A stretch of DNA of 64,000 nucleotides from Nageia nagi. Lineage: Eukaryota; Plantae; Pinophyta. Made by a program: the position numbers and the translations under genes. The stretch covers positions 57,288,001-57,352,000 of the forward strand of contig JBITNC010000001.1 in assembly GCA_050084985.1 (NCBI GenBank), read 5' to 3'. Shown in pieces: positions 1 through 64,000 of this stretch; the first letter of the stretch is position 1, and every line of letters begins with the position of its first letter. The notes under the pieces were generated by a model that ran no database searches, had not been told where the DNA came from, and saw only the letters and a program-made list of their open reading frames with translations.

Positions 1-1317
1 TCTCTGTCTTCTTCAGCTCCTTTGGGCCATTAATTTGTTTGTCAAATTTGGACTTCACACTTTCATTATGTCTATGTTGTTTGCATCTATGAAATGATGA
101 TTAATAATTGATGTTAACCTTAATATAAGATGAGCTTACTTTGATAGATAAAATCTTTTTCATGACATTTTAACTTCATCAATTTAAAAACAATACTCTG
201 AATATCTTGAATAGTAGACAATGTCATTTAATATCAAATCACTATCGAATTATGCGAAATATGATAGAATTGTAGAGTGAAAAGTTGACAATATATCAAA
301 TGCTAATGAAATACCCAAAAGACGAGGTGTTTAATAATGAATTATAGAACTTTTTTAAATATGCTTTTGATTATCCACCTAAGTAAAACAACGTCAATCA
401 AGTCAAAATAAACCTTTAATCGATTCAATTAAAACCCATAGTTTATCTTTTAAAAATTAAAACTTTAATAGATAAAATATATGATAAAACTTCGTTGGTT
501 GATAAAAATTATCATTAAGCAAGCAAAAATATGCGATATATAAGATCAAAACATATATACAAATCCAAATTATCACATAGGATTCATTTTAGTCCTAAGG
601 GGGCAGTGCAATGGTTATCTCGTACTCTGTTTACAGCTGTCAGGTGGACGTTGAAGCTGTTAAAAGTTACACCTGCTGGTTACCATGAGGGGGTTCCTGA
701 AATAGTTTGCTTCACGATTGAATCCAAAAAAAAGAATTCATTCTAACATCCAATTCTATAAAGTATATAAATAATGTAAATTATAGACATTTGTCTAATT
801 TTATATAATTTTAATTTTTATTAATTCGAAAGCAATCTATTGTGAGCTAAGCATACTCCACAAACAAATGGGAGACTTCAAGATGGGTTATTGTCACAGA
901 CAGATCCAGGTTCAAATCTCAATGGCTTCCATTGAGACCTATGTGAGAGAGTGAGGATGGACTGATTCACCAAGAAAACAAATTGAACAATGGACAATGT
1001 ATTAAAAGTTAACCTGACATTCTGCATTGTACAATAACTGTGGCAACCAATTAAACTATAATCTATACAGAGATCTAAATGTAAGGAGCTTACCAATAAA
1101 ATATATCTCAATTCTCTCGACAAGCTAACTACCATACCATCAAATCTCTCCCCATCAAAGCTTGTTGCTTAGCCAATCAAGAAGATAACGGCTTTTGCAT
1201 TGCTGTAGTGGCAAAGAAAGATCTCACATTATTCCTTCGACAGCATCCCATGGGATAATATACTGATATGAAATAATGAAACCAACATGTTGCTTGTATG
1301 CCTGCTCTTGGCAGTCC

Positions 1318-2154
1318 TTACTTGCTTATTTCAGTTCCTACTGGCCTCTTGTATGTGTACCAATGTGCAATAGCAAGATAAGCCAAAAAGTTCAGAGCGC
1401 TGAGATGGCCAACAACCAATAAAAGTAATCAATATGTCCGTAGTTCAGGTTATCAGGAATCCATCCCTGCTTTCCATTCTTTGTTGTAATATCAGATACA
1501 ATTGTAACAAGTAGACTGCTCAAGTAGTTCCCTAATGCCACGGTAGTAAGTGAAAGTGCACTCATCAAGCTTCTCATAGCATCAGGTGCTTGGTCGTAGA
1601 AGAACTCTAGTTGTCCTATAAATGTGAAAACTTCAGCAGCACCTATCAAGAAATATTGTGGAACTTGCCAAAAAATGCTTATGGGTACATGATCCAATTC
1701 ATAATAGTTATGCTTCTTGACAATGTCAAGTCTCTTGATCTCAACAATTGCTGCAACCGCCATGGAAAAAATAGAAATAACCAAGCCGATCCCCATACGT
1801 TGCAGTTGTGTAAAGCCTCTTTGATTCCCAGTGAATTTGCGTACAATTGGAACAATGAGACGGTCATAGACCGGAACCCAAAATATGACACTCAGAGTAT
1901 CAAATATAGACAATGATGCTGGTGGAATGTCGAAATCGCCAATTTTGATATTCATAGTATCACCTTGTAACACAAACAGTGTACTCATTTGACTGTAGAC
2001 AGTGGCAAATATAATCCCTGATGCCCAAATTGGAAGAATCCTTATAACTGCTTTAAGCTCCTCCACTTGAGTCACAGTGCAAAGTCTCCACGGGGTAAAG
2101 GAGCCTGCTTCATTTTTATCATTTCCAGTCTCTACTGCAGCTTTATCCAGAAAG
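1318..2154 (-). CDS. NPF8: NPF8 last coding exon (C-terminal MFS half), with frameshift near 1404
   Basis: Acceptor CTGCAG|C TTT CTG GAT AAA (FLDKAA). The frame stops at TGA 1394-1392 as written; the shifted frame continues [28 protein letters not shown] to TAA 1320-1318. Confidence 0.92.
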
Positions 2155-5100
2155 CTGCAGTCATAAAAATGCTGTTAGATGCTATTCCCATGAATAAATA
2201 TATTGTTTCTTATGACCCAAGCGCACTATAAATTGCTTGGACTTGCTAAGTACTAAAGATTTGTCACATGTGAAATGAAATACAAATATCAGAGCACAAA
2301 TACTAAAATGGTTAAGTACAATATGCAGCAGTTTGTTAACATTCGTAAGTAGAATGTAAAGTGCTTTTTAGAAAACTTCACACAATAACAGTTTGAATAA
2401 CGTGATGGTACAAGTAGTAGCTCATATAAAGCTACCATATCTCATTGAATGAAATACATAACAAACACTTGGAATATAAGGTACAAGGTCAGAAGAATAG
2501 AGATGCTCTACTAACTTTATGAATTCCACCATCTATCCCTGCATAATCAAGTAAATGAATTAATTTCTTTGTATCTAAACATTGTGGTGTTACGAATATC
2601 ACTCTAGTTGAACACCAGATCTTGCATGTGATTCAGTTGCTGTCTGCAGCCTTCTAAAAAAGTGAATTAATGTACCAATGGCATCTGATCTTGGGTAGGG
2701 TGGGGTCAAGTACACCTAAAATGAAGTAGATACTGCTCTTTAATATTTTTCAAATATTCAACAGTTTCCTTTGTTGATGCAACAGGCAGGTTGATAAAAT
2801 AAGTATACAGTAATAAACAAATTTTGTTAAGAGTTTGTAAGATACAAACACACATGCATTTACCTGGTTCTTCAAACCCTTTTATTGCTGCTATTAACTC
2901 AGGAGACTTATGCATTTACCAGGTTTTTCAAACTCTTTTATTGCTGCCACTAAATCCGGAGTTTCTATTGTTGATATGAGTTTTTCAAGGGTATAAGGAT
3001 AATGGTTTTTGGTCCTCACTCCTCAGTGCAAATGTATTTTCACCAATTTACATGATTTTAACCTATTTTGGCAATTTGTAGACTGGACCAAGATCTAGAA
3101 ACAGTAGCTGCATCAGAAATTTACTAAAGGTTAAAGCTGACATGCCTACAATGAAATGTTTTCCAACAAAATAAAGCAGAAAATAATGAAATCCTCATAG
3201 ATAACATTAGAGGCATTTATACACTGCATTCTCACAGGGACTTGTTGTAATCAAGCCACAGGCCTCTTCTGCATCTCCTTATTAAATATTAGTCTGCGTT
3301 CATAGTACGACTTCTTTGTCTGAAATAGGTGTTTGAGCTGCTAGCTTCAATGGTATTAAAGAAACCAAAAATATATAACTTCTTATAAAACAAAAATGTT
3401 AAGTTCTATTCGATATGAATTCAAGTTCTTTTAATTCTATGAATGGGCAATTGCTTAAATCAACTTAAAAAGATTTTAAAGGGGATTTTATATTGATCTT
3501 ACGAGAACCCTTCCGTGTGATCCAATTTCCGACTTCCTTTGATAGCAGATTCCTTATCTTGAACTTCATAAAGTAAAGATTTATCATCCGGTACCCGAAC
3601 ATGCCATTTTCGAAATGATGCAACTATGCTTTGGGCAATTCGGGTCAAAGGACTGCCTCCTGGCTTTTGATGTCGGTACAATTTCGTGCCTGAAAAAAAG
3701 CTACATATTGCCACTGCCATAGCCACTGTAGGAACTCCGAAACCCCATCCCCAGCCAACATTATCTTGAATCCAAACAAGAACACTGGACGATATGAGTG
3801 CACCAATGTTTATGGAAAAATAAAACCAATTGAAAAAGGAGCTCTTTTTCTTCTTTTCTTTATCATCCATTTCATCAAATTGGTCAGCACCAAATGATGA
3901 GACACATGGCTTGATACCACCAGTTCCAAGTGCAATAAGGTAAAGTGACAAAAATAAAACAGCAGTTTGGGATGTCGATGCATGACAGTTGGTGTCTAAA
4001 TCGTTCAGGCAGGGTGGCTTTAGTTTAGACACAGATGCAGACATGGTCAACAAGGCCATTCCCTGAAAAGTTACACAAAAAACTTCAGTTATATGTGCTT
4101 CCTAGTTCAGAAAAGCCCTATACCAAAAATGTGGTAAACACCTATATTGGCCAAAGGGGAAGGTTGCTTATATGTATTTAAGAATTAGCAACTTAATAAA
4201 TGAAAAATCTGGTTAAAATTCAAACATAACTTACCAAAAAATAGATAGTAGAAAAAATAGCGATTATCCAATATCGCCCCAAATATGCATCAGCTAGAAA
4301 AGCCCCAAGCAGAGGCATTATGTAACAAGTTCCTGACCAGTTGTTGACATTTTTCGATGCAGCAGCACTGCCCTGATTTAAACCCTTTTTTAAATAGTTC
4401 ACCAAGTTCGTACTGATCCCATAGTATGCTAATCTCTCACAACATTCATTACCTGCATCATAAATGAGTTGTTAGACCCCACAATTGCTGGTACTTGGAA
4501 CAAACAAGTCAATGTCATGTCAATGTGAACATGAATATATTTGAAAATTACATCTGAACAGTATGTCATATCTACATGCTTTTTAATTGAAAAAATATAG
4601 TGATTTCAATAAAATAGTGTGACATTTACCCAAAATAAATGGGCAAGCCTTCCAGCCCCCTGATTTTTTCTTGTTTGCTGGATTTCCACGAATATCCACA
4701 GATCCATCCTTAGTATATTCATCATCTGCATATTGTGTATCAGCCCTACTGTTTTTTTCCTCGGTCTTGATCTGCAAATTGATTTTATCATGAATCCATA
4801 AACACTGGATATGTTTGATGTTGAGTGTGTTCAATATATCTGAACTATGTTATTATTAGTACCAAACAAAATGTGGATATTATTCAAGGAGCTATTCAGA
4901 AGCAACACAAATAGAATCTTCTCAACAAATTGGTATTAAACAGAACTCTCTTCCTAGGAGATTATTCAAACATCAAAGAGTACCATGGTCAACGTCATTG
5001 CCATGCAGTAAGTGTGAACATAAGAACATATGTACATACATTTTACCATGAGGGTCATAGATATGGTTCAGACACAAGTTATGGATAAATTTCATTAAAT

Positions 5101-8100
5101 AAACATCACTAACCTTACAGGCACCAGAATTCAGATGGAATAACAGTGATTGACCAAGTCAGTAATAGCTTAATCCTCTCCAACCATTTTTGGCATCAAT
5201 GGCAGTCTAAGGGAAATTCCAACTAGTCTACATAGAAATGACAAGGGAAAGGTAATGTAGAAAACATACTATTCAAAACATCAAATGCCCTAGAGTATCT
5301 ATGTTTTTTCCCAAAAATTTAAAATGCAGAGTAAAACATTTGTCTGAAGACAACAGGGTGAATATAGTTTCAATTCTATAAATGTTCATACATGATGAGA
5401 GTCTGTGAAGCAAGGTTGTCAATTCAATTTTGCATATGTGTAGCCTGTCATATTTTCAATTGATATAAGGCAAAAATTGAATTGACATTTTTAATTTCAG
5501 AATATCCATAGGAATTGGTCTATCAGACCATATTATGCAAAAATGTTATTTGTTTGTACTAGCTAGCACTTCCTATTCTCTATTTGATTGAATTTACAGT
5601 TATTTATCAATTTTATGTCAAAAGGTTTTACAAGGTACTTGTTTGCAATATGACAAGAGAGTTCAGTCTTAGTTGGATTATATCGTAATGAGAAAAATGC
5701 CTCAATATTTTCTTTCCTCATCATTGACTAGTTAAACAATTTACAACGTCCGCTTTGATCTATTCATTCATGAGAGAAATGTTAGTAAAATATCTGTTCT
5801 TTGGCAGTTGGTTATTTTGGATAGATTTTTGGATTTTCCAATTGTTATACTTGTACGATATCTTATACATTGTTGTTTGTCATAGTGTGAGGTCAAAGAT
5901 TACCATGCTTATAACGGTAAAAGTTTTACATCCAAAGAAAATATCAAAGCATCTGCATTTGGGATCGTTTTTGCAAAACCCAGAAGTTAATCTAGTCACA
6001 AGGTGGGGGGGAGTTAACAGAACATCAGCTTATAATCATGATTGTCACGTAGAAAGTTCTTGGCAGTCCAAAATCATTGTAATTAGACGTTATTGGAGTT
6101 TTCCACCTCTCCAAGAGTTGTACTTGAAGTCGCTCAAATTCACATTTTATTCCTAGCTGTAAGTTAGTCCTAGCTATGTAATAGCTGATTTTCTTGCTGA
6201 AGTAATAGATAATTAGATAGGCTAAAACATAGGAGGGAGATTTCAAAGCCCAGTGTTACAAGTTTGAATTCCTTTTCCAAAATGAAAATAGTTTGTATCT
6301 CTTACTTCCAGCATAGAAGTTCTTATGTAAACTTTTTGGAAAGAATTTCAACATCTTTAATCCTGTGTCAGAGTAATTAAGCAAGATAACTCATGTGCCC
6401 TGTGCTACCAGCATCACTAAAAAGGTTTTTGAAGCAGAGATACGGAATAATAAGGTGAACATGAAGTTGTTATCTCACTTCTTTCAAAATTGTTATTCAA
6501 TTAAATTGAATGGAACTTCGAAGGACTGCTACATCAGGCCAAATAAATGCCCTAATACATCATTTCGACTTGAATTTTAACCATGGTGATTATCATAACC
6601 ATGGTCAGGCAAGCCACTTCTCTATCCCAGAGTTTGTTTGCAGAATTTGTTCTTGTTTCTGTATCAATGACAATTAGCATAATTTTAGGAACTTCCTTTA
6701 GAAAAGGCAAACCTAACTTAAGGTGAAAATGTAGTTTATGGATCTTCAGAATCATAGATACATCCCCTATATAATGCTAAAAATTGAAATGTATAATTAT
6801 ACAGAAATCTCTTAGAGAAACAAAACAGTATAATCAGTTCCAAATCTGTATATGGAATAGTTATGTCAAAATTGGAGATGGCAGGTAATAGATGAAGGCT
6901 GAATTTCATTTCCTGTTCCTCTCTTCCCGAAAGTTCCAAAATAAAAATAATAAAACTTTTTAAAATTTTCTTGGAATTTGTCAATTCTTGCAAATAAAAT
7001 CTAATTGTTTTTTCTTTCAAATCGTAAATAAATATAATAACTGCAGAGTTAGGGAAAAGTTTGAATCTACCACTCTCCAAGATATCCATTATTGAACTGT
7101 TGCAGCTAAAGTAGCCATATCAACAAGCTTTACGAGCCTGGTGTCTCAACCTTCTAATACTCATCATTTTCATATCAAAGGAAAGAAGTTGCCTTCAGAT
7201 TCTCAAAAGTAACCGCAAAAGCGGGCATTGAGTTGCATTAATCTATATGATCCTAGAGTTTATTCAATATTGTCTTTATTCTCAACAATAAAGTACAGTG
7301 ATTGAAAATTAAATATAAGGAAAAAGTAAAATATAATTAAAACTTATCAGAACAACTATCTAGTTGTGGATGAAACGAATTTGGAAAAATAATGATATAT
7401 TCACATGTGATAAAGTGGTATAAGGCAGAAAAGTCTCTAGTGCATGCTCACTAGCTTGGAAGGGTAAAATTGCACTTAGAAACTACACATGCATATATAC
7501 AAACTACTGAATTAGTTCAAAAGCTCTAAAACACAGATCTAGAGACAGGCCCTTAAGCCATGACTAATACCTAAATAAAATTTACCTTTGGCAGAATATG
7601 AGAATGTGAACCATTTACCTCCATGGGGGAAGCTCAACAACTGCATTAGTTTTGAAATGGTTGATTGTAACTTATGATCTATGCATGCATAACTATAAAG
7701 TCTTGCACTAGTTCAAAAACACCCATGACCATACTAGCTTGGAATTGTTAGCACTCATGAACTAAGCACGCATAAATATGAAATCCCGAACCAGTTCCAA
7801 AACCCCCAAACACAAATCTAGAGCTAGCATCTTCAGCCCTAACCAGTAACTTTATAAAATTTACCTTTGGCAAAATATGACAACATGGACCACTTACCCC
7901 AAAGGAGAAGTCCTGTGAGTGAATTACAATGAATCAAGAGCACTCAAATCACTAATACATTTGAATCATGGAATGCGAGGCAAGAAATGGCTATTTTTGG
8001 GAATTTCATTGAACTTCAACACAAAAAGGTTCATGCCTGAAAAGACTTCAATGCTCAAGAACCTGTTATGGTCCGCTTTCGTTTGATGCAAAGTTACAAA

Positions 8101-8647
8101 GTCCAAAACTAGTTAAAATATGCCCAAACACAGACATCAAGTACATCAAGGTTTAACCCTTACCTACCACCATCAAAGTTGCAGTTTAAACAAATGTAGA
8201 GAAACTTGGAAATAATTGAAATCCATAAGCAATGGCCTATAAACGATTCCTACTATAGCACATTCTTACATATCAAGAGTTCCTGATAAAGTGAATCATA
8301 AGAATTCCAAACAAGAAACTGGTTATTTTTCCGGCGAAACACTGAATTAGCCCATTTCCACTTGAAAATTATACATACAAACATACAATGTCTACCCACA
8401 AAATTCAACACGCTAGACAGTGACAGACTCCATGGAAAACACACTAGAGCATTGCCAAGTATCATGAATACCCAACTCCGAAAAAGGTAGACTTGGATCA
8501 TAACCGTAATTTTATAACTGCCCAAAAAAAAAAAATCAGAAATCGCAGCAATAACTCAAATAGCATTCAGAAATACAGAAAAGCTATAGTTATGACCTGA
8601 AAGCTTTTATGGGCATGGTGAGTTACCTTAGAGTTATGATCTTCCAT
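1318..8647 (-). CDS. NPF8: NPF8/PTR-family (POT, MFS) proton-dependent oligopeptide/nitrate transporter; model join(8647-8627,4771-4630,4452-4235,4062-3503,2154-1318), about 592 aa if the 1-bp deletion near 1404 is corrected (567 aa as written)
   Basis: Translation shows DGSVD..G.PA.K..GGWKAC, the proton-coupling motif [12 protein letters not shown] (ExxER), [86 protein letters not shown]. All introns are GT-AG with compatible phases (0,1,0,2). Confidence 0.93.
2853..2965. repeat. About 56-bp tandem duplication in the last intron
   Basis: ATGCATTTACC.GGTT.TTCAAAC.CTTTTATTGCTGC occurs twice. Confidence 0.8.
3503..4062 (-). CDS. NPF8: NPF8 constant exon
   Basis: TTTCAG|GGA ATG ... GGG TTC TC|GTAAGA; contains GTGGIKPC and FFNWFYF motifs. 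Confidence 0.95.
4235..4452 (-). CDS. NPF8: NPF8 constant exon with ExxER motif
   Basis: ATGCAG|GT AAT GAA TGT TGT GAG AGA ... TTT TTG|GTAAGT. Confidence 0.95.
4630..4771 (-). CDS. NPF8: NPF8 first constant exon (IKTEEK...KACPFILG); phase-0 acceptor, no internal in-frame ATG
   Basis: TTGCAG|ATC AAG ACC GAG ... ATT TTG G|GTAAAT; an upstream ATG exon is required. Confidence 0.88.
7450..7912 (-). repeat. Diverged about 280-bp tandem duplication in NPF8 intron 1; each copy ends in a CCAAAG|GTAAAT donor (candidate small exons 7624-7586 and 7912-7865)
   Basis: Shared blocks ACTAGCTTGGAA, AAACACA.ATCTAGAG and AAAATTTACCTTTGGCA.AATATGA at about 279-bp spacing. Confidence 0.7.
8627..8647 (-). CDS. 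Candidate first coding exon V1 (MEDHNSK), phase 0
   Basis: ATG GAA GAT CAT AAC TCT AAG|GTAACT, with TATATAAA about 112 bp upstream. Confidence 0.72.
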
Positions 8648-8758
8648 CGGAGAATTTCCTCTCAGAGCACAGGCAGTGAATGGAAACTTAAAATAAAGAA
8701 CTCAACAGTCCAAGCAAGGTTGTGGGACACAATACCCTATTGCTTCAAGCGTTGCATG

Positions 8759-8766
8759 TTTATATA
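8759..8766 (-). promoter_or_regulatory. TATA box (TATATAAA) for exon V1
   Basis: Consensus TATA on the minus strand about 112 bp upstream of the ATG at 8647. Confidence 0.55.
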
Positions 8767-8848
8767 TTATTCAATATTGATCCTAAATTGATCAATTGAG
8801 AAGTTGCTGAACCGTCCACATGTTGATCATTCAGCTTAGGTTGTGGGT

Positions 8849-8990
8849 GTTCTAAATTTGAGCCTTCTATATCTAACACTGGCAGAAATAGAGACTCCCG
8901 TCAATGCATGAGAAGTGGTTGTTCTAAATCTGAGCCTTCTATATTTAACTAACACTGGCAAAAATAGAGCTACCCGTCAAAGCATGAGAA
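8849..8990. repeat. About 72-bp tandem duplication in the proximal promoter of exon V1
   Basis: GTTCTAAAT.TGAGCCTTCTATAT...CTAACACTGGCA.AAATAGAG...CCCGTCAA.GCATGAGAA occurs twice. Confidence 0.85.
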
Positions 8991-11720
8991 TACAAAAGTG
9001 AAGACTTCCGAGGGTGAATTCAAATCGAATTCGAATATAAGTTTTTTACTGTTTCCTAAATATAAAAAAGTCTATATCTTCAATTACGTGCTGTGGAACT
9101 GGTTTCAAAATGTCTGTGCAGTCAAGGAATCTCATCACCATGAGTATGAAAAGAGTTGTCAAGCTCCAAACTCGAGAGGTGAAGTTGGAGTTGTTGAGAG
9201 TGGATTTGCTCCTGAATGATTGGGTGATCGTCATCACCTTTATCAAAAAGCACTTATTGTTGAGAAAATAACTTTCTCAACTTTTCACACCGGCCTAAAT
9301 AGATGAAAGTAAGATTCACAATATCTATGATTGATAAAATAAGTATTATAGATTTTTTTTTAATTATTTTTTTTGGGAGAAAAGTTTTTAGAATTAGATT
9401 TTATATGTATGGTTTTCTTCGAGAAAAGTTATTTGATACGCGTGCGTACTGGATTGAATTAAGTATATTTATAACATGTGAAAGGGAAGAGATTGGAATT
9501 TGAGATCTTCTTTTTCCAACTTGAAATTTTAACAACTATTTGCCTTTAACTCCTTTTACATATTTAGATATATTCATATATTTATCTTTGAAAATAAAAT
9601 ATTTTTAAAAAATCTAACAAAATATTAAATATACCAAATTTGTGTACTAGATTTCTTCAATATAATATAATACATATCATAATAATATCCCACATGTAGA
9701 CTTTGTAAAACAAGTCCATATATATCCTTCGTCTTTTAAGCAACAAGTTCCATGTCCTATGTCCCATTTTTTTTTGTCAAGGGCCATTATTTCTTCATCC
9801 ATGGCCTTTTTCAAGAACTTAGATTCTTTTGATTCACTTACCTCTTAAATTATTTGGGTTCATCATCATTAGTAAACAAATAAATGTAGAAAGATAAATA
9901 TAGATGAACTATACATTTGAGGTTATCTTCTCATACAACTTGATCTTTCCAATTGACTATCTTGGAATTCCCTTATCAATAAAGAAATTCAAACAAGATT
10001 ATTGGAAACTATTACTAGATATATCGTACTCCAAAATATCTCATTATACTCATAGATGGTAAGTTTGAGAAGCATGTTGATTATGTTAAAGATAATCTTA
10101 TAAGTATTACATATTTATAATTTTCAATCATTAAAACTCTAATGAAAATTTTGAAAGACTTGGATAAAATTATGAAGTATTTTTTAATGGTCAAATCTTC
10201 AATAAAATTAAAAAAAAAATACCTTAATTAACCAAGATAAAATTTGACAACCTAAAAACTAATGAAATAGAGATGAGATCATTAATAATCTTAAATAATC
10301 ACTCATTAATTGTAAAACTCTATTCACTACACAATATCATTATAGTGGTGCATTCTAGCAATTAAGTATTTCCCTACAACGCCTTTAAAAGGTGGATGAA
10401 GATGGTTCAATTATGAGGACCTTGAAATTAGGCACACCAATGAAAAAGAAATCTCTCTTTTCACACTGGGTAAAGACTAATAGGCGATATTTTGAAAGGA
10501 CCCTTGGGTCCAAGTCGAACCATTTATTATTCAATTTCAAAATATGACAAATCTAAAAGTTACCTTTTAACAACATGGATGAATACAAGTCCACTACAAC
10601 CTCAAATAATTAGAATAGCGTACATCTTTGATCCATTAATGTTGATCTTCAGAAGAATGGTTAGTGGACGTTCATTGAAGATAGAAAGAGCAATTTTAAA
10701 CGTTTTACAAACTAAACAGATTGAAGTAAACTAAACATTCATATCCGAAATGCTGTCACATGGCTTATAGTCCTGCCGACACGCGTTTAACATAATACGC
10801 CGTAGCTCATCAATCATATGCAAACAACAATCTTTTCACAAATAATAAGGAAAGAGCAATCATTTATAAACAATATAGCGTTGGAGCAAAGCCAGGGCCG
10901 TATTGAAATTTAGACCGTGGTATGATTAAAGGAGTTTGAGTTTGAAAAGAACTCTCCAATGTTGACGTCCAATTTCAAGTAGTGGAGGTTAGAAAGTGCT
11001 GTCAAATGTTGATGGGCACTCTCAAAATGGCCATTAATTAAAAGCTAGACTAACGCATCAAATTTATCTTCATCTTGCTTCGTGGCCTAACCCTAATTGA
11101 GTTTCATCCACAACTGTTGGCTAAATTCAAAGGAAAATGTTTACCAAGAGCCTTTTCTAGCATGGTTTCTCCTACCAAGTAAACAAATCTTGATTTAAAA
11201 TATGATTGCCTTTGTAAATCTAATTTTGTATTTAGCTTTTGCAAAATCTTTGAACTTAAGGAGCATAGCAGGTCTCACAGTAGGATTCATCAGTCAAACA
11301 CTTGATTTCCATGTGACCTTATAAAAGATCTTGTACATTAAAGGTAAATATATGGGATCTTAAAAAGAGGCTTTGTGAAGGTGGAAACACAAGTGGATGA
11401 TGTTCTCCTGGAAAGGCAGACCATGTGGGCTTGAAACAATCATACAACATCATTTTACCCAAAAACTCCATGAATTCTTTGGCAGGTTTGACAAATTGAC
11501 TGGAGATTTTACTGAGTTCGTATTCGAATGGACCAGTTCAATGTTCGTCATCAAATTCTATATTGAAAAAGCTAGTAAAGTATCTTTTGCTCTGCATAAT
11601 TGAGCTCCAAGTGGACCAACTTAGTATTCATTGTGGTTGTCACTGAAATTTTATTTTCTTCAAACAAGAAAGACATTGCTGCAGTAACTAATTTTTGCTT
11701 AAGAGACTCTAGAAGCTTAC

Positions 11721-11810
11721 CTCTCCATCCAAGCTATTTTCATCATCTCTCCTCTTCTGCAAATCCGTATATTCTGCTGATAGATTATCAGGAGCAGCAT
11801 TACTGGCCAT
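11721..11810 (-). CDS. Candidate alternative first coding exon A1 (MASNAAPDNLSAEYTDLQKRRDDENSLDGE), phase 0
   Basis: ACG ATG G context, 90 nt open, GAG|GTAAGC donor; paralogue A2 differs only by frame-preserving indels. Confidence 0.7.
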
Positions 11811-11954
11811 CGTTAGTGGTAGTCCGTTTAATGAAGTTGAATTACCAGATTGAAGCAATGGATTCCTAGTAGAGATTTGGGATTTTTATTATAGCCCAAT
11901 TGAAGGGCGGTCACTATGGTGATCGAAACGTGACTTGCGATGTGCTTGGTAGGA

Positions 11955-11961
11955 TTATATA
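11955..11961 (-). promoter_or_regulatory. TATA box (TATATAA) for exon A1
   Basis: About 145 bp upstream of ATG 11810, inside CpG-retaining sequence. Confidence 0.5.
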
Positions 11962-14670
11962 AGAGGGGCCAATTGCTTCAAAATCGGTAATCACGAATTA
12001 AAGACCGGTGTCTATTTCAAATGTCTAACCATAACCATAACGACGTTTGGATAGATGCTTTTGCTGGGCAGGACTCTCAAAAATCATAGAATACCCTTTG
12101 ATTAAGAACCAATCGCCTTCATCGCGAAGAAGGTTGAGTTGTATTCACATCAATATTCAATATTAACCTGCTCAGATTGGGATGAGTGTCCTGTTTTTTT
12201 ATAATATTATACGCGTCCGTAGTGGCAATCTGTACCCCCAAAACACGCATCAAATGATACCATTCACTATCGTGGCCTAGATTGGAAGAGTTTAATCTTT
12301 AGACTAAGTCATATTAAGAGCATATTCATGAAGGTTTAAGAGAAGAATATGTAATCCAAAAGAAGAATAAATGGATCACATTTACTTTGTACGAAATGAA
12401 GCACTATGTAGATTTATGAGAAGAATTTATGTTAAAGGGATTTGATATGTAATAAGACATTGGTCTTCTTATTATTTACAAATAATTTTTTTTTTCACAA
12501 AATTAATATTCATATTAAGAATTATTTCATAAATAGAAAAATATATTCATATATTTAATTATAAGAATTGTATAAAATTAGGAGAGTTACTATAAAATAA
12601 ACCACCTTTTAATCAATTTGAATTATAGAGATTATATTAAAATTAGGAGGCTTACTTAAATATGAAGATTCTTACATGTTCATTGTTTTTATGTGCAATG
12701 TATAGTTATTACGCCGAGAGGCGTTTCTACAGCTGCAGCATGGGGGTGGAGTGGGGGAGCAAAATGTTAGTCCGTCCGTTAAACAATTGGCAAGAAAATA
12801 ATTTTTTTAAAATTAAAATTATATAGCCAACTGAAATATTAAAAGACACATCTTTTCAAAAATTATTATATAAATGGAAGGAAGAATATCAAACATCATA
12901 AAAATTCATTCCCAAATCAATCGAGAGATGCAGTGAATTCGAACAAGCAAAGTTGGAACAAAAGATAAACAGAAGAGAACTTTAATTTTATTGTAAGTTA
13001 ATTCTCTGCTATTGTAAATATATTTTTACTGTAATATTTCTTATTTCTTATTTTACATACAATTTAGACTCTGAATTCTTTTGCGCTTCTTATCTTGCTG
13101 TTCGCATAAAACTTTATCAAAAAATGCTCTGAATTCACAAAGTTTTACATGTCTTGGTCTAACATATTCGTTGTTGATGCCTTCTTTTCATTAGAAAGTT
13201 ATTCAATAAAATCAACACAAGATCATAAAATCCCCATTATACCAAATTAATTTAGTTTATATTGTTTCCATCACAGTGGTTTTCAATTTGCCATGCATCT
13301 CCACCACGCAGTGCCAATGCACTTCTACTTTGATATTTGAATAAGTAGATTGATATTTATACTTTAACAGAGTCAATACAGTCATCCATAACATTATTTT
13401 ATATGGTTGTCATTACATGTAGTGAATCCACATTATCGCCATAGTTTTTTGCTGGGCTCGGTAAACCTCTTGCCGAAAACTGTTGTGTATGCGTTCTATC
13501 ATAATATTATAATTTTATGGTATAAGAAAAAAATATTATAGGTATAATAAAAAATATAACTAAAAAATTTCAAAAATATTTAAGAGGATGAAAAAATACA
13601 TAAATTTTATTTAAGAGAAGAAAGAACACAAGTTCAATCTCGAAATGATATCTCTCGATTTTTTTGATATATAAGGGGCTATATCAAAGCTAGTTTATAT
13701 ATTTTTTATTGTTTATTCAGTAATTAATAGATTTGTTAAATTTTTTATATTGCTTAATTTACTTCATTTTTTAAAGAAGACATAGAAACCTTAGATGATT
13801 TTTTTTCTTAATCAAAAATTGATTTTATCTACATTTAAAGATGAGAATTATCCTCCAAATACTAAGTTAATTTCCTTAAAATCAAATTTCAATCTTATTT
13901 AAAAAATATTTAATTATTATTATTTATTTAAATAATTTATATTAATAAAATTATTTTGAATTAAGAAATTAAAAATTATATTAATTATATTTTGTAAAAA
14001 AATAATATGAAAATAAAAATATATATCATTTATATATATAATATATATATATATAAATTTAGAATTCTATATTTTTCGTATCTTCTTTCGTATAGCTACC
14101 TCAAACTTAGAAGCTGCTCCTGACCTATCTCTTCTATCAAAATCATCTAACACTTACATCAATCCTATTTCATTCATTATAACTCAACAAATTTGTTTAT
14201 AGCAATTTTTTACGCTTTTAATACATAAAATTTGAAAATAAAAATTTAACAGTATTTTTCCAACCAATCCAGCTAATATCATATTTATCTCTTTCTTTGG
14301 TTGAGAGGCGCCTTGAAACTTGACTCTGTGCCATCAATGACATTAAAAGGACTCTGTTCCGTGAATCCAGTGGGTTTTAACATCACATACAATTAACAGC
14401 ACCATCCAGTTTTCAACATTGTCACTTTCCAACACTTCTAAACATTGTTGGTTTCTACTAATACTTCACCGGAAGCAATATCACTTTCTCCATAGTAATT
14501 TTGAGTTCTACTAAAAAACGTTTCAAACCATCCCCATTGAAATACCATTTCTTCATAATAAAGAGGATTTAACAATGACAAAACAAGAATAGAATTCACA
14601 AGTGAAACCCATCTAATTCGCATAAATGAATTTGGTTGCAGAGAATATAGGTATATGCTACAAGACTCAC

Positions 14671-14718
14671 CTGCCCTCCAACCCGTCCATGGACGCCATT
14701 TTCACCATTGGTGGCCAT
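14671..14718 (-). CDS. Candidate alternative first coding exon B1 (MATNGENGVHGRVGGQ), phase 0
   Basis: 48 nt from ATG to CAG|GTGAGT donor; conserved in paralogue B2. Confidence 0.68.
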
Positions 14719-17560
14719 TGGTTTCTGCAGTTTGGCTTCGAAATCTAACTTACGTGGTCTAAGGAAGCCTATTCTTGTCAAATAAGGAGTGGAGTCCACA
14801 AACAGTGTTCCTCCACGCGTTAAAAAGCAGGCGTGTTGTAGATTTGCTACAGCTATAGCAACTATTCAATGACATGAAGAGTCCGTCGTATAAACGTGTA
14901 GTTCATAAAGGAGTTCAAAGACTCTTGAAAAGGTGGGCGCAGATTTGGATTCGCGTGCAAAAGATGCTTTTCGTGCGAATCGCGATATTCCTGTGGATGG
15001 AAGTACTTGGCATTTATTGTAATCATCTTGCAAGATCTCGGTGTGCTGCTCCGCTTGGACTTTGTGTGTTTTTATTCTGTTGACTCGAAAAAACAGGCGA
15101 TCATGACAGCATCTCGTTGAGCTGATTTACAGTTTGAGCTATGGTCTACTAATTTGGCTTTCATGTACAAAGTGTTAGAGAAATAACGACACCAAATCAG
15201 CTCCGGATAATGCTGTTCAGATAACATGGATTTAGAGGAAACTATCTCCAACTTCAACTACAAGTATAGCTGATGTTTAATTTATGGCTTGATTGTATTG
15301 GATTGACTTTTTTTTTAATATGAAAATCACAGAAGGATTTTTGGTTTTAACGTTAAAGAAATTGGTAAAATTTGAAAACAAATTTTGTAATATTGATGAA
15401 TTTTCAACACCGGCTGCTTGGAAAATTGTTATTCTTCTTTTGCATTCCCGATTCCCCATCAATCTCATGCCATTTCAAAATTATTATTTTTTAACTTTGT
15501 TTTCATTGTGCTTTATGTTGAAGTCAATGTGGACTTCACTTAACTGAAATGGGATATATCATAGAGATACGAATTTTAAATGATAATAAAAAGTAGGAAG
15601 TATATTCCTCTATCCCGTGGGCGAAACTTTTGATGTAAAGCATTATTTAGTAATATAAAAACAATATATATATATATTTTTTTCAAATGTCAATTTCATA
15701 ATGTCATCTTCACGGGCCAGTTTCATGTTAAATTTTTTCTACATTGATATTTAATTTTCAATTTAGTATATTTTTTATATGTTATGATTATGATGGTATG
15801 TGACATATATATAATAAACATGTACTAAGAGTTTGAAAATATAACATATTGTATGATGTTAAATTATACAATAAACAAATATTAAAAGTTTGAAAATAGA
15901 ATATATTGTATTATATTATATCATAGATATAATATAAAAAGGTAATGAATGGTAAATTTGTAAAATAAGAGTCTAATATTCATGGTATTATTATTATATA
16001 TATAAATAGAAAGAAAATAGTATTATAATATACTTATTGAAATATCATCTTCTGTTTGAAGATTTGGGAGACACTCAAATGAAGTAAATGATATTTCAAG
16101 TTGAAATCCTACTCTTTAGCTATTGATGATTTGTCTCAATTGTAAAAATGAAGCTAATCTTGTACCCTTTCTTCCTTTATTGAAGGTTGGTTGGTTCCTC
16201 CAAAAATCACTAGACTTTATTGTTCTTCTTATCTTTTTTGGTAATCTTAAGGGTTGCTTATAATCCTTTTTTATCAATAAAAATCACCCTTTATTTATCC
16301 TTTACAAATAAAAACATAAATTTTGAAGTAATTTTTGAGAAGAAATTATTGGAATATATAATAAGTAATAAAATAAATTTAAGTCTATTTATAATAATAT
16401 TGATCAAGTTATTGCATAAATAGGATTTTTACACCAAAGTGGTTCTAAGGCTACAAATCAATGTATTATTAAGAGATTTTTTTAAAATGAGCAATTAAAA
16501 ACCATGTAAGAGTATTATAATTTAATTTTAATCTATATTGAAGAATTTAATACAATATTATCATTTTTTAAAAATTATTAAATTTCATTTTACATTACCT
16601 TTCAATAAAAATGTTATATTATTGATGAGCTTTAAATTAAGGGGTCATGTACTCCACACATAAATATGGCATAGGTTATCATCAAGGTGGAATAATTTTT
16701 TTACTATAAATTTTGTAAAAGTTGGTATCATATCTTCTAAGAAAAAAAGAAAAAAACTATTATAATTTTATTTAAATATACAAGGATTGATACCTAAATT
16801 GTAAGCTACAAGATTTGATGATTATAATCTGATTATAATGTTATTGATTGAATATTGAAATAAAAATACAATTTAAATTATATGATGTATTAAAAATAAT
16901 AAAAATCTATGTAGCTATAAAATATTATAAAATTAAAGCTTAACAAGTGCTTAAACATAAAACAAAAATCAAGTATAATAATCCATGTGAAAGGAAATTT
17001 TTTGATATGCTTTAGGAAATATAATGAACCAATATTAGTGCAAGGTCAAATTTGTTTCTAAAAATTATAAAAAGTAAAGTATGAAATTAATTTCATATAC
17101 TAACATAAAAAAAATAGAAAAATTCTAAAAAATAGGAAAAAGAAATAAATGCGTAATTTAAGGAGCATAGCAGGTCACATACTATCATTCACCAGTGGAA
17201 TACTTGATTTCCATGTGACCTTATATAAGATCTTAAGATCTAAAATGGACCTGAAATTCTTTATTGAGAGCAGGCATCAGAAGTGGAAGATGTTATCATG
17301 GAAGGACAGTTCATTTGACTGAAAAAGTTCATAAATGTTTTTGGCAGCCTTCACAAATTGCCTGGAAAGATTACCGAAAGATTACTGAAAAAGTTCAAAT
17401 CCTATATTGAAAAAGCTACTAAAGTATGTCTCCCACTCCATTATTCAGCTCGGAGTGGACCAACTTAATAGTCTTTGTGTCACTGAAATTTTAGTTTCCT
17501 CAACCAAGGAAGACATTGCTGTAGTAACTAAGTTTAACTTAAAAGACTCTTGAAACTCAC

Positions 17561-17653
17561 CTCTCCATTCAAGCTATTTTCATCATCTGCGCTGTTCTGA
17601 AAATCGCTATATTCTGACAGATGAACAGGAGCAGCATCTCTGTTACTTGCCAT
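17561..17653 (-). CDS. Candidate alternative first coding exon A2 (MASNRDAAPVHLSEYSDFQNSADDENSLNGE), phase 0
   Basis: 93 nt from ATG to GAG|GTGAGT donor; paralogue of A1. Confidence 0.68.
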
Positions 17654-18624
17654 CGATAGTGGTCGTCCGTTTGATAGTGTCAATTTATCAAAGGACCATC
17701 ACCATGCTGATGGGAAGCTGACTTACAATGTGCTTGATAAAGGGTATTTATTTCAAATGTCTGACGCGTTTAATCAGATTCTTTTATTTGGCAGGAATCT
17801 GAAAAGCAGAAACGTACAGAATACCCTTTGATTAAGACCCAATCCCATTGATCCGGAAGTGGGTTGGTAGGATTCATATTATATGCAGGGGGAGGAGTAA
17901 TATGTACTCCAAAACATTATTGTAGCGTAAGTTGCAGGACTTTGTCCAGACTCTTCACGACATGACTCTTGAGTTGAGTTGACTCTATAAGTAGTAGATG
18001 CATATTATTATTTATTTATCAACAAGTCACATTACAGATCAAGAATTTATTCTTGAGATGTATGACAAAGAATCTATGTAACTTAACATATGTAATTGAC
18101 TATAATAATTTCTAATCTTATTTAGATATTATTATTTAATTTATTATTTCATCATATTTAATATTTATAAATATTGTATTTTTTACATAAATAAGATCAA
18201 TGATGAATGGTCATACCTCCTCTAAATACTGCAAACTTTTCACTTAAAAAAGAATAGCATTGATCTTGTTCGAAATAATTTAATGTTAAAAAGTAAAGTA
18301 ACTTCTTAATATTAGGAGTAATTGATTCATTTTAGTTGTTTTTAATGCTACATATTTATTGTTATTTTTTATTGTTAATATTTTTATTATGTGTATAAAT
18401 GAAATAATATTGTTAATAAATTATTTATTTATGTTAAGGGAGTTGGTGAAGTAATAAAAATCTTCTACTGAAAGTTAAATCTCAATACTTCTAGCAATTT
18501 ATGATAATTGGTATACAAGTCTCCATTGAGCATCTTAGAGTATGCTTTTATCAACTTAGGGTTGAAGCAGATCACCAAATACTAAGAGAGGAGCTGACAT
18601 GTATGTTTTGTTACTTATCAAAAG

Positions 18625-20445
18625 TGAAATGAAATATTATTAATGTCCGCGGTGGGCCAAATATGATCTAAGGGATTGAAAAAGTAGAACAATGAAAACT
18701 ACAAGTAGGGGGGCCAAAAGTGCCCAATCAAAGAGCAAACAAAAATAAATACAAAAAAGTACAAATCATGCATTGAGATAAAAAACATCATCCATAAGAA
18801 AAATTCTCTCTTAATTTCTCCCAACATCGGATGTTGATGAATCAATGCTAAAAAAATCATTGATTTGGCTCTATCTATCATTAATTTGGAGTCCCAAAGA
18901 TCTGCGAGTACATTATCTAGTAGCCCTATTGATGTCTAGATGATCTGGTGCTTATCATTTTTGGCCAATATTTATATCATCCCTTGGTAAATTAGAGCTA
19001 GTGAAGTAGGATGTGATAAGCTGAGATTGTTGAAGGTGCAAGACACTTAGATGAAAGCTCTTTTGCCAACAAAATTGGGTTGCTTCTCTGATATAAAGCC
19101 CTAAGCAATGTTGGTTCTCATAATAGAAAAAGGTGAATATAGAGAGTGAATCACCCCTAAAGAGGTAATAGAACTTATCTTGAATCTCACAGTAGATATT
19201 CGGACAAGGAAAAATAAAATGGTGTAGATTTTCTACTTCCCTAGGGAACAAAACATACATATTCGTTTCTCTCTTGGAATATGATGATCTTTTTCAACCA
19301 ATAGTTGATGGGAGCATACTTGAAGTTGCCCAATGGAGACCTGTATGCCATGTGTCAAAGCTACTGGAGATATTGAGGAAGAACTATTTGACTATCCTAG
19401 ATATGTAGAAAGTGCTCATGATAAAATGTTAATGGGGGAGAGGGGGTAATGGGAGATATCCATATGCAACAGGTATAATGAAGAACGATGTCCTTTCGAA
19501 TCTCAAGAATTATTTTTTCCTTCTTATTATATGATGGAACTCTAAGAGAGTAAGATAGAAGTTTGTCAATATGAATCTGAATACTTTCTAAAAGTATAAA
19601 TACCTTAGAATGCTAACCCCTTTTCCTCCTCCTAAGACTTAACGAAAGGTCCATTGAAGAGCATAAAGCAAGGTAAGGATACCTTCTACACCTAGAGGGG
19701 GTGTCTACCAAAGTGTGAAGCCTATAAAGATAAGTGATGATATTTAAAATAATCTCCAACCAAATGGGTGAAGCTCCAAACTCTACAAGGATAATCAAAT
19801 GAGGAATTGTGCACTTGCATTATATAAACCTTTATGGAAAAAGAGTTTGTATTCTTTCAACATGAGACCATTCAGCTGGACCAAGACTAGGACCCCATAC
19901 TTTCAATCCGTAGGTAACAGTTGGCTTCACTAAGGTGTCAAAAATCTTCATCTGGGATGGGATGTCCTAGAAATGAGCTCTAAAGCAACTCCATTCTAGT
20001 AAGGAAACTATTGCATATCCCTTACAAATGTGAGCTTAGGCAAATGGCTTCATCTAAAATGTAGGTCCAATGAAAAGAACTCCAAGGTATACATAGGACT
20101 TGTTGATCTCTACATCTCATCCTTGAATTTGGAAATGAGGATGAGATACAAAATCCTTGGTAGTATTAAACACCATAACCTTGGTCTTGGTAAGTTTAAT
20201 TGAAAATTATTTTCAAGCATAAAAATCAACTAATGCATCCAATTGATGTTGGAATCCCTCAACAGTTGAAGCTAAAAGAATAACATCATCAGCAAACTGA
20301 AGGATAGAGATCAAGACATTATGAAGTAAGCATCCATCATTTGCATGTGTATGTTCTTGGAGAAAAGACTCAAGCTCATCTATGAATATCCCAAAAAGTG
20401 TGGGGAAAAGGGGGCAACCTTGTTTCACTCCTATGGTGCTAAGAA
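18625..20445 (-). mobile_element. 5'-truncated degenerate non-LTR retrotransposon (LINE, RTE/RTEX-like): RT, C-terminal Cys/His finger and (ATTTC)n-type tail
   Basis: KQGCPLFPTLFGIFIDEL...QFADDVILL (RT motifs); RICMFC...EVENLHHFIFPCP; 3' end ...AATATTTCATTTCA. Confidence 0.85.
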
Positions 20446-20449
20446 TGAA

Positions 20450-20885
20450 TATCGGTTTATTTTTTGTTGTCCCATATACTAAAAGATTAGAGGTAGATTT
20501 TATTATCTCTTCAGAAGTGACTTACTCTCTATATCAACATTTTGTAGTTATAAGGACCAACATTATTTCAGACTTTACAACAGAGAAGTTATCTAATTTT
20601 GTCTCTCTTATATAAGTGCCTCTCATCCTGCATAATCTTACCTTATCACAAACTACTTCACCCAAGGTAACTAGAAAACAAATGGATAAAGACAAAACAA
20701 TGATTTTTTTTGAAAATAAAACATTTGTATATATGATGTTAGAAGAAACTAATTCAGAAATGATTTTTTCTCTTTAGTTAGGCACCTTTGGCCCACTTAC
20801 TTGTAGTTTTCACTATCCTAATTTTCCAGTACCTTGGTTCACTTTGACCCACCGTGAACATCTATAATATTTCATTTCATTTCTC
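20450..20885 (+). mobile_element. Short 3' fragment of the same LINE family in opposite orientation
   Basis: KIRGRFYYLFRSD... aligns with EIQDKFYYLFRGD... of the minus copy; 20770-20880 is a diverged reverse complement of 18625-18735 and ends ATTTCATTTCATTTC. Confidence 0.8.
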
Positions 20886-22199
20886 TATTTTATATGTTAA
20901 AAACATATAAAATAGTGTAAATACCCTTCTTCAAAACTTAAAAAACTATTTACCAATATTTAACAAAATATTAATAAACCAATATGATTCAAAAGAAGAG
21001 TAAATAATCAACCATATCTTATATAAAGATGAAGTACTATGTAGATCTTAGAGAGAACTTACCTATATACTCACCTATTCTAATTAAAGGAATTGTATAA
21101 GAATTAAGAGGGTTATTATAAAATAAATCTTACATTTAACTTAATAAGAAATTTTATATATCTTCATTATTTCTATGTACATTGTATGATTATCTTTCAA
21201 TTATTTTCATACTAGATAATTAATAAAATCATTTAACTTTTTACATTACACAATTTATTCCATGCTTCTAGAAAAAACATAAAAACCTTAAACCATTTCT
21301 TATTTATTTTTTTATGAAAGATTAATTTAATTTATATTTACATATAAAATTATCCTTCAAATACTAGATTAATTTCCCTAAAATTAATTTTAATTATTAT
21401 TAAAAAGATATTTAATTAATTTTTATTAACTTAATAATTCATATTAATATTTTTTATTAAAAAATATTAAAATTATATTAAATATATTTTGTAAAAAATG
21501 TATTTAAAACAGTTATGTAAGATTCAAAAATATCTTTTATGTTTATGAATAATTTAGAATTCTACATTTCTAAAAATCATCCTTCCGAATAATTCGCTTC
21601 ATAAGCTACTGAAGGAAAAAACTATTTCCGAACCGTTCAATTTGCGTGGATGAATCTACTACAACTCAAAATAATATTTTTTTATCACGATGTTTCAGAT
21701 ATTGAAGAAAGGAAAATTTGGACACAAAACCTCAACAGTATTTCCCTTTTTTTTTTTTTGAAGTACTGTTACAATTAAGTCTTTCACATCATGCCTTTTG
21801 GATCCCATCCAACTATTTCGTTCGTTCAGACACACGCCTTGGACCATCGACGTAGAGGGAAGAAGAAAACGAGGAGATGGTTGGATGAATTCAATGGGTT
21901 TAAATTAAAAAATCACATCACATAATGAGACTAACAAACAACACCATGGAGTTTTCAACATTGTCACTTTCTAACACTTTCACACTTCTAAACTTGTTGG
22001 TTGAAGCAAATATCACTTTCTCCACAGTTTTTGAGTCCTAGTCGGAAACGTTTCAAGCCATCTCCATTTCAAATATCATTTCTTTACAATAAAGGAGGAT
22101 TTCAATGACAAAACAACAAGAGAATTCGCAACAAAACTCATCTAATTTGCATTAATTAATGTGATTGCAGAAAATATAGGTATATGCTAAAAGACTCAC

Positions 22200-22247
22200 C
22201 TGGCCTCTAACCCGTCCATGGACGCCATTCTCACCATTGGTAGCCAT
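22200..22247 (-). CDS. Candidate alternative first coding exon B2 (MATNGENGVHGRVRGQ), phase 0
   Basis: 48 nt from ATG to CAG|GTGAGT; differs from B1 by three synonymous changes and one G>R change. Confidence 0.68.
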
Positions 22248-22868
22248 GGATTTCTTCTACTCTTGCTCTTCCCCAACTACGAATACTATGGATCTGCAGT
22301 TGGGCTTTGAAAACTAACTTACGTAGGCCAAGGAGGCCTAATCTTGTCAAAGGAGGGGTAGTCCACAAATAGTATCCATCCAAGTGTTTAAAATCACAGC
22401 TAAAGAGCCATTCAATGGCCTGAAAAGTCCGTCATATGTACACATGTAATGCATTTAAAGGAGTTGGAAGATTCTTGACAAGGTGGGCGCGGATTTGGGT
22501 GAGAAAGATCCTTTTCTTGAAAATAGGGATATGCCTTTGGATGGGAGTTGGCAGTTTTTATTTCTTTTGACTTGAAGGAATGGCCATCTTTGGCAATGGC
22601 ACCCATGTCGTTGAGCTTGTTTATAGGTAAGGTTTTGTTACTTTGGCATACTGCCATACGAACAGCCCGTCAAACTCCTGCGTCTGGAATGACGTTGATG
22701 GCTTATGGTACAAGGCAATATTTACTGTTGCCAACATTACAAAACTAAAATGAGCTCGGATAACACTGCTCTGATATAACATGGATTTCCGGGAAGCTAT
22801 CTTTAACTATAGCTGAAGTTTCATTTATGACTTGATTTTATTGGAATGTTGTTCACTGATTGAATTTT

Positions 22869-23215
22869 TAATTGTTTTGATCAGTATACTATGAGCTACA
22901 ACATAAAATAAACAAAACAATATTTTTATTTAAATCTGAAAGAAGATTAATCAATCTTAGTATAATCTCGAAGTGAGATAATCTTTACATCCGAAAAAAA
23001 TTACGAACTTCATCAATACCTAACATGATATCGATATTGTATAATTGTTTTGATCAGTATACTATTAGCTACAACACAAAATACACATAACAATATTTCT
23101 ATTTAAAATGGAAAGAAGATTGATCAATCTTAATATAATCTTGAAGTGAGATTAACCTTTACATCCGAAAAAAATAACGAACTTCATCAATACCAAACAT
23201 GATATAGATATCATA
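22869..23215. repeat. About 173-bp tandem duplication
   Basis: ATTGTTTTGATCAGTATACTAT...ACGAACTTCATCAATACC.AACATGATAT occurs twice. Confidence 0.9.
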
Positions 23216-26200
23216 TATATCAAGATACGAAGGAAGAACTATAGAGGCTAGATAACTTACACCATAAAATATACTTGTTTTAATTATTCTTATGTGGAAA
23301 TCAATGTGAACTTATAATCTAACTTGAAACGATTGTTCAGATATCTTCACATTTTCAAGGTTTTTTTTGGAGAAATTTTTAAACAATCATAGGACTAGAA
23401 GCACATTCTTCTATCCATTTGGCAAAAGCTATTTTTAAAAAATATAAATACACAAAATGTTATGAGTGTAGTTTAAAATATAAATAAACAAAATGTTATG
23501 AGTTAAGTTAAAATTCTATAGATGTCAGAATTGTTTGTTATTACAAATTTTATTTAACCAATTGTTTAAGTTAAGTAAGAGTGATTCAAATAAATAATTC
23601 ATTTGTTTCAAACTAAAAAATAAAGAAAAATCTATTTTTTTGCTATGATATTATCAATTTTAAATAATAATATGAGCTAATTTTACTTGAGATTCTAATG
23701 CTCAAACAAGTTACAAGCAAAGTGTCTTCATTAATGTTGATAACATTAATTCCCTTTAGTTTGAGAATAACTTTGGATAATAATTAATCAAGTTCATTAG
23801 TTACCATGAACTTGTTATTAGCAATGGTTTACCATTCTAGCTCAAATCTAATAAATTCATTTATGTTCATAAAAATGGTAATAATACCATTGACTAAGCT
23901 ATTTCCTCAACTTCTCTTTGATAAGGAGTTTACTTATGGATCAGAAATGTTGGAATTTTATTTTAAAGTACTTGTAATGACTATATGATGATTTGAAGAT
24001 CTTGAAGGTCAGATGTCAACATTTGAAACAAAAAAATGAAGAATTTGTAATCGAAAAGCTCAAATGGTGCAAATACTGACTAGCGATTCAACTACAAAAA
24101 TGATGTTCGACTTCTCAGAAGATATGCTAACGAACTTATCAAAATATCAAGTGTTATAAATGGTTGGAAAGGTATTGAAGACACATATTTAACAAGTTCT
24201 TACACAATCTAATCTGATCTATACAAATCTGACGATTTGCTGCTGAAGTTTAGGGTTGCCAAGTCACAAAAATAGTCTTGAAACTAGATAGTCATCAAAG
24301 ATTGATGATTTCAACTAAGGTCACCAATGCAAAGTATATCATATTATATATTGTTGAAAAGGTAGAGAAGTTTACTTTCTAATGGTGAAATAATCAAATC
24401 AAAAGGAGTTGTTAAATTATGGGGACTAGCAAAATGGTGAAAGGTGTTCGTAGGGTCGACATGACAAGACTGTACAAACAATGTCAAAAAATAGTTTGAT
24501 AAATGGATGATTTATATCCAAAGTGGATTTTGTTATATATGTATGGAAATAAGTAGAATTATGATTTCCAAAAATGAAATACCTACAAAGATTTGAGCTT
24601 ATATAGTATGAAAAAAATTAGAAGGGAATGAATGTATTCACGAACTGCACCTGAGAAAGATTAAGTGCATGAAGGTAAATCATATTTATGGTGATTTTTG
24701 ATCATACAAAGTATGTCATATCTTGTATGGTTAGAGAGGTATATGAAAGGACCATCCAACATCAAATAAATCATGCTAAGTAGAGATATATAATGAATGT
24801 TACTATTATGGCAAACAAACTGACTTTCTACAAACCTGATACAAGGCCAAAATGCATAAATGCAAATTTTTCCAAATCTAATGCACAAAATGAAAATCTA
24901 ACAAGTACTTACTAGTCTAAAATTCCATGAAAAAGGTCAATATATCCTCGATTCAATTCTAAATATGATATATAACATGGTAGAAGTAATTTCTAATCAT
25001 CAATACCCACAAAAATATGAAATAAAATATGTGAATGCAAGGAAAAGATGTAGAGCAATTTTCTCTTGCTATTATGTGATAAAAAATAAATACAAATATA
25101 TATCTATATTTCTCTCATATCTAACTAATATACACTGGAACCTTATCCTTATATAAGCCATAAACATGATGATTAAGTGCTTAACACTCCAAACTAAAAA
25201 ATGGATTGAATTTAATGAAGCACCCAACAAATTCAAAGAAGAGGTATGGGTGATCATGTTTAAGTACAAAATCAAATATGTGTATTTTAAGTTAATATTT
25301 AAAGCATTAAAGCTCATCTACGTGTATGTAGGAAGAAATAAATGTAGATACTTAGATAGTTAGAAAAAAATCATTAGAGAAGTGTAGAGTCAACATGCCA
25401 ACAATCGATGATGTGAAAAAATCAAACTAATGAACATTACAAACTTTCATTCTGCCCCTTAATGTCAATGATTTGTATACCAATTTTATCTTTAAGATAA
25501 AGAAATCAATCTATCACTAAAGGTTTAGTGAATATGCTAATAATTTGATCTTTAAACTTGTAATATATGAACTCAAAAGATCCATCTTGCACTAAATCGT
25601 GCACAAAATGATGGAAAATGTCAATGTGCTTACTCCTACTATGAAATATTGGGTTCTTGATCATGGCGATGGTGTTGGCATTTTCATAGAGGATTTTGAT
25701 AGACTGAGGAATCTCCATATCTAGTTCTTCAAATAACCTTATTAGGTTGGAAGCAAGAAGTTAGGTCTACTTAAAGAGGAAGTTTGAAGTGAAAATTTGG
25801 GATCGATAATATCGAGATCTTGATATGAAATAAATCAAGATCTTGATATTTTGGGCCCTTGATCCTACAAGATATTGAGATCCCAACATGACCTTGTCAA
25901 TCGAGCCTACATCAAGATCCCGATATGCTAAACTTAAATATCATGTTGCAAGTTATGGAGCTCATTTTCTAGCTCTACGATATACACCTCCTACCAATTC
26001 AAGAAGTAGCCTTCAACAGTTCGGGATCCTAATTTTAGTTCTCCTACACCCATCTACTACCTTCAAATTCACCCTGCATTGTCCAGGTTAGTGCTCCTAC
26101 TATCTTCTTAGGTTTTTTTTTTGGTTAAAATATCATATTTCTTATAGTTTTGTTAAGATAAAATATTAGAATGAAAAATCTCTTTCATTGAATATGCCCT

Positions 26201-26419
26201 TAATTTTACAAACTAAATCCAAATTCTATTCATATTTTCAAATTCATTTAGAAATCTTCACAGACTATTTTAAGATCAACCTTAGAGTTAAAATTGATGT
26301 TTCTAAACTATATGCAATAAAAAAATATATAAAATGTACAATAATTGCTTGTAATAAATCTATTTCATGTATGTTATGAGTTTCAACCTTTGGCATCCAT
26401 CGATATAATACTTCTATTA

Positions 26420-27450
26420 CATACCATGGAATACACAACACATGGGTAGAAAGAAGAAGAGAAATCAATAGATTTCATGGAGAAAATTTAATATATTTAA
26501 CAACAAGTTTATAATCTCATAGAGAAAATGAATGAAAAGTATAAGAAAACCATGAAAAGTATAAGGTTCCATACCAATTCCAGTTGTTGGAGATAAAAAT
26601 GGTTATGACTTCAAAAGGAGAGACTTCCACCTTGACCACATCGAAATATCAAAACTTTATATTATGGAGTATTTAACATTATTAAGAAAGTGGAAGATGA
26701 TGCTTTTTAGTTCAATCTTCCATCTTATATTGGTTTACATCCTATTTTTAATGTGGATCTCCTCAATCCTAACCATCCATATCTTTTAGATACTTCAATG
26801 GTAGCATAATGATTGGAGCTTGAAGAAATCAATCCCAATCGTATTGCATTAGTAGAGAAGGATCAAATAGTGGATAAATGGACTAAAACATATGGAAATA
26901 ATCCAATCAAATGTACATAGTTGTCAAAATATGATAGCTTGGTTACTAAGGAGAATGACTTACAAAGAATCAAATCAAGAATAAGTTTCCATACTTGTAT
27001 CTAGAGATGTAATGTTTTATGAAGGGGGAGTTTAGGGTCTATAAAAAATCTCCAATATGAATATAGCCCAATTAGGAGTGAATATCCATCTCAAGATTCC
27101 ATCCAAAATATTTCCATCTATCAATTATTTATTACCTAGAATCATTTTTGTTTATCATCTCCTCTCCTTTCCTTAGAACCACTTTGATAGGATCATATCC
27201 TCTAGCGGGAAATGGGTAGATCTTATTATCTCCTTTAGAGTTTATTTATTATTTATTTTACCCTTAGATAATGCATCCACATATCCTTTAATAAATTGAA
27301 AAGTCCCTAATAGAACTTAGCTTACAAAAGCTTAAATTATTTTTTATTATTGAATGGAATATTCTAAGGTCTTTCTTGAATCTTTTAGTTGATATAGAGT
27401 ATTTCATTTCATTAATACCCATATATGATTTTGTTATCCTCTATTCTATA
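26420..27450 (+). mobile_element. Ty3/gypsy 3' fragment (integrase C-terminal GPY/F region, PPT, LTR start)
   Basis: YYGVFNIIKKVEDDAF*FNLPSYIGLHPIFNVDLLNP; purine tract GAAGGGGGAG at 27021. Ends approximate. Confidence 0.6.
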
Positions 27451-28351
27451 GGAATCTATGTTTGATGTGATAAGGCTCCTTTAGGATCACGTTATGGATA
27501 TTAAATATTGATGAATTGTATATAGGAATTGTAAAGAGGACTCATATTCTAAATAATATGAGATGTTAGAAGGAATGGATATTGGTCCTAAATCAAGTTC
27601 CTATTTTAATATTTTAGATTTGAAGCACTAAGATTGATTTGGACTAGATTTGTAGAACTGGTATTTGTGAACCATAATGCTTGGATTTAGGATGCAAAAG
27701 ATAACTCATAATTTTAACAATATGATGTATGGGAGGGAATGGGATTTTTAGCAAAGAAACTTAACAATCTATATTTGAATCATTGAGGTCATCTAGAATA
27801 GATGGATGCAACTTACGATTAGAATTACAATGTCAAATTCATAATAAAGCCTTAAACCAATGTAAGCTAACAATAAACCACAATTCAAAAAAGATGTATT
27901 TTTGCACAACACCCTTCTCCAAATGTAAGTAGCTTCATCAATGCTCATGGTTATTTCAAGTATCATGATAACATATAAATTATTTGTTGGGCATCTCTTA
28001 TGTTCTCTTTATAGAATAACAATAACTCCCCACTCCATTGTTTCACTTTATAAAGATGATCATCTCAATAACATCATGCATGTTTTTCATAATGTTTATA
28101 ACATTATACATATTTCTTCATGTATGTCTATGTTTATAACATTGAATTTATTAGTGAAAAATGAAATAAAAATTTGGATTTATTTATTTAACCTTCTTAA
28201 TATTTTCCATTCCTAGTGTTGTTTGACTTAAAGAAAGGATTTCTCACATATGTTTGTCCATTATTGATTGGATTTGAAATGAGGTTTTATTTTTTCCATA
28301 CAACTTTGGCTTTAACCTATTATTGAATGAACATTTTGGTTATTTGGTTTG

Positions 28352-28354
<3 letters not shown>

Positions 28355-28392
<38 letters not shown>
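28355..28392. repeat. (AT)n microsatellite
   Basis: About 19 perfect AT units. Confidence 0.95.
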
Positions 28393-28394
<2 letters not shown>

Positions 28395-28653
28395 TTCTAA
28401 CTCCTAGATTTTTGCTTTTCACTTTAGTGTACAATAACTAACTTTGGTTTCAATTTAGGTCCTTTAGATTGGATATATATAGCATACATGAATTCTTAAA
28501 CAACATGTGATATTTATATATGATACTTTTCTAGTTAAACATGTGATATCCAATTGATAAGTAATGTAATTTATTCTATTATTATCCAATTTAAATTGAG
28601 TTTATTTCGATTTTTATGTTATTGCTAATGTTTGCAAGTGCCTTTTTAATATC

Positions 28654-30690
28654 ATGGCTAAGTCATCTCATGAATTGTATAATGATATATATGAGACATT
28701 GGATGATGTGAACCAAAATATCACATAAAATTCACCCCCTCCACCTCCACCCACAACCCCACCCCCACCTACTGGTGTAGATGAGCAACAGTTATGAGAT
28801 GCTATTGCTCATGATATTAATCAATTACAAGAAAAAATACACCACATCTAGAGTATTCGTAGTACCTCTAGCCATGTTATACAGTTTGCATATTTTAATG
28901 CAAACCATAGTTGATACTATTAGGAGTGTTGATGGGGATATGTATGGTTTCAAGGCATGGAGAGAGTACATGAGACAATATTATTCAGATAGTATCTCCA
29001 CTTGAGATGTAAACAAGTTAGGATTTACTAAAGCCACCCTTGCTCCACACTTCATTGATCTATCTATTGAACAACCCATCCCACCTAATAAAGAAAGAAT
29101 TCCATATGATTGGTGCATCCATCCTATGATAGCTAAAACATTTTGGGATCAATGGTGGATGATGTTTGATAAACCACCACATTCCAATTCCAATGTTCCT
29201 TTGTATTTTTGGAAGAAAATATATGTTGAGTGTGTATTAGAAAAATATGTGAATTATTTTGACATGAGGTGTAATCAAGGGATTGGTCATGGCTAAGGGA
29301 AAAATAGACCTAGAGCATGTGTACTCCAAGTTGAACCTTGCATCCTGCACCACCCAACCCTCCTCCTACTCCTTCTATTCCTACCCCAACTTTTCATCAG
29401 ATAATTGTTTCAACATTGAGGGCATTAAGTCGGGTGACCTAGACTCTCACTGAGTAAGCTACCCATGTGGTAGCTAATATCAGTGAGCCTAAAGATGATG
29501 TTGGAGTTAGTGGAGTTGCACCTCATTTTTTGCCATAGTTGTGGTTGTATATGTGTTGGACCCCCTTTAACTAATCATGGGATATCTTATACAGAGATGA
29601 TGTTAATGGATGATGTCGATCTTATTGAGAGAGAGGTACATTTGCCATATTTTTTAGTGTGTTTAACAATAATGTAATGTTTATTTCTAAATTAACTTGA
29701 ACTATATACATACTTAATTTAAAATTTAAATACCTTTATATTTTTTTATCATATACGATGGGAGGCTCCACTTTGGGTGCATCTCATAGAGCTTTTATGA
29801 CATCGATTCCTAGATCTATGAGCATACCTTACGAGCTAAATAAATATACCAAGTTTAACAATTTCAATATTAATTTAGTTAGATATTATTCACATATGAA
29901 TATGTAAATGTGTATTCTAATTTATTTCCCTATTCCAGGTAGATATCCATCCTAAGATGATTGCATTCGACCAATAAGAGAGTGTGTCGATGGTTGAGCC
30001 TTCAATGTCCACCACTCCATAGGTTGTCACTCATATTTCTACTTCATTTCAGTTAAGTTTTTAAAATGCATTATTACATGTATATGAATGCAATCTATTG
30101 ATATTAAATAATTGCATATTAATATTGTTAGATATTATGTGAATGTGAATGTGTATGCTAAAAACAAATTCTATTCCATGTAGACATCTATCCCGAGATG
30201 ATAGCATTTGATCGATGAGAGGGTGTATCAATGGTTGAGCCTTCAACATCCACCACTCTACAATTTGTCACTCAAATGTCTACTTTATTTCAGGTAATTT
30301 TATTAAATGCATATTAATGTGTATGTATGCAATTTGTAGGTCTTAAAAATGTATATCCATTTAAAAACATTACTTTTATTCAATAGTTTTTTATTTGATC
30401 TTGTAGGATGTTATTTCTCATGCATTTCATCTTGATGAGATTGGTACATTATTTGCACAATAGGATATAATTATTGAGGGAGGATCTAAGCATCATGATA
30501 TGGTCATATTTATGTACATTTTAAAAACTTGTAGATAGATTAAATTTATTTTATTAAATATTTAAAGGAATTACAAATATGAATGATAATATATGCTAAA
30601 TTAAGTTTATTTGTGTTATACAACATGAGACATTTGTATCGTTGAAAAGAGGAGGATAGATAATGGAGACACATCTAGGCCTACATATAT
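28654..30690 (+). pseudogene. Decayed second (accessory) gene inside the DNA transposon, Pro-rich, with duplicated small exons; function unknown
   Basis: Protein-like frame IPYDWCIHPMIAKTFWDQWWMMFDKPPHSNSNVPLYFWKKIYVECVLEKYVNY; poly-Pro tracts; duplicated exon-like units about 29940-30052 and 30182-30293 with splice-like ends. Confidence 0.5.
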
Positions 30691-30759
30691 AGATTTAGGA
30701 TTGACTATGTAGTTGTTATTTTTGTATGTTAGTTGTAGATCATGATATATGTACATATG

Positions 30760-31020
30760 GATATTGGAAATTATTGTGGACTTTGGACATTATTTTTATG
30801 ATGTTGTTATGCTATTATTGTGGACTTTGGATATTGTTATATCATGGACTTTGGACATTGTTATTGTGGACTTTGGAAATTGTTATTGTGGATTAGATAC
30901 TATTATTACATGGAATACATGGAATTTGGACACATGTTATTATGTTATTACATGGACTACATGGAGTTTGGACACATTATTTTTATGAAGTTGTTATTTT
31001 ATTACATGGACTAGATGTTG
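30760..31020. repeat. Degenerate about 22-bp tandem repeat (GGACTTTGGACATTGTTATTGT)
   Basis: Repeated TGGACTTTGGA...TTATT units. Confidence 0.8.
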
Positions 31021-31024
31021 TTAT

Positions 31025-34000
31025 TGCAGGAAATAAGACTTTAGGTGTTAGGAAAATATTTAATATTTTCCTATGTAATTGGAATAAATTCCACATGTCT
31101 CAAATATGTGGAGAGTAGTTTTAGTAGTTTTTTAGGAGTTACATTCTAGAATGTTCTATTCAGTTTTGTAATTCAAGTTTAAATTAGGGTTTATGTTGTA
31201 GTGTGAGACAAAATGGAGTAGAGTGGAAAATGGAGTATAATTTGTATTGGATCTATGAGATCCATACCTGTTGCAGAAACCATGTTGTAATGTATCTATT
31301 TATTAAGTTCTTGAATAAAGCTTCTTTTTTCATCCATTCTCATGTTATTGCAAATTTGTGAATGTCTCCATTTCTAAAATGATGATTTATGGTGAATACA
31401 TTTAAATGCATTGTAAATGTTTAACAATCTTAGTGATTGTTCTTATTTTATGTTTGATGATAAAAATTCATTTTGGTATCAAAGACAAGTTGATTAGATC
31501 TTGGTAAATAAGAGCTGATGAGATCAAGCCAGAGAGAGATTTGGTTGTTTTTTGGGTTTAAAAATCCTATGGATTGTGAGTCATATTTGTAGGTGTAAAC
31601 TTTGTAAGAGAAAAGGTTTTTGAAGGCACTATAAGAGAATAGAAAAAGTTGTGTCCAAAAGGGATCACCATTGAAGGAATAGCTAGCTAGAGGAGGGCTA
31701 TCGTGACTATTCATTCAATGGAGATCCCTTTATAATGGATTATTATTGTATTATAGGCATAGTCTTATTATTTTTCATAAAATTGAGATTTGGTATTGCT
31801 TGTATTGATGTTGACTAGGAGCTTGGTTTTTTGTTGGGTAAATGTTCAATTTAGTACAACAAAAGTCCATGTTTTATTAAGTAAATTATTTTTGTTTTGC
31901 AATACATACAACATTTTGAGAATTGATTATTTTAGAATTTTGTGATCAAACTTGGACCATTATTGGATTAGAAAACTTGTGAGATGGTGAAGGAGTTTTC
32001 TTTTAGTTGACTGCTTAACTCATTGGCAATTACTCTAGATGTAATGGCTAACAATACTGATCTTACAGCTTCAGTTTTTGATGGAGAAGATTTCCATATT
32101 TGGAAAATAAAGATGAAAACTTGGTTAATAGGCATGGATCTTTGGGATATTGTGGAACAAGGTTATATAGAACCTAAGGATTGGAGTAGCCTTGAAGGTG
32201 AAGAGAGATGTTTGAAGAAGGAGGAACAACACAAAAATTGTTTGGCACTCATAGCATTATGAAGAGGTATAAAATAAAACATTTTCCTTCTTATTAAAAA
32301 TTACAGAATAGCATTTGATGTTTGGAGAGAATTGAATGCGAGTTTTGGGAATGAGAATTGTAAGTTAGATTGTAATGAGATGAATAACAATCTACAAAAT
32401 TATGAGTTTGTGAATGATGAACTTGTGGGAAAGGAAGCTGAGCCTTTGTATTGTGAAAGTTTTTATGTGCAATCCTATGAATATGTTTATTTGTTACCCA
32501 AGAAGGAGGTGGTAAGAGAGGATTTTCTTCATTTAGGGGTAAAGAGAATGAAGAAGAAGAGTGCAGAGTTATTCTAGAGTTAGATGACAAAACTATATAA
32601 GAATGGGAGAGGGAATCCCATGATTTTATTATTCTAAAGTTTTCCAAGTGCTTCATGGAGGAAGGGGCACATATGGAAGGCATGTTTTTGTAGAACATTG
32701 TCTCATGAAAGAGACACCCATAGATCCTAATCCTCTTGAAGGGGATGATGGAAATAATGCATTTAATATTTTTAATGTTTATACTAATGCAAATCAATTT
32801 GATAGTGATAAAGTTTCAAGTTGTGAAGAAGAGGCTTGCACAAGTTTTGAAGTTTCTCCAAAGGAGGAAAAGAATGATGTAGTTGGAGAACTTCCAAAAA
32901 GGGAAAAAGTTGAAAAAGTTGTTGATGATTTCAATATTGTAAAGGCTGGTTTAGCTAGTAAAATTATAGTTTCTTTTCTAATTTGCATGGTTGTTTTGAT
33001 TTTACTACTATTGTTTACTCCTCCCGTTTGAAAAATGTGTGGTTGATTGAAGATAATAATAAAGACTCTCTTATGAAAGATGAATTTGATGCTTTTTATG
33101 ATGATAAAATTGCATTGTTTGGTGAGAAAAATGAGTTTGTTGAGGAAAATAAACATGAATGTACAACATTAGGTAATGTGATTTATGATTTGAACAAATT
33201 TTATTTGCAAAGCTTTGGTGAGAAAGTTGCTTTGAAAGCAACCTTGGAAATTGGAACTTGCGTGTTTGGTGTAAATTTAAAGTTTGAAAAGGATGCATGG
33301 TTCAAATTTGAAAATAATGTGTTCAACAAGTTGAAATCTTATGGAAAATAATATTTGAAAGTTACACTACTGAAAGTTGAAAAGATGAAACTTGTTAAAG
33401 ATTATGAGAAAATTATTATGATTTCAAATAATATTTTGCAATATAGTTTTGTTGATGAATGTGAATGTTGGATGAAGTTGTTGAAAAAGATATTCATGGC
33501 TGAACATGATGTTTGTAAATTGCAAAATATGGGTAAATGTTTTGAAGTTGAAGTTTTTATGTACATTGGCATTGTTACTTGAAATTTTGAATGTTATTGG
33601 AGAGATATGGTTTTGTCCTTTCGAATGTTTAATGAAGAATGTTGTTTGCATAATGATGAGTTTGTGGAAAGCCATATGTTGGCTGTATAATGCATGAATG
33701 AGAGTGATTTTTTTATTGAAGAAATATTTTTGATGATTGGTTATGTGATTAGCCAATGCTTGGGATTATTTTTCTTGATGGTTTGTGTGAAGATTTGTGA
33801 AACAATGATTTGGATGAGTGAATTGAAGTAAAGTAATCAACATGATGATGTATGGGTCAATGTTAGTGATCCAAAATATTGCTGGCATAATTTTGTTGAA
33901 AATGATATTTTTTTTTGACAAAAAATGTGAGTTTTGTGATGCAAGGGGAGTGTATTCTCTAGTGGTACCATTTTTTATGAAGTTTTGTTTGGAAGAAAAA

Positions 34001-34623
34001 TCAAAGACTTTTGTGATCCCTTTTGAAGAATGGATGTTTGAAGAATGTCATCTCAAATGTTTTAAACTTGATAGTTTCTTATTGTTGAATTGGAAGAAGA
34101 GAAAAAGAAAACATATCCAATTTGTGATGCTTCCAACAACTCCTTGAAAGCATCAAGGGGGAGAATTTAGGAAATAAGACTTTAGGTGTTAGGAAAATAT
34201 TTAATATTTTCTTGTGTAAGTGGAATACATCCACATGTCTCAAATGTGTGGAGAGTAGTTTTAGTAGTTTTTTAGGAGTTAAATTTCAAAATGTTCTATT
34301 CAATTTTGTAATTCAAGTTTAAATTAGAGTTTATGTTGTAGTGTGAGATAGAATGGAGTAGAGTGGATGGAGCATGATTTGTATTGTATCTATGAGATCC
34401 ATACCTATTGCAGAATGAGGATTTTAGTAAAACCATGTTATAATGTATCTCTTCTTTAAGTTATTGAATAAAGCTTATTTTTTGATCCATTCTGATGTTA
34501 TTACAAATTTGTGAATGTCTCTATTTATAAAATGATGATTTATGGTGAATACATTTAAATGCATTGTAAATGTTTAACAATCTAAGTGATTGTTCTTATT
34601 TTATGTTTGATCATAAAACTTCA
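31025..34623 (+). mobile_element. Non-autonomous copia-derived LTR element (3.6 kb): LTRs 31025-31470 and 34166-34623, PBS, gag N-terminus, PPT, no recognisable pol
   Basis: Closely similar about 450-bp LTRs ending CA; TGGTATCAAAG at 31474; AAGGGGGAGAA before the 3' LTR; TSD GTTAT/GTTGT; FDGEDFHIWKIKMKTWLIGMDLWDIVEQG (copia gag start). Confidence 0.88.
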
Positions 34624-34679
34624 GTTGTGTACTTTTTTACATAATGATTATGATTTTGTTATGTTATTATGTATTTTTC

Positions 34680-35100
34680 ACACAATTGTTGTAAGATTAC
34701 AAATGTTGTAATAATCTTTCTCTTACAATTGTTGTAAGATTACAAATGTTATAATAACTAAAAAAAAAGTTTACAAATGTTGTTATAACTAAACAAATAG
34801 TGTATTAAACAATAATTTACAACTTTACTAAACAATAATTTATAGTTTACAAATGTTGTAATAAATAAAAAATAATTTTTAGACAATGTTAAAGCTTACA
34901 AATGTTGTAATAACTAAAAAATAAGTTTACTAAATAACAAGTTTATAGGTTTACAACTAGGTCTATAAGTACATAACAAGTTTACAAGATAACAACCTTA
35001 CTTGAGTTTACAAGTTTACAAGATAACAAGTTCACAATATAACAAGATAACAACTTTACAAGTTTACAAGATAACAACTTTACAAGTTTACAAATGTTGA
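34680..35100. repeat. Low-complexity TTACAA/TTACAAG tandem repeats
   Basis: Repeated TTACAAATGTTGTAATAA and AAGTTTACAAG units. Confidence 0.8.
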
Positions 35101-36050
35101 TCATATAACTACATTTTTGTGTGCTTATATTCCATACTCCCTGGATATAAATATAAAACATTGAAATATAGTTATTCATTGCCTTTAAAAGAATTTACCT
35201 ATATTTTATAATGAGTTCCATACATGACTTTGTCAAGTATTATATCAACCTTTTCTATAATATATCATAGAAATATAAGTTTCTTTACCATAAATCAATA
35301 TAAAAGAAAAGTAAGATCTATCATTAGATCTATGAGAAAAGGAACATATGTTAGTCATATGATTCTCTCTTAAAATAAGAATAGACCTTAAATATATGTC
35401 TAAACCATTATATCTTCAATCATTTCATGGATCAATGATTTTTAAAACTAGGCCTAAGGTATCTATTACTTTATAAAACTTTATTTAATGTAGTGATATT
35501 ATTAGTTTTTTTATAATCCCTAATACCTTGTATAAGGTAGATACAATTTATTATGTTTGATAAATAGTCATCTTTAACATATATATGTAATGAGTTATTA
35601 TAGGTGGAAGAGTCCAAATAATTAAAAAATAGATTTTAATGATTGAGAAGTAGTTCTATAAAATGTAACACTATGATTAAATAAATAATATTGAGGGTAT
35701 AGATTCTTTTCAGTTAAGAGTCATCTTGTCATGTAGGATACTCTCTTAGAAAATAAGTTAAAATCTAATCATAGGAAGCCTTAATGGTGAAAAATAAGCA
35801 TCAAAGATAATTAGTCTTCCATATATCCTCGTTAACATAGTCTTCCATATAGGCTACCTTATCAAATACCATTCCCTCTAGCCTATCACATTTCATTTCT
35901 TTTACAATATATATGACTAAGCAACATGTTTACAAGTTTATAAAAAGGTTTACTTAAATATAATTAGGAAAGGTATGTCATCTATGGGAATCAAACCCAC
36001 AACCATGTGGTTATAAGTCACATGCTTTACCAATTGAGCTAAGATAGTCT

Positions 36051-36306
36051 AGGGGAAGGGGAGATGAAGGGGTGAAGGGGAAGAGGAAGTGGAGATGAAG
36101 GGGAAGGGGGAGTGGAGATGAAGGGGAAGGGGGAGTGGAGATGAAGGGGAAGGGGAAGTGGAGATGAAAATGTGAAGGGGAAAGGAAAGTGGAGATGAAG
36201 GGGAAGGGGAAATGGAGATAAAGTGGCAAAGGGGAAGGGGAACTAGAGATGAAAGGATGAAGGGGTGAAGGATAAGGGGAAATGAAGATGAAGGGGAGGG
36301 GGAGAT
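36051..36306. repeat. Purine-rich about 22-bp minisatellite (GTGGAGATGAAGGGGAAGGGGA)
   Basis: Tandem units with G4-G5 runs. Confidence 0.9.
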
Positions 36307-36329
36307 AAACTTACTTGTATTTTTCAATC

Positions 36330-39050
36330 ATCAATACCATATGCATCCTCTCTTTCATGTAATGTATTCATAATTACCTCATGTTCTTGCATTGAAATGT
36401 TCCACAACACTCTATTAGTAAGCCTCCCTTTATATTTGTATAGTTTAATGTTTGTTTCTAGTATCAAATGTGAATAGTGAATAATTTTATTATTTGCTTC
36501 ATAATCTTCACATGTTCCTAAACCATTCCTTCTTGATACTATTTTTCATAGCCATGTACCAACAACCACCATAGAACCTGTTGGGTACTCAAATCCATCG
36601 TCATCATGTTAAGGATAAGTTAACTTATATTTTCTCTCAACACATCAAGCAAACCAACACTCTAATTCCTCTTCATTCCCCTTAGGTGCCATAACACCAT
36701 ACCCATGTCTTACAAATAAAATTTATATCAATAAATTATGACATATAATACATCGATCCAACCAATAAAAAATTAGCATTCATATAAATAAACTAAAAAG
36801 AAGAGTTTAGATTGTATTAAATAACCTTCTTGTACAAGGTTAGAAACCTGATCATATTTCTTTGATGCAAAAAATTGATTATCATCTTCAAAGAATATTT
36901 CTTGTTGACCATGCACTTCTATAGGTGTTAAATATCTTTATTTCCATTCCTTAACCCATACTATATTTATAAATGCTTTTGATTCACCCACAATACAAGA
37001 ATCATAAAAACATACAAGCTCCCTTGTCTAAATAGTCCATGTGCTTGCATTTGAACTCCTAAATGAATGCCATTTTGTTGATCCATTAATTATCTCACAA
37101 TCATCATGACTCGAGATATTATTTTCTTCAACTAACCAAAAGAATCATCAAATTGTAGAATTCTCTTTTGATCCAATAGATATATTTGTATTACACCAAT
37201 CCATAATTGCACATGCATCTTGAAATTCTACTGAATCTTCAAATTTAAGTTGTTCTCTAGCAAGAGCTCTTTTCACACATGCACCAGCTCCATCATGTTT
37301 ACCTTTACCATGTTTATTTTCAAAAAAGACCATATATGTTGGATATTGTGTTCTCTATGAATCTTACTTAACTAATAAAACATTTTTGCATTCTTAAATT
37401 GTCCCATATAGTTATTTGAATATATCAAAGTTTGTGCCATTTGAATATTTCATTCCTTCAAATTTATATAGAATATCTTAAAATAAAATTGGATAAACTC
37501 TAGTGAGTGTAATCAGCTATCACTCACATAAAAAATGGTACTCCCTTAAAACTTTTCTATTATCTTTTGTACCATCATTTGCATGTCTATTTATAATATG
37601 AACAAAAATGGAAACTTGTTGAGAATTATAATACTGAGACTGTATTTCTTCTTGTGGTGCTAGAGTATAGTTTTATGCAAATTCTATGATTGATAATATA
37701 GTTCTATATGGAAATGTGTTTCTACATTGATGAAATTCACTATCAAGCCATTGAGCATGTTAGGAATGTTTCACATATTTTGGAATAAAGTTACTCTTAA
37801 AATCTTCCATAAATGAATGTACACTAACATTTTCAGTGATTAGATCAACACGCTTCCCATTTTTTCCATCCCTCAATGTGTAATCAACATTCTTGAATTT
37901 TTTATATCCACTAATATTTTTTCAAAATAATGTAAACTACTTTTATGCACAAATTATCCTAAAAATATAAGGTTCCCACATATAGTACATTATCCCAAAA
38001 TACATGCATTTGAATAAAATGATTGGCCATATGGAATTTGACAAAATAAACTTGCTATAAACACATTGATAGATTTAGGTGGCATATTAAAACCAAATCC
38101 CTACAATAAGTTGTTAGTATGCAAAGTGCCACATATATGTCAAAAAACTTGATAATAATATCTAAATTACATATGAGTTTTACAACATGTTATTCTTTGC
38201 TTGTTAATTCTAACATACCAAGGTTTACATTCCTCAAAAGATCTTTGAATTAGGCTAATATTAAAACTACTCAACATTTTCTCATTTACAAAGTTATTAT
38301 ACAATTAAGTTTGAGTCATATCTAAAAAGTGTTTTGCATGCTCAGGTTGATGATCTTTTGACCCTGGAGATTTCCTTTCTTTTAAAACATCTTTAATATT
38401 AGGAGATACCCTTGTATTATCATGCCAATATTTTTCAATTATGCATTTTTTCTCAATAGTCAATTTCCTATCAAACTTAGGAAGTCTACCACTAAAACTC
38501 CACTATTGGTTGATTGGATTAATTTCAATATGTTTTCTTCTCTTCATAGCTCTTCACAAAGTTTTATGGTGTTTATTTAGATATCCACTAAGATTACCAA
38601 TCATTTTTTTCTTTACAGTTGATCTATTTACTAAAGTAGTTGTTATGGCTCGTCATGCTGCATTCCTATCTTTAGATCGACTCTTCTTCCCAATAGATTC
38701 CATGGAACTAGCAAAAATGGATATAACTTGTTTTAAGGGTTCCTCTTTTTTCACACAAATACCTAAAGTTTTCATTACTCTTCTCATTTTTGACATTCTC
38801 ATTAATTGTAACATGAGTTGACATTGAAATTCTAACTCTTTATTAAGGAAAAATTAATCATATATTCTATTTCCATGTGTTCTCATTTATCTCATAGATA
38901 TCATACCAAGAACATTATATAAGATATTATCTTCACTACATAAAAAAAATTATATCATCATTATTATCAGTATTCTCATTCTCAATATCATTAACATGTG
39001 GATTCAAAGACATACCTATATTTATGTCCATAATTGGTACTCCAATGATA
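36330..39050 (-). pseudogene. Decayed DDD/E transposase, Sola2-like
   Basis: Motifs EFA*NYTLAPQEEIQSQYY..QVSI, YHFYVSD..H, YSNNYMGQFKN, FFE.KHGKGKHDGAGACVKR; many stops and frameshifts; probable intron about 36709-36825. Confidence 0.75.
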
Positions 39051-39369
39051 AGGGTTGGCTCACCAAAGTTTACTATAGAGGGAAAAAAAGGTAACATACA
39101 ATAATTAATTAGTGACTTGTTGAGGACTTAATCAAGTATTAAGCTAATAGTTAGTTGAAATTAAAGAAATTAAGTAACTGATATATAGTGGCATTATCTA
39201 AACTCAAGGAAAATAAAAAATTTAAACTCTAAACCCTTAAGACTTAAACAAACCAATATATAGTGTCATTATGTGACATATATATGCTTATCCTAATTTG
39301 AAGAGCATTAAACAGTTGATAGGACATAACATGTTTAGCCCCATTGATCAATTTTTATTTAACCTAATT

Positions 39370-40020
39370 AGCTAAACCTTGATAGGACATACAAACCTTA
39401 AACTTTAAACCCTAAATCCTAAACCCTTAAAATCTAAACCCTTAATCCAAGTAAACAAACCTAAGCACTAAAATATAAACCCTAAACCTTTAAGCCTTAA
39501 ACAAACCTAAATCCTTAAAAAAACATAAACCCTAAATCCTAAACCCTTAAGCCTTGAACAAACCTAAACCCTTAAATAAAAATAAACCCTAAAACCTAAA
39601 CCATTAAGCCTTAAACAAACCTAAGCACTAAAATCTAAACCCTAAAACCCTAAATCTTAAACCCTAAACCCTTACTTTCCCTAAACTGCTAAACTCTTAA
39701 ACCCTTAACCCTTACATTCTCAAACCCAAGCAACCTTAAAATCTTTAACCCCTTTAACATCATATTTTACCACATTAGTAAACATGTTAACCACTATAAC
39801 CTTATAAACCTAAACACTAAATTGTAAACCTATAACCCTACTAGACCCTAAAACCCTAACCTTAAACCCTTCAACTCTTTAACCCTAAACTCTTAAAACC
39901 TTTACCCTAAACCCTTAAAATCTTAAACCTTTAACTATTAAACTCTTAAACCCATGTAACCATTAAAATATTCAAACCTTTAACCATTAAACTCTAAACC
40001 TTAAACCTTAAACCCAAGTA
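39370..40020 (+). repeat. Degenerate telomere-like (AAACCCT)n tract inside the DNA transposon
   Basis: Dozens of AAACCCT/AAACCTT/AAATCCT variants. Confidence 0.85.
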
Positions 40021-43000
40021 ACCCCATTGGTCAAATGTCTAACCCTTTTTACAAAATGTTGAACCTCTTTGATTAAGTGGTCATATTAATCTCCTATTTG
40101 TTTGTGAAAATTAATCATACAACTATATGTTTGTAAATACTATTATATAAACTTTGATCATAGGTCCTACAATCCAATTTATTTTAAAAAGGATATTAAA
40201 AGACTTATCTATCTATCTATTCACTTCTAGACAAACTTTGAAAGGTCCTAAAAATAATTGTTGGTAAAGTTTTCAAACCTATTGGCCAAGTGGTCCTATT
40301 AATATGCTATGTTTGTGAGAAGCAATCATTCAACTATATGTTTGTAAATACTTTTGGATATACTTTGATAGGTCCTAGATATGAGCCATTATTAGTAATT
40401 CTCATAATTAAGGTTCTTAAGATAATTAATAGGAGTGTCAAATAGATTGATTACCTTTAGAGTTGTACTTGTAGCAAAATTATAAGAACTACTCTAAAAG
40501 TAGGAGTACAAACATGAGTTAGAGGTGTCATTTTAAGTGGTCTATGGAAGTAACATTTGAAAGTGGAAACAAGGCTAATCAATAATCCATGATCATATCA
40601 AGAGGAATTTATTAATTAAATAATTTCTCAATCATTTGAAGAAGTTCCATGAGAATGTTGAAAAACACCTAAAATTATAAAATGATATAAAGATTCAAAG
40701 ACATACTTGCATTTGTTTCCATATTCATTGAATTTTAAGCTTCATTCAATGGTGCATCATCTACAATCATATCTACATTCATGTTCTCTCCAATGTCCCC
40801 CTCTTTAATTGGGATGGAACTTTTAGGTACTTCATTACAATTTAGTTCTTTATTCTATGCTCTTTTTTCTCTTTTCCTTTTTGTATCTTTCTCTCTTTTT
40901 GCAAGAATATATTCAAATGACATGACCTTCCTTAATCTCTTTTTTTGGTATTTTTTTATCACCCATGATATTGATTAAATTTAGAAGTTTGCAAAATCAA
41001 TGCTCTATATGTTTAGAATATAATTGTAATTGCAATGATTACTTCAAGATTTAAGGCCTTAATTATCTTTGTAAAAAACTTAATTCAACTTCAAATTGAA
41101 TGAAATAGATTTCTTGGATCTCAACCTCAGTATATTGATTGAATAATGTGCATGCATATGATAAAACCAAATCAATTCCTACAAAAAATATCACTATCTA
41201 TTATACTGTAAGAATGGAAGAGAATGATGCAGAGAACATCTCTATCCAAGAAGTTGATTTTTTGTCTTAACAAATTAAAATATTTTAGAATCCCAATATG
41301 TTTAATGGCTAGAACATATTGGGATACTGATATATTCAAAATTCACATCCTATGTACCCCCACTCAAACCCGCCCACTAGCCTCAGATTTAGGCTTGAAA
41401 AAGGCTAGGTGAGCCAAACCTATGCCTTGGACCTAGAAGTAAATGTCCATGGTTGATTTCACTACAAAATTGTAACTTTGGGCATATATTTTATGTTGAT
41501 TTAAATTGAATCTTATCAAGAAACTGAACCCATTTTAGATGAAAGAGTGATGAATTCAAATATGTATTTTTTTTAAAAATTGGAGTATATTTTATATTTT
41601 TATATTAATTTTTGGTGAAATTGGTCCATATACTTGAAATATGATGATCTTGTATTTTCCTAATAAGTTTTGTTTTTTGAGAGTTATGAAAAATAATTAT
41701 ATAGAGAAAAACTTCATAGAATTCTCTATAAGATTAATTTTTTTTTAAAGATTAAGTTTAGATCAAATTATACTAGATAGATACAAGCACTATTCGAAAC
41801 TACAAACATGCTTGGTACAAAATTAATAAAAAAAATACTAATTAAAAATATCCAATACAAGCTTTGATGTCTTAGGTATCTTTTCCTAAAAGGATTTTAA
41901 AAAATACATTGATTACAATCAAATTATGTGATACAAACACATGCATAGTATGGCCCAAAAATGTTTTTTTTGTTTTTAAAGTAGTTTTTTTTTCATCCTA
42001 TCAAATTTTAAATTTTATGATTTGGGTATTGGAATAAATTATATAATTGAAAACTAAACTCTAACCACTACATTTTCACCGTAATTATCTTTTTCATGTT
42101 TCAATGTCTAAGTGCTTCAAATTTTGAGATCAATCATACCCAAACTTGAAAATAAAGGAAAACATTTCCATTTTTTGGCCTTAAAGTGGACCCAACTTCT
42201 TACACCCACTCGTCATCCAAATGGATTGAGTGAAAGTTTAGGGGAGACCATGTATTTTTCTTCTATAATAGAAAAAATAATTTTCTATATTGCTTCTTTC
42301 TCCCTAAGGAGATTAGTGATTCACCAAAGAATAAAACATATCTAAAGGTTATTTTCTTATTGTTAAGGCTTCCTACCCAATCTGCATTTATGTATGCTAT
42401 CAAATCTTCAAAATTGGTAACTTTGTACCAAAGTCAATGATTCTTGGTGCCACCAACATAGCAAAGAATTATCTTAGCTACTTTCCAATCAATATTATCT
42501 TCATGAGACACGTGTGGAAAATGCATATATTTGTATCATATCAAGTTTTGTAGCTATGAGATACATGATGCTACTAATAAGTGACCTATACAAGGCTACA
42601 TTCACAAGAGGAGTGGAATCCTGTTTCATCAATTTGCAACCAATGACTATTGGTATAGCAACTAGTTTGCAGTACTTAATGGAAAACCTAACAAGCATGT
42701 TATTATACTTGGCATGAGTGATGAAGATGTTGGTAGACTAATGAACTTTCATACCCAAAAAATATTGCATTTCACCAAGATCACTCATCTCAAATTCATT
42801 CACCATGTTAGTCTTGAACTAGTGCAACACAAAAGTGAAAGTGCTCATGAAGATAATATAATCAACATGCAAATAAATGATGATAAAGTTAGATCCAAAT
42901 GCCTTAGTGTATAGTTTCACTTCTACTAAACACCTATAATAACCATTTTGGATAAATTAGGTGTGAATCCAAGAGTTCCATAATCTTGATGCTTTCTTGA

Positions 43001-46000
43001 TCTTGTAAAGATAATTATTTAAATTGTACACTTTATCTTCATGACCAACAATTATGAATCCTTAGGGTTGAGCCACATACACTTCTTGTATGTCACAATT
43101 GAGGAAGGTTGATTTAACATCCATTTGATACATAATAAAAAAAACATGGGATGCTAGCACTAGGAGGGATATGCTTGTCTCTAATATGGTAACTAGAGTA
43201 AAAGTATACTCATAATCCATACATTATTTCTATATATAGCTTTATGCTACCAAGAATACTTTATTTTTAGTGATGTTGCTATCAATATTATGCTTGAGCT
43301 TATAGATCCACTTGACAATAATGACATTCTTGTTCATTGGAGAAGGGAGAAGCTCCCAAGAGTCATTTCTCTTGATCTTCTCAATCTCATATTCTATCGC
43401 CAGGTGCTAGTATTCATTCATCATTGCTTCCTTGAACTTAGTCAACTCAACAAAAGAAGAGGACATCAAGGTATAGTTGGTGATGTGATCATCCCCTTGA
43501 TTATTGTTGGGTCACTCTCATGGTGAAATTATTATCCAACATTTAATATTATGGATGATATCTGGTGATTGTTTTCTTAGGTACTATGTTAGTGCAAGAG
43601 GGAGTGGTCTTCATGGGGATGTTCAACTATTGAGGCTATAAAGGATCAACAAGATCATTGGTGTTGGAGTATTCAAACTTTTGAGTGATGAATAGTCCAT
43701 CAAACTCCTTCTTATATGCTCTACCTTCATTAAAGATCACATCCTAACTAATGTGCATGTTTTGGGCAATGAAATTATAACATATTTAGGCTTTGTATTA
43801 ATTATAATATCTCATAAATATAAATTTGATGTATTTACCATCTAATTTATTTATTTTTTTCTTTAGGAACATGCATGTAGCATACAAAGCCAAAGATTCA
43901 CAAATATGCTAAACTTGGCTTCTTATTAAAAAAAATTCATAAGGGCTTGAATCCTACATGATTCTCATAGGATAATGATTCAATATGTAGATAATTGCAT
44001 GAACAAATTTACCCCATAATGTATTGTCCATGCCCATCTCATTAAGCATGCTTCAATCCATCTCAATCAATATCTAATTATTACGCTAAACAACTCCATT
44101 ATGTTGAGGAGTTTATGTTACTATGTACTATTTCATGATTCCATATTGGTTTTTGATGTCTTTGAATTCATTAGAATTAAATTCACCACCATGGTCTATA
44201 CAAAACTTCTTGATGTAGTAGCCATGATACTAGTTTTCTACCAAGGCTTTAAACTTGGTGAAATAGTTAAAAGCATCCAATGTTTCTTGCAATAAATAAA
44301 ACCAACTCATCCTAGAGAAATTGTTAGTAAATATGATCTTATACCTACACTTAGTGAGGGTCAAAATCTACATAGGTCCATAAACATTGACATGCACCAA
44401 GTCTAATGGCTTATGGGTGAGATTTTGGTGGCAAGGAAATTTCTCATGATGCTGTTTGTTGAATATGCATCTCTCACATAGTGTATCTAATGGAAGTGAG
44501 GTTATTATACCTCTCACAAGCTTTGGGAATCCTTTTAGTTGGTTGAAGTTATTATGGACACATCACTTATGCCATAGCTAAGTAGAATCTAATGTGGTGT
44601 TTAGGCATTTGATGGAGGTTGGCTCAATGGAAATATGACTAACACACTATTTCCTTATATGACAAGATCTCTTGAAAGCTCTCATTCTCAACATTTCAAA
44701 AGCATAAAATAATGGCAATCTTACAAATTTGACACCAATATAAAGTGGTTCCTCCAATATTGGGAGTACATCAACTAATCTAAGATTGTTTCTCAAAGAG
44801 AACTCTCTTACAACTCATTTTCTTACTTCTCCTACAACCCAACCAAGAGAATAACTTTGATCCAAACTTATTGTAGCAATAATGAGGGTAAGTCCTCTAT
44901 TTATAGGTGGAATCCATATGTTGGTTCAACCTAATATCTAAGGTGCACACCAATACCTAATGGTCAAGCTTTCCTATTATCTTTATGGATAAGATTGCCT
45001 TACAAGTGGGTGGTGTGTGGAGACAAGTCTTCTTAATTCTTTATAAAGTATTTAAGTGGATAATATTAAAGAGGTTATATTTTGTTTTCTAGATACCTAA
45101 AAAAATATGCATTATACATTTTAACACTCCCCCTTAATGCAATATTAGGGTAGAGCAAAGAAGGAGAGAAGAAAGAGAGAGTTCTCCTCCATAGATTCAA
45201 TTAGAGATGAGAAAATTTACATCTGTGAGAAATAATTAAGATCTTAGATTGAGACTCACTACTTTACCATTTGAAAAAAATGGTTTACAACATAATCACT
45301 AATCATAACTGGTTTCATTGTATAAAGTAGTCATTCAATAATAAGTTGAAATGATGAGCCTCCATGAGCCTGCCCACCCAAAGTAAGTAACCTGCATTCT
45401 TAAGAAGAGACCTACAAGCTATAAGCAACTTATAAACAAGATTAGTTAGATGAATCATATAAATATTCATATCAATATAATATAAATGAATCAATTAATG
45501 TTATTCTTAAATTGATCAATTATGTATTATAAGTCATTACAAAGATGCCAAGCCAATACTTATAGTCACATGTATACAAAATATTTGCTGATTATCATCA
45601 CAAATAGAGCATAACAAAATTTGCATACAAATTTCTCACACATGGATAACTGAACAATGCTAAAGGATACATATGAGTTTCTCACATATGGATAACTAAT
45701 TAGTGCAAAAAAGATTCATTATATACACATATGAGTTCCCCCCATATGGATAAATAAATAGTGCTAGCGATGGTCAATCATATATGCTAAACAAGTTCCT
45801 CACATAAAGCAAACTAACCACGAAGGTGTACTTAACAAAATCAACACTATACAACCATAAAATCCACCTAAGGATGAATTTGTCATCACAAATGAATTCA
45901 ACAAGAATTCAATCTTCACTCCCCCTTGAGGGAAACTTCATCAACCCAATAGAATCCCTAAGATTACTAAAATGAGGTTCAAAAAGGGGCTTGGTGAAAA

Positions 46001-46399
46001 AATCAGTGAAGTTTAGGATTGATGGAAAATACTGCAATTGTAGAATACCATTTGGAACCTTCTCCTTGATAAAATATCCTTGGATTTCAACATGTTTTAT
46101 TCTTTGATAAAACATAGGGTTCTTTGCTAAAGTAATGGTTGAGTAATTATTTGAAGAAATATAAAATGGATGAGGCTACTCATAACCAATTTTTTTAGAA
46201 TATACCTTAACCAAATAGCTTCTTAGGCTACAACTAACATGGAATGATATTCTACCTCTATGATGGTGAGAGCAATAGTAGGTCACTTCTTGGAAGCCCA
46301 AGAGATAGCACTTGAACCAATGCTAAACACATATGTAGAGGTTGATTTCATGTCATCTCTATCTCCTCCATAATCATAATCTAAGAACCCTAAGAGCAA

Positions 46400-47640
46400 A
46401 AATAAGAGAAATTTGTAATAGTTGAGAGCAAGGTTATGCGTAAGGAATTTTGGTGAATCAAAATATATAAATAATGATGAATTTTTTTTGAAATATTGGT
46501 GATTTTATCCCAAAAATTGTAGAAGTAATGGGGATATTTTAAATTTTAAAGAACTATGTTATAAAAAATTGGCTAGTTGATATCATTTTCTAAAAAAAGG
46601 TAAAAATTATAGGCAACTTTGAAATATTAATTTATATCAAACAATCATATTGATAATGATCATATGCTTATGTTTAGTAATAAGATACTCATATTTAGTA
46701 AAATGATGCTCATATTCTACAATAATTTACTTGTCTTCAGTAACAAGTCACTCCTCTTTCATAATAAGTAATTGGTCTTCAGCAACAAAGTCACCCATGT
46801 TTAGTACCATCTTGCTTATCTTTAGTAACAATTCACTCATCTTGAGTAACAAGTTGCTCATTTTCAGTAACAAGTCACTCATATTTAGTAATAAGTTGCT
46901 AATATTCAATAACAAGTTACTTGTAATTAATAACAATATGCTCATTTTCATTATCAAGTTGCTTATATTTATTAACAAGTCACTCATTTGTAGTAACAAC
47001 TCACTTATATGCAGTAACAAGTCACTCATATTCAGTTAAAAAAGACTCTGGCCTTCACTAACATGTCACTCATATTTAATAACAAGTTTCTTATCTTCAA
47101 TAACAAGTTTCTCATCCATGGTAACAAGTCTCTTATCTTTAGTAACAAGTCGCTCATATTTAGTAACAAATCACTTATCTTTAGTAATAAGACACTCATC
47201 TTTAGTAACAAGTCACTCATATTTAGTAACAAGTTGCTCATCTTCAGTAACAAGATTCTCATCTTTAGTAATAAGTCATTTTTCTTCTATAACAAATCAC
47301 TTTTATTCTCCTTTTATAGTATGGTATTATTTTCTTTTAGATATGCATTCTTTTTCCTATAGAACTTAGGTCCAATAGGCGATTTGTTCAAAGAAATTAA
47401 AAATATCTATAAAATATAGATGATAAGGTATGAATTTGGGGGGGGGGGGGTATATTTGGCTAATTTATATAAAAAATACTTTGAAGTTATAAAATTTTGG
47501 CTAACTAAGAAAAAAAATAAACTTAAAAAAATTAGACTACTTAGGCTTGGGCTGATGAGGATAAAAATAGCAAATTAAATAATTAAAAATCCTAAAAAAT
47601 AGCCATTTTGCAATAAATAGCCACTATGAATTTCCCTTTT
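46400..47640. mobile_element. Non-autonomous Mutator-like (MULE) insertion in copia B
   Basis: Perfect 9-bp TSD TAAGAGCAA (46391-46399 / 47641-47649); degenerate TIR AAGAGAAATTTGTAATAG / rc AAGGGAAATTCATAGTGG; host rejoins as LLLGFLDYDYGGDRDD. Confidence 0.75.
46730..47305. repeat. 21-bp minisatellite (AGTAACAAGTCACTCATATTT) inside the MULE-like insert
   Basis: About 25 tandem units; produces heptad ORFs on both strands. Confidence 0.92.
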
Positions 47641-49060
47641 TAAGAGCAAGATCTTTCATTCTCGCAACATACCTCAAGATTTGCTTAACAACATTGAGGT
47701 GCTTAACATACAATTTTTGCATAAATTATGCTATCATATTTACCATAAAAGCAATATCTAACATAGAGATAGTCAAATATAGTAGACTACCAATTAATTT
47801 CCTGTAAGTTGTAGCATCTACCAACTAAGAGTTGGAGCTAATATATAAAATGATTCCAAGAGAGATTGAGATTGTAAAAGTTTGCACTCTTCCATTCTAG
47901 ATTTTTGCAAAATATCTAATATATACTTGGATTGACTAAGTACAATACCTATATTGGTATATTTGCATTCTAAGGTAGTAGTGGAAGAGATCAAGATCAA
48001 TAATATCAAATGTTTTCTTAAGTTTGGATATGCACTCTTGGATGATTTTGATATTATTTCTCATGATCAGAAGATCATATATATAGAGAAGAATCAAAAT
48101 TAAGTTTTATCCTTGATTGAGCATATAGAGATCTATTTTGAAAAAGCACTTAGAGAACCCAATGTTTGCAAAGTATCATGAAATATTTTTATCCCAAGCT
48201 CTAGGTGCTTGCTTGAGTACATGTAATTACTTTTTTAGCTTGCATACAAGTGACTCTTTGGATTCCATAATAAACCCTTTTGGTTGATTCATATATATTT
48301 TCACATCTAAGTTACCATTGAAAAAAGCACTCTTGACATTAAGTTGAAAAAATTTCCATCTCTTAGCTACTGAAAGGGAAAGGATTATCCTTAATATGGG
48401 CATTTTTTCCACTAGAGCAAAGGTTTTCTCATAATCAACTCCATATTTCTAAGTGAAGTCCTTTGCTCCTAACCTTGCCTTGTATTTCTCAATTTTCCTA
48501 ATTGAATTGTATTTGACCTTGTAAATCCACTTGTTATCAATCATATTTCATTTATTGGGATAGGGAACCAAGTACCAAGTTTTATTTTTTATAAGAATCT
48601 CATACTCTAATTTCATGGCTTCCATCCAACACTCATGTTTTTAAGCTTCCTTGAATGATGGGGGTTCATTTTTGTTATCAATTTTGGTAAATAATGATTT
48701 GTTTAAGATCATACTTCTTGTTATCCTTTGTGTTAAAGAATTTTGCTCCTAATATGAATTATTTACACTGACACCCACCAAGTTAGGTGTAATACAAGAG
48801 TCATCAACATCATACAAGTCCTCATAGGAAGCAACTTCCTCAAGTAGTTCATTGAACTTTATATCTAGCGAGATGAACACTACTCTATAGGAAGGAGAGT
48901 AGAGCCTGTAACCTCTATGTTGATTGTCATAGGCCAAAAAGATACCCTTTTCATATCTTTTATTCAATTTCTTTCTTTTATTTGAAATAATGAAGGCATA
49001 GAAATCACATCTAAAAACCCTAAGGTGAGCAATGTTAGGTTTCTTTTCTTTCCATACCTC

Positions 49061-50139
49061 CACTACTAAATATACCTTGATTTGCATCTTTTTTTGTGTC
49101 TAAACATAGTGTATATATTTTTTGAATTGCAACACCAAAAATTGATGCAAATATTTGATATAACTGGCACAATAGTTTTTACATCCCTTTTTATGTTAGA
49201 TTTGTGTTGAATTTTTGCATCAAAGTTTCCATCAAATTGCTAGTTTTTATGTCAATTTTTTGCATCAAATTTTTAGAATTTGTGTCAATTTTTATCAATT
49301 TTTTAGAATTTACATCAATTTTTGCATTAAGTTTTACAAGAAAATATTATAGAATTGTATATCTTTTAATTCTATGTAATGTTTTTAAAAAGGTCTCAAA
49401 ACGATATCTAGATCAAAAGTTACGACCTCTGCAAGGTACATCATTTTTATTAGGTCTTTGGGGTTTTGACATTGGTCTATTAAACTAATTCAAGAATGGG
49501 GTTAGTGTTTTAGGTTTTAAAAATTTGAATTTGTTGTATATATTTTTCCTAAATAATACAAAAAAGTTTTTAATGTTATTTTCTATTTCTTATTATCTTC
49601 TTCTTTATTGGTCTTCAAAGGAGTTTTCTTTTTTGCAACTGAATATTTCTCTGCCATTAGTTTTTCTTTTGTGGGTTTATTCTCTATGGGCATCTTCTCT
49701 ACCTTGGGTGCCATAGCTACAATCAAAACATAAAATCTAAGGAAGAAAAAAATTAGCTAAAGTCTATGAAATGTGAGGATTATGGGGAGGGTTTGTTCAT
49801 ATATATAAATAAGAGAGGGTATTTGGCTATTGGGTAATCACTTTTGGTACATATGGAGGATAAAGTGAATGTGAGCTATTGATTGGTTGATTGATAAAAA
49901 TGTAACATGTGTTTTAAATTTTTTAGTGAAATGCAATGCAAAATTTGCATTGAAATGTGCATTGAAATTTCATCAATTTTTATGTCAAAATTTACATCAA
50001 TTTTTGCATCAAAAAGTGAAAAATGGGGGAAAAATTAAAATGATGCATATTAATGTAGGAGGACATAAATTAACATTGGTTTTAATCTTTCATGTTTGAA
50101 TATGAAAAAAGGATGCAAATTGACCTTTTAGTGGTAGTG
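49061..50139. mobile_element. Non-autonomous CACTA (En/Spm) element in the copia B integrase
   Basis: Termini CACTAC...GTAGTG, subterminal inverted ATTTGCATC, 3-bp TSD CTC; host rejoins as KTPYEVWKEKKPNIAHLRVF. Confidence 0.9.
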
Positions 50140-53100
50140 CTCATATGGGGTTTTACCTTCAACTACTTTCATAGGACACCTATTTAGCATGTAGATCGTA
50201 ATGTTTTCAACTTCATCCCATAAAAAACTAGGGAGATCACCCAACATGCACCTTGTCATTTATATAATTATTCTATTCTTTCTTTTAGCAATAGCATTTT
50301 GCTGAGGGGTGTAAGGGATCATAAACTACCTCTTGATCTCGTATTTGGTACAATAGTCATTGAACTCTTTACTATTGTATTCACCTCTATTGTCATATCT
50401 TAGCATCTTGATTTTAAAATCATTTTGATTTTCAACTAGGGATTTGAAATCTTTGAGCCTATCAAAGGTTTGATTTCTGTGTTAGAGTAGATGACTAAAT
50501 ATCATCCCACTGAAGTCATCAATGAAGGTCAATACATAACATGCTCCCCTAAGAGACTTAGTTTGAAATGGACCCATCAAATATGATTGCACAAGCTAAA
50601 GAGGTTGTGTTTTCCTTATTACCTTATATTTTTCAATTTTTTTATCTATACATTTTACTTAGGATGTGCTTCTCACAAAGAACAATTATGGGTGATATCG
50701 TAGGTAAATCTTATACAAGTTCTTGGTTTTTCATATCTTGAATGCTGTTGTGGTTAAGGTGTCATAATCAATGATGCCAAAGATTACCTCTAGAGAAAAC
50801 ATTCATAGCAAGGCACATATTGTTTTGAACTTGATCCACTATGTATAGATCATCCTTCACTGATCCTTTCATCAAAGTGATAAGTACCTTTTTAATGCAC
50901 CAACAGTGTGAGTTAAACTCAAATGAGTATCATTTCCTTGCAACTTGAATTACAAAAATAAGGTTCATCTTGAGTTTAAGCACATAAAGCATATTTTCAA
51001 AAACCTTCTTGTGAATCAACACACTCCCAATCCCTTGGACTTCAAGATTGAATTATCAACTATTACAACTACATCCTTTCTATACTTATGAAAATTAAAT
51101 TCAAACTTAGCCTTTTCATAACACATGTGTTTAGTGCACCTAGATTCAACAATCCAATCATTCAAGAAAGTGTGAGACTTGGAGTAGTAGGCACAAATAA
51201 AACTAGTTTTAATATTCTTCTTCCTTTTGAAGTTCTTCACATTTCCATTTCCCTTGTTATTTTTTTTCTTTTTTATTTTTGTAGAATTCAAATTCTTTAT
51301 GATCATAGTCACCAAAAAGTTACATTTAATGTTTAATTTTACTTTTGTATTTGGCTTATTTTTCTTTCCCTTTCCATCTCTTTGTTTGTAGTTGTTGTTT
51401 TCCTTCTTTTCAAACTTATTGGTGGTAGTAGGAAATGACTTTTTTTGATGCTTGAACTTATTATTGAAAGGAGGGTTAGTTACTCCTATAGAAACATCAT
51501 TTTCCTTTGGAGAAGATATTAACACTTTTTAGTTAAAAATTTTCTCATGCTTCAAAAGGATCCTTGAAAGGTTCTCTAGAGAAAAGACTTCTTCTTCATC
51601 ATCTAGCCTAGTCTTAATAACTATAACAAAGTGAATTGTGAAGAAAGGCTTTGATAAATGATGAATATTATGAACTCATCATTGATCCAATTGCACCCAT
51701 AACCAACAAGTTGGGTCCTAAGGTCAATGATCTTATTCAAAGAGATGGCAACATTTTCATCTTTTACTTGATGAGATTGAAGCAACTTTTGGATAATGGT
51801 GAACCTTGTCAAAAATTTGGATCCTAGGTATACTTTCTTGAGCATATACCAAGCCTCATTTGTAGAGGTTGATGAAGAGATCATAAGAATCATTTCATTT
51901 GATAATGCATAGAAAATTATCAAGGTTGCTAGCTCATTCTTGGTATTGTAAACCTCAAGTTCCTTTTCACTTTTTGGAGCAACTTGATTTTTGATCATTT
52001 TTTTCCATAGTTTCCATTCTTAGAGCTATGCTTTCATCCTAAGTTCTCAAATACCATAGTTGGAACCATATAGGATGTGCTTGGGTATAAAAGAGTATCC
52101 CATTTGCTACAATTAACCAATATAAGCATGTTAAATTTTATCAACCAAACTAATCAATCATGTTGAGTTTAATCAATTACACATGTTGAATTTTAACCAA
52201 ATGTATGCTTAAATTAATTAATTTTACATGAGCAAAAAGTTTACAATAAAATCAAATGATATATCCCATACCTGTAATATATTATCATAACCAAGTAACA
52301 TTTGAGAGGGGTATGGTTGAGGATGTTTTCTTATTTGAAATTAGGACTTCACTTGGATGTCCATAAGGTAGAGCCTAAGTCCTACCAATCTTTAAGCAAT
52401 TCACCTTGATCAATAATATAATCTCATGAGGAGGAGTACTAACTATTTTCCAAGGTTGTGACATATGTTGGATCAACCAAATTATTATCTTGATTAGGTT
52501 TCAAGTTGTCCTCCTAGGTTATTAACATAATCCATAAATGAACTTGTGGACATGCAGTATCACTACACACATGCATATCCACCTATATGCAGTTATGTCC
52601 AAACCAACATAGGACTTAGGGATAATTAAGCAATATAGAATTTTCACCATTTATATCAACAGAATGAAAGGCTCCAATATTCCTTGTCCTCCTCTTGTGG
52701 CTCCCCAAACAAGTCATGTTGTAAAATATACATATGAATGTGTTTATTTTAGGGGTGCAATTTCAATGTTTACCATTTTGTAAAAAATTAAAGGCAAAAT
52801 AAGTTAACATAAAGTAAAACTACTTTTAAAAAAATGATACATCAATCATAAAAATGAAACCTAAGAGTCCAATGGGTTTTGTTACAACCCCAAGAGGATC
52901 TCTTTATATGGGTTCATTATTTTTAAGCAAAAAAATCTCCTTTAAGTAAAATATTCCCTTTCAAAAATCTCCCTTATTAGCAATTTTACCTAAAAAATTA
53001 CTTTAATACTAAGGACGAACATAAAAAATTGCCTTATTTTAACATAGCAAAAAAATTCATCTCAAGTGAACATTTATCCAATGAAATGCATATGATCATA

Positions 53101-56100
53101 GTAATAAGTATTTATTCCTAAGTGCATCCTCTAATCATTTATTCAAATGCATTCATTAGGAAATATGATTTAATCCTAATTTTAAGTGAAAAATGCATTT
53201 ATGGTAGGAAAAACATCCTCCTAAGTAAAACTGCATTCATAGGAAAAGAAATTCCCCCTGTTTTACTTAAAATAAATGCCTTTCCCAAAAAGTCCCCCCT
53301 TATTTAATTTTTTTTAGAAAATTTCTCCATACCTCATAAATTTAACTTTAGGTAATATCTCATTAAAATTATTAGCCCACACCTTTAAAAATTGAGTCCA
53401 CACTTTAATAATAATAAAAAATTGAGCACATATGGTCTTTATTTATTTATTTTTTTTTGAGCCCATTCCTTTAAAAAATTAACCCATGCCTAAAATATTT
53501 ATCCCATACATAAAAACTTTAACCCATACCTCATTAAATAAAATTAAGCTAAATAAAATTGGGCAGGTGGATGGCAAAATAAAAACATAAATTCCCTATG
53601 TAGCATATGGAGATTATTAAGAGGGAGATACACAAACATACTTGCACAAGAATGAAACTTTATGTTCTATAATTTTTGTACATTCTAAGATTGATTTCAA
53701 TCTAGATTCAATAACTTTACAAGGGTGTTTAGGGAATTGAAGGGGTAGACACTTTCAACTATTCTTTGATGGATTTCCATACCTTATTCTATTTCTCCCA
53801 AGGTGGCACATATCAAAAGAATGATGGTAAGAATAAAAGAGTCAGGAAGGGGATCTGTGAGCCCACCCCACCTAGTGGGAAGCAAGGGCCATAAGCTACC
53901 TATACTTAGGAGTCATGATGGTGCAAGCTATTGGACCATGAGGGGGTTGTAAGATGCCCTTTGGCGATGGCCACCCAATGGTAGTGTTTGGGTGATGGAG
54001 GGGAGGGGGGGCAAGGTCGCATGCCCTCCCCTCTTTTTCCTTCAATATTTTTAAAATTGTAAAGTTATTTTATTATTATTATTATTTTATTTAAAAAATA
54101 AGTGTATTTAAATTTTTTTACAATCTATTAAAATACAATATATTCAACATTTTTCAATCCCGCTAAAAAATATTTTACAAAAATGCTTTCCCTTTTTTTT
54201 GCATATAAATGTTTTGAAAAAAGGATATTATTGTAAATTCTTATGTAGGTATATGTTATGCCCTTTTTTTTAATTGCTTATCATAATATTCAAATATTTG
54301 TCTTTTTATGTTTTGCAAAAAAAAAATCATATTTTTGTAATAACAAAAATGCATCTATTTTGTTATTATGTAGATAAATTGCAATTAAAAAAAAAATTGC
54401 ATTCTTATTAGAAAACACAAAATTGTAAAACATTTCTCTCCAACAATAACTAAAATTTATTATTACTACTTGTAAGCAAATTTATAAACAATTTGCAACT
54501 AATAAGAAATGTTAGTATGATCTATTATAGGAATTATATATTGCAAAGACAAAAATAATATTAGTTAATATGATAAGATAATCCAAAATTGAATAAATAA
54601 AAAGCAAGAGGATAAGATATTATACCGTCACAAACCTTTTATCTCACTAAAAAAGATGGAAGGAGTGGGATGATCCTTCAAAGCAATGTTGAAGATGAAA
54701 CCTCTAAGTATGGCTCTAGATACCACTTAATGTAAATATGACTAACAAACTATTTCTTTATATCCTAAGATATCTTGAAAGATTTTTATCTCAACATTAC
54801 AAAAGTATAAAATAATGGTAATCTCACAAATTTCATACCAATATAAAGTGGTTCCTCCAACCTTGGGAGTACATCCACTAATCTAAGATCTTTTCCCAAA
54901 GAGCACTCTCTTACAACTCACTTTCTTACTTGTTCTACAACATAACCAAGAGCATAACTTCACTCCAAAATTATTGTAGAAATAATGAGTGGAAGCCCTC
55001 TATTTATAGGTTAAATCCATACATTAGATCACCCTACTATCTAAGGTGCACACCAAGACCCAATGGTCAAGCCTTCCCATTATCCTTATGCATAAGCTTG
55101 CTTTACAAGTGGGTGGTGTGTGGGAAAAGTCTCCTTAATTCTTTATTCACATAAATACTTTAGAAAGTATTTAAATGGATAATATTAAGAAGGTTATATT
55201 TATTTTTTATATATACCTAATATAATATGAATTATACATTTTAACATGGCTGCATATTGAGCATATACATCTTATTCTTAAACATGACAATATTAGTGAT
55301 GACTTGGTGATTGGTTTCAATGGTGATTTTACAGTGCTTCTTCTTGAATACTAACATGTAGTTATTCAAAAAAATTTAATAAATGCTAAGGAGATTATGT
55401 TTTAGCCTTGGAACATACAAGATATCATGCATACACATGATCTTATTGATCTTTTTTTAAAAAGTTTTAAATCCTTTATCAACGATGTTCACATAGTTAT
55501 TGTCACCAAATTTGATATTAATGAAGATATTCTCTTCAATTTGGATAAACATGTGATTATTATTGATCATGTAATTTGAAAACCCACTATCCATGTACTA
55601 AATCTAATCATCAACAACTTCAATTTTATTGTGTGTTAGGAACATATTTCCATCTTCATTGCCATACTCTTCGATGTAGTTGGAAAATAGGTGCTTATTC
55701 TTATTTTATTAATAATATTATTTAGTGTAACCATGTTTACCATAATGATTACAATGCAAAGAGGAAGATTTCTTATTTCTACTATCAGATCTACCTCTTC
55801 CTCTACCATTATCACATCATCCATGACCTCTATCACGATTTGAATCTCCATGACCTCATGAAGAAGATTCTATGTTAGAGGAAGTAGAATGTTGTTCATT
55901 GAATTTGATATTGCCTTGGAAATATTAGTGTAAGTTCTTAGAATCTATCCTTAATTCAATTCTCATAGGTTTGCAAGCTATCAGGCAGCTCCATAAGATT
56001 GATATGAGACATATCCCTAAATTCCTTTATGGATATGGTGATAGGATAAAACTTATTAGGAATGATTTGTAGCACTTTATTCATGATCCTTATGTCATAT

Positions 56101-59100
56101 AATGACTCATAATGTGAATTAATTGCATTCATAAATTCTTGAACTCTATTCATGAAGATCTTAATGGTCTTATCATCAACCATTCTCAATGAATCAAAGT
56201 CTCTACATAAGAGTTGGAATTTAATGACTCTTACCTTGGAAGATCCTTTGTAGGAACTCTAAAAGTCTCCCATTATTCCTTTAAAAACTTGAATTTTTCA
56301 ATTTTTTGAAAGAAAAAAATATATATGCCACTCTGTATGGTGAATAGAGCTTTTGTTTCCTTCCTACAGGTGTTGAAAAGCTCCTTCTTCTCATTAGTTA
56401 TGATTAGTGCAAAATATGTTGCATATACATTTGTATATTATTAAGAAATAAAAGCCTATAGGTCTTGAAATTTAAGTAACATCCTCATTTTGATGCTCAA
56501 ATACTCTAATTATTTACCACTAAAAAAAGGAATCTGCAACTATGATATGTTTCAATCCTTTTGTTTCATTTTTAACCCTTTGGAAGGAACACGCTTAGAT
56601 ACCAATTAAAGATTTTGAAGTTTAAAGGCAATATATGAAACTAAAAAATTAATAATTTGTAATTGAAAGGATCAAATGGAATAAACAATGACTATCATTT
56701 CAAGGGTAGAGGTTTGGTGTTTGTAGAAATGATGTTAGGCTTCTCAAAAGGTAGGCTAACAAATTTATCAAATTCATAAAGCTTAACTTGATCAAAATAT
56801 CAAGTATAATATATGATTATAAAGGTATAAAAAATAAATTTTCAATGAGTACTCACATAAATGAATAATATTTGTATAAATTTTATAATTCTCTCTTTAA
56901 TTTTAGGGTTTCTAGGTCACCAAAACAATCTCAGAACTAGACAATCATAAAAGATTTATGATTTTGGCTAAGGTTGCAAATGAAAATATATGTCATGTTA
57001 TATATTGTTGAAAAGGTAGAGAAGTACAATTTATAAAAAATAAATAATCAACATAAAAGGAGTCTCAAAAGTATATATATTAATAAAACTATGAAATATA
57101 TTCATAGAGTTACCAGAATAAGATTGAATAAATAATGTCAAAGAATAGTTTAAAAAATGGGTGATATGTATCTCAAGTGGGTCCTGTTATATATGAATAG
57201 AAAGGGAAATAAGTATAATTTAAAAAATAAAATACTCAAAAATATTTGAATTGATAAATTGTAGAAAAAATTAGAATGAAATGAATGTATTAATGGACTA
57301 CACCTGAGTAAGATTGGGTAAGCATATGAAGGGAAATCACCGTTTGTGTTAATATTTGACAATACAAAGTATGGAATATCCTATATTGTTGGAGAGGTAT
57401 CTAAAATTACCATACAAAACAAAGTAAATCATGCTAAGTGGATATATATAATGAAATTTATAATGACCATAAACAAATGGACTTTCTACAGATCTAATAC
57501 AAGGTGAAAAGATATAAATGTAGATTTCTCCAAATCTAATGCACAAAATGAAAATCTAACAAGTACCCATGAGCCTATAATACCATAAAAAAGATGAATA
57601 TCACATTGGTTTATCTCTAAATATTATATGTAACATGGCATAAGTAATTTCTAATCACAAATACCCACCAAAATATGAAACAAAATACACGAATGAAAGG
57701 AAGAGATGTAGAGTGATTTTCTCTTTCTATTATATGATAAATCATGAATACAAATCTAGATATTTATCTATCTTTATGTATAACTAATATACAATAGGAT
57801 ATTATCCCTACATAATCCATAAACATGGAAAATGAGTGTTTAATACTCCAAACTAAAAAATAAACATAATTTATGAAAGCATCCAACAAAGTCAAAGAAA
57901 AGGTATGGATGATCATTTTTAAGTACAAAATCAAATATGAGCAATCTAAGATGAGATTTAGAGAATTAAAGCTCATATACATACCTACATGAAGATATAA
58001 ATATCAGTACTTAGGAAATTAGAAAAATAGTTGTTGGAAGAGTATGGATTCAACATGCCAATGACTGATGATATGACAAAAAAATCAAACCAATAAATAT
58101 TAAAAACTTTCATTGTAAATATTAGAGTTCCTTTTCAAAGTACTTATAATAAATATATAATGATTTCAACTTTATTAATAATTTTGATAGGTTTTTCTAT
58201 ATTATTAGCACCTTAAAAGTCTTAGTACCTACTCTTGTTACTTTTTACATGAACCTTGACATGTATTCTATGTTAGTGATTTATAGAGAACTTTGGAGAA
58301 TTATTGATATGACATAGATTATGTAAATTAATATCAAATACCATTGGAGTGAAGATTTTATGAATTCTCATGCTTTGGTCATATTAGGAGTATTTCTTTA
58401 TAGTCTTATGGAATTGTTGTAGCTAGGACCTATCAAAATATATTAGTCATATTTGGGAAGGCATATTTTTTTTGTGGCAGTATCCAATTCAGGTGATTAT
58501 TTTTGCATCAAATAGATTTTTGAAGATACCTTTCCAATAAGTATATGAATGTATACCTTTATTTAAGGTTTGACCATCATTCTTGATATTTTCTCTCAAA
58601 TTATCCTTATGATAAAATTATTACCTCTTAGTATTAATGTTGAGGAGACTTAAGAATTTATATGTCATCTTTTGTATAAATTGGTTATTTTGGCATCAAA
58701 GTGTATCAATTTACTTTGTAGGGACCAAGTAATACTTAATAATATCAATATCAACACTACTAATAACACCAACACTCATTTTTATGCATGATTTTCTCAT
58801 GAAATTGTTAAGGATTAGAGTTTTCAATATTAGATGTATTCTAGGAAAGTCTGGAAGTGATATGACATGAACAAGGTTATGAACTGATCTTATCATAGTC
58901 CATTATCAGATTGAGGGTGAGTGAACTTTCAATTACCCAACTATGTCACTCAACATCAATTACCCACCATAATAACATTAATGGGTTAGAGTGGAATAGG
59001 GATAAAAACTTGGCATTAAGTTCTTGCAGTTGGGGTAATCATCAAGTTAAAAATTTAGTGTTTTATCATTATTCATCTTAAAAAATAGATTTAAATTTGA

Positions 59101-59249
59101 AGGGGTTGTATATTTTTAAAACTTAAAATAAAAAAGAGGGGGGCTACTTAATACTTTTTTTACCTTTAAAAAAAATAAAAAAAGGGGTTGAAAGATAATT
59201 TTTTATTAGGAGTTAGATTTTTCAAAATGGGGGAGAAAATTTTAGAAGA

Positions 59250-61720
59250 ATTTTTTTAAGTGAGGAGTTATTTTTTTTCCATTGGTAAAGTTTTTAATTA
59301 TTAAAAGGGAGAAGCTATATTTTGTCTTGCTTAGTATTAAAGAAATTTTTTTCTAAGGTAAAATTGCAATGAGAGAATTTTTTTTTACATTTTTTTAATG
59401 TTGATAAAAGAGAAGTTTTTTTTACTAAGGTTGAAGTTTTTAAAGTAAAAATGGGGGACTCCTTATTTTCGTTGTTACTTAAAAATAATGAACCCATGCA
59501 TTTTTTTGTAAAGAGGTCCTCTTAGGGTTAGTAAAAAAACCTATTGGATATTATTAGGTTTTAATTTTGGATTATGTATCATTTTTATTAAAAAAAACTT
59601 TTACTTTATGTTAAGCATTTTGGTTTTTATTTTGCAAAATTATAAACATTGAAACTGCACCCCCTAAAATGAACACATCTGCACATTTATTTTGCAACAT
59701 GAATTGTGTGGGGAGCCATGAAGGGAGGATAAGGAAAAAAAGAGCCTTCAATATGATGATCCAAATGGTGTAAAGTATGTACTTATTATTTGCCTCTAAT
59801 TCCTCTATTGGTCTGAACATAACTCCATATAGGTGGACATTCATGTGTGTAGTGATCCTACATGACCATATGTCCATTCATGGATTATGTAGATATCCTA
59901 AGAAGAAAATTTAAAACCTAATCAAGATAATAATTTGGTCGACCCAACATATGTTATATCCTTAGAAAATATTCAGTATTCCTTCTTATGAGAATATATT
60001 GCTGACCAAGGGGAACTAGTTGAGGATTGGTAGGACTTAAGTTCCATGCAAGCATCTAGGTGAAGGCTTATTTTTAAATAAAAAATAAGCCTCAAAACTA
60101 CCCTTATAAATATTACTTGGTTATGAAAAAATGTTGGATGTATGGGATATATCATTTGATTTGATTGTAACCTTTTTGCTCATGTAAAATTGATTAAACA
60201 ATTTAAGCATGCCTTATCGATTATCCTTGGTCAAAATTCAACATGTATGATTGATTAATTTAATATGTATGGTTGATTAATTTAAATAAATCTCAAAATG
60301 TATGTATGATTAAACTTAATATGATTGGTTAATTTGGTTCTCAAATTTAACATGCTTACATTGGTTAACACTTTCAACTTCTTTTATAGCAAATGGGAGG
60401 CTACTTTACTCCAAGCATTTCGTAGATGGTTCCAAATATAGTATTTGGGAACATAGGATGAAATATGGGCTCTAAGCATAAAAATATGGTAAATGGTAAA
60501 TGAAAACCAAGTTGCTCTAACATATGAGAAGACCTTTGAAGCTTACAACATAAAGAATGAGCTAGAGACCTCTATGATCTTTTTTGTAGTTTCAGATGAA
60601 GTCATCCTTATAATCTCTTCTTCAAACTCTACAAAGAAAGATTGGGATAGGATGAAGAAAATCTACTTTGTCTCCAAATTATCTAGGAGGTTCACCATTA
60701 TTCAAAACCTGTTACAATTATGTTAAGAGGCAAATAAAAGTGTTGCAATTTATATGAACAAGATTGATGATCTTAGGATCCAACTTGTTGGGTATGGTTG
60801 CAATTGGATCAATGATGAGTTTATGGTGTTCATCATCCTTCAAACCCTCTATTTTAAATTCAATCACTTCATGCCAGTTATTGAGATGAGGCTTTATGAT
60901 GAAGAAGATGTGTACTCTTTGGAAAATCCTTTAAGGCTTCTTCTAAAATATAAGAAAAATCTCAATAAAAAATTGTTGATCTCCACTCCTAAGGAGCATC
61001 CTATGGCACTTGGACCAACAAAGACTCACTTCAAAAAGAAGTTCCACAATAAAAAGAAATATTTCTATGGTTTGAAAAAAGATTTCAAGAAAGGTGGAAA
61101 TAAATAATAGAATGGCCATGATAAGTCTATAAAATCTAAATCTAAAGCCAAATTTGATGGTAATTATAATTTCTATGGTATATATGGTCACAAGAAATTA
61201 GATTTATATAAGAAAAAGAAAGAACAAGGTATCAAAGGAATTTAAAAATCAAACAAATTCAAAGGTAAGAAGAAGAATAATAAATTTGAATTTTTTTATG
61301 ATTTTTACTCAAAGTTGCATACTTTTTCAAATGATTGAATTGTTAACTCTAGGTGCACTAATCATATGTATTTTAAAAAGGTTAAATTTGAAAATTTTCA
61401 TAAGTATAGAAAGGATGTAGTTGTGATAGGTGATAATTCAATCCTTGAAGTCCAAGGGACTAGGAATGTGTTGATACATGAAAAGGTTCTTAGAAATGTG
61501 CTCTATGTGCCTAAAATTAGTATGAACCTTCTTTTTGTAATTAAAGTTATAAGGAAATGATACTCATTCAAGTTTAACTCACACTCTTGGTGCATTAAGA
61601 AAGGAATTACCACTTTGGTGATAAAAGGATTAGTGAAAGATGATCTCTATATTGTGGATCAAGTGCCAGAAAAGATTTTTCTTGCTACAACTTATATTAT
61701 TTCAAAATTACACTCTGAAT
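59250..61720 (+). mobile_element. Truncated copia element C (leader, gag, protease), same family as B, opposite orientation
   Basis: DLRIQLVGYGCNWINDEF and FENFHKYRKDVVVIGDNSILEVQG match B; leader 59300-60400 mirrors 52100-53200. Confidence 0.85.
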
Positions 61721-62089
61721 CAAGGTTATTATATTATTCTTTATTCTCTATTCATTTATTCTTTAGTGCATGGGAGCTATGTATATAAGAGTGCCCAAGA
61801 AGGCTATTATTCTCTTAGAATCTCCATGAGTTGTAAATTTTTATATTTTTTATTTCTTGTTAATCCTTCTCTTCTCATTTTCTTCCCTTAGAGTGTTAGG
61901 AATTATAAACAAGAACACTTGGGAGTCATATTATTTTCTTAGTGCCTAGGAGTTATGTATATAAGAACACCCAAGAGTCATATTATTTCCTTAGTACCCA
62001 GAAGTTATGTATATAAGTGTGTTCGAGAGTTATATTTTTGCCTTAGAGTCTTCAAGAATTATTAACACAAGTGCCTAGAAGTTGTATAC

Positions 62090-62770
62090 ATTCAAAACTA
62101 GATCATCAATAGAGCCCGCTACTTCTAGAAGATGATGTCATGAATTTTGGCTGAAATTAGTGGGTCCTAGAATAAGCAATGCGGGGTGCAAATTTATGAA
62201 GACATCAAATAGAGCCCGATGATTCTAAGAGATGATGTCATGAATTTTGGTTGAAATAAATTAATTTCAAAAGAACCAAATCATTAATAGATCCCATTGA
62301 TTCTTAAATATGATGTCATGAATTTTGGCTAAAATCAACAAGTCCCAGAACAAGCAATGGTGGATGCAAATTTATGAAGACATCAAACAAAGCCCAATAA
62401 TTTTGAGAGATGATGTCATGAATTTTGGTTGAAATCAATGAGTCTTGAAAGAACCAAATCATCAATAGAGCTATTGATTCTAGAAGATGATGTCTTGAAT
62501 TTTGGTTGAAATCAATGGGTCCTAAAAGAACTAGATCATCAATAAAGCCCATCAATTCTGAGAGATGATGTCATAAATTTTGGGTAAAATTAGTAGGTCC
62601 TAAAAGAACCATATCATCAATAGATTCCATTGATTCTAGAAGATGATGTCATGAATTTTGGCTAAAATCAATAGGTCCTAGAAGAACCAGATCATCAACA
62701 AAGTTTGCTAATTCTGAGAGATGATGTCATGAATTTTGGTTGAAATTAGTAGGTCCTAAAAGAACCAAAA
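62090..62770. repeat. About 78-bp tandem repeat (8 units, two about 100-bp variants)
   Basis: GATGATGTCATGAATTTTGG-like anchors at 62131, 62231, 62309, 62409, 62486, 62564, 62642, 62720. Confidence 0.92.
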
Positions 62771-64000
62771 ATTAGCATAGCTCAGATGAAGAACATAGAA
62801 CCCACCAAGCAAAGGTAAAAGTAATGCATAAGAAGGAACACTTGGGTCCACTTTATCTTAAGTGTTTGACCCTCAAGGCCTTATTAATATGTTGACATCG
62901 ACTCATTTCCTCATAATAGTGGCAATTTCTTCTTGAACCAAGTTAACATAATGTCTATCAACTACCATTACTCTCATTACTGACATCTACAATAGAGATC
63001 ATAAAGATTGCAGAGAAGTAGATAGTAGTTGATAGAGCATAGTACCAGATCATATCCATCAATTGCAGTCAATTAATTTCTTAGACAACTATAATGCTAT
63101 CTCTAATTAGCTACAGGGCCAAAGAAAGGGTAGTCAACAACATGTCAGAAGGATTATAGCTATATGGACATGGCTATTTAGAAATTACAAATTCCTAGAT
63201 AGTCATGTTGTTGGTACTTATTCACTATGTAATCTAACATAGTTATAGTATTTATGTAAATAGTGCTACTTTAGTTGTTTCATTCAATGCTAGCAATTAT
63301 GTATATTAATAAAACCCAACCACCCAAGAAGGTGGAGAAGTGTTATAAATAACTAGCTCTTAGAGATAAAAAAGGTTGAACATTTTAGTAAATTTTCCCA
63401 AATCTATAAGAGCTATTCACTTATGATAATACAAATAGACAATGCTTTGTTCTCTTGCAACAAAATGGTTGTTTATTACTTTTGTGGATGTTATATGTGA
63501 ATATTTTCTTCAAATTATGGTTATGTATTGTGATTACAAGATCTCAAGTGTGAGATAGTTTGCTATTCTTAATCTTGGCTATAGATTGCTGCTTGTGTTG
63601 CAATGCCCAAGTTGTATATTTCTTATTTTAGCTCATTTTATTTATTTATCTCTTTCTTGTAACTCTTTATCCTTTCCTTCCTTTCCTGTTACTTTTAACC
63701 TTGAATATAGATAGGAATCAGCCTATAAACCAAAGATTAAGCAAAAAACCAACATGTGTGCATCCCCCCACCTTTTGTTCTTTCAAGGAACCTATTGTTA
63801 TGGGTAGTGGAAAACACAGCTAGATCAAACCCTTTGAGATTATGCTATACCAATCAATAGTAGCCAGTTCTATTTTTAACGTGCTTGGTGGGACATAAGC
63901 TAAATTTTATATTTAGCAGACATTGTTAGGCCTAATAGCCTTGTCTAGTGGGCTATAAATTAAATTCTTTAAGATTATAAATTTGTTTTTAACCTTATTG

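What the first reader, a model, noticed from the sequence alone, without database searches (positions are those of the whole stretch)
4630..22247. Candidate variable-first-exon array feeding one NPF8/PTR transporter (UGT1A/protocadherin-like architecture in a plant)
Seen: the first constant exon (4771-4630) opens at a phase-0 acceptor and has no in-frame ATG. On the same strand upstream are five separate exons, each ATG-initiated, stop-free, a multiple of 3 long and closed by a strong donor: V1 8647-8627 MEDHNSK|GTAACT; A1 11810-11721 (30 aa)|GTAAGC; B1 14718-14671 (16 aa)|GTGAGT; A2 17653-17561 (31 aa)|GTGAGT; B2 22247-22200 (16 aa)|GTGAGT. All join 4771 in frame, and I found no other coding body between 22.2 kb and 4.8 kb to receive them. 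V1 and A1 have their own TATA boxes. Established: arrays of promoter plus first-exon cassettes spliced to shared constant exons are known for vertebrate UGT1A and clustered protocadherins, whereas plant NPFs normally diversify by whole-gene duplication. Inference: one transporter core is expressed from up to five promoters with different cytosolic N-termini.
Basis: partly seen in the sequence, partly recalled or inferred. Interest (0 to 1): 0.92.

Follow-up and report, generated by a model that had tools for sequence, protein, structure and literature searches.

The report
Peptide transporter with spare first exons
An expressed plant peptide-transporter gene uses one short first exon in all the RNA data I could examine. 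Four upstream look-alike start exons sit in unmethylated, promoter-like islands and may be rarely used alternative starts, but this is unproven.

Summary
On the minus strand lies an NPF8/PTR transporter gene, about 80% identical to Araucaria NPF8. Its exon 2 (4771-4630) has no in-frame ATG. Five upstream ATG mini-exons end at GT donors in frame with it. The window holds no other NPF body.

Spliced RNA contigs from four runs join exon 2 only to V1. None shows a loose end at 4771. V1 is therefore the working first exon, and A/B usage was not seen.

The number of such mini-exons equals chance (7 against 5.2±2.2). What is not chance:
- B2-A2-B1-A1 is an old tandem duplication, and both copies of A and of B keep ATG, frame and donor (joint neutral probability about 0.01-0.03).
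- Exon indels are 6 and 3 nt.
- 9 of 16 substitutions fall at third codon positions.
- In a genome with CpG o/e 0.10-0.24, the 600 nt upstream of A1 and B1 keep o/e about 0.95, above the proven V1 promoter.

My verdict is that these are plausible (about 0.4) but undemonstrated alternative promoter/first-exon cassettes. The UGT1A/protocadherin analogy is overstated, because the exons are tiny, carry no domain and mostly show no detectable homology between families.

The parts
1392..2154 (-). NPF8 last coding exon (E5), up to a premature TGA at 1394-1392
   Evidence: Translation and tblastn give 80% identity to Araucaria P0164 residues 303-587. The RNA contigs run on from 3503 into this exon (loose ends begin with the exon 5 sequence).
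1321..1404 (-). Conserved C-terminal 28 codons ([28 protein letters not shown]) in another frame, which implies one base is missing near 1404-1410
   Evidence: tblastn gives 89% identity to the Araucaria C-terminus in a different frame. The relative P0107 reads WLLAILSSLNFL across the site.
3503..4062 (-). NPF8 exon 4
   Evidence: Joint 4061>4234 in all four RNA runs. 85% identity to P0164.
4235..4452 (-). NPF8 exon 3 (starts [11 protein letters not shown], the ExxER motif)
   Evidence: Joints on both sides in all four RNA runs. Translation.
4630..4771 (-).
   Evidence: RNA joints 4771>8597 and 4771>8627.
8597..8647 (-). Coding part of the verified first exon V1. ATG at 8647. The short form ends at 8627 (MEDHNSK). 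The long form ends at 8597 (adds [10 protein letters not shown], in frame).
   Evidence: Joint 4771>8597 in X1, X3 and X5. Joint 4771>8627 in X4.
8648..9212 (-). 5' leader of the V1 exon. Contigs reach 8696, 8807 (adapter), 8887 and 9212. TATATAAA lies at -119.
   Evidence: Table 8 and loose ends..
11721..11810 (-). Candidate first exon A1 (30 aa, GAG|GTAAGC, Kozak A at -3 and G at +4)
   Evidence: No RNA data were obtained for this place.
11811..12410 (-). CpG-retaining island upstream of A1 (20 CpG, o/e 0.96)
   Evidence: Background 600-nt windows have mean 1.3 and maximum 8 CpG.
14671..14718 (-). Candidate first exon B1 (16 aa, CAG|GTGAGT, Kozak A at -3 and G at +4)
   Evidence: The peptide resembles gymnosperm NPF8 N-termini.
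14719..15318 (-). CpG-retaining island upstream of B1 (22 CpG, o/e 0.93), the strongest in the window
17561..17653 (-). Candidate first exon A2 (31 aa), a paralogue of A1
   Evidence: Upstream 600 nt has CpG o/e 0.61.
22200..22247 (-). Candidate first exon B2 (16 aa), a paralogue of B1 (15 of 16 aa identical)
   Evidence: Upstream 600 nt has CpG o/e 0.49.
18481..20882 (-). Decayed retroelement debris with a reverse-transcriptase fragment, inserted between B2 and A2. It accounts for the longer distal unit.
   Evidence: RVT_1 hit for the ORF at 20213-20428. Internal inverted matches.
10501..11000 (.). Further CpG-retaining island with no candidate exon (14 CpG, o/e 0.91)
21601..22100 (.). Further CpG-retaining island just downstream of B2 (12 CpG, o/e 0.80)

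Best explanation
Shown: a transcribed NPF8-type (NRT1/PTR family 8) proton-coupled peptide transporter gene lies on the minus strand. Its working first exon is V1. V1 is spliced to exon 2 at 4771 from either of two donors (8627 or 8597), giving N-termini of 7 or 17 residues.

Inferred: the four upstream cassettes (B2-A2-B1-A1, an old tandem duplication of a B-A unit) are additional promoter/first-exon modules of the same gene.
- Each would start transcription in its own hypomethylated island.
- Each would translate from its own ATG.
- Each would splice its cap-proximal donor to the same phase-0 acceptor at 4771, skipping the downstream first exons, which have no acceptors.
- The result would be the same transporter core with 16- or 30-31-residue cytosolic N-terminal tails.

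Their use would be minor, or confined to tissues or conditions not in the four RNA samples. The proximal pair (A1, B1) looks the more alive. It has better start-codon context and full CpG retention, while the distal pair has lost CpG and has taken up a retroelement.
For: Gene and V1:
- Exon-by-exon tblastn gives 80% identity to Araucaria NPF8.
- Named homologues are NRT1/PTR FAMILY 8.1 with PF00854.
- Spliced contigs in four runs join 4771 to 8597 or 8627.

Cassettes:
- A1/A2 and B1/B2 are duplicates.
- ATG, open frame, length in threes and GT donor are kept in all four. The neutral-retention simulation gives 0.05-0.11 for A and 0.13-0.24 for B.
- The two indels inside the A exon are 6 and 3 nt. 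Only 2 of 20 flank indels are multiples of 3.
- 9 of 16 substitutions fall at third codon positions, P=0.05. B has 3 synonymous and 1 replacement change.
- CpG o/e upstream is 0.96 (A1), 0.93 (B1), 0.61 (A2) and 0.49 (B2), against 0.50 for the proven V1 promoter and 0.10 for 24-64 kb. All five exceed the background maximum.
- No other coding body is available on this strand.
- B begins like gymnosperm NPF8 proteins: MATNGENG against MAAHSENG, MAANGD and MTANGEIG.
- Mutually exclusive first exons exist in plants (PMC2174465).
Against: - No A or B junction and no loose end at 4771 appears in the four RNA assemblies. In three of them one contig runs straight from exon 2 into V1.
- Sequence identity in the exons is no higher than in the adjacent 'intron' (A 86% against 84%; B 92% against 83-86%). 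Conservation runs 270-470 nt past the donors.
- A shows no amino-acid constraint (2 synonymous against 8 replacement codon differences).
- The statistical signals are small and were found after the fact.
- ATG-ORF-donor candidates are as frequent as chance.
- No related genome or transcriptome could be examined.
- The tails carry no known motif. None has a dileucine (D/E)X3-5L(L/I) signal.
Confidence: 0.4

Rival explanations
1. The A/B islands are regulatory DNA of the NPF8 gene (enhancers or upstream promoters), or start sites of short unstable or non-coding transcripts. They are kept unmethylated for that reason. A consensus donor close to a start site is common for such transcripts. The ATG-initiated frames would be incidental and never reach exon 2.
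For: - CpG retention shows protection from methylation, not coding.
- Two further CpG islands (10501-11000 and 21601-22100) have no candidate exon at all.
- Conservation is not limited to the exons.
- A shows no amino-acid constraint.
- RNA shows only V1 joined to exon 2.
- Candidates of this form arise by chance at about 5 per 18 kb.
Against: - Both indels in the A exon are in frame.
- Substitutions show a third-position excess.
- ATG and frame are kept in all four copies.
- The B peptide resembles NPF8 N-termini.
- All four ATGs have G at +4, and A1 and B1 have A at -3.
Confidence: 0.3
2. The cassettes are dead relics. They would be 5' ends (promoter plus exon 1) of former NPF8 paralogues, or partial duplications of the gene's 5' region, later duplicated once more. 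They would still look intact only because too little time has passed.
For: - Exon identity equals flank identity.
- Neutral retention is unlikely but not impossible, at about 0.006-0.026 jointly.
- The distal unit is decaying. B2 has half the CpGs of B1, with 6 against 2 deamination-type differences, and there is a retroelement insertion.
- No RNA evidence of use.
- Gene fragments are common in very large plant genomes (my own knowledge).
Against: - A1 and B1 upstream regions show no CpG loss at all (o/e about 0.95), in a window where unprotected DNA is at 0.10.
- No trace of decayed NPF bodies lies next to any cassette.
- In-frame indels and the third-position excess.
Confidence: 0.2
3. A and B are first exons of a different gene. 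Its remaining exons would be too small or too diverged to recognise here, or would lie beyond the start of the window.
For: The pieces of constraint evidence are silent about the acceptor. A has no convincing similarity to NPF8 N-termini.
Against: - No ORF with a family match lies between 9 and 23 kb apart from a reverse-transcriptase fragment.
- Nothing was found in Rfam, tRNA or fold tests.
- Splicing past a complete expressed gene would be unusual.
- The frame fits exon 2.
Confidence: 0.07

Closest known systems
Plant type I alternative first exons (mutually exclusive first exons with shared downstream exons; Chen et al. 2007, PMC2174465)
   Same: The proposed layout matches: separate promoters, separate first exons each with its own ATG, and one shared acceptor. 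That survey lists 137 rice and 99 Arabidopsis clusters, of which 53 and 20 change the N-terminus.
   Different: Here there would be five or six first exons rather than the usual two. Four of them would come from tandem duplication, spread over 17 kb. Only one of them is backed by transcripts.
Vertebrate variable-first-exon arrays (UGT1A, clustered protocadherins; PMC1885805, PMC3325998)
   Same: Tandem promoter-plus-first-exon cassettes lie upstream of shared constant exons. The cassettes partly arose by duplication (A1/A2, B1/B2).
   Different: - Those variable exons are large and encode the substrate-binding or extracellular domain. Here they encode 7-31 residues with no domain.
- A, B and V1 show no mutual homology.
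- Splicing of the extra cassettes to the constant exon is not shown.
Gymnosperm NPF8 genes (Araucaria cunninghamii P0164, Cryptomeria japonica SUGI_0864700 P0172, Taxus NPF P0173)
   Same: - The transporter core is 68-80% identical to the window.
- The N-termini have the same build, about 9 residues and then V/IK-x-EEK...DEYT-DGSVD. V1 (MEDHNSK / ...KSFQ) matches MEEDNKNSQ, MDEEFNEFQ and MAAHSENGE.
   Different: Nothing is known from these records about extra upstream first exons.
N-terminal sorting signals of Arabidopsis NPF8.3/8.4/8.5 (dileucine (D/E)X3-5L(L/I), tonoplast against plasma membrane; Komarova et al. 2012 as cited in PMC5383025)
   Same: It shows that the short cytosolic N-terminus of NPF8 transporters can decide the membrane they go to. 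This is the most obvious way alternative first exons could matter.
   Different: None of the V1, A or B peptides contains LL or LI, so this particular signal is absent. Any functional difference between the tails is unknown.

Membership tests
NPF8 / PTR (proton-dependent oligopeptide transporter, Pfam PF00854) | Sequence membership of the transporter core | tested here: met
   Exon peptides align at 80-85% to Araucaria NPF8. The nearest named proteins are NRT1/PTR FAMILY 8.1 and carry PF00854 and PF07690.
NPF8 / PTR (proton-dependent oligopeptide transporter, Pfam PF00854) | ExxER motif at the start of TM1 | tested here: met
   Exon 3 begins [11 protein letters not shown].
NPF8 / PTR (proton-dependent oligopeptide transporter, Pfam PF00854) | Uninterrupted reading frame through TM12 | tested here: not met
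   One base is missing near 1404-1410. This gives a TGA at 1394-1392, and the conserved last 28 codons continue in another frame. It may be an assembly error, and I could not check it in reads.
Variable-first-exon array (UGT1A / protocadherin type) | Several first exons, each with its own promoter | tested here: inconclusive
   CpG-retaining islands lie upstream of all five. A TATA motif is present at V1 and A1 only. No start-site data exist for A or B.
Variable-first-exon array (UGT1A / protocadherin type) | Each variable exon spliced to the same first constant exon | tested here: inconclusive
   Only V1 is joined to 4771 in the contigs of four RNA runs, and there is no loose end at 4771. Contigs cannot show the absence of rare forms.
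Variable-first-exon array (UGT1A / protocadherin type) | Variable exons are paralogues of one another | tested here: not met
   A1/A2 and B1/B2 are paralogous pairs (z 145 and 138). V1, A and B show no similarity above shuffles (z below 3).
Variable-first-exon array (UGT1A / protocadherin type) | Variable exon encodes a functional domain that diversifies the protein | tested here: not met
   The exons encode 7-31 residues. They have no Pfam match and no dileucine motif.
Plant type I alternative first exons | Transcripts with mutually exclusive first exons sharing the downstream exons | tested here: inconclusive
   Transcript evidence exists for V1 only, in two donor variants. A and B remain candidates.

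The most novel reading that the evidence does not exclude
One plant transporter core is expressed from up to five promoters arranged as tandemly duplicated promoter/first-exon cassettes. This would give up to six cytosolic N-termini, counting the two V1 donors. The CpG-island cassettes A1 and B1 would be used mainly in cell lineages or conditions absent from ordinary RNA samples, such as meristem or germ line, where hypomethylation leaves its mark on the DNA. It would be a plant counterpart, in miniature, of the vertebrate variable-first-exon arrays.
Probability: 0.35. Interest if true: 0.7.

Novelty: new variant of a known kind. Interest (0 to 1): 0.45.

Why it matters
If the cassettes are used, this would be an unusually large coding first-exon array for a plant gene, partly built by duplication. 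It would offer a way to give one transporter several regulatory programmes and several N-terminal tails. In NPF8 proteins that tail is known to steer membrane targeting. It would also show that CpG-retaining islands in a heavily deaminated genome can point to promoters that routine RNA sampling misses. If they are not used, the locus is an ordinary expressed NPF8 gene with decaying or regulatory upstream duplicates. The case would then be a warning that ATG-ORF-donor mini-exons occur at chance frequency.

Tried and rejected
- A second NPF body to receive A/B: none anywhere in the window.
- Another gene between 9 and 23 kb: only a reverse-transcriptase fragment was found. A1, A2 and the read-through ORFs have no Pfam match.
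- An RNA gene or structured RNA in the conserved 'intron' blocks: no Rfam hit at E<=1, no tRNA, and fold z-scores of -0.98 and +0.72.
- LTR pairs as the source of the repeats: rejected. The two pairs interleave (B2 A2 B1 A1), which fits a tandem duplication, not nested elements.
- Common origin of V1, A and B: no DNA similarity.
- Annotated or assembled proteins of this species with alternative N-termini: none in the 5.8-billion-protein collection. The best full-length relative is 80% identical and the best fragment 87%.
- Cryptomeria 'isoform X1/X2' records turned out to be different genes, 69% identical.
- Metagenome scans: one for a back-translated B exon found nothing. One for exon 2 found only distant plants.
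- Dileucine sorting motif in the tails: absent.
Full report
**What is there.** The minus strand of 1.3-8.7 kb carries a transporter gene.
- Exon-by-exon translation and tblastn define exon 2 (4771-4630), exon 3 (4452-4235, beginning [11 protein letters not shown]), exon 4 (4062-3503) and exon 5 (from 2154).
- A whole-library HMMER search with exon 5, and two word-index searches, place it in NRT1/PTR family 8 (PF00854).
- The closest full-length protein is an Araucaria cunninghamii NPF8, about 80% identical. Other gymnosperm NPF8 proteins follow: Ginkgo at about 75%, and Cryptomeria, Taxus and Pinaceae at about 68-71%.
- Nothing above 87-88% identity exists in the collections, so the species and its close kin are not represented there.
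All searches were made exon by exon, by reference.

**The observation.**
- Exon 2 opens after ...TTTGCAG in phase 0 and has no Met.
- V1, A1, B1, A2 and B2 are ATG-initiated, free of stops, multiples of three and followed by GT donors. B1 and B2 have the perfect CAG|GTGAGT.
- No other NPF-like coding sequence exists in the 64 kb.
- The mere presence of such mini-exons is not remarkable. A scan of the same strand between 4772 and 23000 finds seven candidates, against 5.2±2.2 in shuffled sequence.
- Two of those seven (9234-9088 and 7624-7586) are plainly not used as exons in the RNA contigs.

**RNA evidence.** The run search returned runs whose contigs turned out to be spliced, and therefore RNA. 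I laid four of them, from four studies, on 3450-9449.
- All four show the exon 4/3 and exon 3/2 joints.
- It is joined to 8597 in X1, X3 and X5. This second donor (CAG|GTCATA) adds 30 nt in frame ([10 protein letters not shown]).
- The V1 exon reaches upstream to 8696, 8807 (where an adapter follows), 8887 and 9212.
- No run has a loose end at 4771.
- In X3, X4 and X5 a single contig runs from exon 2 into V1.

V1 is therefore the working first exon. Any use of A or B is minor in these samples or absent. Contigs drop rare variants and the tissues are unknown to me, so this is not proof of absence. I had only one read-laying run and could not look at the cassettes themselves.

**The cassettes.** B2-A2-B1-A1 is an old tandem duplication of a B-A unit.
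- Blastn gives about 71% identity over 590-680 nt, and 80-86% in the best-aligned 100-nt blocks.
- The distal unit is lengthened by retroelement debris with a reverse-transcriptase fragment.
- A, B and V1 units show no similarity to one another.
- Conservation is not confined to the exons. It continues 270-470 nt past the donors. Exon identity (A 86%, B 92%) is not clearly above that of the next 100 nt (84% and 86%).

**Signals of constraint.**
- In a neutral simulation with the local substitution and indel rates, an intact ATG, frame and donor survive in only 5-11% of trials for A and 13-24% for B. The two exon sequences in that script were typed rather than read from file.
- The two indels inside the A exon are 6 and 3 nt. 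Only 2 of 20 indels in the flanks are multiples of three.
- Nine of 16 substitutions fall at third codon positions (P=0.05). B has three synonymous changes and one replacement, while A shows no amino-acid constraint.
- All four ATGs have G at +4. A1 and B1 also have A at -3.
- The B peptide begins like gymnosperm NPF8 proteins: MATNGENG against MAAHSENG, MAANGD and MTANGEIG. The match is short and weak (E 0.1-0.4 in a small set). A has no convincing match.

Each signal is small and was looked for after the fact, but they all point the same way.

**CpG.** This is the strongest new evidence.
- The window is severely CpG-depleted, with o/e 0.24 overall and 0.10 in 24-64 kb. There, 600-nt windows hold on average 1.3 CpG and at most 8.
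- Of 354 CpGs, 265 lie in 1-24 kb.
- The eight CpG-dense patches in the window are two NPF exons and six patches in the cassette region.
- The 600 nt upstream of A1 and B1 hold 20 and 22 CpGs (o/e 0.96 and 0.93), so there is no depletion at all.
- A2 and B2 hold 9 and 12 CpGs (o/e 0.61 and 0.49). The proven V1 promoter holds 11 (o/e 0.50).
- B2 has half the CpGs of B1, with six deamination-type differences against two.

Long-term protection from methylation directly upstream of the candidate exons is what active promoters would leave. It does not fit inert relics, at least for A1 and B1. It does not show what the transcripts are. Two further islands (10501-11000 and 21601-22100) have no candidate exon.

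**Weighing.**
- Alternative promoter/first-exon cassettes of the NPF8 gene explain the frames, donors, start contexts, CpG islands, lack of any other coding body and the B similarity. They lack any transcript evidence. I give this about 0.4.
- Regulatory islands or starts of non-coding transcripts with incidental frames: about 0.3.
- Decaying relics of duplicated 5' ends: about 0.2.
- First exons of another gene: below 0.1.

**Comparison with what is known.**
- Mutually exclusive first exons with shared downstream exons are documented in rice and Arabidopsis, some changing the N-terminus (PMC2174465). The kind is therefore known in plants.
- Vertebrate UGT1A and protocadherin arrays (PMC1885805, PMC3325998) share the layout. 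Their variable exons are large, domain-encoding and all paralogous. Here two of those defining features were tested and not met, so this is not a member of that class, only a distant analogue.
- The N-terminus of Arabidopsis NPF8.3/8.4/8.5 carries a dileucine tonoplast signal (PMC5383025). None of the tails here has LL or LI.

**What could not be done.**
- Metagenome scans found no close relative.
- Rfam, tRNA and fold tests of the region found nothing.

**Verdict.** V1 is confirmed, and refined by a second donor. The four extra cassettes are credible but unproven alternative starts.

Noticed in passing
window 1392-1410 (minus strand): One base is missing in the last exon. The frame hits TGA at 1394-1392, while the conserved last 28 codons (89% identical to Araucaria) continue in another frame to TAA at 1323-1321. 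It is either a very recent truncating mutation in an expressed gene or an assembly error.
   Followed up: partly
window 8597-8627 (minus strand): The first exon has an alternative 5' splice site. The donor at 8597 is used in three RNA runs and the donor at 8627 in one. The 30 extra bases are in frame and add [10 protein letters not shown].
   Followed up: yes
window 8648-9212 (minus strand): One RNA contig (X5) carries at least 565 nt of leader upstream of the V1 ATG, with several upstream ATGs and about 2% differences from the window. Start sites seem spread over several hundred bases, upstream of the TATA box.
   Followed up: partly
window 10501-11000 and 21601-22100: Two CpG-retaining islands (o/e 0.91 and 0.80) have no candidate exon. 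They could be enhancers or further start sites.
   Followed up: no
window 1-24000 against 24001-64000: There is a sharp domain boundary in CpG content. 265 of 354 CpGs lie in the first 24 kb (the gene and cassette region). The remaining 40 kb is at o/e 0.10.
   Followed up: partly
window 22869-23217: Two adjacent direct repeats of about 175 nt, 90% identical, lie just upstream of the B2 island.
   Followed up: no
window 30001-34000 and 38001-40000: Blocks of strong and opposite GC skew (+0.30 to +0.46, then -0.37) fall inside the stretch that another note calls a Sola2-like transposon. They are probably its inverted arms.
   Followed up: no
window 18481-20882: Decayed retroelement with a reverse-transcriptase fragment and internal inverted matches, inserted between B2 and A2.
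   Followed up: partly
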